Source: an uncultured Bacillales bacterium
GTDB lineage: Bacteria > Bacillota_I > Bacilli_A > RFN20 > CAG-826
Assembly: GCA_905197045.1 (NCBI GenBank)
Contig: CAJJXG010000002.1
Coordinates: 1,312 to 65,311 of the forward strand
Direction of reading: 5' to 3'
Length of the DNA stretch: 64,000 nt
A program made the position numbers and the translations under genes. The notes beneath the pieces are model-generated. The model saw only the letters and a list, made by a program, of their open reading frames with translations, ran no database searches and was not told the DNA's origin. Shown here one piece after another: positions 1 to 64,000 of this stretch. Each line of letters starts with the position of its first letter. Positions within the stretch are counted from its first letter, which is position 1.

Positions 1-1196
1 CCTAATAATGTCTCAATTTCAGATTTTAATTGTTCACGAGTACAGAAAATATGAGCATCATCTTGAGTGAAACATCTAACTCTAAATAATCCATTTAAAG
101 CGCCGCTTGCTTCATGTCTATGGACAAGACCAAGTTCACCAAGTCTTAATGGTAAATCTTTATAGGAGTGGAGTTCGCTATTGTATACAAGAATTGCTCC
201 AGGGCAATTCATTGGTTTAATTGCAAAATCTCTTTCATCGATTTTTGTGGTATACATGTTTTCTTTATAATGATCCCAGTGACCACTTGTTAACCAAAGT
301 TCTTTAGAAAGAATGATTGGAGTTTTGATTAATTTATATCCGTATTGATCATGAATTTTATACCACCAGTTTTCAATTTGTCTTCTAAGCATTAAACCAT
401 TTGGTAAGAAGAATGGGAAACCTGGGCCAAATTCTGAAATCATAAATAAGCCAAGTTCTTTACCAATTTTTCTATGATCTCTCTTTTTAGCTTCTTCTTT
501 TAATCTCTCTTTTTCTTCTAATTCTTCTTTTGTGAAACAAGCAAGACCATAAATTCTTGTTAATTGTTTATTTTCGCTATTTCCTCTCCAATAAGCACCA
601 GCAATAGTATCTAATTTAAAATATTTAATAAAACCGGTTGAAGGGACGTGAGGACCAAGGCATAAATCAACATAGCTTCCTTGTCTATAGACGCTAATTT
701 CATCGTCTTCACTAAGTTCGCTAATTAATTCTTCTTTGTATTCATCATCTTTAAAAATTTCTAAGGCTTTTTCTTTTGAAACATCTTCACGAATTATATA
801 TTCATTTTTCTTAGATAATTCTTTCATTTTACTTTCGATTTTTCTTAAATCGTCTTCTTTTAAGACGTAACCATTTAAGTCAACATCATAGTAAAATCCT
901 TCTTCAATAGCAGGACCAACACCAAATTTAGCGCCTTTAAAAAGAAGTGAAATAGCTTCAGCCATAAGATGAGCAGCAGAATGATTTAAAATATGAAATG
1001 CTTCTGGACTCTCTTTTGTAATTAATTCAAATTTTCCATCTTCTTTAATTGGTCGATATAAATCGAAAAGTTTATCATTTAATTTGTAAGCAATTGAATT
1101 TTTAGCTAGTGATTCAGCAATGGATAAGGCAACATCGTGCCCGTTTTTACCATTTTCAATGCTAATTTTTTTACCATCTTTTAATATTAGTTCCAT
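1..1196 (-). CDS. thrS: threonyl-tRNA synthetase, N-terminal ~398 codons (rest of gene lies beyond window start)
   Basis: Absent from the ORF track because it runs off the edge. My minus-strand translation from ATG 1196-1194 gives MELILKDGKKISIENGKNGHDVALSIAESLAKNSIAYKLNDKLFDLYRPI (TGS-like N-terminus), HSAAHLMAEA (HxxxH of the second additional domain) and FRVRCFTQDDAHIF (class II core). GGGAG lies about 8 nt upstream and a T-box leader is upstream. Confidence 0.9.
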   Translation of the reverse strand, partial: MELILKDGKKISIENGKNGHDVALSIAESLAKNSIAYKLNDKLFDLYRPIKEDGKFELITKESPEAFHILNHSAAHLMAEAISLLFKGAKFGVGPAIEEGFYYDVDLNGYVLKEDDLRKIESKMKELSKKNEYIIREDVSKEKALEIFKDDEYKEELISELSEDDEISVYRQGSYVDLCLGPHVPSTGFIKYFKLDTIAGAYWRGNSENKQLTRIYGLACFTKEELEEKERLKEEAKKRDHRKIGKELGLFMISEFGPGFPFFLPNGLMLRRQIENWWYKIHDQYGYKLIKTPIILSKELWLTSGHWDHYKENMYTTKIDERDFAIKPMNCPGAILVYNSELHSYKDLPLRLGELGLVHRHEASGALNGLFRVRCFTQDDAHIFCTREQLKSEIETLL

Positions 1197-1202
1197 AATT
1201 TT

Positions 1203-1435
1203 AGCTCCCTTATTAATAAAAAATGTCCTTAGCCTATAAGACTAAGGACGATTAGTATCGTGGTACCACCTTATTTATGAAAGAATTTTCATTTTCTTTC
1301 ATCACTCAATTCTAACTTGTGTCGTAAGTTAACGTTAAGTTTCCTTAATTGCTCCAAAGTAGTTTTGTTATTCATCTTTTAGAAGCTTACACCAATTTGC
1401 TTCATTCTCTAGAAAAGAGAGGGATAACAACATGT
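1203..1435 (-). promoter_or_regulatory. T-box leader (tRNA-sensing attenuator) of thrS
   Basis: The minus strand reads TAGAGAATGAAGC...TTGGTGTAAGC (stem I-like AG bulge and distal loop). AAAACTACTTTGG follows, with ACT (Thr) then a purine as candidate specifier. Next come the conserved T-box core AAGGTGGTACCACGAT and the terminator GTCCTTAG-N9-CTAAGGAC plus TTTTTT (plus coords 1218-1249). Confidence 0.8.
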
Positions 1436-1453
1436 CTTTTTCAACGCAAGAAA

Positions 1454-1482
1454 ATAATATAACTAATTAATTTTTTTGTAAA
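1454..1482 (-). promoter_or_regulatory. sigma-70-type promoter for the thrS leader
   Basis: The minus strand reads TTTACA-17 nt-TATTAT (plus coords 1482-1477 and 1459-1454), just upstream of the T-box leader. Confidence 0.5.
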
Positions 1483-2946
1483 CTATAATAAGTCTCTTTC
1501 TTGAGGAATAGTTACAATTCTCATGAAGTTTGTACGTCCGCTTCCAGTTGGAGTGCCACCAGAAATCAAGATTTGATCACCAGGTTTACAGCCAAAACGT
1601 TTAGCGTGAACGATTGCAACAACTTCCATATCTTCAATAAATTCAGGCATTCTCTTTGTTTTTAATAAAACTGAATTTACACCCCAATAAATAGCGTTTT
1701 GTCTAACGGTAGTTAGCTTATTAGAAATTGAAAGAATTGGACAGCATGGACGAGCCTTTGAAATTCTTCTTGAAGATCTTCCACTATCTGTATAAGAAAC
1801 AATAAGTTTTGCTCCAATTAATTTTGCTGTATTACAAATTGCATTTGCAATAGCGTCATTGTTGTCTTTATTTGAGGTATCATAAGCTTCTTTTGCAAAT
1901 GATTCATAATCTAAAGTTTTTTCCATAGTATGTGCAATTTTAGTTTGCATCATAACACTTTCGGCAGGGTAATCACCACTAGCAGATTCTCCAGAAAGCA
2001 TAACGCAATCAGTTGATTCAGCAATAGCAGTAGCAACATCACTTACTTCAGCACGAGTAGGAATAGGAGATTTCATCATTGAGTCAAGCATTTGAGTAGC
2101 AGTGATGACTGGTTTTCCCTTTCTTCTACACATATCAATAAGTTTCTTTTGAACGATTGGGACTTCTTCTTCAGGAATTTCAAGACCTAAATCGCCTCTT
2201 GCGACCATGATTCCATCACTTTCATTAACGATTTCTTCAAGACAATCCATTGCTTGATAGTTTTCAATTTTTGAAATAATTTTGATTTCTGGATGACCAT
2301 GGGCGATTAAAATATCACGAATATCTTGAACATCTTTTGCACGGCGGACAAAAGAAGCACTAATAAAGTCAACTCCATTTTCGCAACCCCAAATTAAATC
2401 TTGTTCATCTTTTTTAGAGATGAATTGAAGTGAATTTAATTTAGCACCAGAGCAGTTAACGCCTTTTTTAGAACCGATTGCGTGTGTATTTAAAGCTCTT
2501 GTAATAATTTCACGATTTTCAGCGTCTTTATCGATGACTTCTAAATCAAGTTTCCCATCATCAATTTTGATGTGAGCACCAATTTCAACATCATCATAAA
2601 GTTTATCGAAAGTGATTGAAATTTTTTCAGGAGTTCCAAGGACTTTTTTCATTGAAATCCTTGTAATTTGGCCTTTATTTATTTGAATTTTGTCACCTTG
2701 CATATCGTGACATCTGATTTCAGGACCTTTAGTGTCAAGCATTGTAGCAATATAAATGCCTTCTTTTTCAAGCTCTCTTGCTAACTTTAATTTTTTAAGT
2801 TGCTCGTTATAATCACCATGAGAGAAATTCATTCTCATGACGTTCATACCATTGGCGATAAGTTTTCTTAACATTTCCATGTTGTCACTTGCTGGACCAA
2901 TAGTACAAACAATTTTAGTCTTTTTAATCAAATTTGCGTTTTCCAT
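1483..2946 (-). CDS. pyk: pyruvate kinase
   Basis: 487-aa ORF with KIVCTIGPAS, MNVMRMNFSHG, TKGPEIR and MVARGDLGLEIP. It starts 10 nt after the pfkA stop and ends on TAG (1483-1485). Confidence 0.95.
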   Translation of the reverse strand: MENANLIKKTKIVCTIGPASDNMEMLRKLIANGMNVMRMNFSHGDYNEQLKKLKLARELEKEGIYIATMLDTKGPEIRCHDMQGDKIQINKGQITRISMKKVLGTPEKISITFDKLYDDVEIGAHIKIDDGKLDLEVIDKDAENREIITRALNTHAIGSKKGVNCSGAKLNSLQFISKKDEQDLIWGCENGVDFISASFVRRAKDVQDIRDILIAHGHPEIKIISKIENYQAMDCLEEIVNESDGIMVARGDLGLEIPEEEVPIVQKKLIDMCRRKGKPVITATQMLDSMMKSPIPTRAEVSDVATAIAESTDCVMLSGESASGDYPAESVMMQTKIAHTMEKTLDYESFAKEAYDTSNKDNNDAIANAICNTAKLIGAKLIVSYTDSGRSSRRISKARPCCPILSISNKLTTVRQNAIYWGVNSVLLKTKRMPEFIEDMEVVAIVHAKRFGCKPGDQILISGGTPTGSGRTNFMRIVTIPQERDLL

Positions 2947-2956
2947 ACTCTATTCC

Positions 2957-3916
2957 TTATTTAATTAAATCAAATGTCTTATATAAATCTTCGTGTTTGT
3001 TTCTCTTTAAATCGAAAGATTCAATAATGTCATAATAATGTAATTTGTTATTTACTAAGCCAACGCAAACTCCACCGATTCCTTGATCAAGGAGTTCAAC
3101 AGCATATGAGCCCATTCTTACAGCATTGAATCTTTCCATAGCAGTAGGAGTTCCGCCTCTTTGAATATAACCTAAGATATCACTTCTAGTATCCCATCCA
3201 GTTTCAGCCATAATCTTTTTAGCTAAGGCATTAACATCAAGAAGTTTTTCAGCAACAAGAACTAAAACATGATCTTGACCAGCTGCTTTTTTGGCTTTTA
3301 ATGTATCCATTAAATCTTTTTCATTATATGGCCTATCAATTGTGATTATATAATCAGCATTACATGCAATGCCTGCATATAAAGTTAAGTCAGGACAGTT
3401 ATTACCCATAATTTCGACAACGCAGCATCTATTATGTGAAGACATTGTTTCGTTAATTTTATCAATTGCTGAGCAGATGTTATTTAAAGATGTATCAAAA
3501 CCAATTGTAAAATCACTACTTGCAATATCATTATCAATAGTTCCAGGAAGTCCAACGCAATTAATACCCATTTCAGTAAGGCGTTTTGCGCCCATATAAC
3601 TTCCATCTCCACCAACAACAATTAAAGCTTCAATCCCTTCTTTCTTTAAATTGTTGACAGCTTCTTGTCTAACTTTTTCTTCTTTAAACTCTGGGAGACG
3701 TTTTGTTTTAATGCATGTTCCACCATGAGCCATTTTATCTTCAGCAAAATCTGGTTTGACTTTAACAAAATTATTGTCAATTAAACCTTTATATCCGTCA
3801 TAAACTACATACATTTCTTTTCCAAGTTTATATCCAGTTCTAATTGCTCCAACAAGAGCAGCATTCATACCAGGAGCATCGCCGCCACTTGTAAGAATTC
3901 CTATTTTCTTTACCAT
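2957..3916 (-). CDS. pfkA: ATP-dependent 6-phosphofructokinase
   Basis: Motifs GILTSGGDAPGMNA, VVGGDGSY, PGTIDND and GYIQRGG. I moved the start to ATG 3916 (MVKKIG...), which has AGGAGG about 8 nt upstream; the ORF-track start at 3937 has none. Confidence 0.93.
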   Translation of the reverse strand: MVKKIGILTSGGDAPGMNAALVGAIRTGYKLGKEMYVVYDGYKGLIDNNFVKVKPDFAEDKMAHGGTCIKTKRLPEFKEEKVRQEAVNNLKKEGIEALIVVGGDGSYMGAKRLTEMGINCVGLPGTIDNDIASSDFTIGFDTSLNNICSAIDKINETMSSHNRCCVVEIMGNNCPDLTLYAGIACNADYIITIDRPYNEKDLMDTLKAKKAAGQDHVLVLVAEKLLDVNALAKKIMAETGWDTRSDILGYIQRGGTPTAMERFNAVRMGSYAVELLDQGIGGVCVGLVNNKLHYYDIIESFDLKRNKHEDLYKTFDLIK

Positions 3917-4068
3917 TAGGTATAACCTCCTAAACACTTAAAAACATTATAGTGAAAATTACTATCAATTTCTATATTTAAACAAGTTAAATATAGGTTA
4001 AGTTTTAATCTTTAAATTGCGAGAAAATTTCATAACTTAGTTAATACTTTTAATGTATAATTTGAGGG

Positions 4069-5286
4069 ATGATTGATGTAAGTAGTGAAGTAAAACTTGT
4101 TAAGAATGGACTTTTAAATGTCGAGGGTGTTGAATACCTTTTTGATTTATATCTTCCTCTACTTGGGGAAGATGCTACTTTTCTATATCTATTTTTAGCA
4201 AATAAAGTTAAAAAAGAAGATCGTATTTTAAATTTTGGTGATTTAGTTAATGAATCTCAACTAAATTTACAGAAATTTTTGCTAGCCAAAAAATCACTTG
4301 AAAGTATCGGTTTAATTTCAACTTTTAAGAAAAATGATGAAGAAAAGTACATTCTTGTTATTTATGATGCATGCACTCCAAAAAAATTCTTTGAAAATTT
4401 AACTTTTAAAGGTTTATATGTTCAAAGTGTTGGAGAAGAAAAAGCTAATAAAATATTAAAAAAATATGAAATTAAGAAAGATTTTAAAGGCTACAATGAT
4501 GTTTCGGCTAAAATCAACGATTCTTTTGTAATTAATTTTAATCCTAACTATTTAGATCTTGATAAAGGAATGGAGTTAACTGGTTTTAATAAAAATACTC
4601 TTCAATATGATTTTAGCGAAGTTAAACTCAACAAGTATCTTAAGGAAAAAACTCAAATTAGAGTTGATGCGATAAGCGAAGAAGAGTTTGATCTAATTGT
4701 TAAGATTGCTACCCTCTATGGCTTAAAAGAAAATGATATTGGTGGATTAATTAATGAATGTTTTATTCCAGAAGAAGCAATAGGACACAAAATTAATTTT
4801 GAAAAACTAAAAAGATTAGCTAGAACCTATGTTAGAACTTATAAGGTATCTCAAAATAAGACTGATAAATTTACTTATATTAATTCAGACTCTGATGCAG
4901 CAAACCTTATTAGAAGTTATGAAAACACTTCGCCTATAAAATTTTTAATGTCGAAACAAAAAGGTGTAGAAGTTAGTGATGCTGATAAATCCATCATTGA
5001 AGAGTTAGCTGGAAATTATGGTTTTTCAAATGGTATTATTAACGCTCTTTTAGATTATGTGCTTAAAAATAAAGATGGCGAACTTTCTAGAAATTATATT
5101 TTAAAAATTGCTGCTACTTTGGTTAGAAAAGGCTGCCAAAATACCTTGGATTGTCTAAATTTGCTTAATAAGAAACCAACTACGAAGGTTATAAAAACGA
5201 AAGAAACACCTAAAGAAAAGCCTCAGCAAAAATCTAATATTATATCTTTAGAAGACTATGAAGACGTTGATGTAGACATTGATTAA
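4069..5286 (+). CDS. replication initiation/membrane attachment protein (Bacillus DnaB / DnaD-domain family)
   Basis: 405 aa, directly upstream of dnaI as in the Bacillus dnaB-dnaI operon. The C-terminal DnaB_2-like segment is YENTSPIKFLMSKQKG...SDADKSIIEELAGNYGFSNGIINALLDYVL. Confidence 0.7.
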   Translation: MIDVSSEVKLVKNGLLNVEGVEYLFDLYLPLLGEDATFLYLFLANKVKKEDRILNFGDLVNESQLNLQKFLLAKKSLESIGLISTFKKNDEEKYILVIYDACTPKKFFENLTFKGLYVQSVGEEKANKILKKYEIKKDFKGYNDVSAKINDSFVINFNPNYLDLDKGMELTGFNKNTLQYDFSEVKLNKYLKEKTQIRVDAISEEEFDLIVKIATLYGLKENDIGGLINECFIPEEAIGHKINFEKLKRLARTYVRTYKVSQNKTDKFTYINSDSDAANLIRSYENTSPIKFLMSKQKGVEVSDADKSIIEELAGNYGFSNGIINALLDYVLKNKDGELSRNYILKIAATLVRKGCQNTLDCLNLLNKKPTTKVIKTKETPKEKPQQKSNIISLEDYEDVDVDID

Positions 5287-5300
5287 TATTTGGAGCAATT

Positions 5301-6185
5301 ATGGAAAAAATTAAGAGCAATTTAAACATCTCAACAAATGATTTAAAAGAATACGCTAAAGAACTTTATAACCAAATTTTAAATGATGAATTTTATCATG
5401 TTTTAGTAGAAGAAGGATGGAATCAAGAAGAAATCTTTAATAATGTTACAAAATTTAAAGAATACCTTGATGATATGCATAAAGCTCAAAACATTAAAAC
5501 CTTTGAAGACTGTCTTAAATATAATATGACTCAACGCCTCATTTTAGTTAGAAATGGGAAATTTATTGATCGAGATTATGTCACTTTATTGCCATTTAAA
5601 GAATATACAGAGTATTTAGAACGTTTTGTGGCTCGTGATTTTGGATCTTTACCAACGGATGCTGATTTAGATAAATGTATGAAAAAACTTAAAAACGGAA
5701 TTCTTGGTGAATTCAAAAAGAATAAGTGGGTTTATTTATATGGCGTTCAAAGATCTGGAAGAAGTTATGCAGCCTTAGCTTTTCTGAATTACATCTACAA
5801 AAAAAGAAAAGATAAAAAACCAACATTTGCATTTATTGATACCATTTATAGATTTAAATTTTTAAATGATTTGTATTTTAAAGATAGAACATATTTTAAT
5901 GAATTAATTAATTCTTATTCCGAAGTAGATTTTTTAGTGTTTGATAACTTTGGAAGCGAATTTAAAAATGAAATAATCCGCGACACAATTCTTTATCCAA
6001 TTATTAAAACTAGATTAACTAACTCAAAAGCAACCATCTTTACAAGCGATTTTTTATTAGATGAAGTGAAAGCTTTATATACTTTTACTAAACGGAATCA
6101 TCCTGATTATATTAATGACCAACTTTTTGAAGCTTTAAATAAAGCAGTATCTCAACTTGAAGTTTCAAATATTCCTTTATATTAA
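5301..6185 (+). CDS. dnaI: primosomal helicase-loader DnaI-like AAA+ protein (degenerate Walker motifs)
   Basis: 294 aa, 14 nt after the dnaB-like gene. YLYGVQRSGRSYAALAF aligns to the DnaI P-loop YLYGxxGxGKT, and FLVFDNFGSE aligns to Walker B LxLDDxGAE. Confidence 0.7.
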   Translation: MEKIKSNLNISTNDLKEYAKELYNQILNDEFYHVLVEEGWNQEEIFNNVTKFKEYLDDMHKAQNIKTFEDCLKYNMTQRLILVRNGKFIDRDYVTLLPFKEYTEYLERFVARDFGSLPTDADLDKCMKKLKNGILGEFKKNKWVYLYGVQRSGRSYAALAFLNYIYKKRKDKKPTFAFIDTIYRFKFLNDLYFKDRTYFNELINSYSEVDFLVFDNFGSEFKNEIIRDTILYPIIKTRLTNSKATIFTSDFLLDEVKALYTFTKRNHPDYINDQLFEALNKAVSQLEVSNIPLY

Positions 6186-7556
6186 TGCTTCATCAACTTG
6201 TTTAAAAAGTGTTTTAAAATCACCAGTAGCTTTAATAATTTTTATTTTATCTGATTTAATATAACTATAATCTTTATTTAATGATTTAGATGATTTAATA
6301 TCGTCGTTTCTATTTTTTAAATTTTTGATTTGTTGTTCTTCCGAGATTTGAATAACTAAGATTTTTTTAAATAAATATTCGATATGAGCCTTAAAAAGGG
6401 TTGGAGCTTCGATAGCTATTTTTTCATTTTGAGCTAAGATTTGCAGTAATTTTTGTTCTAAAACTGGGTAAATATAATTTTCAACGCTCTTTTTTATCTC
6501 TGGATTATCAATCATTATTTGTCGTGTTTTATTGACTAAAGCAGGGTTATCAATATCAAAAGGGTGATGCAAGATTTTGCTAATTTTTGTTTTATGAAGT
6601 GAATCACGATAAAGTTCATGAACGAGCTCGTCGCAAGAATAAGTGTTATAGCCTTTTTCCTTTAGATAGTTAAGGATGGTTGATTTGCCACTGCCTATAG
6701 GTCCTGTAATTCCAATTGCTTTTTCAAGTTCATGATTAATTTGACAATTTGGGCAAAAAGTAGTGCCTCTTCCACCAATAAAAATTTTATGGAAAGTGGT
6801 CCCACAATTTGGGCATATTTCTCCAGCTCTTCCATAAGCAAGTAACTTTTCTTGAAATCTTCCATCTACACCTTCACTAGGGTGAAAACTATGAATTGTA
6901 GATCCGCCTAAATTAATAGCTTTTTCAAGTGTTATTTTTGCATATTTTGCAATGTTATTGATGTCTTCCTTTGTAAGTTCATTTCCTTTTGTTAATGGAT
7001 TTATTTTGCATTGATACAAAATTTCATCAGCATAAATATTACCAATTCCACATAAAATAGTTTGATCTAATAGCAATTCTTTAATAGCTTTCTTTTTATT
7101 AAATTTTTTATAAAGAAGAGGTAAGTCAGAATCTTGAACTTTATTTGCTTCAACACCAAGTTTAGCTATCATCGCTACATTTTGATAATTATTTTCGTCG
7201 GTTAAATACATTAATCCGAACTTTCTTGTATCATCATAAGCTAAATAAGAACCATCAGTTAAATGAAATAAAGCTGATGTAGCTTTAATTCGATGATTTT
7301 CTTCTTTAGTGTAACGATACTTTCCTTCCATTCTTAAATGAGAAATGATTACTAAATCATTACTTAGATGAAAGAAAAGAAATTTACCATATCGCGATAA
7401 ATATAAAAAGGTTTGACCTTTTAATTTTTCTTTAAATTCATTGATATTAGATTGAACTAGTCGATCATAAAAAACATCAACATATTCAATTGTTTTCCCT
7501 TTTATTAAAGGTTCTAAAATATTTTTAACAGTTTCAACTTCAGGTAATTCAGGCAT
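6177..7556 (-). CDS. mutM: fusion protein: formamidopyrimidine-DNA glycosylase (Fpg/MutM) N-terminal part + dephospho-CoA kinase (CoaE) C-terminal part
   Basis: N-terminus MPELPEVETV (catalytic Pro2/Glu3) and zinc finger CPNC-x16-CPNC. After an 8-aa link comes IGITGPIGSGKST (CoaE P-loop) with about 180 further residues. It is one uninterrupted 459-aa frame. Confidence 0.85.
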   Translation of the reverse strand: MPELPEVETVKNILEPLIKGKTIEYVDVFYDRLVQSNINEFKEKLKGQTFLYLSRYGKFLFFHLSNDLVIISHLRMEGKYRYTKEENHRIKATSALFHLTDGSYLAYDDTRKFGLMYLTDENNYQNVAMIAKLGVEANKVQDSDLPLLYKKFNKKKAIKELLLDQTILCGIGNIYADEILYQCKINPLTKGNELTKEDINNIAKYAKITLEKAINLGGSTIHSFHPSEGVDGRFQEKLLAYGRAGEICPNCGTTFHKIFIGGRGTTFCPNCQINHELEKAIGITGPIGSGKSTILNYLKEKGYNTYSCDELVHELYRDSLHKTKISKILHHPFDIDNPALVNKTRQIMIDNPEIKKSVENYIYPVLEQKLLQILAQNEKIAIEAPTLFKAHIEYLFKKILVIQISEEQQIKNLKNRNDDIKSSKSLNKDYSYIKSDKIKIIKATGDFKTLFKQVDEALI

Positions 7557-7558
7557 AC

Positions 7559-10153
7559 TTATTTAGCTGAGAACCAGTCTCTAGCATAACCTCCATCAAC
7601 TTTTAATTTAACTTTTAGTTTTACTGAATTTTCCATGATATCTTTCACAGTTTTGAAAAATTCGTCTTTTTCATCTTCGTAAACTTTAAATATCAATTCA
7701 TCATGAATTTGTGAAACAATTTTTGACTTAAAACCCTTATTTTTAATAGCTTCATAAACTCGAATCATGGAAATCTTCATTAAATCAGCAGCACTTCCTT
7801 GAATTGGAGCATTCATGGCTGCACGTTTTGCAAATTCACGAACTTGATATTGTGAAGATTGAAGTTCTGGAAGATATCTTCTTCGATGAAACATTGTTTC
7901 AGCATAACCTTTTTCAGTCGCTTCATCTATTAAATGATTTAAGTAATTTTTAATTTCAGGGAAAGCCTGATAGAAGTTTTTAATAATTTCTTTTGCTTCT
8001 GAAATAGAGCAATCTAATTGCTCACTTAAACCATAATCACTAATTCCATAAACAATTCCAAAATTAACTGTCTTAGCTTTTCTTCTTTCTTGACTTGTAG
8101 GCTCGCGGTCAAGATTAAAAATTCTTTTAGCGGTAGCAGCGTGGACATCTTCATCATTATTGAAGAATTCAATCATGCTTTTTGCATCGGATAGATGTGC
8201 TAACATTCTAAGTTCAATTTGTGAATAATCTAAAGATAAAATCGATAAATTATCGTCCTTATAGAAAAAGGCTTTTCTGATTTGTTTTCCTTCCTCGTCA
8301 CGAGTTGAGATGTTTTGAAGATTTGGCTCGCTAGAAGAAAGTCGTCCGGTAGTAGTTAATGCTTGATTAAATGTTGAATGAACTTTTCCATCACTATGAA
8401 TAAAAGGGATTAATCCATCAACATAGGTTGAAATAATTTTGGCATATTTTCGATATTCAAGTATTTTTTCAATAATTGGATGTTCGTGCTTAATCATTTC
8501 TAAAAATTCAACACTTGTAGAGCCCTTTTTATTACTTTTTAAGTTTAATTTTTCAAATAAAATATGTGAAACTTGTTTTGGCGAGTTAATGTTGAATTCT
8601 TCATTAGCCAACTCATAAATTTCTTTTGTTAAGATATCTAATTTCTCTTGATATATTGTTTTAAATGAAAGAAGTGTCTCTTTATCAAGTGGAAATCCCT
8701 CAAGTTCCATTTCGCAAAGAACGATAGTTAGAGGCTGTTCGATATTAATTAATAAATCGTATTGGTTTCTTGCTATTAATTTTTCTTTGATTTCTTCATA
8801 TAAAGCTAAAACATAATAAGAAGTTGCAATTGCAATTTGTTTAGAAGAATCATCAAAGAGCAAGTCTTTTGTTGTAGCATAACTTATATCAATAGAATAG
8901 TAATTTAAAACTGATTCGATATCGCTTTTAATCGATGAATCAAGAAGGTAACTAGCAAGAACTAAATCAAAAAATAGGCCATTAATATCAATTCCGTTTT
9001 TCTTTAATATGTAGCGTACTTTTTTAAAATCAAAGGCAAATTTTTTGACTTTGTCATCTTTAAGAGCGCTTAATAATTTTTGATCTTTAAGCAAATTTTC
9101 TTTATTTATGTAATAAGTTTTTTTGTTAATAGAAAAGGCAAGTCCATTCAATAAAGCATCATGGTAATTAACATTTTCTATATCAACATCAATTCCAATT
9201 TCATCAGTAAAATCTATATCGTTTGTATCAAAAACCTCGCAAAAATCAACTTTTTCATTATGTTTTTCTTCAATTTTAAATGCTTTTGGTAATTTTGAAA
9301 CAAGATGTTTAAACTCATATTTATTGGCAAAATCGGTGACAGAATTAAATTTGTAACCTTCATAAATTATTTGATTAATTTTAATTGGTATTTCGCTTTC
9401 TTTAGCGATAATAGCTAAGTGTTTACACATTCTGCCATTTTCTTGAAACTCAATGATGTTTCTTCCAACTTTAGTTTTTGTATCAGCGTTTTTAATGATA
9501 TTTTCAAGATCACCAAATTGAGCTATAAGTTGTTTTGCGGTCTTATCCCCAACTCCAGGTATTCCTTTTAAATTGTCGGAATCATCACCCCTTAAACCCT
9601 TATAATCAGTGATTTGAACTGGTTCAAAACCCCATTCCTCCTTAAAACTTTCTGGAGTCATTTCTTTAATATCTTTTAAGCCTTTTTTGATTAATTCAAT
9701 AGTGATATTTTCATCAATTAATTGAAGATAATCTTTGTCGCTTGTATAAATATAAACTTTGTAACCATCTTTTTGTGCATTATTTGCAATTACTCCACAA
9801 ATATCATCTGCTTCAAGATCATCGCATTCATAATGAATTATATTAAGTTTATCTAAAAATTCACGAGCTAAAGGAAATTGAGTGATTAAATCTTCAGGGA
9901 GAGGTGGTCTATTGGCTTTATATTCTTTGAACTCTTTATGACGAAAAGTTTGCTTTCCAGCGTCAAAAGCTACAAAAATTCCATCTCCTTTTTTAAGCGT
10001 ACTTAAAAGAGAGGTAATCATATTAGAAAAGGCAAAGATAGCATTAGTGGCTTGGCCACTTTTTGTTCTCATGATATTTGAAGGATCATAATAAGTTGCA
10101 TAAAATGCTCTAAATAATAAACTATTTCCATCAATAACAATAATTTTTGACAT
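7559..10153 (-). CDS. polA: DNA polymerase I
   Basis: 864 aa with an N-terminal 5'-nuclease region (VIDGNSLLFRAFYA, GIPGVGDKTA). Pol A motifs are DYSQIELR, RRKAKTVNFGIVYG and QIHDELIF. Confidence 0.95.
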   Translation of the reverse strand: MSKIIVIDGNSLLFRAFYATYYDPSNIMRTKSGQATNAIFAFSNMITSLLSTLKKGDGIFVAFDAGKQTFRHKEFKEYKANRPPLPEDLITQFPLAREFLDKLNIIHYECDDLEADDICGVIANNAQKDGYKVYIYTSDKDYLQLIDENITIELIKKGLKDIKEMTPESFKEEWGFEPVQITDYKGLRGDDSDNLKGIPGVGDKTAKQLIAQFGDLENIIKNADTKTKVGRNIIEFQENGRMCKHLAIIAKESEIPIKINQIIYEGYKFNSVTDFANKYEFKHLVSKLPKAFKIEEKHNEKVDFCEVFDTNDIDFTDEIGIDVDIENVNYHDALLNGLAFSINKKTYYINKENLLKDQKLLSALKDDKVKKFAFDFKKVRYILKKNGIDINGLFFDLVLASYLLDSSIKSDIESVLNYYSIDISYATTKDLLFDDSSKQIAIATSYYVLALYEEIKEKLIARNQYDLLINIEQPLTIVLCEMELEGFPLDKETLLSFKTIYQEKLDILTKEIYELANEEFNINSPKQVSHILFEKLNLKSNKKGSTSVEFLEMIKHEHPIIEKILEYRKYAKIISTYVDGLIPFIHSDGKVHSTFNQALTTTGRLSSSEPNLQNISTRDEEGKQIRKAFFYKDDNLSILSLDYSQIELRMLAHLSDAKSMIEFFNNDEDVHAATAKRIFNLDREPTSQERRKAKTVNFGIVYGISDYGLSEQLDCSISEAKEIIKNFYQAFPEIKNYLNHLIDEATEKGYAETMFHRRRYLPELQSSQYQVREFAKRAAMNAPIQGSAADLMKISMIRVYEAIKNKGFKSKIVSQIHDELIFKVYEDEKDEFFKTVKDIMENSVKLKVKLKVDGGYARDWFSAK

Positions 10154-10155
10154 AA

Positions 10156-13100
10156 CTAAACCACCTTTGCGCTTCCAACTACAAAACTACCACGATTGTT
10201 TCTAACTTCATATCTTCCAGATAAAACAACAATTTTATTAATATCAATTTCACTTACTATTTCAGCCCATAAACTTGAGAAGAAAGTAGTGTCGACATCA
10301 CCTGTTTCATCAAAGATAGTAACAAAGGCCATAGGTTTGCCTTTATCTTTACCATTTTTGACAACTATATTTTTTATTGAGCGGACAATTCCAACAATTA
10401 CTGTTGTTTCACCATTTCTTAATCGATTAATAGGGGCGTGTTTCAAATTTTTTAAATTTTCAGGTAAATGATTTAATGGAGAATCACTAATCATAACGCC
10501 AAGAGCAGCACATTCATTGTCTAGTCGCTCGATTGGATCATCGATTGCTTCAGGGATTTTATATTCCATTCCAAATGTGTCGATTAACTTGCCTTCCGAA
10601 CTTTTGACCATGCTTGCGTATTGAATAGCGTTTGGGATAGACATTTTTAAAGCTTTTCTATTTGCAAAAAGAGTATCAAAGGCTCCGGCATCAATAAGTT
10701 TAGAAAGAATACTATCACTAATTTTTTCTTCACTATATACCATTCTAATTACAAAATTTATAAACGATTCAAAAGGTCCATGCTCCTCTCTTTCTTTGAT
10801 AATTGCAATAATAGTTTTTGAAGGAAGATTACTTATTCCAAGAAGTGGCATAAGTAAGCCATTATTCCACATTTCAAAGCGAAGAGTTGATGCGTTAATG
10901 TTAGGTAAATAAACCTTTATGTTTGAACTTCTAATTTCGGCTAAATATCTTGAGAATTTAGTATCGTTACTTCCATATTGTTGGTCTAAAATTGAACAAT
11001 AAAATTCAATTGGATAATTGGCTTTTAAATATGCTTCTTTACAAGCAACCATTGCATAACAAACAGCATGTGATTTATTAAAACCATAGTTGGCAAATTT
11101 CAAAATTTGTTCAAAAAGTGTGTTAGCTTCAACTCCATTATGACCATTGGCAACGCTGCCTTTAATAAAATTTTGTTTCATTTCTAAAAGCTCGTGACGA
11201 TCTTTTTTACTGATTGCTTTTCTAAAAATATCTGCATCAGAAAAACTAAAAGAAGCGTAAGCTTGAGCAATTTGCATAATTTGCTCTTGATAAACAATAA
11301 TTCCATACGTTTCTTTTAAGATAGGTTCAAGAGTCTTAGAAAGATAAGTTATTCTTTCTTGACCATGTTTTCTTCTAGAAAAAGATGGAATAAATTGCAT
11401 TGGGCCAGGACGGTCTAAAGAGATTGCTGCAACAACATCTAAAAATGAAGAAGGGCGAATATTAACAATTGCATTATATGCAGCACTAGTATCAAGTTGA
11501 AAAATACCCATTGTTTTAAATTCACTAATTAACTTAAAAATTTCAGGAGTGTCATATGGTATATCTTCCATTTTTAGGTTGATTTTGCGGGTTTTTTCAA
11601 TTTTTTTGAGGCAATTATCAATAACGGTAAGGTTTGATAAACCAAGAATATCCATCTTTAAGAACCCTTGTTTTTCAAGATAATTCTTTTCGTATTGGGT
11701 TACCAATTCATTTTCATTTTCATAATCTACCGGAATATGAGTTGATAGCTCGTCCTGATTTAAAATAATTCCTGCTGCATGAAGGCCTCTTTGACGAGGC
11801 AAGCCTTCAATATAATGAGCTTGTTTAAAAATAAACTTATAATCAACATCACTATCGACAGCTTTTTTAAAAGCCGGAATATTTTCATATGCATAATCTA
11901 GTGAAAAGTTTTTGGCGTTTTCATCTTTAAAATTGTTTGGAATTGTTTTTGAAAGATCGCCAATAAAAGAGGCAGGGAAGCCATAAACTCTTGCTGTATC
12001 TCTTATTGCTTGTTTTGCTGCAATCGTTTGAAAAGCGCAAACTCTAGCAACTTTATTAAATCCATATTTATTAATAAGATAAGCAATAATTTCTTCTCTT
12101 CGAATATCGGAAATATCAATATCTATATCAGGTAAAGAATTTCTTTTGGCGTTTAAAAATCTTTCAAAAAGTAAGTTATACTTGATTGGATCAACATCTG
12201 TTATGCCTAAACAATAAGAAATCAAACTTCCTGCAGCAGAGCCTCTTCCTGGACCAACAGGTATACCAACATTTTTAGCATAATTTACATAATCTTGAAC
12301 AACTAAAAAGTAGTTAATGTAACCTAAATTTCTAATAGTTTGGTATTCATAGTTAAGGCGTCTTTTATAGACTTGATTATTTAAATCGATATTACGTTTT
12401 TTAGCACCTTCTTTGATCAAATCGATAAAATATTGTCGAGTTTCTTCATCGTCTTTTTGAGTATAGTGAATCAAGTCGCCTCTTTTTTTATCAAACTTAA
12501 ATTCAATTAATGATTTAATCTTTTCACAATCTTTAAGTTCTAAAGGCGTATAAAACTTTAAGATTTCTTCTTTAGTTTTAAAGAAAAAATCTGAATCAGT
12601 AGGAATGGTGTTTTGTTCAATTGTAGTATTTTCTCTTAAAGCATCAAGCATGTTAATAACAATTGCATCATCCTTTTTTAAATATCTTATGTAAGGGAAA
12701 GCAATAGTTTCATAAGCATATTTTAGAGCAAAATCGCGTATTAAGTTTACGTGAGTAATTTCTTCTTTGTGATAAATTTCTATACCTATAAAAAGATGCT
12801 TGAAAACTTTTGATAATTTTAAGAGTTCATCTTTTAGATTATTGTTTACTTCTTTAAAGATTTGGTTGTATCCAATTGGTAAAACACAAATTAATCCTTC
12901 TAAAAATGGTAAAATCTCTGCAAAACTTAGCTCTTTTTCCTCTAATTTGGCTTTTGATATAAGAGAAGTGATGTGAGAAAGATTTGAATAACCGGTTTCG
13001 TTTTGAATAAATAAAGAGAAAAAATATTTCTCACATTTCACATCCATTCCTAAAATTGGAAATATGTTGTTATCTTTTGCAAGAGAAGCAAATTCAGGGA

Positions 13101-13239
13101 GGCCATACATTACACCTAAATCTGCAAGACCAAGTTCTTCATAGCCGCAGTCTTTGGCCATCTTAAAAAGATCCTTAAAAAGAATTCCACTTTTTAAGAA
13201 GGAATAACTAGAACGGATATGAAGAGGAATAAAGGCCAT
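10156..13239 (-). CDS. dnaE: DNA polymerase III alpha subunit (DnaE type)
   Basis: 1027 aa with an N-terminal PHP-like LHIRSSYSFL, LPDIDIDI, GLLKMDILGL-like FLKMDILGL, FNKSHA and a C-terminal OB region. Confidence 0.93.
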   Translation of the reverse strand: MAFIPLHIRSSYSFLKSGILFKDLFKMAKDCGYEELGLADLGVMYGLPEFASLAKDNNIFPILGMDVKCEKYFFSLFIQNETGYSNLSHITSLISKAKLEEKELSFAEILPFLEGLICVLPIGYNQIFKEVNNNLKDELLKLSKVFKHLFIGIEIYHKEEITHVNLIRDFALKYAYETIAFPYIRYLKKDDAIVINMLDALRENTTIEQNTIPTDSDFFFKTKEEILKFYTPLELKDCEKIKSLIEFKFDKKRGDLIHYTQKDDEETRQYFIDLIKEGAKKRNIDLNNQVYKRRLNYEYQTIRNLGYINYFLVVQDYVNYAKNVGIPVGPGRGSAAGSLISYCLGITDVDPIKYNLLFERFLNAKRNSLPDIDIDISDIRREEIIAYLINKYGFNKVARVCAFQTIAAKQAIRDTARVYGFPASFIGDLSKTIPNNFKDENAKNFSLDYAYENIPAFKKAVDSDVDYKFIFKQAHYIEGLPRQRGLHAAGIILNQDELSTHIPVDYENENELVTQYEKNYLEKQGFLKMDILGLSNLTVIDNCLKKIEKTRKINLKMEDIPYDTPEIFKLISEFKTMGIFQLDTSAAYNAIVNIRPSSFLDVVAAISLDRPGPMQFIPSFSRRKHGQERITYLSKTLEPILKETYGIIVYQEQIMQIAQAYASFSFSDADIFRKAISKKDRHELLEMKQNFIKGSVANGHNGVEANTLFEQILKFANYGFNKSHAVCYAMVACKEAYLKANYPIEFYCSILDQQYGSNDTKFSRYLAEIRSSNIKVYLPNINASTLRFEMWNNGLLMPLLGISNLPSKTIIAIIKEREEHGPFESFINFVIRMVYSEEKISDSILSKLIDAGAFDTLFANRKALKMSIPNAIQYASMVKSSEGKLIDTFGMEYKIPEAIDDPIERLDNECAALGVMISDSPLNHLPENLKNLKHAPINRLRNGETTVIVGIVRSIKNIVVKNGKDKGKPMAFVTIFDETGDVDTTFFSSLWAEIVSEIDINKIVVLSGRYEVRNNRGSFVVGSAKVV

Positions 13240-14240
13240 TATTTACCTGTAATAATTAATTGGTCTAAACGGTTAATAAAGGTGTCAAGTTCTGATAAAT
13301 CTTTAATTTGACATCCGCTTGCTTGAGCGTGTCCGCCACCTTTAAATTCGCTAGCGACACCATTAATAATATAATCTCTTGTTCTGATTGATATTCTAAA
13401 GCATGGTTCAGTAATATCTTCTGTAATCGAGCACCAAATATTAATGCCTTTGATATTAGAGAAAAGATTGACGTTTTCTTTCCCTCTTTCACTAGTCAAA
13501 CCAAGCTTTAATAAATCTTCGTTAGTTAAAACGTAATAAGCCACACCTTGAGGCGAAACTTTGTAATTATTTAAGATAAATTTGGTTACTTCTAAATCAG
13601 CAACATTCTTTTCATACATTAAAGCGTAAATGCTTGTGATATTAATTCCTTTATTGACTAAAGCAGAAGCAATTTCAAAAGTATGTGGAGTAGTTGAAGA
13701 ATACATAAATCTACCACTATCTCCAACAAGAGCAATATAAAGATATTTAGCACTTAAAGCACTTAATGAATAATCTTTAAATGATATAAGCATGTTAGCA
13801 ACAATTTCACTGGCAGCAGCTTTACTTGTATCTACAATTGAAAGATCAAATAACTTATCAGTTTCAGGGTGATGATCGATTTTAATTATATATTTGGCTT
13901 TTTCAAAGCGAGGATCAGCAATTCGTTTTTTATCACCTACATCAACAATGATTGCTAAAAAATCATCAAACCATGCGTCGCTAACTTTATCGGTTTCTGG
14001 AAAAAGTCCACGAGGAGTAAAAGTGACGTGGTTATCGCCTAAAATTTTGACGTCTTTATCAGGAAAATTTTCTTTAATCCATGTGGCTAAGCCAAATTGA
14101 GTACCTAAAGCATCAAAATCTGGCATGATATGACGAAAAACAGCAATTTTTTTGTATCTTTTAATTTGTCTTAAAACTAATCCGAATTCTTTTTTAAATT
14201 TGTCGTTTTCTAATTTAATGTAATCTATTTTTTTCTCCAT
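13239..14240 (-). CDS. nrnA: DHH/DHHA1 phosphoesterase (NrnA-type oligoribonuclease / pAp phosphatase)
   Basis: 333 aa with HIMPDFDALG, IDHHPE and GGGHAQASG. Its stop TAA overlaps the dnaE ATG by 1 nt. Confidence 0.8.
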   Translation of the reverse strand: MEKKIDYIKLENDKFKKEFGLVLRQIKRYKKIAVFRHIMPDFDALGTQFGLATWIKENFPDKDVKILGDNHVTFTPRGLFPETDKVSDAWFDDFLAIIVDVGDKKRIADPRFEKAKYIIKIDHHPETDKLFDLSIVDTSKAAASEIVANMLISFKDYSLSALSAKYLYIALVGDSGRFMYSSTTPHTFEIASALVNKGINITSIYALMYEKNVADLEVTKFILNNYKVSPQGVAYYVLTNEDLLKLGLTSERGKENVNLFSNIKGINIWCSITEDITEPCFRISIRTRDYIINGVASEFKGGGHAQASGCQIKDLSELDTFINRLDQLIITGK

Positions 14241-14253
14241 TTATTCTTCCTAT

Positions 14254-15453
14254 CTATTTCTTTAAGCAAATGTTGTAAGCATCACGTGCAATCATAACTT
14301 CCTCATCTGTAGGAATAACTGCAACTTTAATTTTGCTATCAGGAGTAGAAATTAATCCTTCTTTTCCTCCAACCATTTGTGCGTCTAAATCTTTGCTATA
14401 TCTAACTCCAAGAGCCTCAGCTATATTATCTAAAACTATTTCTCTATAATCAGGAGCATTTTCTCCAATACCTGCTGAGAAAATAATTAAATCGCATCCG
14501 CCAAGTCTAACATAATATTGGCCAATAAAATCAGCAACTCTTCTTGCCCATAATTTCATAGCAAGAATAGCGTGTTTATCGCCTTTTCTTGCGGCGTCTT
14601 CGACATCTCTTGAATCGTTTGAAATGCCACTAACTCCGAGTAAGCCACTCTTTTTATTCAATTCTTGGAAAACAGTTTCATTGTCTTTCCCACTCATTGC
14701 AACAATTTGATAATAAACACTTGGGTCCATATCGCCGGTTCTAGAATTCATCATGATTCCTCCAAGTGGAGTGAGTCCCATTGATGTAGCAACACATTTG
14801 CCATGTTTAGTAGCGGTAATAGAAGCGCCGCTTCCTAAATGACAAATAATCATTCGCTTATCTTTTGCTTCAGGGATAAATTTTTCGCCAACTTCACTTA
14901 AATATTTGTGAGAGGTTCCATGAGCGCCATATCTTCTAATTTGATATTTTTCAGTATATTCATATGGAATTGGGTATGTGTAATCTTCTTCTTCCATACT
15001 TTGGTGAAAGGCTGTATCAAAAACTGCAACTTGAGGTACATTTGGTAAAACTTTTTTGAAGGCCTCATAACCAGTAAGGTGAGCTTTATTATGAAGTGGA
15101 GCAAGTGGAATTAAACTTGCAACTTTTTGAACAGTATCTTCATTCCATAAAACAGAATGAGAGAAATAGCTCCCACCTTGAACAACTCTATGACCGACAG
15201 CCTTAATTTCGTCTAAATGAGAAATAATTTTCTTTTCAAGCATTCCTTTAACAACGATATCAACAGCATAACCATGATCTGGAACAGGTAATACTTTTGT
15301 TTCTTTGTTACCATCGAATTTAATGGTGAAAATTCCATCATCATGACCAATTCTTTCAACTATACCAGAGCATAAAACTTTTTCTTCTGGCATTTCATAT
15401 AATTTAAATTTAACACTGCTTGATCCGCAGTTAACAGACATTACTTTTGCCAT
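14254..15453 (-). CDS. ackA: acetate kinase
   Basis: 399 aa with VNCGSSSVKF, GHRVVQGG, RRYGAHGTSH and IICHLGSGASI. Confidence 0.95.
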   Translation of the reverse strand: MAKVMSVNCGSSSVKFKLYEMPEEKVLCSGIVERIGHDDGIFTIKFDGNKETKVLPVPDHGYAVDIVVKGMLEKKIISHLDEIKAVGHRVVQGGSYFSHSVLWNEDTVQKVASLIPLAPLHNKAHLTGYEAFKKVLPNVPQVAVFDTAFHQSMEEEDYTYPIPYEYTEKYQIRRYGAHGTSHKYLSEVGEKFIPEAKDKRMIICHLGSGASITATKHGKCVATSMGLTPLGGIMMNSRTGDMDPSVYYQIVAMSGKDNETVFQELNKKSGLLGVSGISNDSRDVEDAARKGDKHAILAMKLWARRVADFIGQYYVRLGGCDLIIFSAGIGENAPDYREIVLDNIAEALGVRYSKDLDAQMVGGKEGLISTPDSKIKVAVIPTDEEVMIARDAYNICLKK

Positions 15454-15811
15454 AGCAAATCTCCTTCAAAACAATCTTATTTATTATAGCCATTTTAAAG
15501 GCAAAATTTAATAAAATATCTAATCTAAAGTAGAAGTATTTTCTTAATATGATATTAAAGAAAGATGCCTTTAAAGTCATCATTAATGCTTTAAATCCTT
15601 ACTTGAAATATGTGTTTGCATTTATTATTCATGTTTTGGAATGACAAAAATACGAAAAAAACATTCTTTTCTAGTGGAAAAACATGGTTTTCTGAAAACT
15701 TTTCTGAAAATTTATGAAAATATTTATCATTTTCTTTTTATTTTTGATTTTTACTTTAAAAGTAAAAGGATTGTATCTATAATCAAATTATAGAGTTTAC
15801 GGAGGTAATTT

Positions 15812-17749
15812 ATGGCCTATGGCTTATTATTTGACTATTTAAATGGTCAATGTATTGAAGCTTATAAATATTTTGGTGCGCATTTTGAAACTAGAGAGGT
15901 AAAAGAAATAATTACTATACCTCTAAAAAAAGATCCTAGTAAAACAAAACATAGTTCAAGAAAAAAGCTAATTGAAGGGGTTGTCTTTAGACTTTATGCT
16001 CCATCCGCTAGTGATGTAAGCGTTATTGGAGATTGGAATGGTTGGGATCCAACAATTCACAAAATGAATAAAGTCGATGATTCTGGCGTTTTCGAGATTT
16101 TTATTGAAGGATTGCATAATTATTCTTTCTATAAATATCACTTTAGAAACGCAAGGGGTGAATATGTTGATAAAGCTGACCCATTTGCTTTTTTAAGTGA
16201 ATATAGACCAGGATCATGCTCTCGTTTATTTAACATTAATGGATTTATCTGGCACGATACTCCTTACCTTAAACAACGTTCTAGAAACTTCGATGCTCCA
16301 ATGAGCATTTATGAAATGCATTTAGGTAGTTGGAAGGGTAAGGTTGATGGCAGAAATTTATCTTATGAAGAAATTGCCGATTATTTAATTCCATATTTAA
16401 AAGAAACTGGCTTTACTCATATTGAAATTATGCCAATTACTCAATATCCATTTGATGGAAGTTGGGGTTATCAAGCTACAGGTTTTTATAGCGTAGATTC
16501 ACGTTATGGAAATCCTATGCAACTTATGAGTTTTGTTGATCGAATCCACCAAGCTGGAATTGGTGTTATCTTAGATTTTGCTCCAGTTCATTTTGCAACA
16601 GATCCTTGGGCTTTAAAGGATTTTGATGGAACTCCAATGTATGAATATGGAAATGAACACATGTATTCTCCATGGGGTAGCTGTCAATTCGATCTTGGAA
16701 AAGATCCTATTAGAAGCTTCTTAATGAGTGCGATGAGATACTTTATTGATTATTTCCATTTTGATGGAATTAGAGTTGATGCAGTAAGCAATATCGTCTA
16801 TTGGGACGGCAATAAGAACAATGGCGAAAATCATGGTGCCACTGAATTTATCAAGAGATTAAATGGTAAAATGCATTATGCTGACCAATCCATCATGATG
16901 ATTGCTGAAGATTCCACTGATTTTCCAGGAGTTACTAAGCCAATTGAATATGGAGGACTTGGATTCGATTATAAATGGGATCTTGGTTGGATGAACGATA
17001 CTTTAAAGTATTATGCTCTTGATCCAATTTATAAGAAATATGACCATAACAAATTAACTTTCTCTATGGCTTATTTCTTCAGTGAAAATTTCTTACTACC
17101 TTTATCACATGATGAAGTTGTTCACGGAAAAGGAACAATTTTAAATAAAATGTGGGGCGATTATGATCAAAAATTTGCTCTTGTAAGAAATTTATATACA
17201 TATCAATTTGCTCATCCTGGCAAAAAACTTAATTTCATGGGTAATGAATTAGCTTCATGGGATGAGTGGAATGAGACAAAATCTCTCCCTTGGGAACTTA
17301 AACGATTCCCAAAACACGATAGTGTTTCCCGTCTTGTAAGGGATTTAAATCTTATCTATCGAAAAGAAAGTGCAATGCATTATGAAGAATATAATCCAGT
17401 CCATTTTAACTGGCTTATGGTCGATAACAAAAATGATAGTGTCTTCGCTTTTGAAAGAAGAGTTGGTGACTCTCACTTAGTATTTATATTCAATATGACA
17501 CCAAATTATTACGAGCAATATGACATTGGTGTAACTCGTGAAGGAACCTATACTGAAATCTTTAATAGTGATAAAGATGTCTATGGTGGAAGTAATGCAT
17601 ACAATGGACTTGATGTAATGTCATATTATTGGGGTCCAGAAAACAAACCACACAAAATAACCGTTAAAATTGCTCCATTTGCTGCTATGATTTTCAAATA
17701 TGCTCATAAAAATGGAGAGGATTTAACCGAAGAAAAGGAAGGTAAATAA
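15812..17749 (+). CDS. glgB: 1,4-alpha-glucan branching enzyme
   Basis: 645 aa with GH13 motifs ILDFAPVHF, GIRVDAV, AEDST and LPLSHDEVVHGK. GGAGG RBS. Confidence 0.93.
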   Translation: MAYGLLFDYLNGQCIEAYKYFGAHFETREVKEIITIPLKKDPSKTKHSSRKKLIEGVVFRLYAPSASDVSVIGDWNGWDPTIHKMNKVDDSGVFEIFIEGLHNYSFYKYHFRNARGEYVDKADPFAFLSEYRPGSCSRLFNINGFIWHDTPYLKQRSRNFDAPMSIYEMHLGSWKGKVDGRNLSYEEIADYLIPYLKETGFTHIEIMPITQYPFDGSWGYQATGFYSVDSRYGNPMQLMSFVDRIHQAGIGVILDFAPVHFATDPWALKDFDGTPMYEYGNEHMYSPWGSCQFDLGKDPIRSFLMSAMRYFIDYFHFDGIRVDAVSNIVYWDGNKNNGENHGATEFIKRLNGKMHYADQSIMMIAEDSTDFPGVTKPIEYGGLGFDYKWDLGWMNDTLKYYALDPIYKKYDHNKLTFSMAYFFSENFLLPLSHDEVVHGKGTILNKMWGDYDQKFALVRNLYTYQFAHPGKKLNFMGNELASWDEWNETKSLPWELKRFPKHDSVSRLVRDLNLIYRKESAMHYEEYNPVHFNWLMVDNKNDSVFAFERRVGDSHLVFIFNMTPNYYEQYDIGVTREGTYTEIFNSDKDVYGGSNAYNGLDVMSYYWGPENKPHKITVKIAPFAAMIFKYAHKNGEDLTEEKEGK

Positions 17750-17753
17750 TTAA

Positions 17754-20171
17754 ATGATATTCTCAAACAAACAAGAATTTGCAAAAGAATTTAAATCAAG
17801 AATGTCTGCTAAATATGGTCGTTCACCATCTGATGCTCACGTTCTTGAAAAATACGATATTTTAGGTGAAATGGTTCGTGATTATGCTGGTTATAACTGG
17901 CGTAAAACACACGAATACTTAAACGATAACCATTCAAAACAATTAATCTATTTCTCAATGGAATTCTTAATTGGTCGTTTACTTACTAATAACATGATGA
18001 ATTTAGGAATTTATGATATTTGTAAGGATGGCTTAAGCGAATTAGGGATCGACATTGGCGAGCTTGAAGATATGGAAGCTGATGCTGGATTAGGAAATGG
18101 TGGGTTAGGAAGACTTGCTGCTTGTTTCCTTGATTCAATTGCATCTCTTGGTTATCCAGGAAATGGAAATTGTATTCGCTATGAATATGGTTTCTTTAAA
18201 CAAAAAATTGTTGATGAAAAACAAATCGAACTCCCTGATCAATGGCTTCAAAATGGCTATGTTTGGGAAGTTAGAAAACCAAAACACTCAGTTGAAGTAA
18301 GCTTTTATGGAAACGCTGAAACATATTTAAAACCAAATGGTGATTATGGAATTAGAACAGTAAATTCAACAAAAATTACTGCTTGCCCATATGATGTTTC
18401 TGTAGTTGGTTATAAAAATGGAGTCGCTAACAACTTAAGACTTTGGAAAGCTCAACCAAGCGAACAAAATTTCCCTTATAACATTTCTTTTGATGAATAC
18501 TTAAATCAAATTAATGAATTATGCCATGGTTTATATCCAGATGACACCACAGAGCACGGAAAATTGTTAAGACTTAGACAACAATATTTCTTTGTTAGTG
18601 CCGGTCTTCAAAGCGCAATTAGAGGTTTCATTCGTTTAGGAGGAGACTTACATAAATTCTATGAAAGTTATGTTTTCCAACTTAACGACACCCATCCAAT
18701 TTTAGCTATTCCAGAACTTATGAGACTTTTAATGGATGAACATGGCTTTGGCTGGGATGAAGCATGGGAGCAAGTTACAAAATGTATTGCTTATACAAAC
18801 CATACAGTAATGCCTGAAGCTCTTGAAAAATGGCCAATTCAATACATCCAAAATTTAATTCCACGTTGCTACATGATTATTGAAGAAATTAATCGTCGTA
18901 CAATGATTTGGATGAACCAAAATGGTGTAAGTGAAGGCGAAATGAGCAATATGCAAATTATAAAAGATGGAATGGTTAGAATGACTAACCTTGCAATCTT
19001 TACTTGCTTTAGCGTAAATGGTGTCGCTGCTTTGCATACAGACATTTTAAAAAGAGAGACATTCAAAGATTTCTATAAGTATTTCCCTGAAAAATTTAAT
19101 AACAAAACTAATGGGGTTACTCATAGAAGATGGCTCATGTATTCAAACCCAGAACTTTCTAATTTAATTACTTCAAAAATTGGCGATTCTTGGATTAAAA
19201 ACCCTGATGATTTAGAAAAACTCTTAAAATATCAAGATGATCGCGATACTCTTGAAGCCTTAAGAAAAGTTAAACATCTTAATAAGATTAAATTAGCAAA
19301 GTTTATCGAAAAGAATTATGGAATTAAGATTGATACTCATTCAATTATTGATACCCAAATTAAAAGATTACATGCCTATAAGAGACAACTTTTAAATGTC
19401 TTTAGAATTATGCATTATTATTTTGAAATCAAAACAAATCCTGATTTCAAGATGCTTCCACATACCTTTATCTTTGGTGCTAAAGCTGCTCCAAGTTACG
19501 TTTTTGCAAAAGAAATTATTACTTTAATCAATGCTGTTGCAAATGTAGTTAACAACGATCCTGAAGTTTCAAAATATATGAAAGTTGTCTTCATGATCAA
19601 CTATGGTGTTTCTTTAGCTGAATTAATTATTCCAGCAACCGATATTTCTGAACAAATTTCAACCGCCGGAAAAGAAGCAAGTGGTACAAGTAATATGAAG
19701 TTTATGATGAATGGTGCTTTAACACTTGGAACACTTGATGGAGCTAACGTTGAAATTAATGAACGAGTCGGTGATGATAATAGCTTTATCTTTGGCTTAA
19801 AAGTCAACGATATTGAGTCCATTAAAAAGAGTGGAATGTATAACCCATGGGACTTATATAATAGCGACCAAAACATCAGAAGAATTTTAGATAGCTTATT
19901 TAATGGTCCATGGTGTGAAGGAATTCATGATCGTTTCAGAGGGATTTTTGATGAAATCATGAATCATAATGATGAGTATTTCATTTTAATGGATTTTGCA
20001 GCTTATATTGATGAATCTAAAAAGATTGCTGACTATTATAAAAATAGACAAGCATGGACAAAGAGCTGCTTAATCAATATTGCTAAGAGTGGCTATTTCT
20101 CAAGTGATAGAACAATTGAGCAATACAATAAAGATATTTGGCATTTAAAGAAGATTGAATTTAAAGACTAA
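17754..20171 (+). CDS. glgP: glycogen/maltodextrin phosphorylase
   Basis: 805 aa with GLGNGGLGRLAACFLDS and the PLP-site region EASGTSNMKFMMNGALTLGTLDGANVE. It starts 4 nt after glgB. Confidence 0.95.
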   Translation: MIFSNKQEFAKEFKSRMSAKYGRSPSDAHVLEKYDILGEMVRDYAGYNWRKTHEYLNDNHSKQLIYFSMEFLIGRLLTNNMMNLGIYDICKDGLSELGIDIGELEDMEADAGLGNGGLGRLAACFLDSIASLGYPGNGNCIRYEYGFFKQKIVDEKQIELPDQWLQNGYVWEVRKPKHSVEVSFYGNAETYLKPNGDYGIRTVNSTKITACPYDVSVVGYKNGVANNLRLWKAQPSEQNFPYNISFDEYLNQINELCHGLYPDDTTEHGKLLRLRQQYFFVSAGLQSAIRGFIRLGGDLHKFYESYVFQLNDTHPILAIPELMRLLMDEHGFGWDEAWEQVTKCIAYTNHTVMPEALEKWPIQYIQNLIPRCYMIIEEINRRTMIWMNQNGVSEGEMSNMQIIKDGMVRMTNLAIFTCFSVNGVAALHTDILKRETFKDFYKYFPEKFNNKTNGVTHRRWLMYSNPELSNLITSKIGDSWIKNPDDLEKLLKYQDDRDTLEALRKVKHLNKIKLAKFIEKNYGIKIDTHSIIDTQIKRLHAYKRQLLNVFRIMHYYFEIKTNPDFKMLPHTFIFGAKAAPSYVFAKEIITLINAVANVVNNDPEVSKYMKVVFMINYGVSLAELIIPATDISEQISTAGKEASGTSNMKFMMNGALTLGTLDGANVEINERVGDDNSFIFGLKVNDIESIKKSGMYNPWDLYNSDQNIRRILDSLFNGPWCEGIHDRFRGIFDEIMNHNDEYFILMDFAAYIDESKKIADYYKNRQAWTKSCLINIAKSGYFSSDRTIEQYNKDIWHLKKIEFKD

Positions 20172-20198
20172 TATCTTTTAAGAAGAAATAACTTTGAT

Positions 20199-20234
20199 AG
20201 TGATGTCTTTTCATTAAGACATCACTTTTATTTT
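20199..20234 (+). terminator. rho-independent terminator after glgP
   Basis: AGTGATGTCTT-ttcatt-AAGACATCACT followed by TTTATTTT. Confidence 0.8.
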
Positions 20235-20368
20235 GTCTCCTTTCTTTTATTAATTATCTCTTCACTAATATAAAGGAGTTTATTTGACAAAAGTAAAAAA
20301 TATTTTAACTTTTTGTTTAAAAATTTACTTTTTAAAACTCAGTTTTTTTAATACTTTTTTCTTGGCTA

Positions 20369-20377
20369 TGTTATAAT
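20369..20377 (+). promoter_or_regulatory. extended -10 element (TGtTATAAT) upstream of lemA
   Basis: TGTTATAAT lies 20 nt upstream of the ATG with AAGGAGGG between them. No good -35 was seen. Confidence 0.35.
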
Positions 20378-20397
20378 TCAAAAAGGAGGGTGAAAAA

Positions 20398-20997
20398 ATG
20401 ATAATACCTAATTTATTATTAAGCACTGGTGCTATTATTGGTATCGTAGTAGTGGCTGTTATTGTACTAGTTTTCATAATTATTGTTGCTTGGTACATTT
20501 CAACAATGAACTGGTTTAGAAGAACCAAAGTTAAAGTTGATGAAGCAAATAGTGGAATTGATGTTGCTTTAACAAAACGTTATGACCTTTTAACAAAAGC
20601 TTTAGCTGCTGTTAAAGGCTATGCAAAACATGAGGCTGAAACTTTAAGTAAAGTTATCGGCATGAGAACTGGCTCAATTAAAGAATTATCCTTAGATGAA
20701 AAAAGTAAACTCAATGCTGAACTTAGCCAAGTTCAAAGAGGAATTAATGTAGTAGTTGAACAATATCCTCAACTTAAAGCTGATACACAATTCACTTTAC
20801 TTCAAAACCAAACAGCCGATTGTGAAGAACAACTTCAAGCAGCAAGAAGAGTTTATAACTCTAACGTTTCGATTTTTAATCAAAAAAGGGTTACTTTCCC
20901 AAGTTCAATTGTTGCGAAAAGAATTGGCTTTACTAGCGATCTTGAATTCTTCAAAGCTGATGAAGAAAAACGTCAAGACGTCAAATTTGATTTCTAA
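20398..20997 (+). CDS. lemA: LemA family membrane protein
   Basis: 199 aa with an N-terminal TM, then ...DVALTKRYDLL..., ARRVYNSNVSIFNQKRVTFPSSIVAKRIGF and FFKAD, typical of LemA. Confidence 0.85.
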   Translation: MIIPNLLLSTGAIIGIVVVAVIVLVFIIIVAWYISTMNWFRRTKVKVDEANSGIDVALTKRYDLLTKALAAVKGYAKHEAETLSKVIGMRTGSIKELSLDEKSKLNAELSQVQRGINVVVEQYPQLKADTQFTLLQNQTADCEEQLQAARRVYNSNVSIFNQKRVTFPSSIVAKRIGFTSDLEFFKADEEKRQDVKFDF

Positions 20998-21004
20998 TTA
21001 AAAA

Positions 21005-21940
21005 ATGGAAAATCAAGAAGAAAAGCTTGCAAATCTTGAATCTTTAAGAAAAAAATTGCTTAATAAAGCAATTTTTGTTTTGGTGTTTTTTGGTCTTTGT
21101 ACACTTGTTGGAATCATCCTTTTTATAATTCAATTTTTTGATTATAACGACATGATTTATTATTTTGTTGGATTTGTTTTACTTATTGTCGGCGTAGTTG
21201 GAATGATTGTTGGCATCAGTCAACTTAATAAGAAACTTGCTAAAGCTTTTAAAGAAGAGTTTGATAAGAATTATTTAAAAGAAATATATGGTGATGATTT
21301 TCAAATTTTTTATAAAAAAGGCTTAAGTTTTTCTTATTTACAACAAAGTGATGTATTAAGATCACCAGATCACTATTATTCAAGCAATTTATTTACAAGC
21401 TCTTATAAAGGCGTTCAAATTGAAGGTTGTAATTATTGCGCAGAATTTATTCACGTTACTACAGATAGCAAAGGACACACTAAAAAAGTGACTTATAGCT
21501 ACCCAGGAAAAGCTTATGTATTTACTTTTCCTCGCCAATTCAAAGAATATTTCTGTTCATTTGAAAAAGGCGCTATCTCCGAGTTTTATAGAACTCCTTC
21601 AAAAAGAAGCGAAGTAGAATTTGAATCTGTCGAATTTAATAAAAAGTTCAAATCTTATTCAAGTGATCAAACATTTGCTTTCTATTTAATGACTCCACAA
21701 GTTCAATTATCTTTACTTGAATTTGATGAGAAAGTTAAAAGTAAGATTGTTTTTGTTGTTGATGGAAATAAATTATTTGTATTTATGAATAATTATGAAT
21801 CAGCATCAAGAGTTAGCGTATTTAAAAAAGTGTCTCAAGAAACTTTAAATAATTATCTATTAGAATTATCTTTACCACTTAAATTAATAGATGACTTTGA
21901 TGTAGACAAAAATAAGTTCTTAGACACAAGTCTTAAATAA
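21005..21940 (+). CDS. membrane protein, DUF3137-like (frequent LemA neighbour)
   Basis: 311 aa with two N-terminal TM helices and a soluble C-terminal domain. The family assignment is from memory of the LemA-DUF3137 pairing and is not verified. Confidence 0.55.
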   Translation: MENQEEKLANLESLRKKLLNKAIFVLVFFGLCTLVGIILFIIQFFDYNDMIYYFVGFVLLIVGVVGMIVGISQLNKKLAKAFKEEFDKNYLKEIYGDDFQIFYKKGLSFSYLQQSDVLRSPDHYYSSNLFTSSYKGVQIEGCNYCAEFIHVTTDSKGHTKKVTYSYPGKAYVFTFPRQFKEYFCSFEKGAISEFYRTPSKRSEVEFESVEFNKKFKSYSSDQTFAFYLMTPQVQLSLLEFDEKVKSKIVFVVDGNKLFVFMNNYESASRVSVFKKVSQETLNNYLLELSLPLKLIDDFDVDKNKFLDTSLK

Positions 21941-22025
21941 AAGTGAACTTTTGCAAGGTTTTTGGTTTGATTATCTAGTTTTTTAGTAGATAATTAAACG
22001 ATAAAATTTCGAAGAAATTAAAAGT

Positions 22026-22048
22026 GAGGGGTTTCGGCCCCTCTTTTT
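22026..22048 (+). terminator. rho-independent terminator after the lemA operon
   Basis: GAGGGG-tttcgg-CCCCTC followed by TTTTT. Confidence 0.75.
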
Positions 22049-22065
22049 AAAGCTCTAAAAGTGCA

Positions 22066-22090
22066 TAAAAAAAGCAACTATTCAGTTGCT
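22066..22090 (-). terminator. rho-independent terminator of the tRNA-Asp/tRNA-Phe unit
   Basis: The minus strand reads AGCAACT-gaat-AGTTGCT followed by TTTTTTT. Confidence 0.75.
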
Positions 22091-22104
22091 AATTAACTAA
22101 TTTA

Positions 22105-22180
<76 letters not shown>

Positions 22181-22198
22181 AATATTTTCAAAAAAATT

Positions 22199-22276
22199 TG
22201 GCGGACCAGACGAGAATCGAACTCGCGATCTCCACTGTGACAGAGTGGCATGTTAACCGCTACACCACTGGTCCGC
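22199..22276 (-). tRNA. tRNA-Asp (GUC)
   Basis: Reverse complement is GCGGACCAGTGGTGTAGCGGTTAACATGCCACTCTGTCACAGTGGAGATCGCGAGTTCGATTCTCGTCTGGTCCGCCA, with anticodon loop CTGTCAC. Confidence 0.93.
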
Positions 22277-22528
22277 TTTAACTTTGACGCGTCTTAAACG
22301 CGCTCAAATAATATAGCACAGAAAAAAAGTTTCACGCAAGAGGAAATTTAAATTTTTTTCGAAAAATTTCATAAAATAGTGAATTTTAACACTTGAAATA
22401 AAATTTTAAGCGATAAAATCTTGGTATCTTTTACTATTAAGAATAGGCGAAAAATACGATAATTATCGAATTTTTTCTAGTTTTAAATTTCTTAAAATGC
22501 TATAATCTAAACGAAGTCAGGGAAGTTA

Positions 22529-23035
22529 ATGTTTAAAAAAGAAGATATTGTTGTAAACAAAAAAGGACAAGTTTGTAAAGTTATTGACATACTCGATAAT
22601 TTTGATGTTGGATTAGGTAAAAATACCTATTATGTTTTAGTTCCTTATTTTAATGAGAAAAACGATAGTATTAAATATTACATTCCTGCTGATAAAGAAG
22701 GTATTATTCGTAGTGCTTTAAAGGAAAAAGAAATAATTGCTTTAATTGATAGTTTACCTAGCATTAAAGAAATCTGGATAACAAATCCTAAAATTAGAAA
22801 AGCAAAGTTTAGAGAACTTTATGATTCAGGTAACCCTATTGAAATATTTAGACTTATTAAATCATTTGAAAAGAAGAAAAAAGAATTAGAAAAAGAAAAT
22901 AAATTTTTATCTTTTACTGATGAGAGTTTTTTAAGAGAAATCAAAACTAACATCTATAATGAGTTTTCTGTTGGTTTAAATATTACTTCTAAAGACGTTG
23001 AAGCTTTTATTTTTAATCGTTTAAAAGAAATTTAA
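22529..23035 (+). CDS. CarD/CdnL-family transcriptional regulator-like protein
   Basis: 168 aa. The N-terminal MFKKEDIVVNKKGQVCKVIDI...YYVLVP resembles the CarD_CdnL_TRCF RNAP-interacting domain, followed by a helical C-terminal half. Confidence 0.55.
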   Translation: MFKKEDIVVNKKGQVCKVIDILDNFDVGLGKNTYYVLVPYFNEKNDSIKYYIPADKEGIIRSALKEKEIIALIDSLPSIKEIWITNPKIRKAKFRELYDSGNPIEIFRLIKSFEKKKKELEKENKFLSFTDESFLREIKTNIYNEFSVGLNITSKDVEAFIFNRLKEI

Positions 23036-23096
23036 GTAAGCAATTATTTTGCTTTTTACGATAGTTTAATTTAATCTTTTAAAGAGGTTTTTTGTT

Positions 23097-23993
23097 ATGA
23101 AAGATTTAATTATTATTGGTGCAGGACCAGGTGGCGTAACGGCTGCAATTTATGCAAAAAGAAGCAATCTTGATTTATTAGTTTTTGAAAAAAGCTGTGT
23201 TGGTGGCAATGTTGTAAATGCTTTTGAAATTGAAAATTATCCAGGGGTAGGTAAAATCGTTGGGGCAGATTTAGCAATCAATTTTTTAAATGAACTTGAT
23301 GCTTTAAATATTGAAGTCAATTACGAAGAAATTAAAGAAGTCAAAAAAGTTGATGATTATTTTAAAGTTACAACTATCGATGATATAACATATGAAGCTA
23401 AAAAAGTTCTTTTAGCACTTGGAACAAAGCCTCGTAAATTAAATTTAGAAAATGAAGATGCTTTACTTGGTAGAGGAATAAGTTTTTGTGCAACTTGTGA
23501 TGGAGCCTTTTATAAAAATAAAACTGTCTTAGTTGTTGGTGGAGGAAATAGCGCTTTAACTGAAGCGATGTATTTAGCAAATATTGCTAAAAAAGTTTAT
23601 GTAATCACTCGCCATGAATTAAAAGGCGCTAAAAAAGAGATCGATGAATTAAAGAGTAAAGAAAATATCGAAGTTATCGAATTTAAGCAAATTAAAACCC
23701 TTTTAGAAGAAAATAAGAAACTTCATGGAGTTATTTTATTTGATACAAACACAAAAGAAGAAAGCACACTTGATGTTGATGGAGTTTTTGTCTATATTGG
23801 ACAAATCCCTCAAACCGCTTTTTTATCTAACTTAAATATATTAAATGAAAGAGGTTTTATTGAAGTTGATAAGCATTTTCAAACAAGCGTTAAGGGCTTA
23901 TTTGCAATAGGCGATTGTATTGATAAAGAAGTAAGACAAATTGCAACTGCAGTAGGTGATGCCGCTAGTGCGATTCATTATTTAGAAAAATAA
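23097..23993 (+). CDS. trxB: thioredoxin-disulfide reductase
   Basis: 298 aa with GAGPGG (FAD), redox CATCDG, GGGNSA (NADPH) and GDC near the C-terminus. Confidence 0.92.
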   Translation: MKDLIIIGAGPGGVTAAIYAKRSNLDLLVFEKSCVGGNVVNAFEIENYPGVGKIVGADLAINFLNELDALNIEVNYEEIKEVKKVDDYFKVTTIDDITYEAKKVLLALGTKPRKLNLENEDALLGRGISFCATCDGAFYKNKTVLVVGGGNSALTEAMYLANIAKKVYVITRHELKGAKKEIDELKSKENIEVIEFKQIKTLLEENKKLHGVILFDTNTKEESTLDVDGVFVYIGQIPQTAFLSNLNILNERGFIEVDKHFQTSVKGLFAIGDCIDKEVRQIATAVGDAASAIHYLEK

Positions 23994-24046
23994 GAATTTA
24001 TCATTTTTTAGTTTATTCTTACCTACCAAGTTATTATCATTTAAAT

Positions 24047-24757
24047 ATGAGAAAAATTGGTAGGTTTTTTAATACATTCATCTATGCTTTAAGTTTTATT
24101 GTTCTAGTTGTAACTTTTGCAATAGCTTTACCTATTTTATGGCGTGATTTTTATTATTTTCATATTGATTTATTAAATATCACTGAAGCAACAGGTCGCT
24201 CTAAAAGCGATTTAATCTTTTCTTTTAATGAACTAATGGATTCACTTGTTTTTTATAAGCCTTTTAGCGAAGGAGTGTTTGATTATTCTCCAAGTGGAAT
24301 GAATCATTTTTTAGATTGTCGAATTCTTTTTACTCTTGATCTTTTAGCCTTACCTATTAGTTTTTTACTTTTTATTACTTATTCATTTTTAATTAAATTT
24401 AACGTTATTAAAGTTTATAGAATTAAAGGATTTTCAATTTTATTTTTTGCTTCTTTTGTACCAATTATTCTTTTAGGGGCTTTAGGAATTTACGCTTTAA
24501 TTGATGTTAATAGTGCTTATGCCTTTTTTCATGCTGTTTTATTTCCTGGAAAAGAAAACTGGATATTTAATCCTGTTACTGATCCAATAATTAATGCCTT
24601 ACCTGAACAATTTTTCTTAGATTGTGGGATTTTAATATTTGGAGTTATGCTTATAATTTTGCTTGCGGTAATTATTTTTAATATTGTTCGTAAAGTTAAA
24701 CAAAACTCAATTATAAGATATTCAAAATATGATTTAATAAGGAGAGGAGTAAATTAA
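24047..24757 (+). CDS. integral membrane protein, TIGR01906/DUF1461-like
   Basis: 236 aa with multiple TM segments. The HFLDCRILF and FHAVLFPGKENWIFNPVTDPIINALPEQFF pattern is recalled from that family. Confidence 0.55.
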   Translation: MRKIGRFFNTFIYALSFIVLVVTFAIALPILWRDFYYFHIDLLNITEATGRSKSDLIFSFNELMDSLVFYKPFSEGVFDYSPSGMNHFLDCRILFTLDLLALPISFLLFITYSFLIKFNVIKVYRIKGFSILFFASFVPIILLGALGIYALIDVNSAYAFFHAVLFPGKENWIFNPVTDPIINALPEQFFLDCGILIFGVMLIILLAVIIFNIVRKVKQNSIIRYSKYDLIRRGVN

Positions 24758-24758
24758 A

Positions 24759-25100
24759 ATGCCTTTTATTCAACTTAAAACTAATGCAGAAATCAATGAA
24801 AACGATGAAAAATTAATTAAAAGTAAACTTGGAGAACTTGTTACAATTATTCCAGGAAAAAGTGAAAATTGGTTAATGGTTCAAATAAGTGGCGGAAAGA
24901 AAATGTATTTTAAAGGTAGCGATGAAAAATGCGCAATGATTGAAGTTAAGATTTATGGCAAAGCAACAAGTGAGGCCTATGATAAATTAACTTATGAGAT
25001 TACCGATCTTGTTAGTAAAACTTTAAATATTTCTCCTACAAGAATTTATGTAAGTTATTTTGAAACTCCTAATTGGGGGTTTGCTGGAAGCAATTTCTAA
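24759..25100 (+). CDS. MIF/tautomerase-superfamily protein (Pro-1 type)
   Basis: 113 aa starting MPFIQLKTN (Pro after the initiator Met), with MIF-like length and beta-alpha-beta pattern. Confidence 0.55.
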   Translation: MPFIQLKTNAEINENDEKLIKSKLGELVTIIPGKSENWLMVQISGGKKMYFKGSDEKCAMIEVKIYGKATSEAYDKLTYEITDLVSKTLNISPTRIYVSYFETPNWGFAGSNF

Positions 25101-25149
25101 AATAAATAAACTTTCGTAAATAATAGCGATTATGCTATTATTTATTCAC

Positions 25150-25223
25150 GCATCATTAGTTCAATGGTAGAACGTTAGCTTCCCAAGCTGAATACGCGAG
25201 TTCGATTCTCGTATGGTGCTCCA
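25150..25223 (+). tRNA. tRNA-Gly (CCC)
   Basis: GCATCATTAGTTCAATGGTAGAACGTTAGCTTCCCAAGCTGAATACGCGAGTTCGATTCTCGTATGGTGCTCCA. The acceptor stem is GCATCAT/ATGGTGC, the anticodon loop is TTCCCAA and CCA is encoded. Confidence 0.9.
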
Positions 25224-25269
25224 AAATTTTGCATATTTTTCAGATTATTCTGTTTAAATTAATATATAG

Positions 25270-25294
25270 GTCCGAGAAATCGGATTTTTATTTT
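25270..25294 (+). terminator. short hairpin + T-run (copy 1 of a repeated terminator-like element)
   Basis: GTCCGA-gaaa-TCGGAT followed by TTTTTATTTT, about 47 nt after tRNA-Gly. Confidence 0.45.
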
Positions 25295-25433
25295 AGAGAC
25301 GATATTGCGGATGATAAGAGGTTCGAACCAACAATAAAAACTCTGAATTTCTAGATATTCAACTGATTTACCAATACAAAAAAGTATAAAAGTTTAAGGC
25401 AAAGAAGCATTCAAATTCCTCGGTGTTGGTATA

Positions 25434-25706
25434 ATGGTTACCATACCTTTTGATAGAAAAGGATTTAATACGAGTGCTAACTTCACAGAAAACTTCACAG
25501 ATAACTTCACAGAAAACGAAAGAAAAATAATAAAGTTAATTCAAAAAAATGACAAGATAACTACAAGTGAAATAGCATCTGAAATCACTCTTTCAATAAG
25601 AACAGTTCAAACAATCGTTAATTCACTAAAGCTGAAAGGCGTTTTAATTCGTGTCGGTCCAGATAAAGGTGGATATTGGGAGATAATTCATAAAAAGCTA
25701 GATTAA
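25434..25706 (+). pseudogene. probable remnant: C-terminal winged-helix domain of an AlbA_2/ATPase-type putative regulator
   Basis: 90-aa ORF ending ...ERKIIKLIQKNDKITTSEIASEITLSIRTVQTIVNSLKLKGVLIRVGPDKGGYWEII. It is preceded by a coded tandem repeat NFTENFTDNFTEN (3 x 12 bp, 25479-25514). It has no RBS, and its ATG sits inside a TGgTATAAT element (25427-25435). Confidence 0.45.
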
Positions 25707-25791
25707 GTCAGTTCGTTTCGAATTAACGATCTTAGCTATGCAAAAATTGGCAATTATTTAGTAGATTTATATTCTATTTAAGCCAATAGAA

Positions 25792-25817
25792 GTCCGAGAA
25801 ATTGGATTTTTATTTTT
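25792..25817 (+). terminator. short hairpin + T-run (copy 2 of the repeated element)
   Basis: GTCCGA-gaaa-TTGGAT followed by TTTTTATTTTT. It has one mismatch to copy 1 over the 25-nt core. Confidence 0.4.
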
Positions 25818-25899
25818 GATGAAGATATGGCTGATGTTATCGGACTTGGACTCGTGGACTAATAAAATTGTTGCATTAATGATAAAAGAAATGATAATA

Positions 25900-25956
25900 A
25901 TTTATTTCGCCATTTATGTCGCCATTTATTTCGCCATTGTATTCATTTATTTCGCC
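25900..25956. repeat. iteron-like array of a 12-bp unit ATTTATTTCGCC
   Basis: ATTTATTTCGCC / ATTTATGTCGCC / ATTTATTTCGCC are contiguous, then a 9-bp spacer ATTGTATTC, then ATTTATTTCGCC. The array is non-coding. Confidence 0.8.
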
Positions 25957-26284
25957 AAATTTGGTAAAAGATGCTTATAAAATGAGGAATATATTAAGAA
26001 TAAATTTAGGAGTTTTGAAAGTAATTATTATAAGGATTTTAAAAAAGTTCGTAAAAGTTCGCAATTAGACCTTATTCAACTCTTAACTTTAAGCTATTTT
26101 TAAATAAAGAAAAGATAGTTTCATAGGTGCAAATATTTCTTTAATAATTGATCTTTTTTCTCCTATGTCGTTATTAAACACTTTTATGGCATATTTAATG
26201 AAATTTAAAACAGTACCAAATTGGCAATGATATAATGTTAAAAATTATTTATAGCATTTTTTAAATGTATGAAGGGACAGAATT

Positions 26285-28489
26285 ATGAAAAAAATAGCTA
26301 TTTTACTTGCTTCACTTGGATTAATGCTTACTGGATGTTCTTCTCAAGAAGCATCTTTAGATGGAACACAAACTCCTCCAAGTAATGAGGAAAATAATAA
26401 CGAAAATAATAGCAGTGAAAATAATAAAGAAGAAAACAATGAAAGTAATTCGGGCGAAAATATTGATGATGGGAATAGTGATAAAGAAAACGATTCATCT
26501 GAAGATGATAACCTAAATAACGACGAAAGCGATGATAGTGAAGGTAATTTAGGCGATAATACTGAAGAAGGAAACGACGATAAAGAAAACGATTCAGAAA
26601 ACAATGAAACGGAAGAAAATCCACAAGATTTAGAAACCGAAAGAACGTTTTCTTTACACTTAAATTACAATAAAGATGGCTATATAATTACTGATTATTT
26701 TGAGGAATTAGAAAATGTAGTCATTCCTAATACTTATAAAGATTTACCGATTGTTGAAATTGATAATGAAGTTTTTGAATATGATGAGTATTTAAAAAGC
26801 ATTTCAATACCAAACACAGTAAGAAAAATAGGAGTAGAAGCTTTTTATTATTGTGAAAATCTTGAAAGTGTAAGCATTGAAGATAATAGTCCATTAACGA
26901 AAATCCGCTATAGAGCTTTTTCTAATTGCTCCAATCTTAAAACAGTTGATTTAGGTCAAAATCCAGCTTTAACTACTATTGAAGCTCGTGCATTTTACGA
27001 ATGTAAGTCCTTATCTGCTTTTTATCTTTCAGATAAAATTCTTTATGTTGGAGATTACGCTTTTGCATTATGCGACAATTTAAAAATTTACTCTACTTTT
27101 GCTGAGTCTCCAACTAATTGGGGCGTTTATTGGCACATTACTGATACTACTTATAAAATAAACAGCGAGCGCGTTGTTTGGGGTTATGCTGGAATTTGTG
27201 ATATTTATAATAATTTAGAGTATTGTGTAAGATTTGATGAAGAAAAGAATCAATTTATTGTTATAACTGATTATCATGGAACAGCGACTGATCTTTATTT
27301 GCCAGAATCAATTGTTGTTAATGAAGAAGAACTACAGGTTAAGGAAATACTTCAAGACGCTTTTACTAGCGAAGATTTTTTAGATTATATTTTCATCCCA
27401 AAAACCATCACAACAATTAGACGTGAAGGGATTTACGCTCATAAAAAAATTTTCTGTGAAGTAGCGTCAACACCGGATGGTTGGACTCCTGGTTGGTGTA
27501 GTTCAAATCTTGTTATCTGGAATTCATATTTTGCCATTCACGGTTACTCAAATGGTTTTTATTATTGTGTTGTAAAAGATGAAAGTGAAAACCCATATAT
27601 TGTAATTACTGAATTTGGCGAAGAACGTGAAATAATTGTGCCTGGATCATTAAATATTAATGGAGAGGATATTCCAATTAAGGTAATTGATAAAGAAGCA
27701 TATAAGCCAAATGAAATAGTAGAAACTATTATTTTGCCTCATACAATTACTTCAATCAAAGGTTCGCCTTTCTGGGGATTTGACGCTTTAACTACACTTT
27801 TTTTGCCAAATAGCGTAACCGAACTAAAATATGGCACCTTTAATGATTGTGTTAATGCAACTATATATACCGATTATAAATCGAGACCAAGTAATTGGCC
27901 TTCAGGTATTTATGGTGAATGCTTAGTAGTATACAGTTCATTTTTTGGAGTACATGGAAATTACAATGGTTTTAATTATGCAGTTTGTATCGATGATAAT
28001 AATGAAAAATATATAAATATTGTTACGTATGTAGGTATGGATAATGAAGTTGTTATTCCTGAATCTATAAATGTAGATGGTGAAGAGATTCCAGTAAAAT
28101 TAATTTATGGTAATGCTTTTCGAGAAGGTAACAATGAAATAACGTCAGTTTCTATACCAAGCAGTGTGACTAAGATCGGCTATCAGGCCTTTGTGAATTG
28201 TAAAAATTTAAAAGAGGTTGTTGTTAAAGGTGATAGTAATTTAAATATAATTGATAACAATGCTTTTTCATATTGCTCATCATTAGAAACTATATTTATA
28301 CCATCATCTGTAACTACTTTTGGGGTTGGTGTTTTCGATGATTGCATAAATCTTACAATTTACTGCGAAATATCAGAAAGCGAATCTACACGGGAATCTT
28401 ATTGGAATAGTAAATGTGATGTTGTTTGGGATACAACTTACGAAGAATACTTAGAAGTTATTAATAACGATGAAAGTTTAACAAAATAA
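26285..28489 (+). CDS. surface lipoprotein with acidic low-complexity linker and BspA-type leucine-rich repeats (LRR_5)
   Basis: Signal peptide plus lipobox LMLTGCSS. An E/N/D/S-rich region of about 90 aa follows, then repeated IPNTVRKIGVEAFYYCENLESVSI / FSNCSNLKTVDL / IPSSVTKIGYQAFVNCKNLKEV motifs. Confidence 0.85.
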   Translation: MKKIAILLASLGLMLTGCSSQEASLDGTQTPPSNEENNNENNSSENNKEENNESNSGENIDDGNSDKENDSSEDDNLNNDESDDSEGNLGDNTEEGNDDKENDSENNETEENPQDLETERTFSLHLNYNKDGYIITDYFEELENVVIPNTYKDLPIVEIDNEVFEYDEYLKSISIPNTVRKIGVEAFYYCENLESVSIEDNSPLTKIRYRAFSNCSNLKTVDLGQNPALTTIEARAFYECKSLSAFYLSDKILYVGDYAFALCDNLKIYSTFAESPTNWGVYWHITDTTYKINSERVVWGYAGICDIYNNLEYCVRFDEEKNQFIVITDYHGTATDLYLPESIVVNEEELQVKEILQDAFTSEDFLDYIFIPKTITTIRREGIYAHKKIFCEVASTPDGWTPGWCSSNLVIWNSYFAIHGYSNGFYYCVVKDESENPYIVITEFGEEREIIVPGSLNINGEDIPIKVIDKEAYKPNEIVETIILPHTITSIKGSPFWGFDALTTLFLPNSVTELKYGTFNDCVNATIYTDYKSRPSNWPSGIYGECLVVYSSFFGVHGNYNGFNYAVCIDDNNEKYINIVTYVGMDNEVVIPESINVDGEEIPVKLIYGNAFREGNNEITSVSIPSSVTKIGYQAFVNCKNLKEVVVKGDSNLNIIDNNAFSYCSSLETIFIPSSVTTFGVGVFDDCINLTIYCEISESESTRESYWNSKCDVVWDTTYEEYLEVINNDESLTK

Positions 28490-28640
28490 AGTTTTGATTA
28501 ATAATTAAAAATCAAGTTTATCCAAATAGCATTATTCTTAAAAACGTTATACATTAATAAACAAAGTAATATTCAATTCTGAAAGCCTCAACTTTATACC
28601 AAAAGCGCAGCAAATCTCAAATATTTTTACCGATTTAATT

Positions 28641-28670
28641 AAAAAAGCATCTCGATTTTTTCAAGATGCT
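28641..28670 (-). terminator. rho-independent terminator after the SDR gene
   Basis: The minus strand reads AGCATCT-tgaaaaaatcg-AGATGCT followed by TTTTTT. Confidence 0.65.
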
Positions 28671-28698
28671 TTAACTTTATATAATGCAATGAAGTAGA

Positions 28699-29457
28699 TT
28701 AAATACAAGTGTATCCACCATCAATTGGTAAAATAACACCCGTTACATAACTTGCTTCTTCGCTTCCTAAAAAGAGAGCGCCAGCATTAAGTTCGCCTTC
28801 TTTACCATATCTTCCTAGAGGAACAGTTGCTTTCATATAAGCGGTAAATTCTGGTGTAACAAGAGTGTCATGAGTAAGTTCAGTTTCAAAATATCCTGGG
28901 CAAATTGCATTACATGTAATTCCATATTTTGCAAGTTCAGCTGCAACAGCTCTTGTAAAATTAACAACGCCACCTTTAGAAGTGTGATAAGCAACAGTAT
29001 CCATTGCTGGATTACCAACTAAACCATACATTGAAGCGATGTTAATGATTCTTCCATAATTATGTTTTTTCATGATATTTGCAAAAGCTCTAGTAACTAA
29101 AAAGACGCTCTTTAAATCAATATCCATTGTGAAGTTCCATTCTTCATCAGTCATATTTAAGACGCCTGCATTTTTACTAGCACCAGCACAGTTAACTAAA
29201 ACATCGACTTTGCCAAATTCTTTTTCAACAGTTTTTGCGCATTCATTGACGTTTTCAGTATTAGTAACATCGCATTTAAGTGGTAAAACTTTGACACCTA
29301 ATTTACGAAGATCTTTGGCAAGATCCTCGAGTCTTTCGACTCTACGAGCAAGTAAAACAAGATTTGCATGTTGTGCTGCAAATCCTTTAGCCATTTGTGA
29401 GCCAAGACCGCTACTTGCACCAGTGATGACCACAACTCTGTTTGTAAAATCAAACAT
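28699..29457 (-). CDS. short-chain dehydrogenase/reductase (FabG / gluconate-5-dehydrogenase-like)
   Basis: 252 aa with TGASSGLG, NCAG and the catalytic YHTSKGG (YxxxK). Confidence 0.88.
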   Translation of the reverse strand: MFDFTNRVVVITGASSGLGSQMAKGFAAQHANLVLLARRVERLEDLAKDLRKLGVKVLPLKCDVTNTENVNECAKTVEKEFGKVDVLVNCAGASKNAGVLNMTDEEWNFTMDIDLKSVFLVTRAFANIMKKHNYGRIINIASMYGLVGNPAMDTVAYHTSKGGVVNFTRAVAAELAKYGITCNAICPGYFETELTHDTLVTPEFTAYMKATVPLGRYGKEGELNAGALFLGSEEASYVTGVILPIDGGYTCI

Positions 29458-29763
29458 TTTCGTTATCCTCCATTTATTTAATTATAAATCAACAAATTTA
29501 AGACAAGAGTTTTTTAAAGAATTAATTTCCTATTTTTAAGGTAGTTTGCTTCTAATTTTTCTAGAAAAGCCAATTAATATCCTTCTTGTTTTAGACCGAA
29601 TAATTGATTAAAAAAACATAATTTCTGTATCAAATTCTATAAAGAATATAAACACTAAATAAGCAAAAATATTATGAAATATTAAGATTTATTTACATTT
29701 TAATTGTTTCTTTAAAATTTAATAACTATATAATTTATATCATTAGAGAGTTGAAGGGAATTT

Positions 29764-32646
29764 ATGGATGAGCGTTTAAACAAAATTTATAAAGGAACAT
29801 CAAGACAGATATATTTAGAATTAGAAACAAGTGCCCATGGCTTAACTAGTGAAGAAGCTAAAAGGCGTTTAGAAACTTATGGACCTAATGAAATTGCTAA
29901 AAAAGAGAAAAACAACGTTTTAAAGTTATTTTTTAAAAACTTTGTTTCAATGCTAGCAATTTTACTTTGGGTTGCAGGAACTATTGCAATTATATCTTGC
30001 TTTATTGCTAGCGAATCTCCATCAAGTATTGGAGTTTTAAAAGATCCAGGAATGTTATATCTTGGTCTTGCTATTTATCTTGTAAACATCATTAATGGTG
30101 TTTTTTCTTTTGTGCAACAATTTAAAGCGAATAAATCAACAGAAGCTTTATCAAAAATGCTTCCGACCTATGCTCGAGTGATAAGAAATGGGGAAGAAAT
30201 TCAAATTGAAGCTAAAGATTTAGTAATCGGAGATGTTGTTGTTTTGCAAGAAGGGGATAAGATTTCAGCAGATGCTAGAATTATTAACTGTAATGACTTT
30301 ACCTGTAATCAATCAACATTAGATGGAGAAGCAACTCCAGCTAGAAAACAATATGAAGCTTTAAAGGAAGATCCAGAAAGTTCAATTAGAGCAAAAAATA
30401 TTGTTTATGCTGGAACAAGCGTTTCAACAGGAACTGCAAGATGTGTTGTTTTTGCAACTGGCATGAATACTGAATTTGGTAAGATTGCTTCTTTAACTCA
30501 ACAAATCGATGATAAAAAATCACCTCTTGAATTAGAAGTTGAAAAAATGACTAAAACTATTGCGATGATTGCTCTTTCAATTGGAGCGGTTGTTTTAGTT
30601 TTAGGAATTGTAATTAATGGATTTGCCACTAATCAATTTGCCTCACCAACCTTATATTTAAATCAATTTGTTACGGCTTTAGGTATGGTCGTGGCCTTTA
30701 TTCCAGAAGGTTTATCACCAACTGTTTCTTTATCTCTTGCTAAAGCCGTTCAACGTTTAGCAAAAGAAGGAGCGTTAATTAAAAATTTATCAAGTGCCGA
30801 AACTCTTGGTTCAACTAGTGTTATATGTTCTGATAAAACTGGTACTTTAACAAAAAATGAAATGACAGTTAAATATCTTTATTTAATTAACCGAGAATAT
30901 GTAGTAACCGGAGAAGGCTATGACATTAAAGGCGAAATTTTAGATCAAAATGGCAAAAGAGTTACTGCCATGGATAGCTTAGATTTAAAGCTTTTATTAA
31001 TGTGTGGCGCTTTATGTTCAAATGCTAAAATTGTTCTTGATGAAAATAAAAGATTTAAGGTTTTAGGTGATCCTACTGAAGCTTGTCTAGGAGTAGTAAG
31101 TGAAAAAGGCTTATTAAACGCACAAAATCAATTACGAATTACTCCACGAATTAGAGAATTAACTTTTGATTCAACTCGAAAAATGATGACAACTATTCAT
31201 CAACTTGAAGAGCAAATTGAAGGATCACAAAGAGTTTCGTTTACAAAAGGTTCTCCAAAAGAAGTTTTAGATAAATGTAAGTATATTTTTGAAAACGGGA
31301 AAGCTAGAAAAATAAATGAAGAAGACCGCAAAAAGATCATGGAAAACAATGATAATTTTGCCAAAAATGGTCTACGTGTTTTAGGCATGGCCTTCCGTTT
31401 ATTAAAAAAAGATGGAAAATTACCATTAGCTTTAAGTGCTTATACTCCAGATATTATTGAAACTGATATGTGCTTTTTAGGCTTAGAAGCAATGCAAGAT
31501 CCACCTAGAGAAGGTGTTAAAGAAGCGATTAAAGAATGTCATAAAGCTGGAATTAAAGTTATTATGATAACTGGTGATTATTCATTGACCGCTTTAGCAA
31601 TTGCTAAACACATTGGAATTGTAAAAGAAAAAAATCCACGTGTTATTTCTGGTCCAGAATTAAATAATATCGATGATGAAACGTTAAAAGAATATTTGAA
31701 GGATGAAATAATTTTTGCCCGAATGGCTCCTGATCAAAAATATCGTATTGTTTCTCTTCTTCAAGATTTAGGAGAAATTGTTGCAGTTACAGGGGATGGT
31801 GTAAATGATGCTCCAGCCTTAAAAAAAGCCAATATTGGTATTGCAATGGGTATAACTGGAACTGATGTAGCAAAAGAAGCAGCTGACATGATCTTAACCG
31901 ATGATAACTTTGCTTCAATTGTTAAAGCAGTAAAAGAAGGTCGTGCAATTTTTGATAACATTAAAAAGTTTATTACCTATATCTTTAACTCTAATATTCC
32001 AGAAGCCATCCCATTCCTTTTACCACTTTTAACAATTAATGCTCTTCCTCCAATGCTCACCATTTTAGAGGTTTTATTAATTGATATTGGTACAGATATG
32101 CTCCCAGCTCTTGCTTTAGGAAGTGAAAAACCAAGTGATAACATCATGGATCGCCCTCCAAGAAAAATTAATGAACATCTCATCACTAAAAAGTTATATG
32201 GTAAAGCTTTATATTATGGACTTCAAACTTCTATTTTATGTGTAGCGGCTTATTTTATCTTCCTAGCTTTCTATGCGTTAGATAATAATTTACCATTTAC
32301 TTTCTATAATCAAACAAATAATGAAGCAGTTTGGATGATGTCAACAACAGTTGTCCTTGCAAGTATTATTTTCTGTCAAATTGGTATAGTTTATAATTGT
32401 AGAAGTGATGAAACTAGTATCTTTAAATTAGGACTTACCTCAAATAAAGAAGTTCTTTATGGTATTGTTGCTGAAATAATCTTATTAATGATAGTAACTT
32501 ATGTTCCTTTCATTAATACGGAAGTCTTTGAAACAAATCAAATCTTAGATTATAAGATTTGGCTTATTATCTTTACATTCCCATTCATAGTTATTGGAAT
32601 TGATGAAACAAGAAAATATTTTATTAGAAGGAGAAAGGCAAAATGA
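29764..32646 (+). CDS. P-type cation-transporting ATPase, type II with Na,K-ATPase-like (P2C-like) membrane motifs
   Basis: 960 aa with the Cation_ATPase_N motif LTSEEAKRRLETYGPNEI. Core motifs are CSDKTGTLT, KGSPKE, DPPR, MITGD and TGDGVNDAPALKKA. TM4 is IPEGL, TM5 is YIFNSNIPEAIPFLL and TM6 is LIDIGTDMLPALALGSEKPSDNIMDRPPR. Confidence 0.9.
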   Translation: MDERLNKIYKGTSRQIYLELETSAHGLTSEEAKRRLETYGPNEIAKKEKNNVLKLFFKNFVSMLAILLWVAGTIAIISCFIASESPSSIGVLKDPGMLYLGLAIYLVNIINGVFSFVQQFKANKSTEALSKMLPTYARVIRNGEEIQIEAKDLVIGDVVVLQEGDKISADARIINCNDFTCNQSTLDGEATPARKQYEALKEDPESSIRAKNIVYAGTSVSTGTARCVVFATGMNTEFGKIASLTQQIDDKKSPLELEVEKMTKTIAMIALSIGAVVLVLGIVINGFATNQFASPTLYLNQFVTALGMVVAFIPEGLSPTVSLSLAKAVQRLAKEGALIKNLSSAETLGSTSVICSDKTGTLTKNEMTVKYLYLINREYVVTGEGYDIKGEILDQNGKRVTAMDSLDLKLLLMCGALCSNAKIVLDENKRFKVLGDPTEACLGVVSEKGLLNAQNQLRITPRIRELTFDSTRKMMTTIHQLEEQIEGSQRVSFTKGSPKEVLDKCKYIFENGKARKINEEDRKKIMENNDNFAKNGLRVLGMAFRLLKKDGKLPLALSAYTPDIIETDMCFLGLEAMQDPPREGVKEAIKECHKAGIKVIMITGDYSLTALAIAKHIGIVKEKNPRVISGPELNNIDDETLKEYLKDEIIFARMAPDQKYRIVSLLQDLGEIVAVTGDGVNDAPALKKANIGIAMGITGTDVAKEAADMILTDDNFASIVKAVKEGRAIFDNIKKFITYIFNSNIPEAIPFLLPLLTINALPPMLTILEVLLIDIGTDMLPALALGSEKPSDNIMDRPPRKINEHLITKKLYGKALYYGLQTSILCVAAYFIFLAFYALDNNLPFTFYNQTNNEAVWMMSTTVVLASIIFCQIGIVYNCRSDETSIFKLGLTSNKEVLYGIVAEIILLMIVTYVPFINTEVFETNQILDYKIWLIIFTFPFIVIGIDETRKYFIRRRKAK

Positions 32647-33293
32647 AAATATTAATAATTGGTTGTGGTAAACTTGGTGCCGGACTTGCTATTGAATTAT
32701 ATAAAAGAGGACATAGTGTTAATGTAATCGATAAAGATGAAGAAAGTTTTTATCGCTTAGGAGCTGATTTTAATGGTCTTACAGTGCTAGGAAATGGATA
32801 TGATAAAGACACTTTAGAAGAAGCTGAAATTGAATATTGTGATGCTTTAGTTTGTGCAACTGGGAATGACGATATTAATGCAGTGGCTGCTAAAATTGGA
32901 AAAGACAAATACTTTGTAAAATACGTTATTGCTCGTTTATATAACCCTAAAAAAGGTAAAGTATTTGAAGCACAAGGCATAAAAACAATCTCAACTACAG
33001 GTTATAGCATTAACCGTGCAATTGAACTTTTATCTTTTAATATGATGGATAGTGTTCAACTTCTTGGAGCTGATGCAAGTAGTGAAATCGTTCGTATTAT
33101 GGCAACTCCTTCGATTGATGGATTAACTTTAAAAGAGTTAGAAAACGAAAAAGATTTTAAATTAATTGCAATTGTTCGAGATGGTTCATCTTTTATTCCG
33201 CAAGCTGAAGATATAGTAATGACTCACGACATCTTATATTTTGTAACTAAAGTTGATGCTAAACGTCGTCTTAAGATGTTTCTTGGAATTTAA
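32643..33293 (+). CDS. RCK-domain protein (TrkA/KtrA-like, TrkA_N + TrkA_C)
   Basis: 216 aa with MKILIIGCGKLGAGLA...VNVIDKD (Rossmann GxGxxG). Its ATG overlaps the ATPase stop (ATGA). Confidence 0.85.
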   Translation: MKILIIGCGKLGAGLAIELYKRGHSVNVIDKDEESFYRLGADFNGLTVLGNGYDKDTLEEAEIEYCDALVCATGNDDINAVAAKIGKDKYFVKYVIARLYNPKKGKVFEAQGIKTISTTGYSINRAIELLSFNMMDSVQLLGADASSEIVRIMATPSIDGLTLKELENEKDFKLIAIVRDGSSFIPQAEDIVMTHDILYFVTKVDAKRRLKMFLGI

Positions 33294-33305
33294 GGGAGGC
33301 TAAAT

Positions 33306-33977
33306 ATGTACGTTGTTATTATTGGTGGTGGACAAATCGGTTCTTACATGGCCGACCTATTAAAAAGAAACAAACTCGATTTTGTAGTTATCGATTCAGT
33401 TAGATCAAATATTGAAAAACTACTTAAAAAATTTGGCGAAGAACATGTTTGTTTAGGAGATGGCACAGATCCTAATGTTTTAGCAAGTGTTAAAATTGAA
33501 ACAGCCGATGTTGTTGCTTGTGTTACCGGAAGAGATGAAACCAATCTTGTTGCTTCAACTGTTGCTAAATTTGAGTTTAATTGTTCACGAGTTGTAGCTA
33601 GAGTTAATAACCCAAATAATGCTTGGCTATTTAATGTTGGGATGGGGGTTGATGCAGCTATTAACCAAGCTGATATCATTGGACACATTGTTGTTGAAGA
33701 AATGTCGATGAAAAACTTTATGACTTTGATGAAACTATCAAAAGGCGATCATTCAATTATTCAACTTGTGGCTAGTGAAAATTCTGAGGCTGCTGGTAAA
33801 AAGATTAAAGAACTTAAACTACCAAAATCTGTTTTACTTATTGCAATTTATCATGGTGATGATTTTGTTGTTCCAAATGGAGAAACAACTATTTTCCCAG
33901 GGGACAGAATCATGCTTTTCTCTGGTGAAGGCATATATCATGAATTAGTAAGAATTTTTTCTGGAAATGTAAATTAA
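33306..33977 (+). CDS. RCK-domain protein (TrkA/KtrA-like), second copy
   Basis: 223 aa with MYVVIIGGGQIGSYMA...VVIDS, a C-terminal TrkA_C-like segment and a GGGAGG RBS. Confidence 0.85.
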   Translation: MYVVIIGGGQIGSYMADLLKRNKLDFVVIDSVRSNIEKLLKKFGEEHVCLGDGTDPNVLASVKIETADVVACVTGRDETNLVASTVAKFEFNCSRVVARVNNPNNAWLFNVGMGVDAAINQADIIGHIVVEEMSMKNFMTLMKLSKGDHSIIQLVASENSEAAGKKIKELKLPKSVLLIAIYHGDDFVVPNGETTIFPGDRIMLFSGEGIYHELVRIFSGNVN

Positions 33978-33995
33978 AAAATACGAAAAAAGCAA

Positions 33996-34040
33996 ATAAG
34001 CCTGCAAAATAATTGAGTTTTGCAGGCTTATTTATTTTTT
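33996..34040 (+). terminator. rho-independent terminator after the ATPase/RCK operon
   Basis: ATAAGCCTGCAAAA-taattgag-TTTTGCAGGCTTAT followed by TTATTTTTT. Confidence 0.85.
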
Positions 34041-34192
34041 AAGTAGTTAATTTTATTGTTTATTTCTCTAACAATTTCGATTAATTAAAAAGTTTTAAAT
34101 AGTTTGATACCTACAAAAATGACATACGTCATAATAAACTTAATTTGCTATAATTTTTATAGCAAAAAATTTTTAAATTTCAGGGGAAGGGT

Positions 34193-36526
34193 ATGAAAAG
34201 AAGAATTTCAATAATAATGTCAGCGTTAGCTCTTTTTTCACTTGTTGGTTGTAGTGGAGCAAACGGTAAAGATGGAGTTAACGGCAAAGATGGCGTAGAT
34301 GGGAAAGATGGGATTTCTATTGTCTCAATAGAATTAACAGATACTGAAGGATTGGAAGATACTTACACAATTACATATTCTAATAATTCAACATCGACTT
34401 TTGTTGTTACCAATGGAGCAGATGGAGCTCAAGGTATTCAAGGTGAACCTGGTAAAGATGGACATACTCCAATAGTTGAAATTAATGAAAACGGATATTG
34501 GGTAATTGACGGCGAAGTTACTGAAATTTTAGCTAAAGGCGAAAAAGGTGACAAAGGTGATGAAGGCGCTCCGGGAAAAGATGGAACTTCTTGCTTTAAT
34601 GGTAGCGGAAAACCTTTAGTTACTCTTGGGAATGATGGTGATTCTTATATTGATACTGATACTTAGGACTTTTATGTAAAAGTTGAAGGAGTTTGGATTA
34701 AAAAAGGAAATATAAAAGGTGAAGATGGAAAATTTATTGAAAAAATTGAATATAAATCAAGCAATGGGAACGTTGATATTTATACAATTACTTTTTCTGA
34801 TGGATCAACTATTGATTTTGAAATAACTAATAAAGAGACGATAGAAGAGACTTTTGATATTACTTTTGATCCTAATGGAGGAGTGTTACCTTCACATTTA
34901 GTGGAAAGTGATTATCAAGATCTAAAAGAAGGCGCTTTTGTACGTTTACCAACTCCTTATAGAGAAGGATTTAACTTTGATGGCTGGTATATGAGCAAAA
35001 CTTATCGAGCTACAAAGGTAAATGAATCTACTTATGTTTATGATAATCTCAATCTTGTGGCTAGATGGATTGAAGACGTTCCTGCCGCTGATATTGGAGA
35101 TAGTGATTGTGAAACTATCATCAAATACTTGTATTATCTTATAAGACCAGAAAATATAACTAACGAAATTAATAATGAACTACAAAGTTACTTAGATAGA
35201 ATTTGGTTTGAAAGTGTTAGAAATGATTTAGTTGATGTTTATAACGAAGCCTTAGAATGGCTATATACACTCGATGCCGATTTAAGTATTTTTGATGAAA
35301 AATTTCAGTATATGATTGAAGTGGCTGAACCAGTTAAAGACTTGTTATTAGGATACAATTTAGAAACTACTTATTATTCAATTATTAGTGAGACAATGAC
35401 TGGAAACTTAACAAACAAACAATTAATAGATCTTCAAGATAAAATTAGTGATGTAGTTTTTCAAGCCGAAAGAATTCTAAATAGAAATTATGAAAATTAT
35501 AAAAACAATTGGGAGAACTTACCACTCACATTAGATAAAACTTATGATTTCATAAATACTATTTTAAGTAATTTGGATTCATCCACGCCTACAGGTGCAA
35601 ATTATTTAGAAGAGTTTAAAAACGATTTTGAAGTAATTAAAGAAGAGTACATTAATGCAGGCCCTAGCATGATTACTTATACTGAAACAGTAGAAGGCAA
35701 ACTTGATGCTTTATTTTATGAAATAAGTGTTAAGATTTTAAATTTGGTCTCTGATGAATCGAATCGAGGTTTAATTGTTGATAAGTTCAATGAATATGCA
35801 TCGCTAATTAAACAAGAATTAATTGCTAAATACGAATTAGATGATTATTGTGAATTTTTAAATTCATATGATAGAGATTTAGATCAAATTTCAAATGAAA
35901 TAGCTTTTTCTAGCGATGCTGCATCCATAAAAACGTATATTGTAAAGGCAATTTTTACTTTTTGTGAATATTATATATGCTTACCTGCTACCTATGTAAT
36001 GAAATTAAATCTTAATATAAATACATATTCTTTATTTGCGCCAATTGAAACTGAAATTTTGGAAGTTGGATATTTAATGCCAATAGATATTACTGATATA
36101 GTAAATTTAATTTCAGAAAAAGGATTTGTTTTTAAGAGATTCGTGGTATCATCACCACTTGTTGGTGGAGAAGTTGAAAGTTCAGAAGACTTTATATTCA
36201 GTGTGGATGATAAGAAATATTTTAGGATTAACTATATAGCTCCTTTCAATACTTATCCAGAATTTGATGTTACATTTGATATTGAAATAGTAGATGTTGA
36301 TTTAGCTCGACAAGCAGTAAATGATTATTTCGAAAATACGATTGTCAATGAGTTAAAAAATAATTGCTTAGAAAACGAGATTGACTTCACAGTTTTTGAA
36401 ATAGAGATAAACGATGTTAAAAGCGAAATTAGCGCTCTTCAACTTGGAAGTAATTTTAACGATTATCTCTCTGCATTATCTAGATTAAAAGCTGCATATA
36501 ATAGAGAGTTAACTGCAGCCAAATAG
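34193..36526 (+). pseudogene. collagen-like surface lipoprotein, single frame interrupted by an in-frame TAG at 34664-34666
   Basis: Lipobox LVGCSG, then GxY repeats GANGKDGVNGKDGVDGKDG and GAQGIQGEPGKDG. The ORFs 34193..34666 and 34883..36526 are in the same frame. The 72 codons between them are open and read DFYVKVEGVWIKKGNIKGEDG...FDPNGGVLP...GFNFDGWY (Listeria-Bacteroides repeat-like). Confidence 0.7.
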
Positions 36527-36569
36527 CCATAAAAAGCTTAAAAAATTCTATAAAACCTGCAAAACTTCA

Positions 36570-37772
36570 TTATTTTGCAATTTCTTCTTTTTGATTTGGT
36601 TTAGTTAATTTATTAACAAGTTCATTGCTTATTACTGATAAAACAAGCACACCAATAATTACATAAGGAAGGATTAAAAAACTTGTGTTTTTGCCAACGA
36701 CTCCAAAAAGAGGAGCAAAAGTGACATTTGCAATATAAGCAAATCCCATTTGAATAGACATTACAGATTGAGAGTGCTCTACCGTAAAGCGGGTAGGAGT
36801 TGAATGAATTATTGCTGGATAAATAGGTGCACAACCAAAACCAACTAGTACTAAAGCAACAGGCATTAAATAAACATTAAATTGCATGCACATTAAAATT
36901 AAACCAAGAAGAATTATGCCTTCTCCAATTCTAATTAAATTTTTATCGTTTATTTTTAAGGAGACAACTCCTGATAGTAATCGTCCTACCATAATTCCAA
37001 TATAAAATAAGGCGGCCCAGTTAGCTGCAGTATTTTCAGCTACGCCCATATTAAAAACTACCATTGAAGAGAACCAATTAGCAGTGGTTTGTTCAATTGC
37101 AATATAGCAGAAAAAGCCAATTAAAGCTGGAATAACTCCTCTTAATTTAAAAGTTTTTAATAAACTAGTATTAATTTTATTTTCTTCTTGATTATCTTTT
37201 TTATCTCTTGATTCAAACTCTAATTCCGCTTTTTTCCAAACTTTAATACTTATAAGACAAATTAACCAAATAACAGTTTGAATTATGGCAAGACAAAGTG
37301 CACCATTTCGCCATCCATTAATGTCAGTTAAAAAAGCTCCACAAATTAAAGGAGAAACTGAAGCGCCAACTCCCCAAAAAGCATGTAACCAGTTAAGATG
37401 AATTGCTTTATAGTTAACAGCAACATAATTATTTAAAGTTGAATCAATGGCTCCAGCTCCAAGTCCTAAAGGAATGGCACTTAAAACGATTAAAACAAAA
37501 TTTGGTGAAAAAGAAATGCAAAGTAAACCAATGGCTGTTAATAAAATCGAGATTAAAACAACCCCTTTTGCAGTTAATAATTTAACTAGTTTAACTGTTA
37601 AAAAAGATGAAATAATTGTACAAAATGAAACGACAAAGGTAAGAATTCCTTGAAAATCAGCTCCTATTCCTAAAGATTGAGAAATAGCTGGCCAAGAGGA
37701 AGCTACTAAGGAATCAGGTAAACCAAGAGATATAAATATAAGATAAATAATAAGTAAGAGTAGTGTTGCCAT
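36570..37772 (-). CDS. MFS transporter
   Basis: 400 aa with about 12 predicted TM helices in a 6+6 arrangement around a central charged loop (ESRDKKDNQEENK). Confidence 0.75.
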   Translation of the reverse strand: MATLLLLIIYLIFISLGLPDSLVASSWPAISQSLGIGADFQGILTFVVSFCTIISSFLTVKLVKLLTAKGVVLISILLTAIGLLCISFSPNFVLIVLSAIPLGLGAGAIDSTLNNYVAVNYKAIHLNWLHAFWGVGASVSPLICGAFLTDINGWRNGALCLAIIQTVIWLICLISIKVWKKAELEFESRDKKDNQEENKINTSLLKTFKLRGVIPALIGFFCYIAIEQTTANWFSSMVVFNMGVAENTAANWAALFYIGIMVGRLLSGVVSLKINDKNLIRIGEGIILLGLILMCMQFNVYLMPVALVLVGFGCAPIYPAIIHSTPTRFTVEHSQSVMSIQMGFAYIANVTFAPLFGVVGKNTSFLILPYVIIGVLVLSVISNELVNKLTKPNQKEEIAK

Positions 37773-37857
37773 AAGTGAACCCCGCGCAATAACCTTAATA
37801 TTTTAATGAAACATGTTTTATAAATAAATATAATTTGGAAATTTTACATTTTTTTAC

Positions 37858-38814
37858 TTATTGACTATTTTTTTCTTTCTTTTTCTTATTTTTCCGATAA
37901 GAGAAGGTGAACCATTCACTTGGTAAAATTGATAAAGTGACCGCAATAAACATAACGATACAGCCAATTGTTTGCTGAAGATTTAAATATTGAGGAACAT
38001 CACTAAATTTATAAAAAGTGTAAATTATTACGCCAGTTAAACTAGCAAATACACTTTCTAAAGACATTAATAGACTAGCTAAAGTTGGATTTAAAACTTT
38101 TTGAGTAACAACTTGAATGGTATAGGCAAGTCCATTTGAAAATATACCAAGAAAAAGAATAGGTAAAATCGCTTCTTTAATTAAGTCAAGATCAATTGTT
38201 TCTAAAGCAATAAAAGGAGCAGTAATAAGGCCACTTACTGTCATTTGAATAAGCATTAAAAGAAATATATTTGCTTTTAAAGAAGAGCGATCAATAGTAA
38301 TAATTTGAAAAGAAAAGAAGACTGATCCAATAAAAAGATAGATATCTCCACTTTCTAAAATAAAACTAGAATTTAAGGTTAAAAGACCTAATCCAATTAA
38401 AGCAATAACAATAGCTAGATAAACATTTTTACCACATTTTTTCTTAAAAAAGAGAGAAAATAAAGGGACTAAAATAATATAAAAAGCAGTGATAAATCCA
38501 CTTTTTGAAGTGCTTGTTGTCGAAATGCCAAGTTGTTGAAAAATACTTGCTAAGGCGAGGAAAAACCCTGCAAAAACCCCACCAATTACAGATATTTTAT
38601 AATTAATCGCTTTATTTTCTTTCTTGTTTTTAAAAAGAGAAAATAAAGCAATTGGAAGTAAAAATAAAGCAGCTATTAAACTTCTAAAGGTGTTTATTGA
38701 AAAGGTTCCTAAACTATTAGAAGCCATTGATTGAAAAACAAAAGAGATACCCCATAAAAAGGAGGCAAAGATTAATAAAAAGAAATTTAAAAAGAACTCT
38801 CTTTTATTAGACAT
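37858..38814 (-). CDS. DMT-superfamily (EamA-type) transporter
   Basis: 318 aa with about 10 TM helices in two similar halves, typical of a duplicated EamA domain, and a Lys-rich tail. Confidence 0.7.
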   Translation of the reverse strand: MSNKREFFLNFFLLIFASFLWGISFVFQSMASNSLGTFSINTFRSLIAALFLLPIALFSLFKNKKENKAINYKISVIGGVFAGFFLALASIFQQLGISTTSTSKSGFITAFYIILVPLFSLFFKKKCGKNVYLAIVIALIGLGLLTLNSSFILESGDIYLFIGSVFFSFQIITIDRSSLKANIFLLMLIQMTVSGLITAPFIALETIDLDLIKEAILPILFLGIFSNGLAYTIQVVTQKVLNPTLASLLMSLESVFASLTGVIIYTFYKFSDVPQYLNLQQTIGCIVMFIAVTLSILPSEWFTFSYRKNKKKKEKNSQ

Positions 38815-38927
38815 ACGTGTTATTTTATAACTTTGAAAGATAGAGAGTGAATACTTTTTAAAATTCTTTGAATATTTTCTGACGCTTAAGTGATAAAATT
38901 TGTATTAATTAATGAAATTAATTAACG

Positions 38928-41720
38928 ATGTTAGAAATTAAGGATTTAGTAAAAGACTATCGAAGTGGAGATATAGTCACACATGCTTTAAAAGGGATTA
39001 ATCTCTCTTTTTCTACTAATGGATTTTATTCAATTTTAGGTCCTTCTGGTTGTGGTAAGTCAACTCTTTTAAATTTAATTGGTTTATTAGATCGACCAAC
39101 TGAAGGAGATATCATAATTGATGGAATATCTACTAAAAACTTAAAAAGCAATGAGCAAGATGAGTTTAGAAATAAAGTTATTGGTTTTGTTTTTCAATCT
39201 TATCACTTAATTAAAAATTTAAACGCCTATGAAAATATTGAATTACCACTTGTTTTGGGCGGAGAAACCGATAAAAAAGTAATAGAAGAGAAAATAAACG
39301 CTTTATTAAAGGATGTTGATTTATTTGATTTAAAAGATAAAAGAAGCTCTGATTTAAGTGGCGGTCAAATGCAAAGAATTGCTATTGCTAGAGCTTTAAT
39401 TAATAATCCAAAAATTATTTTAGCAGATGAGCCAACTGGCGCTCTTGATAGTAAGACTTCTTTAGAAGTCATGGATATTTTAAAAAAGTTAAGTGAGAAT
39501 CATCTTGTAATTTTAGTAACCCACAATAAAGAATTAGCTGATAAATATAGCGACAAAATTATTTATTTAAATGATGGCGAAGTTACAGGTCAAAAGGACT
39601 TACATAAAGTCAAAGAAAAAGAAAGTGAAGCTTTACAAGCTATCTCTAAAAAAAGAAATTTCATCTCGAATCGTATTATTTGGGCTCTCTCTTTAAGAAA
39701 TATCTTTTCTAAGAAATTAAAAACAATAATTAGTGCTGTAGCTAATTGTTTTGGTCTTGTAGCACTTGGCTTTATTTTAGCTTTAACAAATGGATTTACT
39801 GTTTATTCTGATCGAGTAAGTTATGAAACAGCTTCCTCTTTACCAATTAATGTGCCTTCTTATACCTTAAAAACTTCAAGTGATGATTGGAAAGAAATTA
39901 ATCAAGCTACAGAATTTCCTGAAGATAAAGCTATTTTCCCTTATGTCTCGGTAAGTAGTGAATATACATACACTTATAATAACTATAGTGAAGAATATTT
40001 TGATCTTCTCGATTCTCTAGTTGATGAAGGCTTAGCAGTTGAATATATCAAAAATTATGGAAACTCTTATTCTTATAATTTAACAACTGAATTCCCTCAA
40101 AGTATTGATAGAAAAAGTAAAAGTTATGTTGGTAGCGTCACAACAACAATTAGTGCAGGAGGTAGTTACACCTCAACTGGATATGGTATTCCAACTAATA
40201 TTTTCCATGTTTTATATGGTGATATAGATACAAGTTATGATTTGCTTTATGGAAAACTTCCTGAAAACAAAAAAGAAATAGTGCTTGTTGTTGATAGTTA
40301 TAATGCGATTAATTTTTCAACCTTAAGAGCAATGGGCTTTTATAATTCTAACGACACATCAGATGAAGTTTTAAATCCAGAATTAGAAAGTAATGTTGAA
40401 CCTATTTCATTTGATGATGTTGTTGGTAAAAAATATAAGATCTTTTCTAATGATGAAATCTATCAAAAAACAAATAACACTCAAATATTTGATGAGCCAA
40501 TTTTAGGAAGCAAAAGAAATTTACATACCTATAAGAAAAAAAGCGTAAGCGATTTATATAATGATGATACAAAAGGAATCGAACTTGAAATAAGTGGAAT
40601 AATTCGTCCAAAAAGAGAAAATAGCATAACTCTTTTATCACCTGCTTTATGCTATCTTCCTGAACTTCAAGATGAGTTAGTTGTACAAAAAGCCAAAAGT
40701 GAAATATCAAACGATATAAGCGGGAACATTGTAGCTAATTTTACTGATAGTGGGATCCAAGTAAACTCTTTTGTTCAGGAACTTAGGAGCTACTTAAATG
40801 ATTATAAAAATGGTGATATTGAGATTAATGCGACAACTTTTAATGATTTAATTGATAAATATTTTACTTATTATTACATCGAAGATAGTTATCACACACA
40901 TAATAGTAAAGGAGAAATAACTACTTGGCGCGAAGCAACTTTTGAAACGTTTTTAAGTGACGCCAAAAAAGTTGGAGCCGAATTAGTTGATGAAGAAATT
41001 ATGTCAAATTTTGTTGATATTAATCCTGATAATATCGACGAGTTAATTCAAGACGTAATTGATCAAGTCTCTGATAGTGGCGATTTAGCCAATATTTATA
41101 ACTACGTTATAAATTTAGGATGTTATTTAAATAGTTATACAACTTTACAAAATATTGCTATTTTCCCAAAAGGACTTGAAGAAAGAAACGAAATTTTACT
41201 TCGCCTTGATGAATTTAACGATGCGCAAACTGATCCTAATAAAAAAGTATATTATGTAAGTTTATCTTCTTCTTTAATAAATAGCGTATCAAATATGGTA
41301 AGTCTTGTTTCTTTAGTACTTTCAATATTTGTTGCGGTTTTATTAATTGTGGCCTGCGCTATGAACATTTTATTTACCTATAATAATGTTTTAGAAAGAA
41401 CTAAAGATATTGGCATTTTAAGAGCGATAGGGACAACAAAAATGGATGTTTCAAGAATGTTTATCATTGAAGCTGGAATTGTTGGTTTATTAAGTGGCTT
41501 ATTTAGTTGCTTATTTACCTATGTTTTAGCTTTCCCAGTAAATATGCTAATCGCTCAACATTATGCGCATTATTTTTCTTTCCAAGACATTTGTGTTGTA
41601 ACTTGGTGGCATATGTTTATTTTAGTTGGTATAGCTTTAATTTTAGGAATTGCTAGTGCAATTGCCCCAGCCTATAGCGCTAGTAAAAAAGATCCAGTTA
41701 AATGTCTTAAAGAAGAGTAA
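38928..41720 (+). CDS. fused ABC transporter ATP-binding/permease protein (MacB/FtsX-type)
   Basis: 930 aa with GPSGCGKST, LSGGQMQRIAIARAL and ILADEPTGALD. A TM helix and a very large extracytoplasmic region follow. The C-terminal FtsX bundle includes LRAIGTTKMDVSRMFIIEAG. Confidence 0.88.
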   Translation: MLEIKDLVKDYRSGDIVTHALKGINLSFSTNGFYSILGPSGCGKSTLLNLIGLLDRPTEGDIIIDGISTKNLKSNEQDEFRNKVIGFVFQSYHLIKNLNAYENIELPLVLGGETDKKVIEEKINALLKDVDLFDLKDKRSSDLSGGQMQRIAIARALINNPKIILADEPTGALDSKTSLEVMDILKKLSENHLVILVTHNKELADKYSDKIIYLNDGEVTGQKDLHKVKEKESEALQAISKKRNFISNRIIWALSLRNIFSKKLKTIISAVANCFGLVALGFILALTNGFTVYSDRVSYETASSLPINVPSYTLKTSSDDWKEINQATEFPEDKAIFPYVSVSSEYTYTYNNYSEEYFDLLDSLVDEGLAVEYIKNYGNSYSYNLTTEFPQSIDRKSKSYVGSVTTTISAGGSYTSTGYGIPTNIFHVLYGDIDTSYDLLYGKLPENKKEIVLVVDSYNAINFSTLRAMGFYNSNDTSDEVLNPELESNVEPISFDDVVGKKYKIFSNDEIYQKTNNTQIFDEPILGSKRNLHTYKKKSVSDLYNDDTKGIELEISGIIRPKRENSITLLSPALCYLPELQDELVVQKAKSEISNDISGNIVANFTDSGIQVNSFVQELRSYLNDYKNGDIEINATTFNDLIDKYFTYYYIEDSYHTHNSKGEITTWREATFETFLSDAKKVGAELVDEEIMSNFVDINPDNIDELIQDVIDQVSDSGDLANIYNYVINLGCYLNSYTTLQNIAIFPKGLEERNEILLRLDEFNDAQTDPNKKVYYVSLSSSLINSVSNMVSLVSLVLSIFVAVLLIVACAMNILFTYNNVLERTKDIGILRAIGTTKMDVSRMFIIEAGIVGLLSGLFSCLFTYVLAFPVNMLIAQHYAHYFSFQDICVVTWWHMFILVGIALILGIASAIAPAYSASKKDPVKCLKEE

Positions 41721-41880
41721 ATTTATTTAATTAAATTTCTTTAATTTTTTAAGTGAATGGTTTTCTAAATGAAATAAGGAGTGTTAAAATTAAGCGTAGA
41801 ACTTAATTTATAATATTTATATTTAAGCTAAGATTATCTAGTTTTTCAAAAAAAGTTAAGAATTGCAAGGATTTTAAAAT

Positions 41881-41903
41881 AAAAAAAGACTTCCGAGGAA
41901 GTC
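41881..41903 (-). terminator. rho-independent terminator after tRNA-Lys
   Basis: The minus strand reads GACTTCC-tc-GGAAGTC followed by TTTTTTT. Confidence 0.7.
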
Positions 41904-41920
41904 AATAAGTTCTAAATAAG

Positions 41921-41996
41921 TGGTGATCCGCCGGAGACTCGAACTCCGGACCCACTGATTAAGAGTCAGTTGCTCTACCAACTGAGCTAGCGGACC
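41921..41996 (-). tRNA. tRNA-Lys (CUU)
   Basis: Reverse complement is GGTCCGCTAGCTCAGTTGGTAGAGCAACTGACTCTTAATCAGTGGGTCCGGAGTTCGAGTCTCCGGCGGATCACCA, with anticodon loop CTCTTAA. Confidence 0.93.
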
Positions 41997-42004
41997 GCTT
42001 TAAA

Positions 42005-42034
42005 ATTATATAAAAAAGTAGGAATTAATATCAA
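42005..42034 (-). promoter_or_regulatory. sigma-70-type promoter for tRNA-Lys
   Basis: The minus strand reads TTGATA-18 nt-TATAAT, ending about 8 nt before the tRNA 5' end. Confidence 0.55.
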
Positions 42035-42072
42035 GAAATATTTTGTTTATAAATGCAAATGAGGGGTTAGAC

Positions 42073-42378
42073 ATGGAAATACTTGTTAAAAAAGAAAAGA
42101 TTGAAGCTTATGAAAATGATAAATGTTTAGGCTTTTTAAAATATAACTTAGAAAATAATATCTTAACAATAATTTCAACTGTAGTTTATGAAGATGCAAG
42201 AGGAAAAGGCGTTGCAAAAGAATTAAATCGTTACATTTTTGATTATGTTAAAAAAGGAATTAATGAAATTAGAATAATTTGTTCTTACTCTAAAAATTAT
42301 TATCTTAAAAATAAAGACCAATATAATGACGTTAAAGTTGTATTAATAGAAGAGGATAATAATGTCTGTTCTATTTAA
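42073..42378 (+). CDS. small GNAT-like N-acetyltransferase (YjdJ-type)
   Basis: I trimmed the start to ATG 42073 (MEILVKKEK...), which has a GAGGGG RBS; the track start is a TTG with no RBS. VYEDARGKGVAKEL resembles the acetyl-CoA binding R/Q-x-x-G-x-G/A motif. Confidence 0.5.
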   Translation: MEILVKKEKIEAYENDKCLGFLKYNLENNILTIISTVVYEDARGKGVAKELNRYIFDYVKKGINEIRIICSYSKNYYLKNKDQYNDVKVVLIEEDNNVCSI

Positions 42379-43288
42379 AACTTATTCTACATATTTAGCT
42401 AAGAAGATGAGAGAAAACGACGAGGCTAATTTTAAAAATTTGAAGCATATTGAAGGAGTAAAATCCATTAATAATATTCGCTACTTAAAAGGTAAAAACA
42501 AATACCATCTTTTTAATATGTATTTTCCTGAAAGCGCAAGTGATTTATCAACTTTACCATTGATGATTCAAATTCATGGGGGAGGATGGATATACGGAGA
42601 TAAAGATTTAAGTCGCTTCCATAATGCATATTATGCTTCTAAAGGGATGGTTGTTTTATCAATGTCTTATCGCTTACTTTTAAGAACGAATCTTAAAGGA
42701 ATTGTTCAAGATTTGTTTCATTTTTTTAACTATATTGAAAAACATGAAAAAGAATTAAATATTTCTTTTAAAAATGTTTTATTAACTGGCGATAGTGCTG
42801 GTGGTCATTTAGTCCTTTTAGTTAACGCTATAAATCAAAACAAGGATTTACAAGAACTTTATGAAGTTGAGCCATTCAACATTAAATTTAAAATGTTAAA
42901 TCTTGAACATCCAGTGCCATTTTTAAAAGAAATCTTTAATAAAAAAGGAACTCGAATCGCTAATCATTTTTTAATGAATGCTTTCTTTGGCTATTTTTAT
43001 AAAAATAAAAAGCTTTACTATAATTCTTCTTTAGAAGATTTTATTGATAAAAGTAAATATCCGTTTATCTCAATTGTTTCTTCTAGTGATGATTCTTTTA
43101 AAGATCAAACAATTAAGACTTATGAGGAACTTAAAAAAAGAGGAAACGAGGTTAGTTTTAAAATGTATCAAGATGAACCTCATGTTTTTGAAGTAAGTTT
43201 TTATGATCGACCAAAATCACTTGATTACAATAACTATGTAATTAACAAATTTAAAGAATTGATAGGTAACTCGTATGAAAAAAAGTAG
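42362..43288 (+). CDS. alpha/beta hydrolase (esterase/lipase, HGGG type)
   Basis: 308 aa with the oxyanion motif IHGGGW and the nucleophile elbow GDSAGG. It overlaps both neighbouring genes. Confidence 0.8.
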   Translation: MSVLFKTYSTYLAKKMRENDEANFKNLKHIEGVKSINNIRYLKGKNKYHLFNMYFPESASDLSTLPLMIQIHGGGWIYGDKDLSRFHNAYYASKGMVVLSMSYRLLLRTNLKGIVQDLFHFFNYIEKHEKELNISFKNVLLTGDSAGGHLVLLVNAINQNKDLQELYEVEPFNIKFKMLNLEHPVPFLKEIFNKKGTRIANHFLMNAFFGYFYKNKKLYYNSSLEDFIDKSKYPFISIVSSSDDSFKDQTIKTYEELKKRGNEVSFKMYQDEPHVFEVSFYDRPKSLDYNNYVINKFKELIGNSYEKK

Positions 43289-44972
43289 TAATGTTATAAA
43301 TGTTCTTTTAATCATTTTATGTGTTTGTATTGTTGCAGTTGGAATATCTGCTATTTTTATTTTTGGTTTTAATAGTGGAAATAACCAAGGTTTTAATAAC
43401 AACAATAATTCAAACAATGGCGTAGCTGAGGTTATAAAAGAAGATGGCACTGATAAACTTGTTGAATATCGAGATGCAAATTTAGAAAATAACAAAGCGG
43501 TTTTTACTTATCAAGATGTTAATGAAAAGGCTCATCAACCATTTACCCCTTCTTTAGGGGAAGTCAATATTTTAGTAGTTCCTATTGAATTTGATACAAC
43601 ATCTATTACTTTTACAAAAAGAGGTACTGTTTTTAGAGAAGTGGCTGAAATTAAGCCATATACAAGTTCAGATTTAAGTGCTATTGAAGCGACTTTTAAT
43701 GGCTCACGTAGTGATGGCACAAATTCATATTGGGAAAGCGTGGCTTCATTTTATGAAAAATCGAGTTATGGTAAACTAAATCTTAATTTTGAAATCGCTG
43801 ATCCTTATTCTCCTTCAATGAGCGCTGAAAGCTTTTTAAAAATGGAAGATTTAAATTCAAATTCAGCATCTGGATCAATTGCTTTAATTGATGAAATATT
43901 AAAGAATGGATATCAAGTTAATGGAATTCAATATGATTTATTTGAAGGAAATCATAATGTTGTTTCAAAATTTGACGTGAATGATGATAACTATGTAGAT
44001 GGAATTTGGCTTATTTATAATAGTAAAAACGCAGATTTTCCAAGTTCAGATAATCAACCATTTTGGGCTTATACAACAAATTATATTCGTGAATTTAATG
44101 ATGGAATAGTTACTGGAACACGTTATGCAAATTGTGCTCTTTCTTTTTTATTTGATGGTAATGCTAATGGTGAAGATGCTCATACAATAATTCATGAAAC
44201 AGGGCATATGCTTGGACTTGATGATTATTATAGTTACGATAATAAGAGTAATTATGGCTATTTAGGTGGAATTGATATGATGGATTTAAATATTGGCGAT
44301 CATTCTTCTTTTTCTAAATATGCTTTAGGATGGACAAGTCCAACTGTTGTTTATGAAAAAAGTTCAACCATAACTTTAAAACCATTTGCAGAAAGTGGAG
44401 AAAGTTTAATTATTCCTTCAAGCTATTATAATGATTCAGCTTTTAGTGAATATTTAATTCTTGAATATAAAACTCCTACCGGACTTAATGAATTAGATTA
44501 TGATAAACACTACCAAACTGAATATCCTAATGTATTTGGAAGTGGACTTGCCATATATCATGTTGATGCGCGCTTAATAAAACATGAAATTAGACAAAAT
44601 GGAGTCTATTTTTGTACAGATTATCTTGATGAAACATTAAATGAGATTCCAGAAATTACAAGTGGAAATAGCGGAGAAGAAGTTTATTTAGTTGCAAATT
44701 CAAACACCCCATCTTATAACGCAGTAAGTGATACATATGCCTTAGTTCGCTTAATTAGTAAACAAAGAATTTTATATGATCAAGATGAAGGAATAAGTAG
44801 AGTTGCTTCAACTAATCAAGATTTATATCAAGCAGGGGATGAATGTTCTTTAAATAATATAAGTAGATTTTTCGCTTATAATTCCTTTAATAATGGAACA
44901 CCTCTTTCTGATTTATCAATTAAAGTAACTAGTATGGATGCTAGTGGAATTACTCTTGAAATTAATCGATAA
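43275..44972 (+). CDS. membrane-anchored zinc metalloprotease (HExxH; M6/InhA-like)
   Basis: 565 aa with an N-terminal TM anchor and an Asn-rich linker. LVVPIEFD and AHTIIHETGHMLGLDDYY resemble the immune inhibitor A family. Confidence 0.6.
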   Translation: MKKSSNVINVLLIILCVCIVAVGISAIFIFGFNSGNNQGFNNNNNSNNGVAEVIKEDGTDKLVEYRDANLENNKAVFTYQDVNEKAHQPFTPSLGEVNILVVPIEFDTTSITFTKRGTVFREVAEIKPYTSSDLSAIEATFNGSRSDGTNSYWESVASFYEKSSYGKLNLNFEIADPYSPSMSAESFLKMEDLNSNSASGSIALIDEILKNGYQVNGIQYDLFEGNHNVVSKFDVNDDNYVDGIWLIYNSKNADFPSSDNQPFWAYTTNYIREFNDGIVTGTRYANCALSFLFDGNANGEDAHTIIHETGHMLGLDDYYSYDNKSNYGYLGGIDMMDLNIGDHSSFSKYALGWTSPTVVYEKSSTITLKPFAESGESLIIPSSYYNDSAFSEYLILEYKTPTGLNELDYDKHYQTEYPNVFGSGLAIYHVDARLIKHEIRQNGVYFCTDYLDETLNEIPEITSGNSGEEVYLVANSNTPSYNAVSDTYALVRLISKQRILYDQDEGISRVASTNQDLYQAGDECSLNNISRFFAYNSFNNGTPLSDLSIKVTSMDASGITLEINR

Positions 44973-46054
44973 TGAAAGAAATTATTCATCAAGACGCTTC
45001 AACTAAAAAAAGAGTTCTCGCTCTTTTAATAGATTATTTTTTACTGTTTATTGGTAATGTTATTTTTTATTTTTTAATCGTTAGTCAAATTGCAAATACT
45101 TTACCAATAATGAAAGATTTATCTAATGCTTTTTATAATTCTTATAATGAAGTAAAAGAAATTATTGAAGATAGTAAACTTGATTCTATCTCAACTCTTA
45201 ACTATTTAAAGATGAGTGTTAAAACGCGTCTTGGTGAAAGTTATTTTGTTGATACAGAATATGAACTTCTTGGATCGTTAAACAAAGAAAACGATCCAAT
45301 TTACTTTTATTTAAATAACTATAAAAGTGAAAATATAAGTAGTTATCTTAATAATGGTATTAATCTAGAAACTTATTTAAAAAAGATTGAAGAGTCTAAT
45401 TTTTTTGATATGAGTCAAGATAATTATTATCTTTTAAAAGAAGAGATTGCTATTAAGGTTGGTGATTATTTATTTAACGACAATCAAGTTTTTAAAAATG
45501 AATATGAAAACTTATATTCTTTTATTTTGAATAACTTTAATGATTGTTCTTTAGATTTAAAAGAAAATAATTCGTTATATTTAAATAGTTATTCTTTACT
45601 TAACTCTTCTTCAAATTCAATCCGCGGGGCTAATTTTATCGAGTTAAATATATCTTTTGTTTTTAGTTTTCTTTTTATTTATTTACTTACTTTTTTACTT
45701 AACAAAAAACATAAATCATTAGGATTAATTGCAATGAAGTTAACATATGATTTTTCTAAAAAACCTTCTAAAACTAAACTATTTTTAAAAGTTTTACTTA
45801 CTTTTATACTTACTTATTCATCAATTTTTCTTTCACTTTTTTTAACAAGTGGAAAAAGTTATGGGCAAGTAATTATGTATGACTTAAATGGATTTTATCT
45901 TGCTTTACTTCTTTTAGTGTTTTCACTTTTAATGAGTTTATTTTCTTTTATTTTAGAGTTTTTACCAATTGCTAAATCTTCTTTAAGTGATTATTTTTTA
46001 TCTTTTAAAATAAAAGATGAAACCTTGGTTGAAGAAAATGAGTCTAGTCGTTAA
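44972..46054 (+). CDS. RDD-family-like membrane protein with large inserted soluble region
   Basis: 360 aa. KKRVLALLIDYFLLFIGNVIFYFLIV is an RDD-type N-terminus, followed by about 150 aa of non-TM sequence and C-terminal TM helices. Its ATG overlaps the protease stop. Confidence 0.5.
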   Translation: MKEIIHQDASTKKRVLALLIDYFLLFIGNVIFYFLIVSQIANTLPIMKDLSNAFYNSYNEVKEIIEDSKLDSISTLNYLKMSVKTRLGESYFVDTEYELLGSLNKENDPIYFYLNNYKSENISSYLNNGINLETYLKKIEESNFFDMSQDNYYLLKEEIAIKVGDYLFNDNQVFKNEYENLYSFILNNFNDCSLDLKENNSLYLNSYSLLNSSSNSIRGANFIELNISFVFSFLFIYLLTFLLNKKHKSLGLIAMKLTYDFSKKPSKTKLFLKVLLTFILTYSSIFLSLFLTSGKSYGQVIMYDLNGFYLALLLLVFSLLMSLFSFILEFLPIAKSSLSDYFLSFKIKDETLVEENESSR

Positions 46055-46943
46055 ATATAAAAAGTGTAGTGATTTAAAAAGAGTAATGGCTTTTATTGTT
46101 GATTTTTTCTTTACTCTTTTATTAACTCTTTTACTTTTAGCTTCATCTTTAGCTATATTTTACGCAACACCAAATTATAAAGAAGCACTATCTATTCAAG
46201 AAAATTTAAAAGAAAGAAGTGCTTTATTTATTGAAGGAAAAGAAGCACCTTTATATTTAAGTGAAAATAGTTTAACTATTAAAGAACAAGTAAGAGAGCT
46301 TGATGAGTTAATGACAAATTTTTATGAAAATTCTTATTTTTTTAAAGACAATAATGAAATAAATGAATATAACAATCGTAAATTAAATGAAAAATATAAT
46401 GGGTATAACTTATTTAAAGAAGAAAATAATGAAATTATTTTTACTTTTAATAATGTGCCAGATAATACTTATTTGACTTATTTAACCAGTGAATATAATA
46501 CCTATGCTTTATCTTCTTTTAGAAATTTTGATGAATATATTAATACCACTAAGTTTATTTCGTTAACCAACCTTCTTCTTATTATTTTTACTTTTTTATT
46601 TTCAAGCATTATCTTTTATTTTTTAATACCTTTTTTAAGTAAAAATAATCGAGCGACTTTAGGAATGAAAATATTTAAGCTTGGTTTAATATCTAATTCT
46701 AATTACAGCTTAACTAAAAAAGAATTTATATATCGTTTTCTTTTTTTCTTTGTTATTGAATATATTTTAGGTTTTTTATCTTTTTTTATAGTTCCTTTAA
46801 TTTCTTTATCCTTTATGCTTTTATCTAAAAATTCACTTCCTTTTCATGATTTATTGTTAAACTCTAAGATGATTGATATAAGTGGAGTAAAAATTTTTAA
46901 AAATAAATACGAACTTTTAAATACTTTAAACACTTCAAAATAG
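46017..46943 (+). CDS. RDD-family-like membrane protein, paralogous architecture
   Basis: 308 aa with KRVMAFIVDFFFTLLLTLLLL, a soluble insert and C-terminal TMs including RATLGMKIFKL. The start could instead be ATG 46038 (MSLVV...). Confidence 0.5.
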   Translation: MKPWLKKMSLVVKYKKCSDLKRVMAFIVDFFFTLLLTLLLLASSLAIFYATPNYKEALSIQENLKERSALFIEGKEAPLYLSENSLTIKEQVRELDELMTNFYENSYFFKDNNEINEYNNRKLNEKYNGYNLFKEENNEIIFTFNNVPDNTYLTYLTSEYNTYALSSFRNFDEYINTTKFISLTNLLLIIFTFLFSSIIFYFLIPFLSKNNRATLGMKIFKLGLISNSNYSLTKKEFIYRFLFFFVIEYILGFLSFFIVPLISLSFMLLSKNSLPFHDLLLNSKMIDISGVKIFKNKYELLNTLNTSK

Positions 46944-47005
46944 AAAATTTAATTAATAAAACCTTCTTTTTCGTTTTAACTCCTTTATAATATAGATGTT
47001 TATCT

Positions 47006-48403
47006 ATGGGGCTAGTTAAAGCATCTAAATTTGAAATTAAACCGATAGCATTTATTTGCTTAGCGTTTATGGTTGTAATCCTACTGGGTTCGCTTTTTTT
47101 ATGGGCACCATTTTCTTTAAATGAAGGAATAAGCGTTGATTATATTGATGCTTTATTTACCTCAACTTCGGCAACTTGTGTTACGGGTTTAGTTTCTTTA
47201 CCAAATGGATCAGTTGCTGATACTTATAATATTTTTGGGCGATTTGTAGTAGCTCTTTTAATCCAAATTGGTGGATTAGGAGCGGCAACTTTAGCGATGG
47301 CTTTTATTTTAATAATTTCTTCTCGCTTAACAATGAATCAACAAACCTTAGTAAAAGAAAGCTGGAATATTTCTTCTTTTAAAGGTCTTAAAAAAATCTT
47401 TTTATTAAATCTTTTAATTACTTTTATTGCAGAAATTGTCGGAGCTTTTCTTTTATTTTTTGATCTTTATTTTTTACATAACGATGTTATTAAAGGGATC
47501 GATGAAGCTTTTGGACACGCCTTCTTTTTATCAGTAAGTGCCTTTAATAATGCAGGATTTGATATTTTTGGAAATACTTCATTAATTGCTTTTTCAGATG
47601 ATGTATTTATGAATTTAATCATCTCTTTACTTATTGTTTTTGGTGGTTTAGGTTATTTAGTTATTATTGATATCTGCTCTAAAAAGTTTCATTTTAAAAA
47701 GATGACTTTACATACAAAAGTTGTTATTTTTATGACTTTGTTATTAATTGTTGGTGGAACAATTACTATTTATTTAAGTGAAAACGTGCCTCATTTTATA
47801 AATAGCGCCGTGCCTTCTGGAATGACTTTTTTAGAGTCTTTCTTTTTATCTGTTTCAACAAGAACGGCTGGATTTACAACTTATAATTTATACGATGCGC
47901 AGATTTGTTCAATTCTATTAATGAATGTACTTATGTTTATTGGAGCTTCTCCAGGAGGTACTGGAGGTGGTGTTAAAACAACAACCATCTTTGCTCTTTT
48001 TGCTCGCATTAGAAGTGGAATTGATGGAAAAGCACCTCATGCTTTTAGAAGAAGCATCAATAAAGAAACCATTCAAAAAGCATTTACCTTATTTTTCCTT
48101 TCAGTATTATTCCTTCTTTTCTTTATCATTTTAATTTTTGCTTTTGAAGGAAAAGAAATTGAAGGAAATGGTAATATTTATTCATCAAATGATTATGTTT
48201 TTGATGCTTTTAGTGCTTTTGCAACCGTTGGACTTTCAACTGGAGTTACTCCATTTTTCTCAGTTGGTAGTAAACTTTGTTTAATTTTATTAATGTATAT
48301 TGGCCGAATTGGTCCAATGTCAGTTTCATTATCTTTATTTAAAACAAAACATAGTAATAACATTACTTGGAAATATGTAGATGATTCATTACCTATTGGA
48401 TGA
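47006..48403 (+). CDS. TrkH/KtrB-family potassium transporter membrane subunit
   Basis: 465 aa, multi-TM, with selectivity-filter-like segments TCVTGL, NAGFD, RTAGF and STGVT. Confidence 0.88.
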   Translation: MGLVKASKFEIKPIAFICLAFMVVILLGSLFLWAPFSLNEGISVDYIDALFTSTSATCVTGLVSLPNGSVADTYNIFGRFVVALLIQIGGLGAATLAMAFILIISSRLTMNQQTLVKESWNISSFKGLKKIFLLNLLITFIAEIVGAFLLFFDLYFLHNDVIKGIDEAFGHAFFLSVSAFNNAGFDIFGNTSLIAFSDDVFMNLIISLLIVFGGLGYLVIIDICSKKFHFKKMTLHTKVVIFMTLLLIVGGTITIYLSENVPHFINSAVPSGMTFLESFFLSVSTRTAGFTTYNLYDAQICSILLMNVLMFIGASPGGTGGGVKTTTIFALFARIRSGIDGKAPHAFRRSINKETIQKAFTLFFLSVLFLLFFIILIFAFEGKEIEGNGNIYSSNDYVFDAFSAFATVGLSTGVTPFFSVGSKLCLILLMYIGRIGPMSVSLSLFKTKHSNNITWKYVDDSLPIG

Positions 48404-48417
48404 GGAAGGATATTTTT

Positions 48418-49071
48418 ATGGCAAAAAATGCAGGAACTATTGGTATTATTGGACTTGGAAGATTTGGTTATTCTTTAGCTATTGAACTTGCTTCTAAAGG
48501 CAAAAGCATTATTTGTATTGATAAAGATGAAAAGAAAGTTAAAGAAATGCTTGATTACACAGATTATGCCTATGTTAGTGAAGATTTAACTAAAGAAACC
48601 TTAGAAGAGTTAGGTTTTAAAGAATGCGAAACCATTGTTGTTTGTATTGGTGAAAAAGTTGATGCTTCAATTTTAACAACCTTAAATGCCATTTCTTTAG
48701 GAGTTAAAAAAGTTATTGCTAAAGCGGGAAATGAAGAACAAGGGCAAGTCCTTGAACGTCTTGGAGCAGAAGTTATCTATCCTGATAAAGATAGTGCTGA
48801 TCGTCTTGCTAAAAAAATACTTTCTAATAATATTCTTGATTTTATTTCTCTTAATGAAAATATTGAAATTGTTGAAATAACTATTCCTAAAAGATATGTT
48901 GGGATAAAACTTGCTGATACTGATATTAGAAAAAGATTTAACCTTAATGTTATTGCAATTGAAAGAGATGAAAATATCGATATTAACGTTTCACCTTCTC
49001 ACGTATTTGAAGAAAAAGATGCTATCGTTGTTGTTGGTAATACCGATAGTATCGCTGAATTTGAAAAATAG
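48418..49071 (+). CDS. TrkA/KtrA RCK-domain regulatory subunit
   Basis: IGIIGLGRFGYSLA...ICIDKD is a Rossmann fold. I moved the start to ATG 48418, which follows the GAGGAAGG RBS; the track start at 48400 overlaps the trkH stop. Confidence 0.85.
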   Translation: MAKNAGTIGIIGLGRFGYSLAIELASKGKSIICIDKDEKKVKEMLDYTDYAYVSEDLTKETLEELGFKECETIVVCIGEKVDASILTTLNAISLGVKKVIAKAGNEEQGQVLERLGAEVIYPDKDSADRLAKKILSNNILDFISLNENIEIVEITIPKRYVGIKLADTDIRKRFNLNVIAIERDENIDINVSPSHVFEEKDAIVVVGNTDSIAEFEK

Positions 49072-49166
49072 ACTTTTAAAAACATAATCTAGAATAATTT
49101 TGTGCTTAAAAAACAATACGCAATTAAAAATAGAATTATAAGCGTTTAATCTTTATAATTGTAGTT

Positions 49167-50621
49167 ATGGAAATTCATATTAAGAATTTAAAAAAAGTTT
49201 TTGAAGGAGACAAAAAGAAAAATATACCAGATACCATTGCGGTAGATGATTTTTCACTTGATATTAATGATGGTGAACTTGTTGGTTTACTCGGTCCTTC
49301 AGGCTGTGGCAAATCCACAATTCTTTATATGATAAGTGGCTTAAAAGAGCCTACTAGTGGAGAAGTCTTTTTTGGGAAAGAAGATGTTACCGATCTTGCT
49401 CCCGAAAAAAGAAAAATCGGTTTTGTTTTTCAAAATTATGCTTTATATCCACATTTAAATGTTTATAAAAATATAGCTTTTCCTTTAGAAGATATTTATA
49501 TAAAAGATTTCTTAAAAAGTAGAAAAATATCCATGTTTTGTAAGCTTATTGAAATAAAAGATGAGCTTTTTAAAGCAAAAGATATTATTAAAAAAGCTAA
49601 AGAAAAAGATAAAAAAATCTCAAAATCTTTAATTATTGATGAAATAAGTTTTGCTTTAAATATACCTTTTTCTTACTCTAAATTTTTATATAAATATCTT
49701 AAAAAAGGGGATTTTAATATTGATATATTTGTTGGTATTTTAAAGAGTCTAATTGAAAAAGAAAAAAGAAAGTTAGCTTACTTTAAATTAACTCTCGATG
49801 AAGAAAACTACATTTTAAAAAACAATAAGCGAATCGAAATTAAAAGAAAAATAAATAATGATGAAATTGATTTAAAGATAAGAGACGTAGCTCGAATTGT
49901 TAAACTTGAAGGCTTACTTTATCGAAAACCAAGTGAGATAAGTGGAGGTCAACAACAAAGAGTTGCTATCGCTCGTGCTTTAATTAAATCTCCAAAGGTT
50001 TTACTTTTAGATGAACCTTTATCTAATCTTGATGCGAGGTTAAGACTTGAAACGCGAGAAGAAATTAGACGCATTCAAAAAGAAACTGGAATTACGACAA
50101 TTTTTGTTACTCATGATCAAGATGAAGCAATGTCAATTTGTGATAAAATCGTTGTTTTAAATAAAGGGAAAATTGAAGAAGTTGGTGAGCCTCAAAATGT
50201 TTATGATGATCCTAAGAATTTATTTACTGCTAAATTTTTAGGTTTACCACCAATTACTATTTTTGATGGATTTATTAAAAATAATGATCTTTATATTTCT
50301 TCTTCTAAAATTTTAAGAGTTGAAGATTATTCCTTAAATAACAAAGAAGTTTTAGTTGGAATTCGTCCTGAAGGCTATGTGAAAGCTAGCGAAAACGATG
50401 AGTATACTTTTAAAGTTTGGGTTACCTCAATTATTGCTCAAGGAAGAGACACAGAAGTATTAGCAAAACATCCTATTAACGATGAAAACTTTAAAATTAT
50501 GATTAGAAATGATGATAAATTTGATTTAGGTTTTAATTATTTTAAGATTAAACCTAATAAGATTTATCTATTTGATAAAGATACAAAAAAGAGGATTTAT
50601 CTAAATGAACACCAAAAATAA
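49167..50621 (+). CDS. sugar-type ABC transporter ATP-binding protein (MsmK/MalK/UgpC-like) with ~125-aa insertion
   Basis: 484 aa with GPSGCGKST, FQNYALYPH, ISGGQQQRVAIARAL, LLLDEPLSNLD and VTHDQ. There are about 165 aa between FPL and the signature motif, against about 37 in canonical MalK. Confidence 0.9.
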   Translation: MEIHIKNLKKVFEGDKKKNIPDTIAVDDFSLDINDGELVGLLGPSGCGKSTILYMISGLKEPTSGEVFFGKEDVTDLAPEKRKIGFVFQNYALYPHLNVYKNIAFPLEDIYIKDFLKSRKISMFCKLIEIKDELFKAKDIIKKAKEKDKKISKSLIIDEISFALNIPFSYSKFLYKYLKKGDFNIDIFVGILKSLIEKEKRKLAYFKLTLDEENYILKNNKRIEIKRKINNDEIDLKIRDVARIVKLEGLLYRKPSEISGGQQQRVAIARALIKSPKVLLLDEPLSNLDARLRLETREEIRRIQKETGITTIFVTHDQDEAMSICDKIVVLNKGKIEEVGEPQNVYDDPKNLFTAKFLGLPPITIFDGFIKNNDLYISSSKILRVEDYSLNNKEVLVGIRPEGYVKASENDEYTFKVWVTSIIAQGRDTEVLAKHPINDENFKIMIRNDDKFDLGFNYFKIKPNKIYLFDKDTKKRIYLNEHQK

Positions 50622-51546
50622 CTATAAAGCATGGATTTATTTAGCTCCTTCTTTAATCCTTCTTATTGTTTTTGCTCTTTATCCATTGCTTGATACTTTT
50701 TATATATCATTTTTAAAAGATTATAACTATATAAGTGGAGAAAGTAATGGTTTTACTTTAGAAAACTATCAAGCTTTGTTTGGAATTATTCCAGCTCCAG
50801 ATGATATACCTCATCTTCAAGGTCCAATTAATGCTTTTTTTGAATTTGCTTTACCTAATACACTTTTAATAACTTTTGTTACGGTACCAATTTCAATAAT
50901 TCTTGCTTTAATTATTGCGGTTTTAATTAACTCAATTAAAGTTTGTCAAAGATTTTTTCAAACTTTATTTTTCACTCCTTACGTTACTAATATCATTGCA
51001 GTAGGAATGGTATTTGGGGTTATTTTTTCTCATACTGGTTTATTTAATTCAGTATTTGGTTTAGATAATTATTGGGTAGAAAATAATGCTAACACAACTT
51101 ATTGGAATGCAATGTTTGTTATTTTTTGTGACATAATTTGGTATCAACTACCTTTTAAAATATTAATTTTTGTAGCCGGACTTCAAGGAATTGGCAAAAC
51201 TTATTATGATGCTGCACGAATTGATAGTGCTTCAAAAATTAAGCAGTTCTTTAAAATTACTGTCCCTCTTTTATCACCCCAAATTTTTTATATTTCTATT
51301 ACTTCCTTTATTAATGGATTTAAGGAATATCAATCTATTGCTGGCTTATTTAATCGTACTGGAACAACCGGAAACTCTTATAACTTATATACCGTTGTTT
51401 ATTTTATTTATGATCAAATAAGTGTTGGATATGGTGATAACGTACGTTATGCCTGCTGTGGAGCAGTAATCTTATTTTTAATTATATTTGTTTTTACAAT
51501 TCTTCAATTCTGGGTTTCTAAAAAGAGGGTTCATTATGGAGCATAA
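50605..51546 (+). CDS. ABC sugar transporter permease (MalF/UgpA-like)
   Basis: 313 aa with 6 TM helices and the EAA-loop region YYDAARIDSASKIKQFFKITVPLL. Confidence 0.85.
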   Translation: MNTKNNYKAWIYLAPSLILLIVFALYPLLDTFYISFLKDYNYISGESNGFTLENYQALFGIIPAPDDIPHLQGPINAFFEFALPNTLLITFVTVPISIILALIIAVLINSIKVCQRFFQTLFFTPYVTNIIAVGMVFGVIFSHTGLFNSVFGLDNYWVENNANTTYWNAMFVIFCDIIWYQLPFKILIFVAGLQGIGKTYYDAARIDSASKIKQFFKITVPLLSPQIFYISITSFINGFKEYQSIAGLFNRTGTTGNSYNLYTVVYFIYDQISVGYGDNVRYACCGAVILFLIIFVFTILQFWVSKKRVHYGA

Positions 51547-52540
51547 TGATATTTTGCTAAACGAAGATAGCATCTATTCAAGCAATTCAGAGATAGAATT
51601 TGTAATTGAAGGATTTAATACTAGTGTTGACAAAACCAAGAAAAAAGATAAGGTTTTGCGAGTTTTTTCGTTAATTATCATATATGCCTTTTTAATATTT
51701 TTTGCTTTTATTATGATGATTCCATTTTATTGGATGGTAATTTCTTCTTTAAAAAGCGAAGTCTCAAACGGGGTATATTTAGGTCTTGATAACAATTTTT
51801 TTATAGCTTTAGATCAAATTGCTTGGGAGAACTATGCTTTAATTTTTGATCCGGCTCGCCTTGATTTCTTTAATTACCTTTATAACACTTTTGTTGTTGT
51901 TATTATTTCGACTTTAGGTACATTATTTGTAACAATTTTCGCTTCTTTTGCCTTTGCTAGGCTTCAATTTAAGGGAAAAGATGTTACTTTTTATATTTAC
52001 CTTATAACAATGATGATTCCTAGTGAGTTATTTGTTGTCACAAATTACATTCAAGTTTATCGATATGGACTCCTGGATTCAACCTGGGGCACATATCTAG
52101 CTATTATGCTTCCTTTTATTGTTAATGTTTTTTACATTTATTTACTTAATGAAGCTTTTAAGCAGATTCCAAACGAGCTTTATCTTGCCGCAAAAATTGA
52201 TGGTAAAAGTGATTGGAAGTATCTTTGGAAAGTTATGGTTCCAGTTGCTTCACCTACATTAATTACAATTATTATTTTAAAAGTTATATCAACTTGGAAT
52301 GCATATGCTTGGCCAAAAACCGTTGCTCCTCAAGGATCTACTAATCAAAGTGCAAATTTAATCTCTGTTGCAATTAGAGATTTTGCTAATTTTATCTATC
52401 GAGAAGGTGGAAATGAGTTTGTTTTACAATCTCTTCAAATGGCAGCAACTGTTATTGTTACGATCCCTCTTGTTATTATCTTTATAGTATTTAGAAAATA
52501 CATTATGAATGGGACAAGTCGTGCTGGAATTAAAGGGTGA
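51536..52540 (+). CDS. ABC sugar transporter permease (MalG/UgpE-like)
   Basis: EAA loop LYLAAKIDGKSDWKYLWKVMVPV. I set the start at ATG 51536 (MEHND...) rather than the upstream in-frame TTG/ATG at 51488. Confidence 0.82.
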   Translation: MEHNDILLNEDSIYSSNSEIEFVIEGFNTSVDKTKKKDKVLRVFSLIIIYAFLIFFAFIMMIPFYWMVISSLKSEVSNGVYLGLDNNFFIALDQIAWENYALIFDPARLDFFNYLYNTFVVVIISTLGTLFVTIFASFAFARLQFKGKDVTFYIYLITMMIPSELFVVTNYIQVYRYGLLDSTWGTYLAIMLPFIVNVFYIYLLNEAFKQIPNELYLAAKIDGKSDWKYLWKVMVPVASPTLITIIILKVISTWNAYAWPKTVAPQGSTNQSANLISVAIRDFANFIYREGGNEFVLQSLQMAATVIVTIPLVIIFIVFRKYIMNGTSRAGIKG

Positions 52541-52629
52541 TGAGTCAAAAATTTACGTTTTCTTAATTTTGAATATAAGTTCAATTATGATATATTAATT
52601 GCGTATTTAAGCAGGAGGCTAATACTTAC

Positions 52630-54282
52630 ATGAAACTTAAATCAAAACTTTTAATGCCTGCTCTTGTGTTAGGGGCATTAACAATTTCTTCAATTTCTGC
52701 TTGTTCATCAGAAGTTGGTAGCGATGAAAAAACAAAAATTGTTTTTTGGACCAATATTTATGATCCTGAAGATGATCCAACTGGCGAAGTTGAAATGATG
52801 GATAAAATAGTTGCTGCTTTTGAAGATAAATATCCAAACATTGATGTTGAATATAAACAAAGCGGTCAATACGCAGATATTCATGCAACCATCCAAAGCA
52901 ATATTAAAAATATAGATAATTTGCCAAATATGGCTGTTTGCTATCCAGACTATGTTGTTAACTATTTAGAAAGTGGTAACGTCTTAAAAATGGATTCTTT
53001 CATGAACAGCACTGAATATGGATTTGGTCATGATGCGAATAATAACGGAGCCAGTGAAGCTGATACAGTTGCAAGTGATGTAAACGAAGCTTTCTTAAAG
53101 GAAGGTCAACAATATGCAATTGAAGGAACTTATTCGCTTCCTTGGTATAAAAATAGTGAAGCTTTATTCTATAACTATGATGTTTTAGATGAAGTGTTTG
53201 GAGCAGGAAACTATGAAAATAAACTTACTAACTGGGAAGGTCTTATTAGTCTTGCTCGTGAATTAATGCAAAAGACAGATCTTGTAACTAGTTGGTCACA
53301 TAAGGATAATACAGGCAATTATGTAATTGATGACCATAACGTCTATTGGAAGAGTATGAAAGATCGAATTCCAACTGATGGAAGTGCACCAAGTAACTAT
53401 GCTACCCCAATTAGCTACGACTCAATCGATAACTTATTTATTACTTTTGCTGAAATGATGGATGTTCCATATACTGGCGGAGACACTGATAAAGATGGAA
53501 AAATAACAAAATCTGAAGCTATCCTTTTCTATAATCCTAATACTGGAGCCAACGCAAAAACTGTTCAAATGATCAAGATGCTTAAGGGATGGTATGATGA
53601 AGGACTTATTACAACATCTGAAATGCTTGATACTGCTGGAAATGGTGATTATGGATGTTGGAACGAATATACATATAATCAAAACTCATTTATGTATATT
53701 AACGGAAGTAAAAATGCTTGGTATGGATCATATGATACCTTCAGAGGAAAAGTATTACCAACTCCCGTAATTGATGAAGGAATGTTAGAATCTACTCCTA
53801 GAGTAATTAATCCAAACGCTAACTCAAAAGCTATGTCTCAAGGAGCTAATATTGTTTTCTTTGATAAAGGCGATGCACAAAATGAAGCAGCTTGGTTATT
53901 CTATAAATTCTTAACAAATACTGCTAATTCATCAACTGTTGCTCTTCAAATGTCTTCTATGCCTGTAAGGTCTTCTAGTTATGGTACTGCTGATTTTAAA
54001 GCTGCAACTGCTGCAAAAGATAATTTCCCAGACGAGATTACTAATGTTTCTGAAGACGACAATCAAGCTAAAAACTACGAATATCTACAAGCTAATGTTT
54101 ATGATATTTATCAACAATATGATAAAAACGATCAAACCTTTGTTGCTCCAGTTTCACAATTCTCTTCAAGTGCAAGAAGTGCAATTGAAAGCATGATGAT
54201 TAATGTCTTTAAATATTCAGGCGATAATTTAGACGGATATATCAACGAACAAATTATTGCTGCATACAATCAAATTGTTTAA
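52630..54282 (+). CDS. ABC transporter substrate-binding lipoprotein (family 1 solute-binding, oversized)
   Basis: 550 aa with a signal peptide and lipobox ISACSS, followed by the IVFWTN start typical of sugar SBPs. It contains an EF-hand-like loop DTDKDGKITKSE. Confidence 0.8.
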   Translation: MKLKSKLLMPALVLGALTISSISACSSEVGSDEKTKIVFWTNIYDPEDDPTGEVEMMDKIVAAFEDKYPNIDVEYKQSGQYADIHATIQSNIKNIDNLPNMAVCYPDYVVNYLESGNVLKMDSFMNSTEYGFGHDANNNGASEADTVASDVNEAFLKEGQQYAIEGTYSLPWYKNSEALFYNYDVLDEVFGAGNYENKLTNWEGLISLARELMQKTDLVTSWSHKDNTGNYVIDDHNVYWKSMKDRIPTDGSAPSNYATPISYDSIDNLFITFAEMMDVPYTGGDTDKDGKITKSEAILFYNPNTGANAKTVQMIKMLKGWYDEGLITTSEMLDTAGNGDYGCWNEYTYNQNSFMYINGSKNAWYGSYDTFRGKVLPTPVIDEGMLESTPRVINPNANSKAMSQGANIVFFDKGDAQNEAAWLFYKFLTNTANSSTVALQMSSMPVRSSSYGTADFKAATAAKDNFPDEITNVSEDDNQAKNYEYLQANVYDIYQQYDKNDQTFVAPVSQFSSSARSAIESMMINVFKYSGDNLDGYINEQIIAAYNQIV

Positions 54283-54291
54283 TTTTATTGA

Positions 54292-54315
54292 GCCCACCAA
54301 ATTGGTGGGCTTTTT
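54292..54315 (+). terminator. rho-independent terminator after the ABC operon
   Basis: GCCCACC-aaatt-GGTGGGC followed by TTTTT. Confidence 0.85.
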
Positions 54316-54507
54316 GATTCTATTCTAAAAAATAAGCATAAATGTAAAGAAAATGGTATTGAATGTAAAAATTAGGCAATAAGTTCAAAGCTTATTTAAT
54401 TTTGAATTTAAAAGGAGCATAATAATTATATGGACAACATGGATATATTTTTAACAAATAATTTTACAGAATATACCATTTCAATCTTATTTTTTATAAA
54501 ACAAGAG

Positions 54508-54579
54508 TCGCTTTGAGAGGTACCCAGTTTCCTAGACATTAGGAAAGGGGTACCTCTCACTTTAAGTAGCGATTTTTTT
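54508..54579 (+). terminator. long nested hairpin + T7 (terminator/attenuator-like) upstream of the surface-protein operon
   Basis: TCGCT..GAGAGGTACCC-ag-TTTCCTA-gacat-TAGGAAA-g-GGGTACCTCTC..AGCGA followed by TTTTTTT. It has 11 + 7 perfect base pairs plus a 5-bp outer helix. Confidence 0.6.
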
Positions 54580-54629
54580 ATTTTTAGATTATTTATTAAA
54601 GTTTTTGAATTCTAGGAGGGAAGAGACGA

Positions 54630-56759
54630 ATGAGAAATTCAAAAAAATTATTAATAGGCGTATTAAGTGTTGCAGCACTCATCGGTACAGGCTATGCAGC
54701 ATGGACAATTGGTGGCGTTTTTACTGATGCTACTAAAGAATTAAACCCAATCGTTGAAGAAACTATTGGTACTCGTGACATTGCTTTAGAAGTTTCTAAA
54801 GATGAAAACGATAATATTAAATTTGATAGTAAGGCTGATCTTAGTGTTACTTATAATGTTAAAGCAGTTAAAGCAGAAACAAATTTAATTGAAGGCTTTG
54901 ATCCTTATGATCTCAGTTACTATGAAAAAGTAGCTAAAGATTATCAACCAGATTTAACAGTTAGTGCTAGAGCTTTAGATAGTACAACTGGTAATCCTTT
55001 AGATCCAAGTGATGAATTCTTTAAAATTGTTAATCTTCCTAAAGAAGTAACTTATGAATATAAACAATGGTTAGCAGCGGATTATAAAGATAATGGATTC
55101 CCAGTTGAATTAGTCTTTACATGGGGCGATTTTACTGGTGGATTAAATCCTCAAGAATATCTTGATTCTCAACTAGCTTCAAAAACTCAAAAAGAACAAA
55201 GAGAATTCATTAAAGGTGTGATTGATAACTTAAAAGGCGTTAAATTTGAGTTTACTTTCAAGGTTGAAGGCGCTGTTATTGATGATCCTGAACCTGTTGA
55301 AGATACAACTGGTGAAGTTACTGCTCCAAGTGTTGCTGATTCAACTTTCTTAATTGACGGTCAAGCAATTAGTGGTAATTTAAAGGCTGGCGAACATCAA
55401 ATTACAATTACAACCGCAGATGGTAAAGTAGTTGAAGATAATAAGTTGATTGTTGTCGAAAATGGAGTTGATAAAGAAGTAACGTTAACTGATTCTTTAA
55501 CAAGAGCTGCCCATACATATACTGCAACTTATAATTTCTTAAAAGGTGCAACTTATTCATTTAAATATGATGTTGTTGATGAAGTGGTTGTTGAAGAACC
55601 TACTGTTTTTGAACAAGGTAAATTAGGTTTTTGGCAAGGTAATACTGGTGCTGCCTACTACTTTAATGGTGAGATGGTAAACAAGTATTATGGTGGTACT
55701 ACGAGTGATTTTGCTTCCGCTAAAGATTTAACTGTTTTAAAGACTCAAGATAATAAATATATAATTAAGATTGATGATACCAATCAGTATATAGGTGCAG
55801 TAAAAAGCGGAACTCACAATAACTTTGCAATTCTTGATACTGAATACCTCTGGAACTATAATGTTGAATATGATGCTTATACTACTATTCTTGGAGACGA
55901 TGAAGTATATTTAGGCACATATGGAACTTTTAATACTATTAGTCTTTCTAAAATGAATACAATTAAGAATAATTTTGTTGCACATATAACTGATGCTGAG
56001 ATTACTGCTCCTGAAGCTACAAATATCACTATTTCTGCTAATCCTACAACTATAAAAGTTGGTGGAACTACAGAATTAAATTATAAATTGTCTCCAACTG
56101 GTTCTCAAATTGATGGTGAAATTACTTACAAAGTTATCGGAACAAATGACGGTGTTGTTTCTCTTGAAGGAAATAAAGTAAAAGGACTTAAAGAAGGTTC
56201 TGTTCAAATCGAAGGTAAAATTGGAAAATTAACTAGTGATCCAATTACTATTAAGGTAATCACGGAAGATACTCCAGTTGGTAAGTCAGTTGTTTATGAA
56301 TATGCTCCAAGTTTTGATCCTAAAAATGGCAATTTTTCTGGATCTACTGTTTATAACGGAAGCAATGGACTTGATTTAGATTCAGCTTTAACAACTTTAA
56401 ATGCGACAATAAGCGAAGAAGACCCTACCCTTATTAACAAGGTAACAACAGCAAATAATCTTTATTGTGACAAAGCTGCTAATAGTGGTATAAAATTTTC
56501 AACTGGTTCTAAAGTTGGCGAGCTTGGTTTTACTACAGCGAGCCCAGTAATTAAAATTGACGTGACTTATATAGGCTGGAATGGCAAAAGCCCATCTCTT
56601 ACTGTAAATGATATACCTGAAGATGAACAAGAAGAAAAATACAGTGATGGTAAAACTGAAGAAACGCATACTTATGAATTTGCCGAACCTACAACTGAAT
56701 TTAAATTTACTGCCGTTGAGAGAATCCTCCTCACTAAACTCGTATTTTGGCTTGCTTAA
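54630..56759 (+). CDS. large secreted/surface protein with SipW-type (TasA-like) N-terminal signal and a Big_2 Ig-like domain
   Basis: 709 aa with an AGGAGGG RBS. The N-terminus is MRNSKKLLIGVLSVAALIGTGYAAWTIGGVF. The Big_2-like segment is ITISANPTTIKVGGTTELNYKLSP...VSLEGNKVKGLKEGSVQIEGKIG. Confidence 0.75.
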   Translation: MRNSKKLLIGVLSVAALIGTGYAAWTIGGVFTDATKELNPIVEETIGTRDIALEVSKDENDNIKFDSKADLSVTYNVKAVKAETNLIEGFDPYDLSYYEKVAKDYQPDLTVSARALDSTTGNPLDPSDEFFKIVNLPKEVTYEYKQWLAADYKDNGFPVELVFTWGDFTGGLNPQEYLDSQLASKTQKEQREFIKGVIDNLKGVKFEFTFKVEGAVIDDPEPVEDTTGEVTAPSVADSTFLIDGQAISGNLKAGEHQITITTADGKVVEDNKLIVVENGVDKEVTLTDSLTRAAHTYTATYNFLKGATYSFKYDVVDEVVVEEPTVFEQGKLGFWQGNTGAAYYFNGEMVNKYYGGTTSDFASAKDLTVLKTQDNKYIIKIDDTNQYIGAVKSGTHNNFAILDTEYLWNYNVEYDAYTTILGDDEVYLGTYGTFNTISLSKMNTIKNNFVAHITDAEITAPEATNITISANPTTIKVGGTTELNYKLSPTGSQIDGEITYKVIGTNDGVVSLEGNKVKGLKEGSVQIEGKIGKLTSDPITIKVITEDTPVGKSVVYEYAPSFDPKNGNFSGSTVYNGSNGLDLDSALTTLNATISEEDPTLINKVTTANNLYCDKAANSGIKFSTGSKVGELGFTTASPVIKIDVTYIGWNGKSPSLTVNDIPEDEQEEKYSDGKTEETHTYEFAEPTTEFKFTAVERILLTKLVFWLA

Positions 56760-56765
56760 TTTAAT

Positions 56766-56945
56766 ATGAAAAAAGCATTAATAGGTTTTCTCGTAATTGG
56801 CTTTTTAATCGGAACAGGAGCTTCTGCTTGGTATTTAACTACCAAGCAGACTTCTGTTAAAGAAGAATTGGAGCCAGAAGTAGGAGACTTTACTGAGAAA
56901 CTAGAAACTTTAGAAGTATTAGAAGAACTAGAAGAATTAGAATAA
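56766..56945 (+). CDS. 59-aa protein: same signal type + acidic Leu/Glu-repeat tail (not in ORF track)
   Basis: My translation is MKKALIGFLVIGFLIGTGASAWYLTTKQTSVKEELEPEVGDFTEKLETLEVLEELEELE, ending on TAA. It shares LIGTG-x-x-AW with the upstream protein and starts 6 nt after its stop. No clear SD was seen. Confidence 0.55.
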   Translation: MKKALIGFLVIGFLIGTGASAWYLTTKQTSVKEELEPEVGDFTEKLETLEVLEELEELE

Positions 56946-56986
56946 CTTAATATATTTAATATTTATTTGTAGGATTTATCTTTTTT

Positions 56987-57931
56987 ATGACAAGAGACGT
57001 TTTAATAATCGTATTATCTATTATTGCACTCACAATTATTTTTGTTGTGATTGTTTTGTTTGTTTCAATGAACTACACAAGTTTTAAAAATAAAATTATT
57101 AATAGAAAGTGCGATGAGTTATATAAAAAAGATTTATTAAAACAAAATAATGAATTTACATATATGGTGGTTAATCCAGAACTCAAAAATGGATTTGTTG
57201 ATGTAAATTCATATATTGGTTATGCAAGAACCAATAAAGATGCTAAAAAAGTTAAATTTAGACAATATTATTATTTAGAAACAGATCAAGAAAAAAGAAA
57301 AAAAGCTAAATCGAGAAAACGGAAAATTGTTTTAAGTGTTATTTTTTATATTCTTGCTATTGCTTTGATAGTTGTTGGTATTGTTAATAAGATTAACAAT
57401 AATCAAATAGTAATTGGCGATACAACTTATGTAACTATTGAAACGGGTAGCATGAGTTATGCAAACGAATCTAACACCTACTTAACCGAAAAAGATTTAA
57501 CTAATCAAATACCTGAAAAAAGTTTTATAGGGCTTAACAAAGTTAATAATCCCTCTTCTTTGAGACTATATGATGTTGCAGCTTATAAAAGTGAAAATGG
57601 TCAATTAATTGTCCATAGAATTATTGCTGAAAAAGTAATAAACGGCGAAAGATATTTCACTTTTAGAGGGGATGCTAATGAATTAAGTGACTATTATTTA
57701 GTTAGTGAAAATAGTGTACTTTATACTTTTAATGGTTATATCAATCAACCTCTTGGATATTTCTTTAGTTATTTAGCAAGTTATCAAAGTATGGTAGCTC
57801 TACTTTATGCAATTATTGCTTTAAGTGTTATAGATTATTACGACAAAAAGAAGAAGGATGTTTATTTTAAATATCTACCTGAAACTATTTATCGTCTTAA
57901 TCAAGAAGAATACTTAAAAGCTTTAAAGTAA
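56987..57931 (+). CDS. signal peptidase I, ER/archaeal (SipW, S26B)-like, with extended N-terminal membrane region
   Basis: 314 aa with ETGSMSY (Ser box), LIVHRII (His box) and FRGDANELSD (GDxN..D box). TM helices occur at the N-terminus, before the catalytic domain and near the C-terminus. Confidence 0.7.
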   Translation: MTRDVLIIVLSIIALTIIFVVIVLFVSMNYTSFKNKIINRKCDELYKKDLLKQNNEFTYMVVNPELKNGFVDVNSYIGYARTNKDAKKVKFRQYYYLETDQEKRKKAKSRKRKIVLSVIFYILAIALIVVGIVNKINNNQIVIGDTTYVTIETGSMSYANESNTYLTEKDLTNQIPEKSFIGLNKVNNPSSLRLYDVAAYKSENGQLIVHRIIAEKVINGERYFTFRGDANELSDYYLVSENSVLYTFNGYINQPLGYFFSYLASYQSMVALLYAIIALSVIDYYDKKKKDVYFKYLPETIYRLNQEEYLKALK

Positions 57932-58037
57932 TCTTATTTTTTAAAAGACTGAAAACATATATTTTTAAACGAAATTAAATTTCTTTTATTTTTGATATTC
58001 TTTTCTTTTAGAAGAGAAAATACGATATAATTATTTC

Positions 58038-58331
58038 ATGCAAAATAAATCTAAGTCACTTATTAGAAAATATAAAGAAAAAATTAATCTTGGTATTTCT
58101 TCTGGAATATTAGGATTAGTTTTTATTGTGATTTCTTTTTTCTTTATTCCTTTAATGAAAGAAGAAACCAGAAGATTTGGTGAAGACGTTATAATATATG
58201 ATTATTTTGCAATGACTATCTTTCATATCTTTATAGTTTTTGGCTTATTGCTTTTAATCTTAGGGATAGTTTTAGTAGTTTTATATTTTTTGAAGTTTAA
58301 GAAAGTTAATAGAAATGAAAATCAAAATTGA
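58038..58331 (+). CDS. small two-TM membrane protein
   Basis: 97 aa with two long hydrophobic helices and basic ends. Its 3' end overlaps the following ABC ATPase gene by 17 nt. Confidence 0.5.
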   Translation: MQNKSKSLIRKYKEKINLGISSGILGLVFIVISFFFIPLMKEETRRFGEDVIIYDYFAMTIFHIFIVFGLLLLILGIVLVVLYFLKFKKVNRNENQN

Positions 58332-59754
58332 GCATTTAGAAAAGATATATAAAGCTGAACCAAGTAAAAATATTGCTGAAACTATTGCAGTAAAAGATTT
58401 TAATCTTGACATTAACGATGGTGAACTTGTCGCTTTATTAGGTCCATCTGGTTGTGGAAAATCCACAACTTTATATATGATTAGCGGACTTATTGATCCA
58501 ACAAGTGGAAAAATATTTTTTGGTGAAGATGATGTAACAAAGCTAGCTAGTGAAAAAAGAAGCATTGGTTTTGTTTTTCAAAATTATGCATTATATCCTC
58601 ATATGAGCATTTTTAAAAACATCTCTTTTCCACTCACTAATTTAAAAATCAATTCCTATTTATATTCTTCTCAAATAGTTAATCTTTTAAAGATAAAGAA
58701 AATTATTGAGACTGATTTTGAAAGAGTGCTTGAACTAGTCGAAAAAGCCAAAGAGAATAACAAAGTTAATCGTTTTACTTTAGTTAATATTTTTAAAAAA
58801 GAATACAAACTTTCAAAAAGAGGAAGTGAAAGTTTATATTCTTTTCTTGTTAAAAATGATTTTAAAAAAGAAAAAATGCTCCTTTTTGTCGAAAAAAGAA
58901 TTAAACAATATAAAAAGATACTATCTATATTTAGAAAAAGAGTTGATGAAGAAGGATTTTTTCTTTCAATAAATGACGAAAGAATTAAAAGAATTAGAAA
59001 ATTATATAAAGATGAAATGGATGTTTTAGTTAATGATGTTGCTCGTATTGTTAAAATCGAGGATTATCTAGAAAGAAAACCAAGTGAATTAAGTGGTGGT
59101 CAACAACAAAGAGTAGCTATTGCTAGAGCGCTTGTTAAAAAACCAAAAGTTTTACTTTTAGATGAACCTTTGTCTAATCTTGATGCTCGTTTAAGAATAG
59201 AAACTCGAGAAGAAATTAGACGCATTCAAAAAGAAACAGGAATTACTACAATTTTTGTGACTCACGATCAAGATGAAGCTATGGCGATTGCTGATAAGAT
59301 GGTTGTTATGAGTATGGGTGAAATTCAACAAGTTGGTAAGCCTCAAGAAATTTATAAAAATCCTAAAAATTTATTTGTTGCAAAGTTTTTAGGAGTGCCT
59401 CCAATTAACTTATTTAAAGGCTACATTAAAAATAATCATTTATATATTGGAGATGAATTAATTAGCGAAAAAGAGATCAAAATAGAAGATAAAGAAGTAG
59501 TAATTGGAATTCGTCCTGAAGCTTATGAACTAGTTTCAAGTGATTCTAAAATTGGTTTAACTTTAAAAATGGATAAGATTTATAAGTCTGGAAGAGACCT
59601 TACTTTAATATCTATTTCTAAATTTGCATTAAATGAAATTAAACAAATTCTTGATAGTGATACAAAAGGAATTGAAAGCTTAAATAAATTCAAAATTAAC
59701 GAAGAACGATTATTCGTTTTTGATGCAAAAAGTGAAAAAAGAATTGAGTTTTAA
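58315..59754 (+). CDS. sugar-type ABC ATP-binding protein paralog (MsmK-like, with insertion), no adjacent permease
   Basis: 479 aa with the same motifs as 49167..50621, including GPSGCGKST, LSGGQQQRVAIARAL and VTHDQDEAM. A 32-nt run at 59206-59237 is identical to 50055-50086. Confidence 0.88.
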   Translation: MKIKIEHLEKIYKAEPSKNIAETIAVKDFNLDINDGELVALLGPSGCGKSTTLYMISGLIDPTSGKIFFGEDDVTKLASEKRSIGFVFQNYALYPHMSIFKNISFPLTNLKINSYLYSSQIVNLLKIKKIIETDFERVLELVEKAKENNKVNRFTLVNIFKKEYKLSKRGSESLYSFLVKNDFKKEKMLLFVEKRIKQYKKILSIFRKRVDEEGFFLSINDERIKRIRKLYKDEMDVLVNDVARIVKIEDYLERKPSELSGGQQQRVAIARALVKKPKVLLLDEPLSNLDARLRIETREEIRRIQKETGITTIFVTHDQDEAMAIADKMVVMSMGEIQQVGKPQEIYKNPKNLFVAKFLGVPPINLFKGYIKNNHLYIGDELISEKEIKIEDKEVVIGIRPEAYELVSSDSKIGLTLKMDKIYKSGRDLTLISISKFALNEIKQILDSDTKGIESLNKFKINEERLFVFDAKSEKRIEF

Positions 59755-59936
59755 AAGGTTTTTTCAGTAAAAAAGTATAAAAGTTGCTACTTGACCTATA
59801 GTTTCAAATATCTTAGTTAACTAAATCTAACAGTTAAATTAGTACATGTAATTAGATAGACAAAAATGTTCTATAGATTTTTTTATTCTTTTTTATAAAA
59901 AGAATAGAGTTTATAATAACTGAACAGAGGAAAATT

Positions 59937-61454
59937 ATGTTAAAGAAGAGTTTGTTTTTATTATCAGCATTATTATTGGTGACTTCTTGTGAAAATCATC
60001 CTACAAATATTGAAAAATATAATTTAAGTATTGTTTGTGATTCAAATGAAGGCTATGTAACCGGCTCTATTAATGGAGCTTATGAATATGGAAGTGAAAT
60101 TTCTATCACTGCAAACGCAAATAAAGGTTATGAGTTTAGTGGTTTTTTAGATAATGATGTTCCTGTTATTTCTCATTCTAATACCTACACATTTAATATA
60201 ACTCAAGATACTGAAATTAAAGTAGAATTTACAAAACTTGAAACTACAAATTTTTATGACTTTGACATCGTTTTTGATGAATCAATGGGAAATGTAGAAG
60301 GAACAGCTAGTGGAAGTTATGAAGAAAATACTGAAATTTCTTTAAAAGCCCTTCCTTTCGAAAACTATATATTTGTTGGTTTTTATGCAGATGATGAAAT
60401 CTTAACTGAAAATGATTCATATAATTTTACTTTAACTGGGGATACATCTATTGAAGCAAGATTTTCTGCAAATACTGAGAAACCAGACAATCCTGACGAT
60501 AATCCAGATAATCCTGATAATCCAGACAAACCTGACGATAATCCAGATAATCCTGATATTCCAGACAATCCTGATGATCCAAATAATAAGCCTGTTAACG
60601 ATTATAATTACCTTTATGACAATACAATTCTTCCAGATCGTGGAAACCAAAACGTTGATATTGATGAATACTATGAACCTTGCAAAGGTTTAAAAGGCGA
60701 AGAATTGAAAGATGCTTTACATGAAATAATATCTGGCCATGAAAGCTTTAGCTACAATAGTTCAAAAAATAGTTGGAACAAAAGTGATGTTTTAAATGGT
60801 CAAGAATATGTTTTTTATGAAGGCACAAATTCAAAAACAAGAATAAGTAGTTGTAATAGAGAGCATGTTTGGGCAAAATCACATGGTAATTTTGGTGAAA
60901 GTCAACCAACTGGTAGCGATTATCATAATTTACACCCAACAACATCTAATTTGAATAGTACCAGAGGCAACATGGATTTTGGTGAAGTTGATAAAACTCA
61001 ATCTTATAAGGATGCTGGTTCTGATTATGCTTATTCAACACCAAGTATGAAGGGAAATTATATTGGAAAAAGCAAAACTACTAAAGAAACTGTTTTTGAA
61101 CCAAAAGATGAATTTAAAGGTGATACCGCAAGAACAATCTTTTATATGGCTGTAAGATATGATGGTGATTCAGGAGAAATTGATTTAGAAGTTGATGGCG
61201 CAATTGATACATCAAGATATTATGATTTTACAGCCGGTGCTAAAGGATTACATGGCAACTTTAATGACTTATATAAATGGGCCACAACCGACGTTGATCC
61301 TGTAAGTGATTTTGAAGTACATAGAAATAATGTTATTGATGAAGATTATCAACATAACCGTAATCCTTTTATTGATCATCCAGAATTTGTAATTATGATT
61401 TATGACAAGAACTATGATGGACCAGGAGCCTTACTTGATGGCAATTTAAAATAA
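59937..61454 (+). CDS. extracellular nuclease lipoprotein (endonuclease I family C-terminal domain)
   Basis: Lipobox LLVTSCEN, then two InlB-B-repeat-like modules (GYEFSGF / YIFVGFY) and a PDNPD proline/aspartate linker. The C-terminus has REHVWAKSHG, NLHPTTSNLNSTRGN, FKGDTARTIFYMAVRY and NRNPFIDHPE. Confidence 0.8.
   Translation: MLKKSLFLLSALLLVTSCENHPTNIEKYNLSIVCDSNEGYVTGSINGAYEYGSEISITANANKGYEFSGFLDNDVPVISHSNTYTFNITQDTEIKVEFTKLETTNFYDFDIVFDESMGNVEGTASGSYEENTEISLKALPFENYIFVGFYADDEILTENDSYNFTLTGDTSIEARFSANTEKPDNPDDNPDNPDNPDKPDDNPDNPDIPDNPDDPNNKPVNDYNYLYDNTILPDRGNQNVDIDEYYEPCKGLKGEELKDALHEIISGHESFSYNSSKNSWNKSDVLNGQEYVFYEGTNSKTRISSCNREHVWAKSHGNFGESQPTGSDYHNLHPTTSNLNSTRGNMDFGEVDKTQSYKDAGSDYAYSTPSMKGNYIGKSKTTKETVFEPKDEFKGDTARTIFYMAVRYDGDSGEIDLEVDGAIDTSRYYDFTAGAKGLHGNFNDLYKWATTDVDPVSDFEVHRNNVIDEDYQHNRNPFIDHPEFVIMIYDKNYDGPGALLDGNLK
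60483..60590 (+). repeat. in-frame tandem repeat encoding the (P-D-N/D/K) linker
   Basis: Reiterated CCAGAyAATCCTGAyrAT units encode PDNPDDNPDNPDNPDKPDDNPDNPDIPDNPDDP. Confidence 0.85.
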
Positions 61455-61459
61455 TTTAT

Positions 61460-64000
61460 ATGACAAAAGCCAAATTTTTAAGTTTAATACCATTCTTTAG
61501 TCTATCCTTATTGCTTAGTTCATGTAATTCAAGTATAAGTCAAAATACCAATGAACTTTGTACTGATGGAATTCCATTTAAAACAAATTATTATGTTGGA
61601 GATAAACTTGAACTAGCTGATGGTTTTCACGTTTATGACAAAAGTTCTAATATAAATATTATTGATTATTCGTTTTATTTAAATAATAAGCTAGAAGTTT
61701 TTGGCGGCTATGTTTTTGATATTGTCGGAACTTATGATGTTTATATTAGAAGTAATGGCTATCAAGATTATAAAATACCAGATTATACTTTAGTGGTAAG
61801 TGAGGCATCAAAAAGTTTAATTGCTGATACTTCAAACATGAAATTAGAATATCATGTTGGCGAAGCGTTAAGCTTTAATGGCTTAAAAGTTTATGATGGT
61901 TTTGGTAAGGAAGTATTTGACTATAACATTAATTTTGCTTTTTCAGAAGGTGATATTTTAAAACATAGTGGCAGTTATCTTGTTACTATCTCAAAAAAAG
62001 GGTATTTATCAACATCGTTTTATATAAAAGTATTAGAAGATGAAAATTTATATTTAGATATTAGTAATATTAGAACTATTTTTACTATAGGAGAAAAATT
62101 TTTTTATGAAGGACTTATAGTAAAGGACAAAAATGGAAATGAAATTAATGATTATGAAATTTCTTTAAAAAGCGGGACCATTTTAAATACTAGTGGTTTA
62201 ATTGATGTAACAGTCAGTAAAACTCATTTTAAAGATGCTAGTTTTCAAATCGAAGTCATTACTCAAAAGATATTACTTTTAAATAAAAAACCTGCAAAAA
62301 CTGAATATAAAATTGGAGAACAAATAAATTTAAATGATATAGAAATAGTTGAAACTCCAAATTATGATATTGTTAAAGAATACGATTTATTTTTAGATAA
62401 TCAAGAAATTTCTCCTAGCCATATCTTTGATGAAAGTGGGCATTTTAAGGTTGAAATAAAAAAAGATAATTATATACCAACCTATTTTGAAATTGATGTT
62501 TTACCAGCTGGTTTAGAAATCGTTTCCTTACCTACCAAAACCGAATATGTAGTTGGCGATACTTTTGATAGTACTGGATTAAAAGTAAGTGATGGATTTA
62601 ACGAAATTAGTGACTATACTTTAAGTCTAGAAAATGGGTCACTTCTTAGACATAGTGGTGAAATCAAAATTGAAATTACAAAAGATGACTATAGGAAGAC
62701 CTCTTTTTTAATTAATGTTAAAAATATAAAAGGGATGAAAATGAAAAATAGTCCTAAAGTTTATTATGAAAGAGGTGATAAATTTACTTTAGATGGTCTC
62801 TCACTTGTTGATAATAATTCTTTATCGCAAATTTTAATGTTTGATTCTTCAATTAAAGAAGGAGAAACTTTAAATAGTGTTGGTATTTTTGACGTTACTT
62901 TATCATCAAATAATTATCCTGACTTGACTTATCAAATCGAAGTTAGCGAGCCTTTAGCACTTGGAGAAACTACAACTTTTGATATTTATTCAATTAATGA
63001 TACACATGGTAGTTTTACAAGAAATGATGAAAATTTTGAGGCAGGTATTTCATATATTGCTGATTATTTTTTAGAGAGAAAAAGTGGAAATAATATATAT
63101 TTAAGCGCTGGTGATATGTGGCAAGGCGGCATTGAATCGAATAGCACTAAAGGTATCATCATGAGTGAAGCCATGAATATAATGGGAATTGAAGCCATGA
63201 GTATTGGTAATCATGAATTTGATTGGGGTGTTGAAGAAATAGAAAATAATTTAAAAGTTATGGAATTTCCTTTACTTGGCTGCAATATTTTTTATAAAAA
63301 TACAAATACCTTAGTTGATTTTTTAGAGCCATACACAATCATTGATAAAAACAATATTAAAATTGGAATAATTGGTGGGGTAATGGAAGGAATTGGCAGT
63401 TCTATTATTCAATCAATAAGTAAAGATTTTGATTATGTCGATCCTGTTCCTCTTGTTAAAGACTATAGTGATGAGTTACGTGAGAAGGGATGTGACATTA
63501 TAATCTTTTTAGTCCATGATGGTGGCTTCGAAGGATATAGTGGTGAACCAACAAAATATAATTCTTTAACTCAAATTAGTGATAATAGTGGGAAAAGATA
63601 TATTGATAGTTTTATTTTTGCTCACGATCATCTTAGAAAAGAAGGGATTTATAACGGTGTTCCTTTTGTTGAAGCTGGTTCTAATGGTGGATATATTGGT
63701 AATATTTCCTTATCTATTAGAAGAAATTCTTATGATGAATTTGAAGTTGAAAGTAGTGAGACCGATATTATTAATGCCTATTATACCTGTACAACTTCAA
63801 ATAAAGAGGTTGACGCTTTATTAAATATTTATAGTGACGTTATTATTAATCCAAATGATGTGATATATAAATTTTCAAAATCTTATAGTAGTAGTGAATT
63901 TACTTTAATTGTTTGTCAAGCGATGATGTGGTTTGTTCAAGAGAATAGATCAATATTTGGAGTTGATGATGTTTATTTAAGTACTCATAACTATGCAGGA
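61460..64000 (+). CDS. lipoprotein with ~7 Ig-like repeats and a 5'-nucleotidase/metallophosphoesterase domain (partial, continues past window end)
   Basis: Absent from the ORF track (open at the edge). My translation from ATG 61460 is MTKAKFLSLIPFFSLSLLLSSCNSS (lipobox). About 80-aa repeats of the type Y-VGD/E-L---GLKV-D follow. The catalytic region reads FDIYSINDTHG, SAGDMWQG, GNHEFDWG and FLVHDGG. Confidence 0.85.
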   Translation, partial: MTKAKFLSLIPFFSLSLLLSSCNSSISQNTNELCTDGIPFKTNYYVGDKLELADGFHVYDKSSNINIIDYSFYLNNKLEVFGGYVFDIVGTYDVYIRSNGYQDYKIPDYTLVVSEASKSLIADTSNMKLEYHVGEALSFNGLKVYDGFGKEVFDYNINFAFSEGDILKHSGSYLVTISKKGYLSTSFYIKVLEDENLYLDISNIRTIFTIGEKFFYEGLIVKDKNGNEINDYEISLKSGTILNTSGLIDVTVSKTHFKDASFQIEVITQKILLLNKKPAKTEYKIGEQINLNDIEIVETPNYDIVKEYDLFLDNQEISPSHIFDESGHFKVEIKKDNYIPTYFEIDVLPAGLEIVSLPTKTEYVVGDTFDSTGLKVSDGFNEISDYTLSLENGSLLRHSGEIKIEITKDDYRKTSFLINVKNIKGMKMKNSPKVYYERGDKFTLDGLSLVDNNSLSQILMFDSSIKEGETLNSVGIFDVTLSSNNYPDLTYQIEVSEPLALGETTTFDIYSINDTHGSFTRNDENFEAGISYIADYFLERKSGNNIYLSAGDMWQGGIESNSTKGIIMSEAMNIMGIEAMSIGNHEFDWGVEEIENNLKVMEFPLLGCNIFYKNTNTLVDFLEPYTIIDKNNIKIGIIGGVMEGIGSSIIQSISKDFDYVDPVPLVKDYSDELREKGCDIIIFLVHDGGFEGYSGEPTKYNSLTQISDNSGKRYIDSFIFAHDHLRKEGIYNGVPFVEAGSNGGYIGNISLSIRRNSYDEFEVESSETDIINAYYTCTTSNKEVDALLNIYSDVIINPNDVIYKFSKSYSSSEFTLIVCQAMMWFVQENRSIFGVDDVYLSTHNYAG

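Follow-up and report, generated by a model that had tools for sequence, protein, structure and literature searches.

A Na,K-ATPase-like P-type ATPase encoded in a conserved operon with two RCK proteins

The window analysed here is a stretch of 64,000 nucleotides from a contig of an uncultured Bacillales bacterium. Its plus strand carries, at positions 29764-33977, three open reading frames in the order ATPase, R1 and R2, and their Pfam domains confirm the original prediction of a large ATPase followed by two RCK proteins of about 220 aa (Table 1). The predicted ATGA overlap of the pump stop with the first RCK start was read in the sequence, indicating translational coupling of the pump and R1. 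A ribosome-binding site (GAAGGGA) was read in the leader directly 5' of the pump ATG. The leader matches no Rfam family at the gathering score or at E<=1, and a consensus promoter scan gave no hit 5' of the pump ATG; a candidate promoter, TTGTTT-17 nt-TATAAT, was spotted in the leader by eye. The terminator expected after the second RCK gene is a hairpin with a T-run, scoring as a terminator on both strands. The 4-nt overlap, the 12-nt spacer with its ribosome-binding site and the single terminator mark the three genes as one operon.

Table 1. Features of the ATPase-RCK operon and of the separate TrkH system in the window
Feature	Position	Strand	Description
Leader/promoter region	29458..29763	+	306 nt, AT-rich, 5' of pump gene
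Pump gene	29764-32646	+	960 aa, P2-type ATPase
Stop/start overlap	32643..32646	+	ATGA, pump stop and R1 start, read in sequence
R1	32643-33293	+	216 aa, RCK protein
R1-R2 spacer	33294..33305	+	12 nt, R2 ribosome-binding site GGGAGG, read in sequence
R2	33306-33977	+	223 aa, RCK protein
Intrinsic terminator	33994..34033	+	17-bp stem (5 G-C pairs), 6-nt loop, T-run
TrkH	47006-48403		Separate K+ system
KtrA-like RCK protein	48400-49071		4-nt overlap with TrkH

By its domains and motifs the pump is a P2-type ATPase. Its Pfam architecture is complete (Cation_ATPase_N, E1-E2_ATPase, Cation_ATPase, Hydrolase and Cation_ATPase_C), the catalytic motifs DKTGT (as ICSDKTGTLT), KGSPE, DPPR, TGD and GDGVNDAPALK are intact, and the helices expected of the P2 type, which has about 10 transmembrane segments, are visible in the AF2 model (pLDDT 76). 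In the A domain TGES is changed to DGEA, keeping the catalytic Glu and replacing Thr and Ser; DGEA is also found in the closest relatives of the pump (L001, L003 and L007), while other members of its clade have TGES, NGES, SGEA or TGEA.

Comparison with PDB sequences by phmmer placed Na,K-ATPase first (519 bits), followed by H,K-ATPase (about 500), LMCA1 (476), SERCA (431) and SPCA (410). For comparison, an LMCA1-type relative, L084, reaches 696 bits against LMCA1. Among the NCBIfam models the IIC model TIGR01106 scored best, at 618 bits against a cut-off of 946, followed by PMR1 (TIGR01522, 590 against 798), SERCA (TIGR01116, 535 against 703) and Mg (353); the KdpB model gave 109 bits against a cut-off of 528, and the pump lies below the cut-off of every curated family model. 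The top Foldseek match of the AF2 model is Na,K-ATPase in the E1 state, although the fold does not separate Na,K-ATPase from SERCA. In a neighbour-joining tree with 200 bootstraps and five reference sequences, none of them P2B, P2D or P3, the pump sits within a prokaryotic clade (197/200), and this clade, Na,K-ATPase and L053/L054 are split from LMCA1, SERCA, SPCA and their relatives in 199/200 replicates; Na,K-ATPase branches as the immediate sister group of the clade in only 86/200. The clustering with Ca2+ or Mg2+ pumps that would have contradicted the original prediction was thus not seen, and phmmer and NCBIfam agree with the tree in this respect. Overall, the pump is 37-38% identical to Na,K-ATPase, as compared with 36% for LMCA1 and 33% for SERCA.

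The membrane segments carry a more specific signal. The TM5 and TM6 strings quoted in the original prediction are present in the translation and align to Na,K-ATPase as described. The window pump has AFIPEGL in TM4, NSNIPE in TM5 and IDIGTDM in TM6, in keeping with a clade-wide signature of the Na,K-ATPase K+ sites (PEGL, SNxPE and IDxGTD, or IDxGTDMxPA). Equivalents of Glu327, Ser775, Asn776, Glu779, Asp804 and Asp808, among them the K+-coordinating residues predicted for SNIPE and DxGTD, vary little or not at all within the clade, and those of Tyr771, Thr807, Gln923 and Glu954 are also conserved. Na+ site III is incomplete: Tyr771, Gln923 and Glu954 are kept, Thr774 is replaced by Asn, and the position of Asp926 is Ile in the window pump and Met, Ala, Gly or Asn elsewhere in the clade. 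Unlike the pump, all P2A references and the Ca2+-type relatives without RCK genes have the P2A patterns SSNVGE and NLVTDGLPA, and the pump has no counterpart of Glu908, a site I residue of SERCA. The membrane sites therefore look like both K+ sites of the animal pump, as judged from sequence, yet their acidic residues could also bind a divalent cation or protons. The claim that these segments align far better to Na,K-ATPase is too strong in terms of percent identity, which over TM5-TM6 is 46-47% against 41-42%.

Because of the signature residues and the phylogeny, rather than bulk identity, the pump is best described as Na,K-ATPase-like ('P2C-like'), a prokaryotic relative of the Na,K/H,K-ATPases. 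Assignment as a bona fide Na,K-ATPase was rejected, given the loss of Asp926 and a score below the TIGR01106 cut-off. Assignment as a P2A Ca2+-ATPase (SERCA, SPCA or LMCA1) was likewise rejected on the differing motifs, the absence of Glu908 and the missed curated cut-offs. A KdpFABC system was rejected on the low KdpB score and on neighbouring genes that are unrelated to kdpA, kdpC and kdpF.

Both R1 and R2 contain TrkA_N and TrkA_C domains, the latter weaker in R1. R1 has a GxGxxG motif, with Gly7, Gly9, Gly12 and Asp30 invariant among its relatives; R2 has GGGQIG, with Gly7, Gly9 and Gly12 conserved in at least 90% of sequences, Asp or, in several sequences, Glu at position 30, and the conserved motifs TGxDExN and ARxNxP. 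The best PDB match of R1 is TM1088A (E = 6.5e-24), and those of R2 are the second half of TrkA (E = 1e-28) and TM1088B (E = 5e-27); in the NCBIfam alignment R1 covers positions 1-217 of TrkA and R2 positions 231-445. R1 thus corresponds to TM1088A and to the N-terminal half of TrkA, and R2 to TM1088B and the C-terminal half. The TM1088A:B proteins of Thermotoga form an octameric ring of published structure and partner the TrkH homologue TM1089 (PMC4380455), and by analogy R1 and R2 may assemble into a hetero-octameric ring. Pairs resembling R1-R2 also adjoin APC-family permeases, and the ring may therefore be a portable module. One R1 relative, P0123 (36% identity), adjoins two TrkH genes.

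The three-gene arrangement is widely conserved. ATPase, R1 and R2 occur in the same order and tightly spaced at 38 non-redundant loci with unrelated flanking genes: R1 and then R2 follow the pump for 38 of the 47 evaluable clade genes and for none of 32 outside the clade (Fisher p = 2.7e-14). The RCK genes are thus syntenic with the pump in relatives, as the original reading demanded. The hosts include Bacillota, Actinomycetota and Chloroflexota, as well as Geomonas, a Rokuibacteriota MAG and the archaeon Methanospirillum; among them are uncultured Bacilli, Clostridia, Erysipelotrichaceae, Bacillus marasmi, Collinsella/Olsenella and Thermoleophilia. A search from R1 found two more modules, L088 and L090, the latter in an 11-Mb genome record (CP163518.1). 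The 4-nt overlap of the ATPase stop and the R1 start is present in 15 of the 38 modules, and R1 and R2 of homologous modules are separated by a median of about 10 nt. Pairwise distances of the pumps correlate with those of R1 (r = 0.74) and R2 (r = 0.59; Mantel p = 0.001). At two loci two pumps are neighbours, and each has an R1-R2 pair to itself; one such pair of modules, with identities of 54% (pump), 46% (R1) and 47% (R2), is anciently diverged. The module is inherited as a unit, and as such has apparently been transferred across phyla.

The RCK genes are missing near nine clade members, so that the pair is either not strictly needed or encoded elsewhere in those genomes; no pump residue separates them from the RCK-linked members. 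No third conserved gene was found in the modules. No pump-RCK fusion was found among the top 150 relatives of R1, or by a chimeric query in a search that sampled only proteins of <770 aa. Our literature search found no published description of a P2 ATPase combined with an RCK pair, an operon distributed over many phyla of bacteria and present in at least one archaeon.

The placement of the pump in its clade and the synteny support the proposal of an RCK-regulated P-type pump, with regulation inferred from the genome context. The three genes may encode one transport system, in which a hetero-oligomeric RCK ring that senses nucleotides regulates an ATP-driven K+-(counter)transporting pump; we regard this reading as having an even chance of being correct. 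The pump would most likely use ATP to bring K+ inward, in exchange for Na+ or H+. R1 and R2, by analogy with TM1088A/TM1088B, would form a hetero-octameric ring binding adenine or nicotinamide nucleotides. Docked on the cytoplasmic face of the pump, this ring would switch it on or off according to the energy or K+ status of the cell, like the RCK rings on TrkH or KtrB. Known docking sites of RCK rings are two-fold or four-fold symmetric channel assemblies, and it speaks against such docking that a P-type ATPase has no obvious symmetric platform.

RCK rings gate TrkH and KtrB channels, and R1 and R2 could be an ordinary two-subunit TrkA ring for such a protein, or for another K+ channel-transporter encoded elsewhere, merely co-expressed with the pump through a shared role in K+ homeostasis. 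The TrkH-flanked R1 relative and the clade members without neighbouring RCK genes fit this explanation, as does the service of the closest solved homologues, TM1088A/B, to a TrkH homologue (PMC4380455). However, no TrkH-like ORF was found by single-sequence phmmer, which a very divergent SKT protein could escape, within 5 kb of any of the 38 modules. The TrkH of the window, part of a classical TrkH-TrkA pair that had been recognised from the sequence, is already translationally coupled to its own overlapping RCK gene, which proved to be KtrA-like. Moreover, the module is inherited, and apparently moves across phyla, as a unit with frequent pump-R1 overlap, and tandem pumps each retain their own RCK pair. 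These points argue against the possibility, raised with the original prediction, that the pair serves a distant Trk/Ktr subunit, and mere co-expression appears quite improbable.

It is also unlikely, although somewhat less so, that an RCK-regulated pump exports Na+ or H+, or transports Ca2+ or Mg2+, with no K+ uptake and with the RCK pair reporting energy charge or another ligand. The small distances between the IIC and PMR1-type Ca2+ scores, both below their cut-offs, and between the identities to Na,K-ATPase and LMCA1, the Foldseek result and the absent Asp926 are all compatible with another ion. On the other side are the K+-countertransporting P2C signatures in TM5 and TM6 in place of the P2A patterns, the lack of a Glu908 equivalent, and the general knowledge that RCK proteins are overwhelmingly linked to K+ transport. 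A further scheme is a tripartite, Kdp-like machine, in which a further membrane subunit, channel-like or of another kind and encoded elsewhere, is recruited to the pump and the RCK ring, so that the ion path is not formed by the pump alone. KdpB does not keep the canonical ion-site residue set, whereas this set is complete in TM4-6, 8 and 9 of the pump. The scheme has a precedent in KdpFABC, a P-type ATPase coupled to an SKT channel subunit (PMC6255902), and the portability suggested by the permease-linked pairs would suit it. The modules, however, have no third conserved gene, and such a machine seems very improbable.

Among known systems, the Na,K- and H,K-ATPase alpha subunits (P2C) resemble the pump in the best PDB and NCBIfam matches, the side of the tree relative to P2A, domain architecture, fold and the ion-site equivalents listed above. 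The window pump differs in its modest identity, its score below TIGR01106 and the loss of Asp926. Its TM7-TM8 ectodomain loop, which binds the beta subunit in the animal pump, is short, its operon has no beta or FXYD gene, and it is accompanied by two cytoplasmic RCK proteins. Phylogenomics has also described Na,K-ATPase-like genes in methanogens (Palmgren 2023, as summarised in PMC10654040). According to this review, these pumps are also of a prokaryotic P2C type with no known function, but are reported with all three Na+ sites, unlike the clade described here. The review poses the open question 'P2C ATPases: what do they do in archaea?', and TrkA or RCK partners do not occur in it.

The RCK pair most resembles TM1088A:TM1088B of Thermotoga maritima (PDB 3L4B), likewise encoded by two adjacent, tightly spaced genes, with R1 similar to TM1088A, R2 to TM1088B and the nucleotide-binding motifs conserved. 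There the membrane partner is the TrkH homologue TM1089 (PMC4380455), whereas the membrane protein encoded next to R1 and R2 is a P-type ATPase. TM1088A lacks an RCK_C domain, which R1 has. The R1-like pairs next to an APC-type permease recall the mycobacterial CeoB/CeoC pair, which presumably adjoins a permease. CeoB and CeoC, both TrkA-like, are encoded together and have been linked to K+ uptake (PMC13163235), although their operon, unlike the window module, has no P-type ATPase. Finally, KdpFABC is likewise an ATP-driven P-type K+ system built from modules common to Trk/Ktr; it combines a P1A ATPase with an SKT subunit and no RCK ring, whereas the window system would combine a P2 ATPase with an RCK ring and no SKT subunit.

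Annotation of the region 29764-33977 bore out the three-gene arrangement of the original prediction, since the open reading frames, the ATGA-type overlap and the terminator can all be read in the sequence. The large protein (the pump) contains all five P2-type ATPase domains of Pfam, and each of the two smaller ones (R1 and R2) carries TrkA_N and TrkA_C. The TGA stop codon of the pump gene sits within the ATG of R1, AAAATGAAAA, and the 12-nt spacer between R1 and R2 includes GGGAGG. A short-chain dehydrogenase gene, divergently transcribed, lies upstream and a gene for a small collagen-repeat lipoprotein downstream, so the three genes make up a stand-alone operon. No riboswitch or other Rfam family was found in the 306-nt leader preceding the pump at the gathering score or at E<=1. 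The G+C content of the window is about 30%; a code with TGA as tryptophan was rejected, since long ORFs are unbroken under table 11 and table 4 would add only three residues to the pump.

Coordinates of the pump-RCK operon and of the second K+ system in the window
Feature	Position	Strand	Remarks
Pump, 960 aa	29764-32646	+	ORF call; head to tail with R1 and R2
DGEA in place of the A-domain dephosphorylation motif TGES	30322-30333		Pump residues 187-190
R1, 216 aa	32643-33293	+	ORF call
R2, 223 aa	33306-33977	+	ORF call
Hairpin, 17-bp stem and T-run	33994-34033		3' of R2
TrkH/KtrB-type gene, 465 aa	47006-48403		Classical second K+ system
KtrA-like RCK gene, 223 aa	48400-49071		GLGRFG motif; start overlaps TrkH stop

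Two predicted lipoproteins are encoded on either side of the operon region. The one at 26285-28489 (734 aa) has a long low-complexity linker rich in Asn, Glu, Asp and Ser, followed by repeats resembling, by eye, BspA-type leucine-rich repeats, and the one at 34193-34666 (157 aa) has GKDG collagen-like repeats with a weak match to Pfam Collagen. Elsewhere in the window, a T-box leader is located at 1241-1453 on the minus strand (97.8 bits, over the gathering score), and four tRNA genes occupy 22108-22274, 25150-25220 and 41924-41996. The GC skew is negative over 1-16000 and positive after, with a sign change at about 15450-15810, where gene orientation flips from acetate kinase (-) to a glycogen branching enzyme/phosphorylase pair (+). 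The window shows no dnaA, and the change may be a mere strand switch.

A phmmer comparison of the pump with PDB sequences gave the highest score to the Na,K-ATPase alpha subunit (519 bits), followed by H,K-ATPase (about 500), the Listeria Ca2+ pump LMCA1 (476), SERCA (431) and SPCA (410). Among NCBIfam models the IIC type ranked first (618 bits), ahead of the PMR1-type (590), SERCA (535), PMCA (442), ENA-type (422), H+ (388), Mg2+ (353) and KdpB (109) models, with the pump falling under every curated cut-off, that of IIC included. A neighbour-joining tree was built from 86 prokaryotic relatives and five references, of which human alpha-3 and shark Na,K-ATPase, LMCA1 and SPCA1 were rebuilt from PDB alignments, and SERCA1a was checked and is identical to 1IWO. 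The window pump fell within a clade of 52 sequences (197/200 bootstraps), which together with the Na,K-ATPases and two proteobacterial pumps, L053 and L054, was split from all P2A-type pumps in 199 of 200 replicates; the choice of sister to Na,K-ATPase among the clade and L053/L054 had low support (86/200). Placement with P2B, P2D or P3 pumps, which had no references in the tree, is opposed by lower HMM scores alone.

The phmmer scores, NCBIfam scores and tree split agree with the original description of the pump as Na,K-ATPase-like and not with a place among Ca2+ or Mg2+ pumps. The accompanying claim that it aligns far better to Na,K-ATPase holds for diagnostic residues only, because bulk similarity barely separates the types: identity is 37-38% to Na,K-ATPase, 36% to LMCA1 and 33% to SERCA, percent identity being a weak discriminator of pump type. 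Likewise, the AF2 model of the pump (pLDDT 76) has Na,K-ATPase E1 states as its top fold match and SERCA E1 states almost equal, so that comparison of the predicted fold does not discriminate between the two. Automated pipelines already name many relatives 'sodium/potassium-transporting ATPase subunit alpha' or 'potassium/sodium efflux P-type ATPase', and therefore the pump type by itself is not new. CtpF of M. tuberculosis was considered as a characterised member and set aside on account of its TM5/TM6 motifs, which we take to be of another type.

The diagnostic residues comprise, in the clade, VA(F/N)(V/I)PEGLL in TM4 (Glu327 of Na,K-ATPase), Y..xSNxPE in TM5 (Tyr771, Ser775, Asn776 and Glu779), IDLGTDMxPAL in TM6 (Asp804, Thr807 and Asp808), a conserved Gln in TM8 (Gln923) and a conserved Glu in TM9 (Glu954); P2A pumps in the same alignment have SSNVGE, NLVTDGLPA and a TM8 Glu instead. 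Asp926, required for the third Na+ site of Na,K-ATPase, is replaced by Ile in the window pump and by Met, Ala, Gly or Asn in the rest of the clade. The alignment shows the predicted K+-site residues to be conserved and the third Na+ site to be incomplete in the clade. The catalytic motifs of the pump are intact except TGES, where DGEA is shared with the three closest relatives (L001, L003 and L007). Elsewhere in the clade the motif is TGES, NGES, SGEA, TGEA or TGDA, and a single sequence lacks the catalytic Glu. Phosphorylation of the Ser of this motif has a regulatory role in KdpB. The L053 and L054 pumps (Sulfurimonas and Hydrogenovibrio MAGs), which lie outside the RCK-linked clade and have no RCK genes nearby, carry TM4-TM6 motifs even nearer to those of animal Na,K-ATPase (IVANVPEGLL, SSNVPEI and IDLG(S/T)D).

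The best solved relative of R1 is TM1088A of Thermotoga maritima (E = 6.5e-24), and those of R2 are the second half of the Vibrio/E. coli-type TrkA (E about 1e-28) and TM1088B (E about 5e-27). Since R1 aligns to positions 1-217 and R2 to positions 231-445 of the 446-residue NCBIfam TrkA model, the pair resembles a TrkA divided into two proteins; each has kept GxGxxG and the acidic residue by which the nucleotide ribose is bound. A hetero-octameric, AMP-binding ring similar to that of TrkA is formed by TM1088A and TM1088B and has the TrkH homologue TM1089 as partner (PMC4380455). Two-subunit TrkA rings are already known with TrkH, whereas R1 and R2 adjoin a P-type pump.

The nearest named genome, the MAG 'Candidatus Onthovivens merdipullorum' (uncultured Bacilli), encodes a pump 78% identical to that of the window. 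The pump is followed by two TrkA_N/TrkA_C genes in all four sampled homologues (78, 63, 53 and 53% identity), whose gene surroundings differ widely from one another. A wider scan with one genome per species yielded 80 loci, and HMMs of R1 and R2 made from the first examples were used to search downstream of the pumps. This revealed 38 non-redundant modules with R1 and then R2 directly 3' of the pump, belonging to uncultured Bacilli, Lachnospiraceae and other Clostridia, Erysipelotrichaceae, Bacillus marasmi and Thermoanaerobacterium on the Bacillota side, and also to Collinsella, Olsenella, Thermoleophilia, several Chloroflexota, Geomonas, a Rokuibacteriota MAG and Methanospirillum. The synteny expected in relatives was therefore found, the RCK pair being present at 38 of the 47 evaluable clade genes versus 0 of 32 outside the clade (Fisher p = 2.7e-14). 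RCK genes are absent within 5 kb of nine clade pumps, namely three cyanobacterial sequences, a Methanobacterium-type one, those of Bifidobacterium tibiigranuli, Streptococcus ratti and Companilactobacillus, one from Chloroflexi and one from an actinomycete. No residue, as a possible docking site, separated RCK-linked from RCK-less pumps at >=85% versus <=30%.

The 4-nt overlap of pump stop and R1 start occurs in 15 of the 38 modules, and R1 and R2 lie a median of about 10 nt apart. Pairwise distances correlate between pump and R1 (r = 0.74), pump and R2 (0.59) and R1 and R2 (0.74), with Mantel p = 0.001 for the two comparisons involving the pump, which fits inheritance as a unit and is no proof of contact. 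Searches begun from R1 found more pump-linked modules (R1 identity 37% and 30%), including one in an 11-Mb genome record (L090, CP163518.1, 2152-6313) with 4-nt overlaps at both junctions. Its neighbours, encoding universal stress protein, CBS, nitroreductase, Rv1733c-like and hydrogenase-maturation proteins, bring to mind a hypoxia or dormancy regulon.

The RCK pair could serve either the adjoining pump or a channel encoded elsewhere. The separate classical TrkH-TrkA pair reported at 47006-49071 is indeed present, and its KtrA-like protein is 32% identical to R1 and 16% to R2. No TrkH-like ORF was found within 5 kb of any module at the sensitivity of a single-sequence search. Two loci contain two whole modules in tandem, as recent copies in L021 (707-9147; pumps 83% and RCKs 94% identical) and as old copies in L034 (761-9146; pumps 54%, R1 46% and R2 47% identical), and in the latter each pump has retained its own R1-R2 pair despite the old divergence. 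That R1 and R2 partner the pump rather than a distant channel is favoured by the lack of a nearby TrkH, the self-partnered TrkH of the window, the tandem modules and the translational coupling.

At least three kinds of neighbour are found beside R1-like pairs, namely TrkH genes, APC-family permeases and the present pump, and therefore the two-subunit ring looks like a portable module, which suggests a regulator of several transporter classes. The permease context is represented by L089 (2704-5966) and one JGI contig, where the pair lies beside an APC-superfamily permease (AA_permease_2, about 600 aa) with no pump or TrkH adjoining, presumably the arrangement of mycobacterial ceoBC. The latter encode two TrkA proteins (PMC13163235). 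The R1-family tree resolved too poorly to establish monophyly of pump-linked R1, and permease-linked pairs nest among them. There is no pump-R1 fusion among the best 150 R1-family representatives, as their lengths are 88-471 aa, and a chimeric query of pump C-terminus and R1 found nothing spanning both halves, a weak result since all candidates were shorter than 770 aa.

Comparison of the loci shows a conserved, translationally coupled operon for a predicted P2C-like pump and two TrkA halves with conserved RCK nucleotide-binding motifs, and pump, R1 and R2 very probably act as one functional unit. We propose, as a plausible mechanism, that R1 and R2 would assemble into a TM1088A:B-like ring, which would dock on the cytoplasmic face of the pump and switch it by nucleotide occupancy (ATP/ADP, NAD(H) and possibly c-di-AMP in Bacillota). 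The pump would bring K+ in against Na+ or H+, using two sites per cycle, in a manner closer to the non-gastric H,K-ATPase than to the 3Na/2K pump. That K+ is one of the transported ions is somewhat likely; that a hetero-oligomeric TrkA-type RCK ring binds the P-type ATPase directly and gates it is a tentative proposal, slightly more doubtful than probable; and the mechanism as a whole, observed and proposed parts together, is evenly balanced. A stand-alone DHH/DHHA1 protein (333 aa, 13239-14240, minus strand), adjoining the DNA polymerase III alpha gene, belongs to a group that includes NrnA nanoRNases and c-di-AMP/pApA phosphodiesterases, which would be of interest here should R1 and R2 respond to c-di-AMP.

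Phylogenomics has already drawn attention to prokaryotic Na,K-ATPase-like genes, which are so far known from their sequences alone. A recent review (PMC10654040) poses their function as an open question and does not mention TrkA or RCK. Full-text searches of open-access papers and preprints gave no description of a P-type pump paired with two RCK proteins. The conserved partnership with K+- or energy-sensing RCK proteins leads to a testable hypothesis of K+ transport under nucleotide control, for which cultured hosts of the module or pump are available in Hungateiclostridium/Clostridium thermosuccinogenes, Anaerocolumna, Breznakia, Bacillus marasmi, Collinsella and Geomonas. Many module hosts are gut anaerobes, which must retain K+ without a respiratory chain. 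If the proposal is true, the system would provide the first known case of a primary ion pump under RCK-ring control, prokaryotic Na,K-ATPase-like pumps would be ligand-gated, ATP-driven K+ importers, and the known targets of RCK rings would include a primary pump in addition to channels and secondary transporters, posing the structural puzzle of a symmetric ring coupled to a P-type ATPase. The architecture is a new and widely conserved combination of known parts. Kdp joins an SKT (TrkH/KtrB-type) channel subunit with a P-type ATPase, and Trk/Ktr systems join an SKT channel with an RCK ring, whereas the present system, pairing a P-type ATPase with a putative RCK ring, would represent the third pairing of these K+-transport modules.

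Follow-up and report, generated by a model that had tools for sequence, protein, structure and literature searches.

The locus described here raises the question of whether a signal peptidase of the ER/archaeal type serves, in a gut "Mollicutes-like" bacterium, a small set of exported proteins that are encoded beside it. The locus is a three-gene operon within the window, the stretch of 64 kb that was analysed as a whole, and codes for a large protein of 709 amino acids, a mini-protein of 59 amino acids and a peptidase of 314 amino acids. The explanation favoured here, to which we assign a probability of about 0.62, is that this one operon encodes a putatively dedicated S26B, SipW-like signal peptidase together with two proteins that would be its substrates and might build a fibre.

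Gene order and transcription signals

The coordinates given for the three same-strand ORFs in the original prediction were exact, and the same three genes are found in the public gene calls for the source contig (Table 1). An intrinsic-terminator-like hairpin closes the upstream gene, which encodes a sugar-binding lipoprotein, and a new transcript therefore begins with the three-gene unit. A second, strong hairpin is located in the leader, and the distance from it to the large gene is around 50 nt. The outer stem of this hairpin, TCGCTTT...AGCGATTTTT, is kept as the short palindrome AAAATCGCTTTT/AAAAGCGATTTT in the related loci L002, L004, L009 and L011. The leader hairpin matches no Rfam family and may function as an attenuator or operator.

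The large gene, the mini-gene and the peptidase gene are found together in all close relatives, and they are kept together, as had been anticipated, wherever the flanking DNA of a relative is long enough to tell. Distant relatives possess cargo-peptidase-cargo or multi-cargo operons, and in related Bacilli the same peptidase subfamily is flanked by cargo-family proteins of around 220 amino acids, which are present in two to four stand-alone copies. Apart from the two cargo proteins, the exported proteins observed in the window are lipoproteins; five proteins with a lipobox agree with the earlier description of the organism as lipoprotein-rich. Among uncultured orders related to the host, both walled and wall-less lineages are predicted to occur (PMC10868615).

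Table 1. Features of the operon and its upstream region, numbered along the window (↓, predicted cleavage site).
Feature	Position	Strand	Details
Intrinsic-terminator-like hairpin and T-run	54290..54312	+	10-bp stem with 6 GC pairs, then TTTTGATT
Leader hairpin, then U-run	54503..54577	+	dG -38.9 kcal/mol, z -6.4
Shine-Dalgarno (SD) sequence AGGAGG	54614..54619	+	10 nt 5' of large-gene ATG
Large cargo gene, 709 aa	54630..56759	+	69 homologues, all unnamed or "Ig-like domain-containing"
Cognate signal peptide of large cargo, residues 1-23, MRNSKKLLIGVLSVAALIGTGYA	54630..54698	+	predicted cleavage GYA↓AW
N-terminal cargo domain, residues 24-215	54699..55274	+	unannotated family
Second domain, residues 225-320, predicted all-beta Ig-like sandwich	55302..55589	+	AF2 pLDDT 87-95
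Strain-hypervariable C-terminal half, residues 330-700	55617..56729	+	
Big_2 domain, residues 463-529	56016-56216	+	Pfam 23.7 bits, cut-off 22.8
Mini-cargo gene, 59 aa	56766..56945	+	between large and peptidase genes in all close-clade loci
Stem-loop TCTGCTTGGTA-TTTAAC-TACCAAGCAGA in mini-gene	56823..56850	+	starts at cleavage-site codons
S26B (SipW/SEC11/archaeal-type) signal peptidase I gene, 314 aa	56987..57931	+	
Peptidase TM1	56999-57067	+	
Peptidase basic cytoplasmic loop or domain	57068-57325	+	
Peptidase TM2	57326-57394	+	
Peptidase catalytic domain	57395-57751	+	
Peptidase C-terminal TM and basic helical tail	57752-57931	+	
Ser155 codon, GSM box	57449..57451	+	predicted nucleophile; aligned with SEC11 GSME box
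His210 codon, VHRI box	57614..57616	+	predicted general base
Asp229 codon, FRGDAN box	57671..57673	+	third conserved catalytic-site residue of S26B enzymes

The S26B signal peptidase

The third gene had been assigned to the ER/archaeal-type (Ser/His, S26B) signal peptidases rather than to S26A LepB, and its matches confirm this. Only two models are recognized, TIGR02228 (E = 2.3e-10; 40.5 bits, which is below the curated cut-off of 51.85) and SipW (E = 3.4e-9; 36.5 bits, far under the cut-off of 190), and the family profile retrieves solely SEC11A/C from the PDB, aligned on the GSM, VHR and GDxN..D boxes. Peptidases of the same subfamily at loci L036 and L037 exceed the curated cut-off (73.1 and 65.8 versus 51.85 bits) and cover the whole model. 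The AF2 model (pLDDT 80) aligns with SEC11A/C at a TMt of 0.56-0.57 over 168 columns; it also matches other LexA/SPase-fold proteins, and the Foldseek E-values are weak (2e-3 to 6e-2). At the position of His210, an S26A enzyme would carry a lysine, while a Ser/His enzyme carries a histidine. An identity as S26A LepB was excluded, as only S26B models are matched and the boxes are of the Ser/His type.

The predicted GSM, HRI and GDAN..D boxes are present in the sequence as GSM (residues 154-156), VHRI (209-212) and GDANELSD (228-235). Their core residues S155, M156, H210, R211, G228, D229, N231 and S234 are invariant among 14 homologues down to 29% identity, G154 and A230 are kept in at least 90% of these homologues, and D235 is missing in the two most distant ones. 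Within the same population, the peptidases are 95-97% identical. Two features noticed earlier, an additional N-terminal TM and a Lys-rich loop, are real and conserved; together with the size of the basic cytoplasmic domain (around 85 amino acids) and an insertion of around 15 amino acids directly after the catalytic Ser, they distinguish the peptidase from SipW as well as from the SEC11/archaeal enzymes. SipW and the archaeal enzymes likewise possess the C-terminal TM.

A shared signal linked to the peptidase

Both upstream proteins possess a K-rich n-region and a hydrophobic core followed by the motif G-x-G-x-[AS]-[AS]-W, which reads LIGTGYAAW in the large and LIGTGASAW in the small protein. 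This shared motif, to which the original prediction had drawn attention, is real: a six-frame scan of the 64 kb located it at these two N-termini only, and a looser pattern marked 2 of 175 ORFs. The signal is conserved and linked to the peptidase. Of its positions in the large cargo, 11 out of 25 are invariant, and the identity is 76% in the signal versus 40% in the mature domain. Across 27 related genome loci, the motif is present on 37 of 142 same-strand ORFs located within 1.5 kb of the peptidase, compared to 6 of 823 elsewhere (Fisher p = 6e-27). Of the 27 loci, 22 are positive. Motif-bearing ORFs were never found more than 3.6 kb away from the peptidase or on the opposite strand in the sampled loci.

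The proposed likeness to the SipW-dependent signal of TasA stands in part. Profile-profile alignment with the TasA family using hhalign covers the signal and around 30 following residues with an E-value of 2.2e-5 and a probability of 76%, although hhalign may overstate significance on short hydrophobic signal regions. It places GFA↓AW opposite TWA↓AF of TasA; G-T-W-A↓A-F of TasA is thereby in register with T-G-Y-A↓A-W of the large protein, and both are aromatic at P2 and P2'. However, the expectation that the signal would score as SipW-type did not hold, as TIGR04088, the curated model of SipW-cognate signals, scored neither N-terminus at E≤10 (TasA control, 42.7 bits) and ten distant cargo proteins remained without a score as well. 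Cleavage is predicted to occur at GYA↓AW in the large protein and at GAS↓AW in the mini-protein. Aromatic P2 and P2' residues render TasA refractory to LepB (PMC10269814).

The large cargo protein and the mini-protein

The N-terminal domain of the large protein, for which no Pfam or PDB sequence match was obtained, belongs to a family of 399 representative clusters (E≤1e-3), which also contains stand-alone secreted proteins of around 220 amino acids; the domain and the stand-alone family align over their full length (hhalign probability 99.7%, E = 4.5e-27). It was modelled by AF2 with a pLDDT of about 80, residues 1-40 being disordered, and for the second domain Foldseek gave nothing but generic beta-sandwich matches. 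Sequence identity drops to 44-63% in the C-terminal half, compared to 87-96% in residues 1-300, and this hypervariability suggests an adhesin; the C-terminal half is a probable exposed adhesin or antigen region. The Big_2 domain of the original prediction is located here and scores marginally above the Pfam threshold. A TasA/camelysin fold, which had also been considered, was not recovered: the 709-aa protein does not match PF12389, and its Foldseek search returned nothing below 1e-3, with TasA absent from the top 50. In the hhalign comparison, the similarity to TasA ends around 30 residues past the signal.

The mini-gene lacks an SD sequence, and its ATG is located 6 nt past the stop codon of the large gene. 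Its product consists of the signal (residues 1-20), around 20 semi-conserved residues (..EP.VGDF) and a variable acidic tail. The acidic LE-repeat described earlier is present in this protein, but it is lineage-specific, and the tails of relatives are PE-rich, N/T-rich or very short. Once the signal is removed, a family-level comparison of the mini-protein with the large protein gives no significant similarity (E = 0.77), and pairwise tests of cognate pairs were significant in 3 of 7 loci only. The stem-loop within the mini-gene is built with rare GC-ending codons. Its z-score is -5.6 in the window and lies between -6.5 and -7.8 in five other loci, one of them with a different sequence; overall, values of -5.6 to -7.8 are reached in 6 of 9 loci via three different sequences. 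A seventh locus has a z-score of -3.3, and the hairpin is missing in L014 and L017. Of the cargo genes, 10 large and 16 stand-alone ones were examined at the equivalent position and have no such hairpin. The mini-protein is probably a partner (a cap or primer) or a regulator, and the mRNA hairpin probably sets the expression ratio of cargo to peptidase.

Comparison with known systems

Like the operon described here, tapA-sipW-tasA of B. subtilis combines a Ser/His ER/archaeal-type peptidase with two exported proteins carrying a special signal, one major and one minor substrate in each case, and the cargo-peptidase-cargo order of the distant relatives is identical to that of tapA-sipW-tasA. However, the TasA and TapA signals are of the TIGR04088 type, whereas those of the operon are not scored by this model, and the cargo represents a different, unannotated family without a PF12389 match or detected jelly-roll similarity. 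The large cargo further differs by its 709 amino acids, its Ig-like domains and its hypervariable half, and the minor partner has 59 amino acids, whereas TapA has 253. In the sipW-bsaABCRSD locus of C. perfringens, which produces the BsaA polymer (PMC7395162, PMC11580942), SipW is likewise encoded with secreted proteins of several sizes, namely a polymerising subunit of around 23 kDa and the large domain-bearing BsaC, and a two-component system is linked to it, as at locus L037. The N-terminal segment of BsaA that follows the signal is disordered and was proposed to be a donor strand (PMC11580942); the corresponding segment of the window cargo is disordered, too. In contrast to sipW-bsaABCRSD, no type IV pilus genes are found near the window operon, the organism may lack a wall and its genome is reduced, and the cargo has no detectable homology to BsaA or TasA. 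SEC11 and archaeal signal peptidase I (MEROPS S26B; TIGR02228) share the GSM, HR and GDxN..D boxes with the window peptidase, which, unlike them, is bacterial and operon-linked to specific substrates.

Alternative explanations

The peptidase could also be the general, perhaps the only, type I signal peptidase of its host. The motif would then be the ordinary Sec cleavage region of this lineage, and a secretome dominated by lipoproteins would leave very few substrates, encoded beside the peptidase by chance. LepB is missing in many reduced-genome Mollicutes, the other exported proteins of the window are all lipoproteins, and the motif fits the ordinary -3/-1 small-residue rule and is not scored by TIGR04088. 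Nevertheless, we regard this explanation as rather unlikely: several genomes encode two paralogous peptidases of the subfamily, each with its own flanking cargo (L009+L030, L018+L025 and L013+L022), conservation is much higher in the signal than in the mature protein, an unusual pattern for generic signals, and the motif is strongly concentrated beside the peptidase gene, all motif-bearing ORFs of the sampled loci being located on its strand and at most 3.6 kb away. Somewhat more room is left for the idea, doubtful as it is, that the 59-aa ORF is a regulatory leader of the peptidase gene, i.e., a small "monitoring substrate" like MifM, SecM and VemP. Its translation, export or cleavage would, together with the hairpin, tune how strongly the downstream peptidase is expressed, or else the hairpin would be an intra-operon stability or processing element. 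The ORF directly precedes a secretion-factor gene and carries the cognate signal of that factor, the conserved hairpin is specific to it, the C-terminal tail is variable and acidic, and the SD sequence of the peptidase gene is weak and distant. On the other hand, the hairpin is located around 130 nt upstream of this SD sequence, which it leaves free in the predicted fold, two loci lack the hairpin, no arrest motif could be identified, and the tail is not conserved. A leader function would be compatible with the dedicated-peptidase explanation rather than exclude it.

Two further explanations reassign the peptidase homologue itself. Streptococcal SipA/LepA of the FCT/PI-2 loci is a signal-peptidase-family protein whose gene accompanies those for surface fibre subunits and an adhesin, and by comparison the N-terminal hydrophobic segments might be uncleaved anchors and the homologue a non-proteolytic assembly chaperone. 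Once cleaved, the large protein would have no anchor, as it lacks a lipobox, an LPXTG motif and a C-terminal TM, and a possibly wall-less organism needs some means of retention; moreover, the weak Foldseek matches include PitB, which belongs to the SipA-encoding PI-2 pilus islet of S. pneumoniae. This is nonetheless improbable. SipA/LepA pilus chaperones are S26A-derived, have lost their catalytic residues and act with sortases and LPXTG pilins, whereas the Ser, His and Asp residues are intact in the window peptidase and invariant across its subfamily, no sortase or LPXTG is found at this system, and the PitB matches are not significant (E about 0.013, TM 0.14). It is harder still to credit that the S26B homologue is a leader peptidase and that its substrate, the small acidic peptide, is the precursor of a RiPP or bacteriocin-like product. 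Removal of RiPP leaders has been demonstrated in Bacillota for SipW-like peptidases, including SpI of the gene clusters for linear polyphosphorylated peptides (LPP), a SipW homologue dedicated to a co-encoded small peptide (PMC13381572), and the peptide of the window is both small and acidic. However, no RRE, kinase, cyclase or other modifying enzyme is encoded in the neighbourhood, the same signal, with classic Sec features, is found on proteins of 709 and around 220 amino acids, and the peptide tail is not conserved.

Proposed function of the operon

According to the dedicated-peptidase explanation, both substrates would be exported via Sec by a specialised signal in which a K-rich n-region precedes a hydrophobic core, followed by G-x-G-[aromatic or small]-[A/S]↓[A/S]-W. 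The peptidase, with Ser155, His210 and Asp229 in a catalytic domain outside the membrane, would cut between the two small residues, and the mature N-termini of both substrates would start with A-W. As in TasA, an ordinary LepB would process these signals poorly owing to the aromatic residue at P2', which the large protein combines with another at P2, and this would explain why a private peptidase travels with the cargo. The large protein would expose a conserved N-terminal module of around 200 residues, followed by the Ig-like domain and the hypervariable, probably adhesive C-terminal half with Big_2. Polymerisation is proposed purely by analogy, because Pfam, PDB sequence and Foldseek searches linked the mature cargo neither by sequence nor by fold to TasA, camelysin, BsaA or AbpA. 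By analogy with TasA and BsaA, the large protein may be tethered to the membrane by its signal until it is cleaved, and the disordered segment past the cleavage site may then attach subunit to subunit by donor-strand-like pairing, thereby giving rise to a surface-attached or matrix structure, in which the 59-aa protein would represent the signal and N-terminal segment alone. The system represents an unannotated and divergent form of the SipW/TasA module of Bacillus, with a cargo family that is new.

Organization of the operon

The original prediction grouped three consecutive genes on the same strand, coding for a large protein of 709 amino acids, a mini-protein of 59 amino acids and a peptidase of 314 amino acids, into a tasA/sipW-like module. 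The genes lie exactly at the positions proposed, and the public gene calls agree. The window belongs to a 129-kb metagenomic scaffold. The three genes look like one operon, since a terminator precedes them, the large gene has the Shine-Dalgarno sequence (SD) AGGAGG, the ATG of the mini-gene, which has no SD of its own, is found 6 nt past the stop codon of the large gene, and only 41 nt separate the mini-gene from the peptidase gene. A very stable leader hairpin, which may function as an attenuator or operator, is located around 50 nt 5' of the start codon of the large gene; no Rfam family matched the leader region. The outer stem of this hairpin is a short palindrome, AAAATCGCTTTT/AAAAGCGATTTT, which is kept 5' of the large gene in relatives. 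The coordinates of all elements are summarized in the table.

A 97-amino-acid protein with two transmembrane helices (TMs) is encoded 3' of the peptidase gene (58038-58331), and its gene overlaps the start of a gene for an MsmK-like ABC ATPase (58315-59754) by 17 nt. A small membrane protein of 78 amino acids also follows the peptidase in the related locus L004, and it is not conserved in locus L002. As had been anticipated for the organism, the window looks rich in lipoproteins, with five lipobox proteins. Among these are a sugar-binding protein, a lipoprotein nuclease (Endonuclease_1) and a 954-amino-acid Metallophos/5'-nucleotidase protein, a set that fits a nucleic-acid scavenger whose secretome consists mostly of lipoproteins.

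Table. Features of the operon, its surroundings and its counterparts in related loci (plain positions refer to the window; those with an L number are coordinates of related loci that encode the same peptidase subfamily)
Feature	Position	Strand	Remark
Lipobox proteins, gene starts	26285, 34193, 52630, 59937, 61460		five in 64 kb
Intrinsic terminator	54290-54312		good; closes preceding lipoprotein gene
Leader hairpin of large gene	54503-54577		dG -38.9 kcal/mol, z -6.4; U-run after
Large gene, 709 aa	54630-56759	+	ORF calling; public gene call identical
Hypervariable C-terminal half, residues 330-700	55617-56729	+	population identity 44-63%
Mini-gene, 59 aa	56766-56945	+	ORF calling; public gene call identical
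Perfect 11-bp hairpin in mini-gene, codons 20-29	56823-56850	+	starts at cleavage-site codons
Peptidase gene, 314 aa	56987-57931	+	ORF calling; public gene call identical
Leader palindrome in relatives	L002 372-397; L004 5286-5312; L009 5285-5309; L011 2806-2848		
Mini-gene hairpin in relatives	L003 1051-1092; L009 7837-7878; L010 2746-2787; L011 5435-5476; L019 2426-2467; L015 2865-2906		
Erysipelotrichaceae-like operons	L036 6001-12651; L037 3661-11781		further unannotated genes after membrane protein

The peptidase is a divergent member of the S26B family

The catalytic boxes of the peptidase were compared among 14 homologues with identities down to 29%. In the serine box G154-S155-M156, which aligns with GSME of SEC11C, S155 and M156 never vary, and at least 90% of the sequences have G154. 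The histidine box V-H210-R-I is likewise invariant (H210, R211) and aligns with IVHRV of SEC11A/C, the histidine replacing the lysine of S26A enzymes. The aspartate box F-R-G-D229-A-N-x-x-S-D235 aligns with KGDNN..DD of SEC11; G228, D229, N231 and S234 are invariant, and D235 is lost in two of the homologues. An NCBIfam scan of the peptidase matched only ER/archaeal-type models and no S26A model, although the scores for the ER/archaeal-type S26B model TIGR02228 (40.5 bits, E 2.3e-10; cut-off 51.85) and the SipW model NF046067 (36.5 bits; cut-off 190) stayed below their cut-offs. A search of the PDB with the family profile of the peptidase retrieved human SEC11A and SEC11C only (E ~3e-4), and neither scan matched an S26A family or structure by sequence. 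Peptidases of the same architecture from distant operons with the same type of cargo do pass TIGR02228 over the full model (73.1 bits in locus L036, 65.8 in L037), and the peptidase of locus L009 reaches 50.9 bits. On these sequence comparisons, the peptidase of the window is a divergent member of S26B, tied to the family via the intermediates from L036 and L037. The proposed Ser/His class was thus correct, as is evident from the invariant boxes, the alignment with SEC11, the exclusive matches to S26B and the intermediates.

In the AlphaFold2 (AF2) model of the peptidase (pLDDT 80), the chain opens with a long helix, TM1, and a small alpha/beta domain on the cytoplasmic side. TM2 then leads into the catalytic domain, which is rich in beta structure, and a further TM and a final helix make up the C-terminus. 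Foldseek matched it to the lambda cI C-terminal domain, SpsB and SEC11A/C with a probability of 0.99-1.0 and weak E-values (2e-3 to 6e-2); the TMt against SEC11A/C is 0.56-0.57 over 168 columns. The additional N-terminal TM and the basic extension, both pointed out in the original prediction, are kept across the whole subfamily, as is an insertion of ~15 residues after the catalytic serine (...GSMxxxNxxNxYLxxNxLxNQI...). Two members of the subfamily are considerably longer (545-549 amino acids; L032 3794-5431 and L034 7731-9380) and carry an acidic/basic cytoplasmic C-terminal extension of ~250 amino acids. The peptidase of the window has no name in public annotation, and all 28 relatives found in a homologue search are unnamed or annotated as 'hypothetical protein [Mollicutes bacterium]'.

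A conserved signal accompanies the peptidase

The large protein and the mini-protein were predicted to share an unusual N-terminal motif, and scanning the 64 kb in six frames revealed L-I-G-T-G-x-x-A-W at these two N-termini only; a looser signal pattern is present in two of the 175 ORFs of the window. Among 69 homologues of the large protein, conservation is highest in residues 1-25 (11 of 25 positions invariant, mean pairwise identity 76%); in residues 26-220, 17 of 195 positions are invariant and identity is 40%. The signal is therefore more conserved than the mature part, the reverse of what is seen for generic signal peptides; in sequence terms, such conservation is typical of signals that are read by a private processing enzyme.

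A locus survey with one genome per species yielded 27 loci encoding the peptidase subfamily, which stem from metagenome-assembled genomes labelled Mollicutes, Bacilli, Ca. Onthovivens or Ca. Scatoplasma and from a handful of contigs that are evidently mis-binned. Of the 142 ORFs that lie on the same strand as the peptidase gene and no more than 1.5 kb away from it, 37 have a hydrophobic N-terminus with G-x-G-x-[ASG]-x-[WFY] at its end, versus 6 of 823 ORFs elsewhere (Fisher p = 6e-27). Such an N-terminus occurs close to the peptidase in 22 of the 27 loci and never on the strand opposite the peptidase. The probably mis-binned contigs (L023, L024, L026, L027 and L029) are of low GC content, carry a Bacilli-type cargo-peptidase-cargo operon and have record titles naming taxa without relation to it: Sodaliphilus, Bacteroides uniformis, Prevotella, Faecalibacterium and a Lachnospiraceae 'cleanbin'.

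The expectation that both N-termini would score as SipW-type signals was not borne out: neither matched the SipW-cognate signal model TIGR04088 (cut-off 19 bits) at E<=10, whereas the TasA N-terminus used as a control reached 42.7 bits. Six other cargo proteins from related loci did not match at this threshold either, and the remaining NCBIfam models likewise left the N-termini and the distant cargo proteins unmatched. In hhalign comparisons with a 30-sequence TasA alignment, the wider cargo family gave an E-value of 2.2e-5 (probability 76%) and the close family one of 3.6e-4 (probability 37%), scores of a kind that short hydrophobic segments tend to inflate. The alignment, which bears on the core G-G-T-[WYF]-A↓[AY]-F of SipW-type signals, spans the signal and at most ~30 further residues, and it places G-F-A↓A-W of the cargo (G-Y-A↓A-W in the large protein of the window; arrow, cleavage site) opposite T-W-A↓A-F of TasA. 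Judged from sequence, the large protein would be cut after A23 and the mini-protein after S20. These sites satisfy the -3/-1 rule, the glycine at -3 is invariant, and P2' is aromatic at both sites, as is P2 in the large protein. The TasA signal is refractory to LepB owing to its aromatic P2 and P2' residues (PMC10269814). A class III signal of type IV pilins was also considered and rejected, as a G↓F-type site ahead of the hydrophobic core is lacking.

The large protein defines an unannotated cargo family

An exhaustive profile search with residues 1-220 of the large protein retrieved 399 representative clusters, which puts the cargo family at about 400 clusters at 50% identity. Many members are stand-alone secreted proteins of 200-260 amino acids that match end to end. 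A comparison of the mature N-terminal domain with a first small set of distant cargo proteins gave an E-value of 0.015 in hhalign; this was superseded by the wider comparison with the stand-alone proteins, which aligned over the whole length with a probability of 99.7% (E 4.5e-27). Named members are called 'hypothetical protein'. Pfam assigned no family to the cargo or to 57 stand-alone relatives, the sole match being a marginal Big_2, and a PDB sequence search with the cargo profiles revealed no meaningful relative (best RpoD and BamC at E>0.1).

In the AF2 model of residues 1-345 (mean pLDDT 74), the first 40 residues are disordered, a beta-rich domain that includes two helices covers residues 41-214 and a confident Ig-like sandwich covers residues 225-320. 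It had been asked whether the N-terminal domain adopts the TasA/camelysin fold. Foldseek of this two-domain model against the PDB gave no match at E<1e-3, and its top matches were generic beta-sandwiches (e.g., sulfite oxidase, titin, PitB); TasA (5OF1/8AUR) and AbpA (7UEG) were absent from the top 50. Furthermore, neither the 709-amino-acid protein nor any of the 57 stand-alone relatives matched the TasA/camelysin models PF12389 and NF046066. The idea of a TasA fold is therefore unsupported.

Identity within the species-level population is 87-96% for residues 1-300 of the large protein and drops to 44-63% in residues 351-450 and 551-700; the peptidase is 95-97% identical in the same population. 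The combination of a conserved base and a hypervariable head including Big_2 suggests that the large protein is an exposed adhesin or antigen. Length variants of 936-941 amino acids, or truncated ones of 484-488 amino acids, are found in some strains.

The mini-protein and its intragenic hairpin

The mini-protein keeps the signal (M1, K2, K3, G16, G18 and W22 are invariant), followed by a weak ..EP.VGDF.. motif and a variable tail; the acidic LE-repeat pointed out in the original prediction is not conserved in relatives. The mini-gene contains a hairpin that is found in six of nine loci (z -5.6 to -7.8) and is weak in a seventh. It is built from three different sequences across lineages, with rare GC-ending codons. 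No such hairpin is seen at the corresponding position of 10 large genes and 16 stand-alone cargo genes, and the hairpin has no Rfam match.

Several explanations for the mini-gene and its hairpin have to be weighed. The mini-protein could be a copy of the mature N-terminus of the large protein; an in-register likeness of the mature starts is significant in only three of seven cognate pairs (p 0.0015-0.012) and the family-level comparison of the mature parts gave an E-value of 0.77 in hhalign, so that this idea is kept as suggestive. [quoted passage not shown] A live rival is that the mini-gene is a leader-ORF regulator rather than a cargo gene. In the MifM, SecM and VemP leaders, a hairpin hides the SD of a downstream secretion factor and is opened by the stalled ribosome, whereas here the hairpin lies ~130 nt upstream of the peptidase SD and does not pair with it or sequester it in the predicted fold. 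In our reading, the hairpin would set the cargo-to-peptidase ratio as an element of stability, processing or attenuation within the operon.

Related operons and proposed mechanism

The three genes are kept together as predicted: all close relatives (peptidase 40-55% identical) encode a large protein of 760-1040 amino acids, a mini-protein of 47-70 amino acids and the peptidase in the same order, with two large-protein paralogues in locus L006. More distant relatives have a cargo of ~250-295 amino acids, the peptidase and a cargo of ~208 amino acids, which is the same order as in tapA-sipW-tasA of B. subtilis, and several genomes possess both types of locus. Erysipelotrichaceae-like contigs encode three to four members of the cargo family (216, 234, 936 and 238 amino acids), the peptidase and a polytopic membrane protein of ~600 amino acids, which may be an assembly or export component. 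A histidine kinase and a response regulator are encoded directly upstream of the operon in L037; a two-component system is likewise linked to the bsa operon of C. perfringens.

The best-supported reading is that a dedicated S26B peptidase processes co-encoded substrates, which would be exported via Sec and cleaved at G-x-A↓A-W. By analogy to TasA (PMC9674648), TapA (PMC10151520) and BsaA (PMC7395162, PMC11580942), the signal may keep the cargo tethered until it is cut, whereupon the residues that directly follow the cleavage site may pair with a further subunit. The outcome would be a surface-attached or matrix structure, with targets bound by its variable distal domains. Indirect hints at such a donor-strand polymerization are the disordered N-terminus of the AF2 model and the presence of several paralogous subunits per operon in relatives. 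Going further, we consider it possible, with a probability of roughly one in five, that the operon encodes an undescribed Sec-dependent, sortase-independent fibre/adhesin system of reduced-genome gut Bacilli. A new subunit fold of ~200 residues would be polymerized after cleavage by an S26B peptidase with its own cytoplasmic domain, in this lineage the large protein would be a form of the subunit that acts as tip or adhesin and bears a hypervariable head, the mini-protein would be a strand-only subunit that caps, primes or anchors the fibre, and the intragenic hairpin would balance expression. [quoted passage not shown]

Significance

The pairings of SipW with TasA/TapA and with BsaA were already known, as were the families of SipW-cognate signals in NCBIfam. 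The architecture of the peptidase subfamily, the unannotated cargo family, the arrangement of large protein and mini-protein with its hairpin, and the lineage are new, and no prior description of this system was found in the literature. A sizeable secreted family is thereby defined, together with a distinct S26B subfamily that has a cytoplasmic domain, in gut Bacilli whose public annotation leaves these proteins as 'hypothetical protein'. The aromatic P2/P2' site adds natural examples on LepB resistance, which is relevant to the design of signal-peptidase inhibitors. The principle of SipW and TasA, a private ER-type peptidase with its own cargo, would reach uncultured gut Bacilli with reduced genomes. 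With its conserved base and strain-hypervariable head, the large protein makes a good candidate adhesin, facing host or phage, of organisms that are abundant in the guts of animals and humans. If the cargo polymerizes, it would represent a new fibre-subunit fold and a route of adhesin display for organisms with little or no cell wall.
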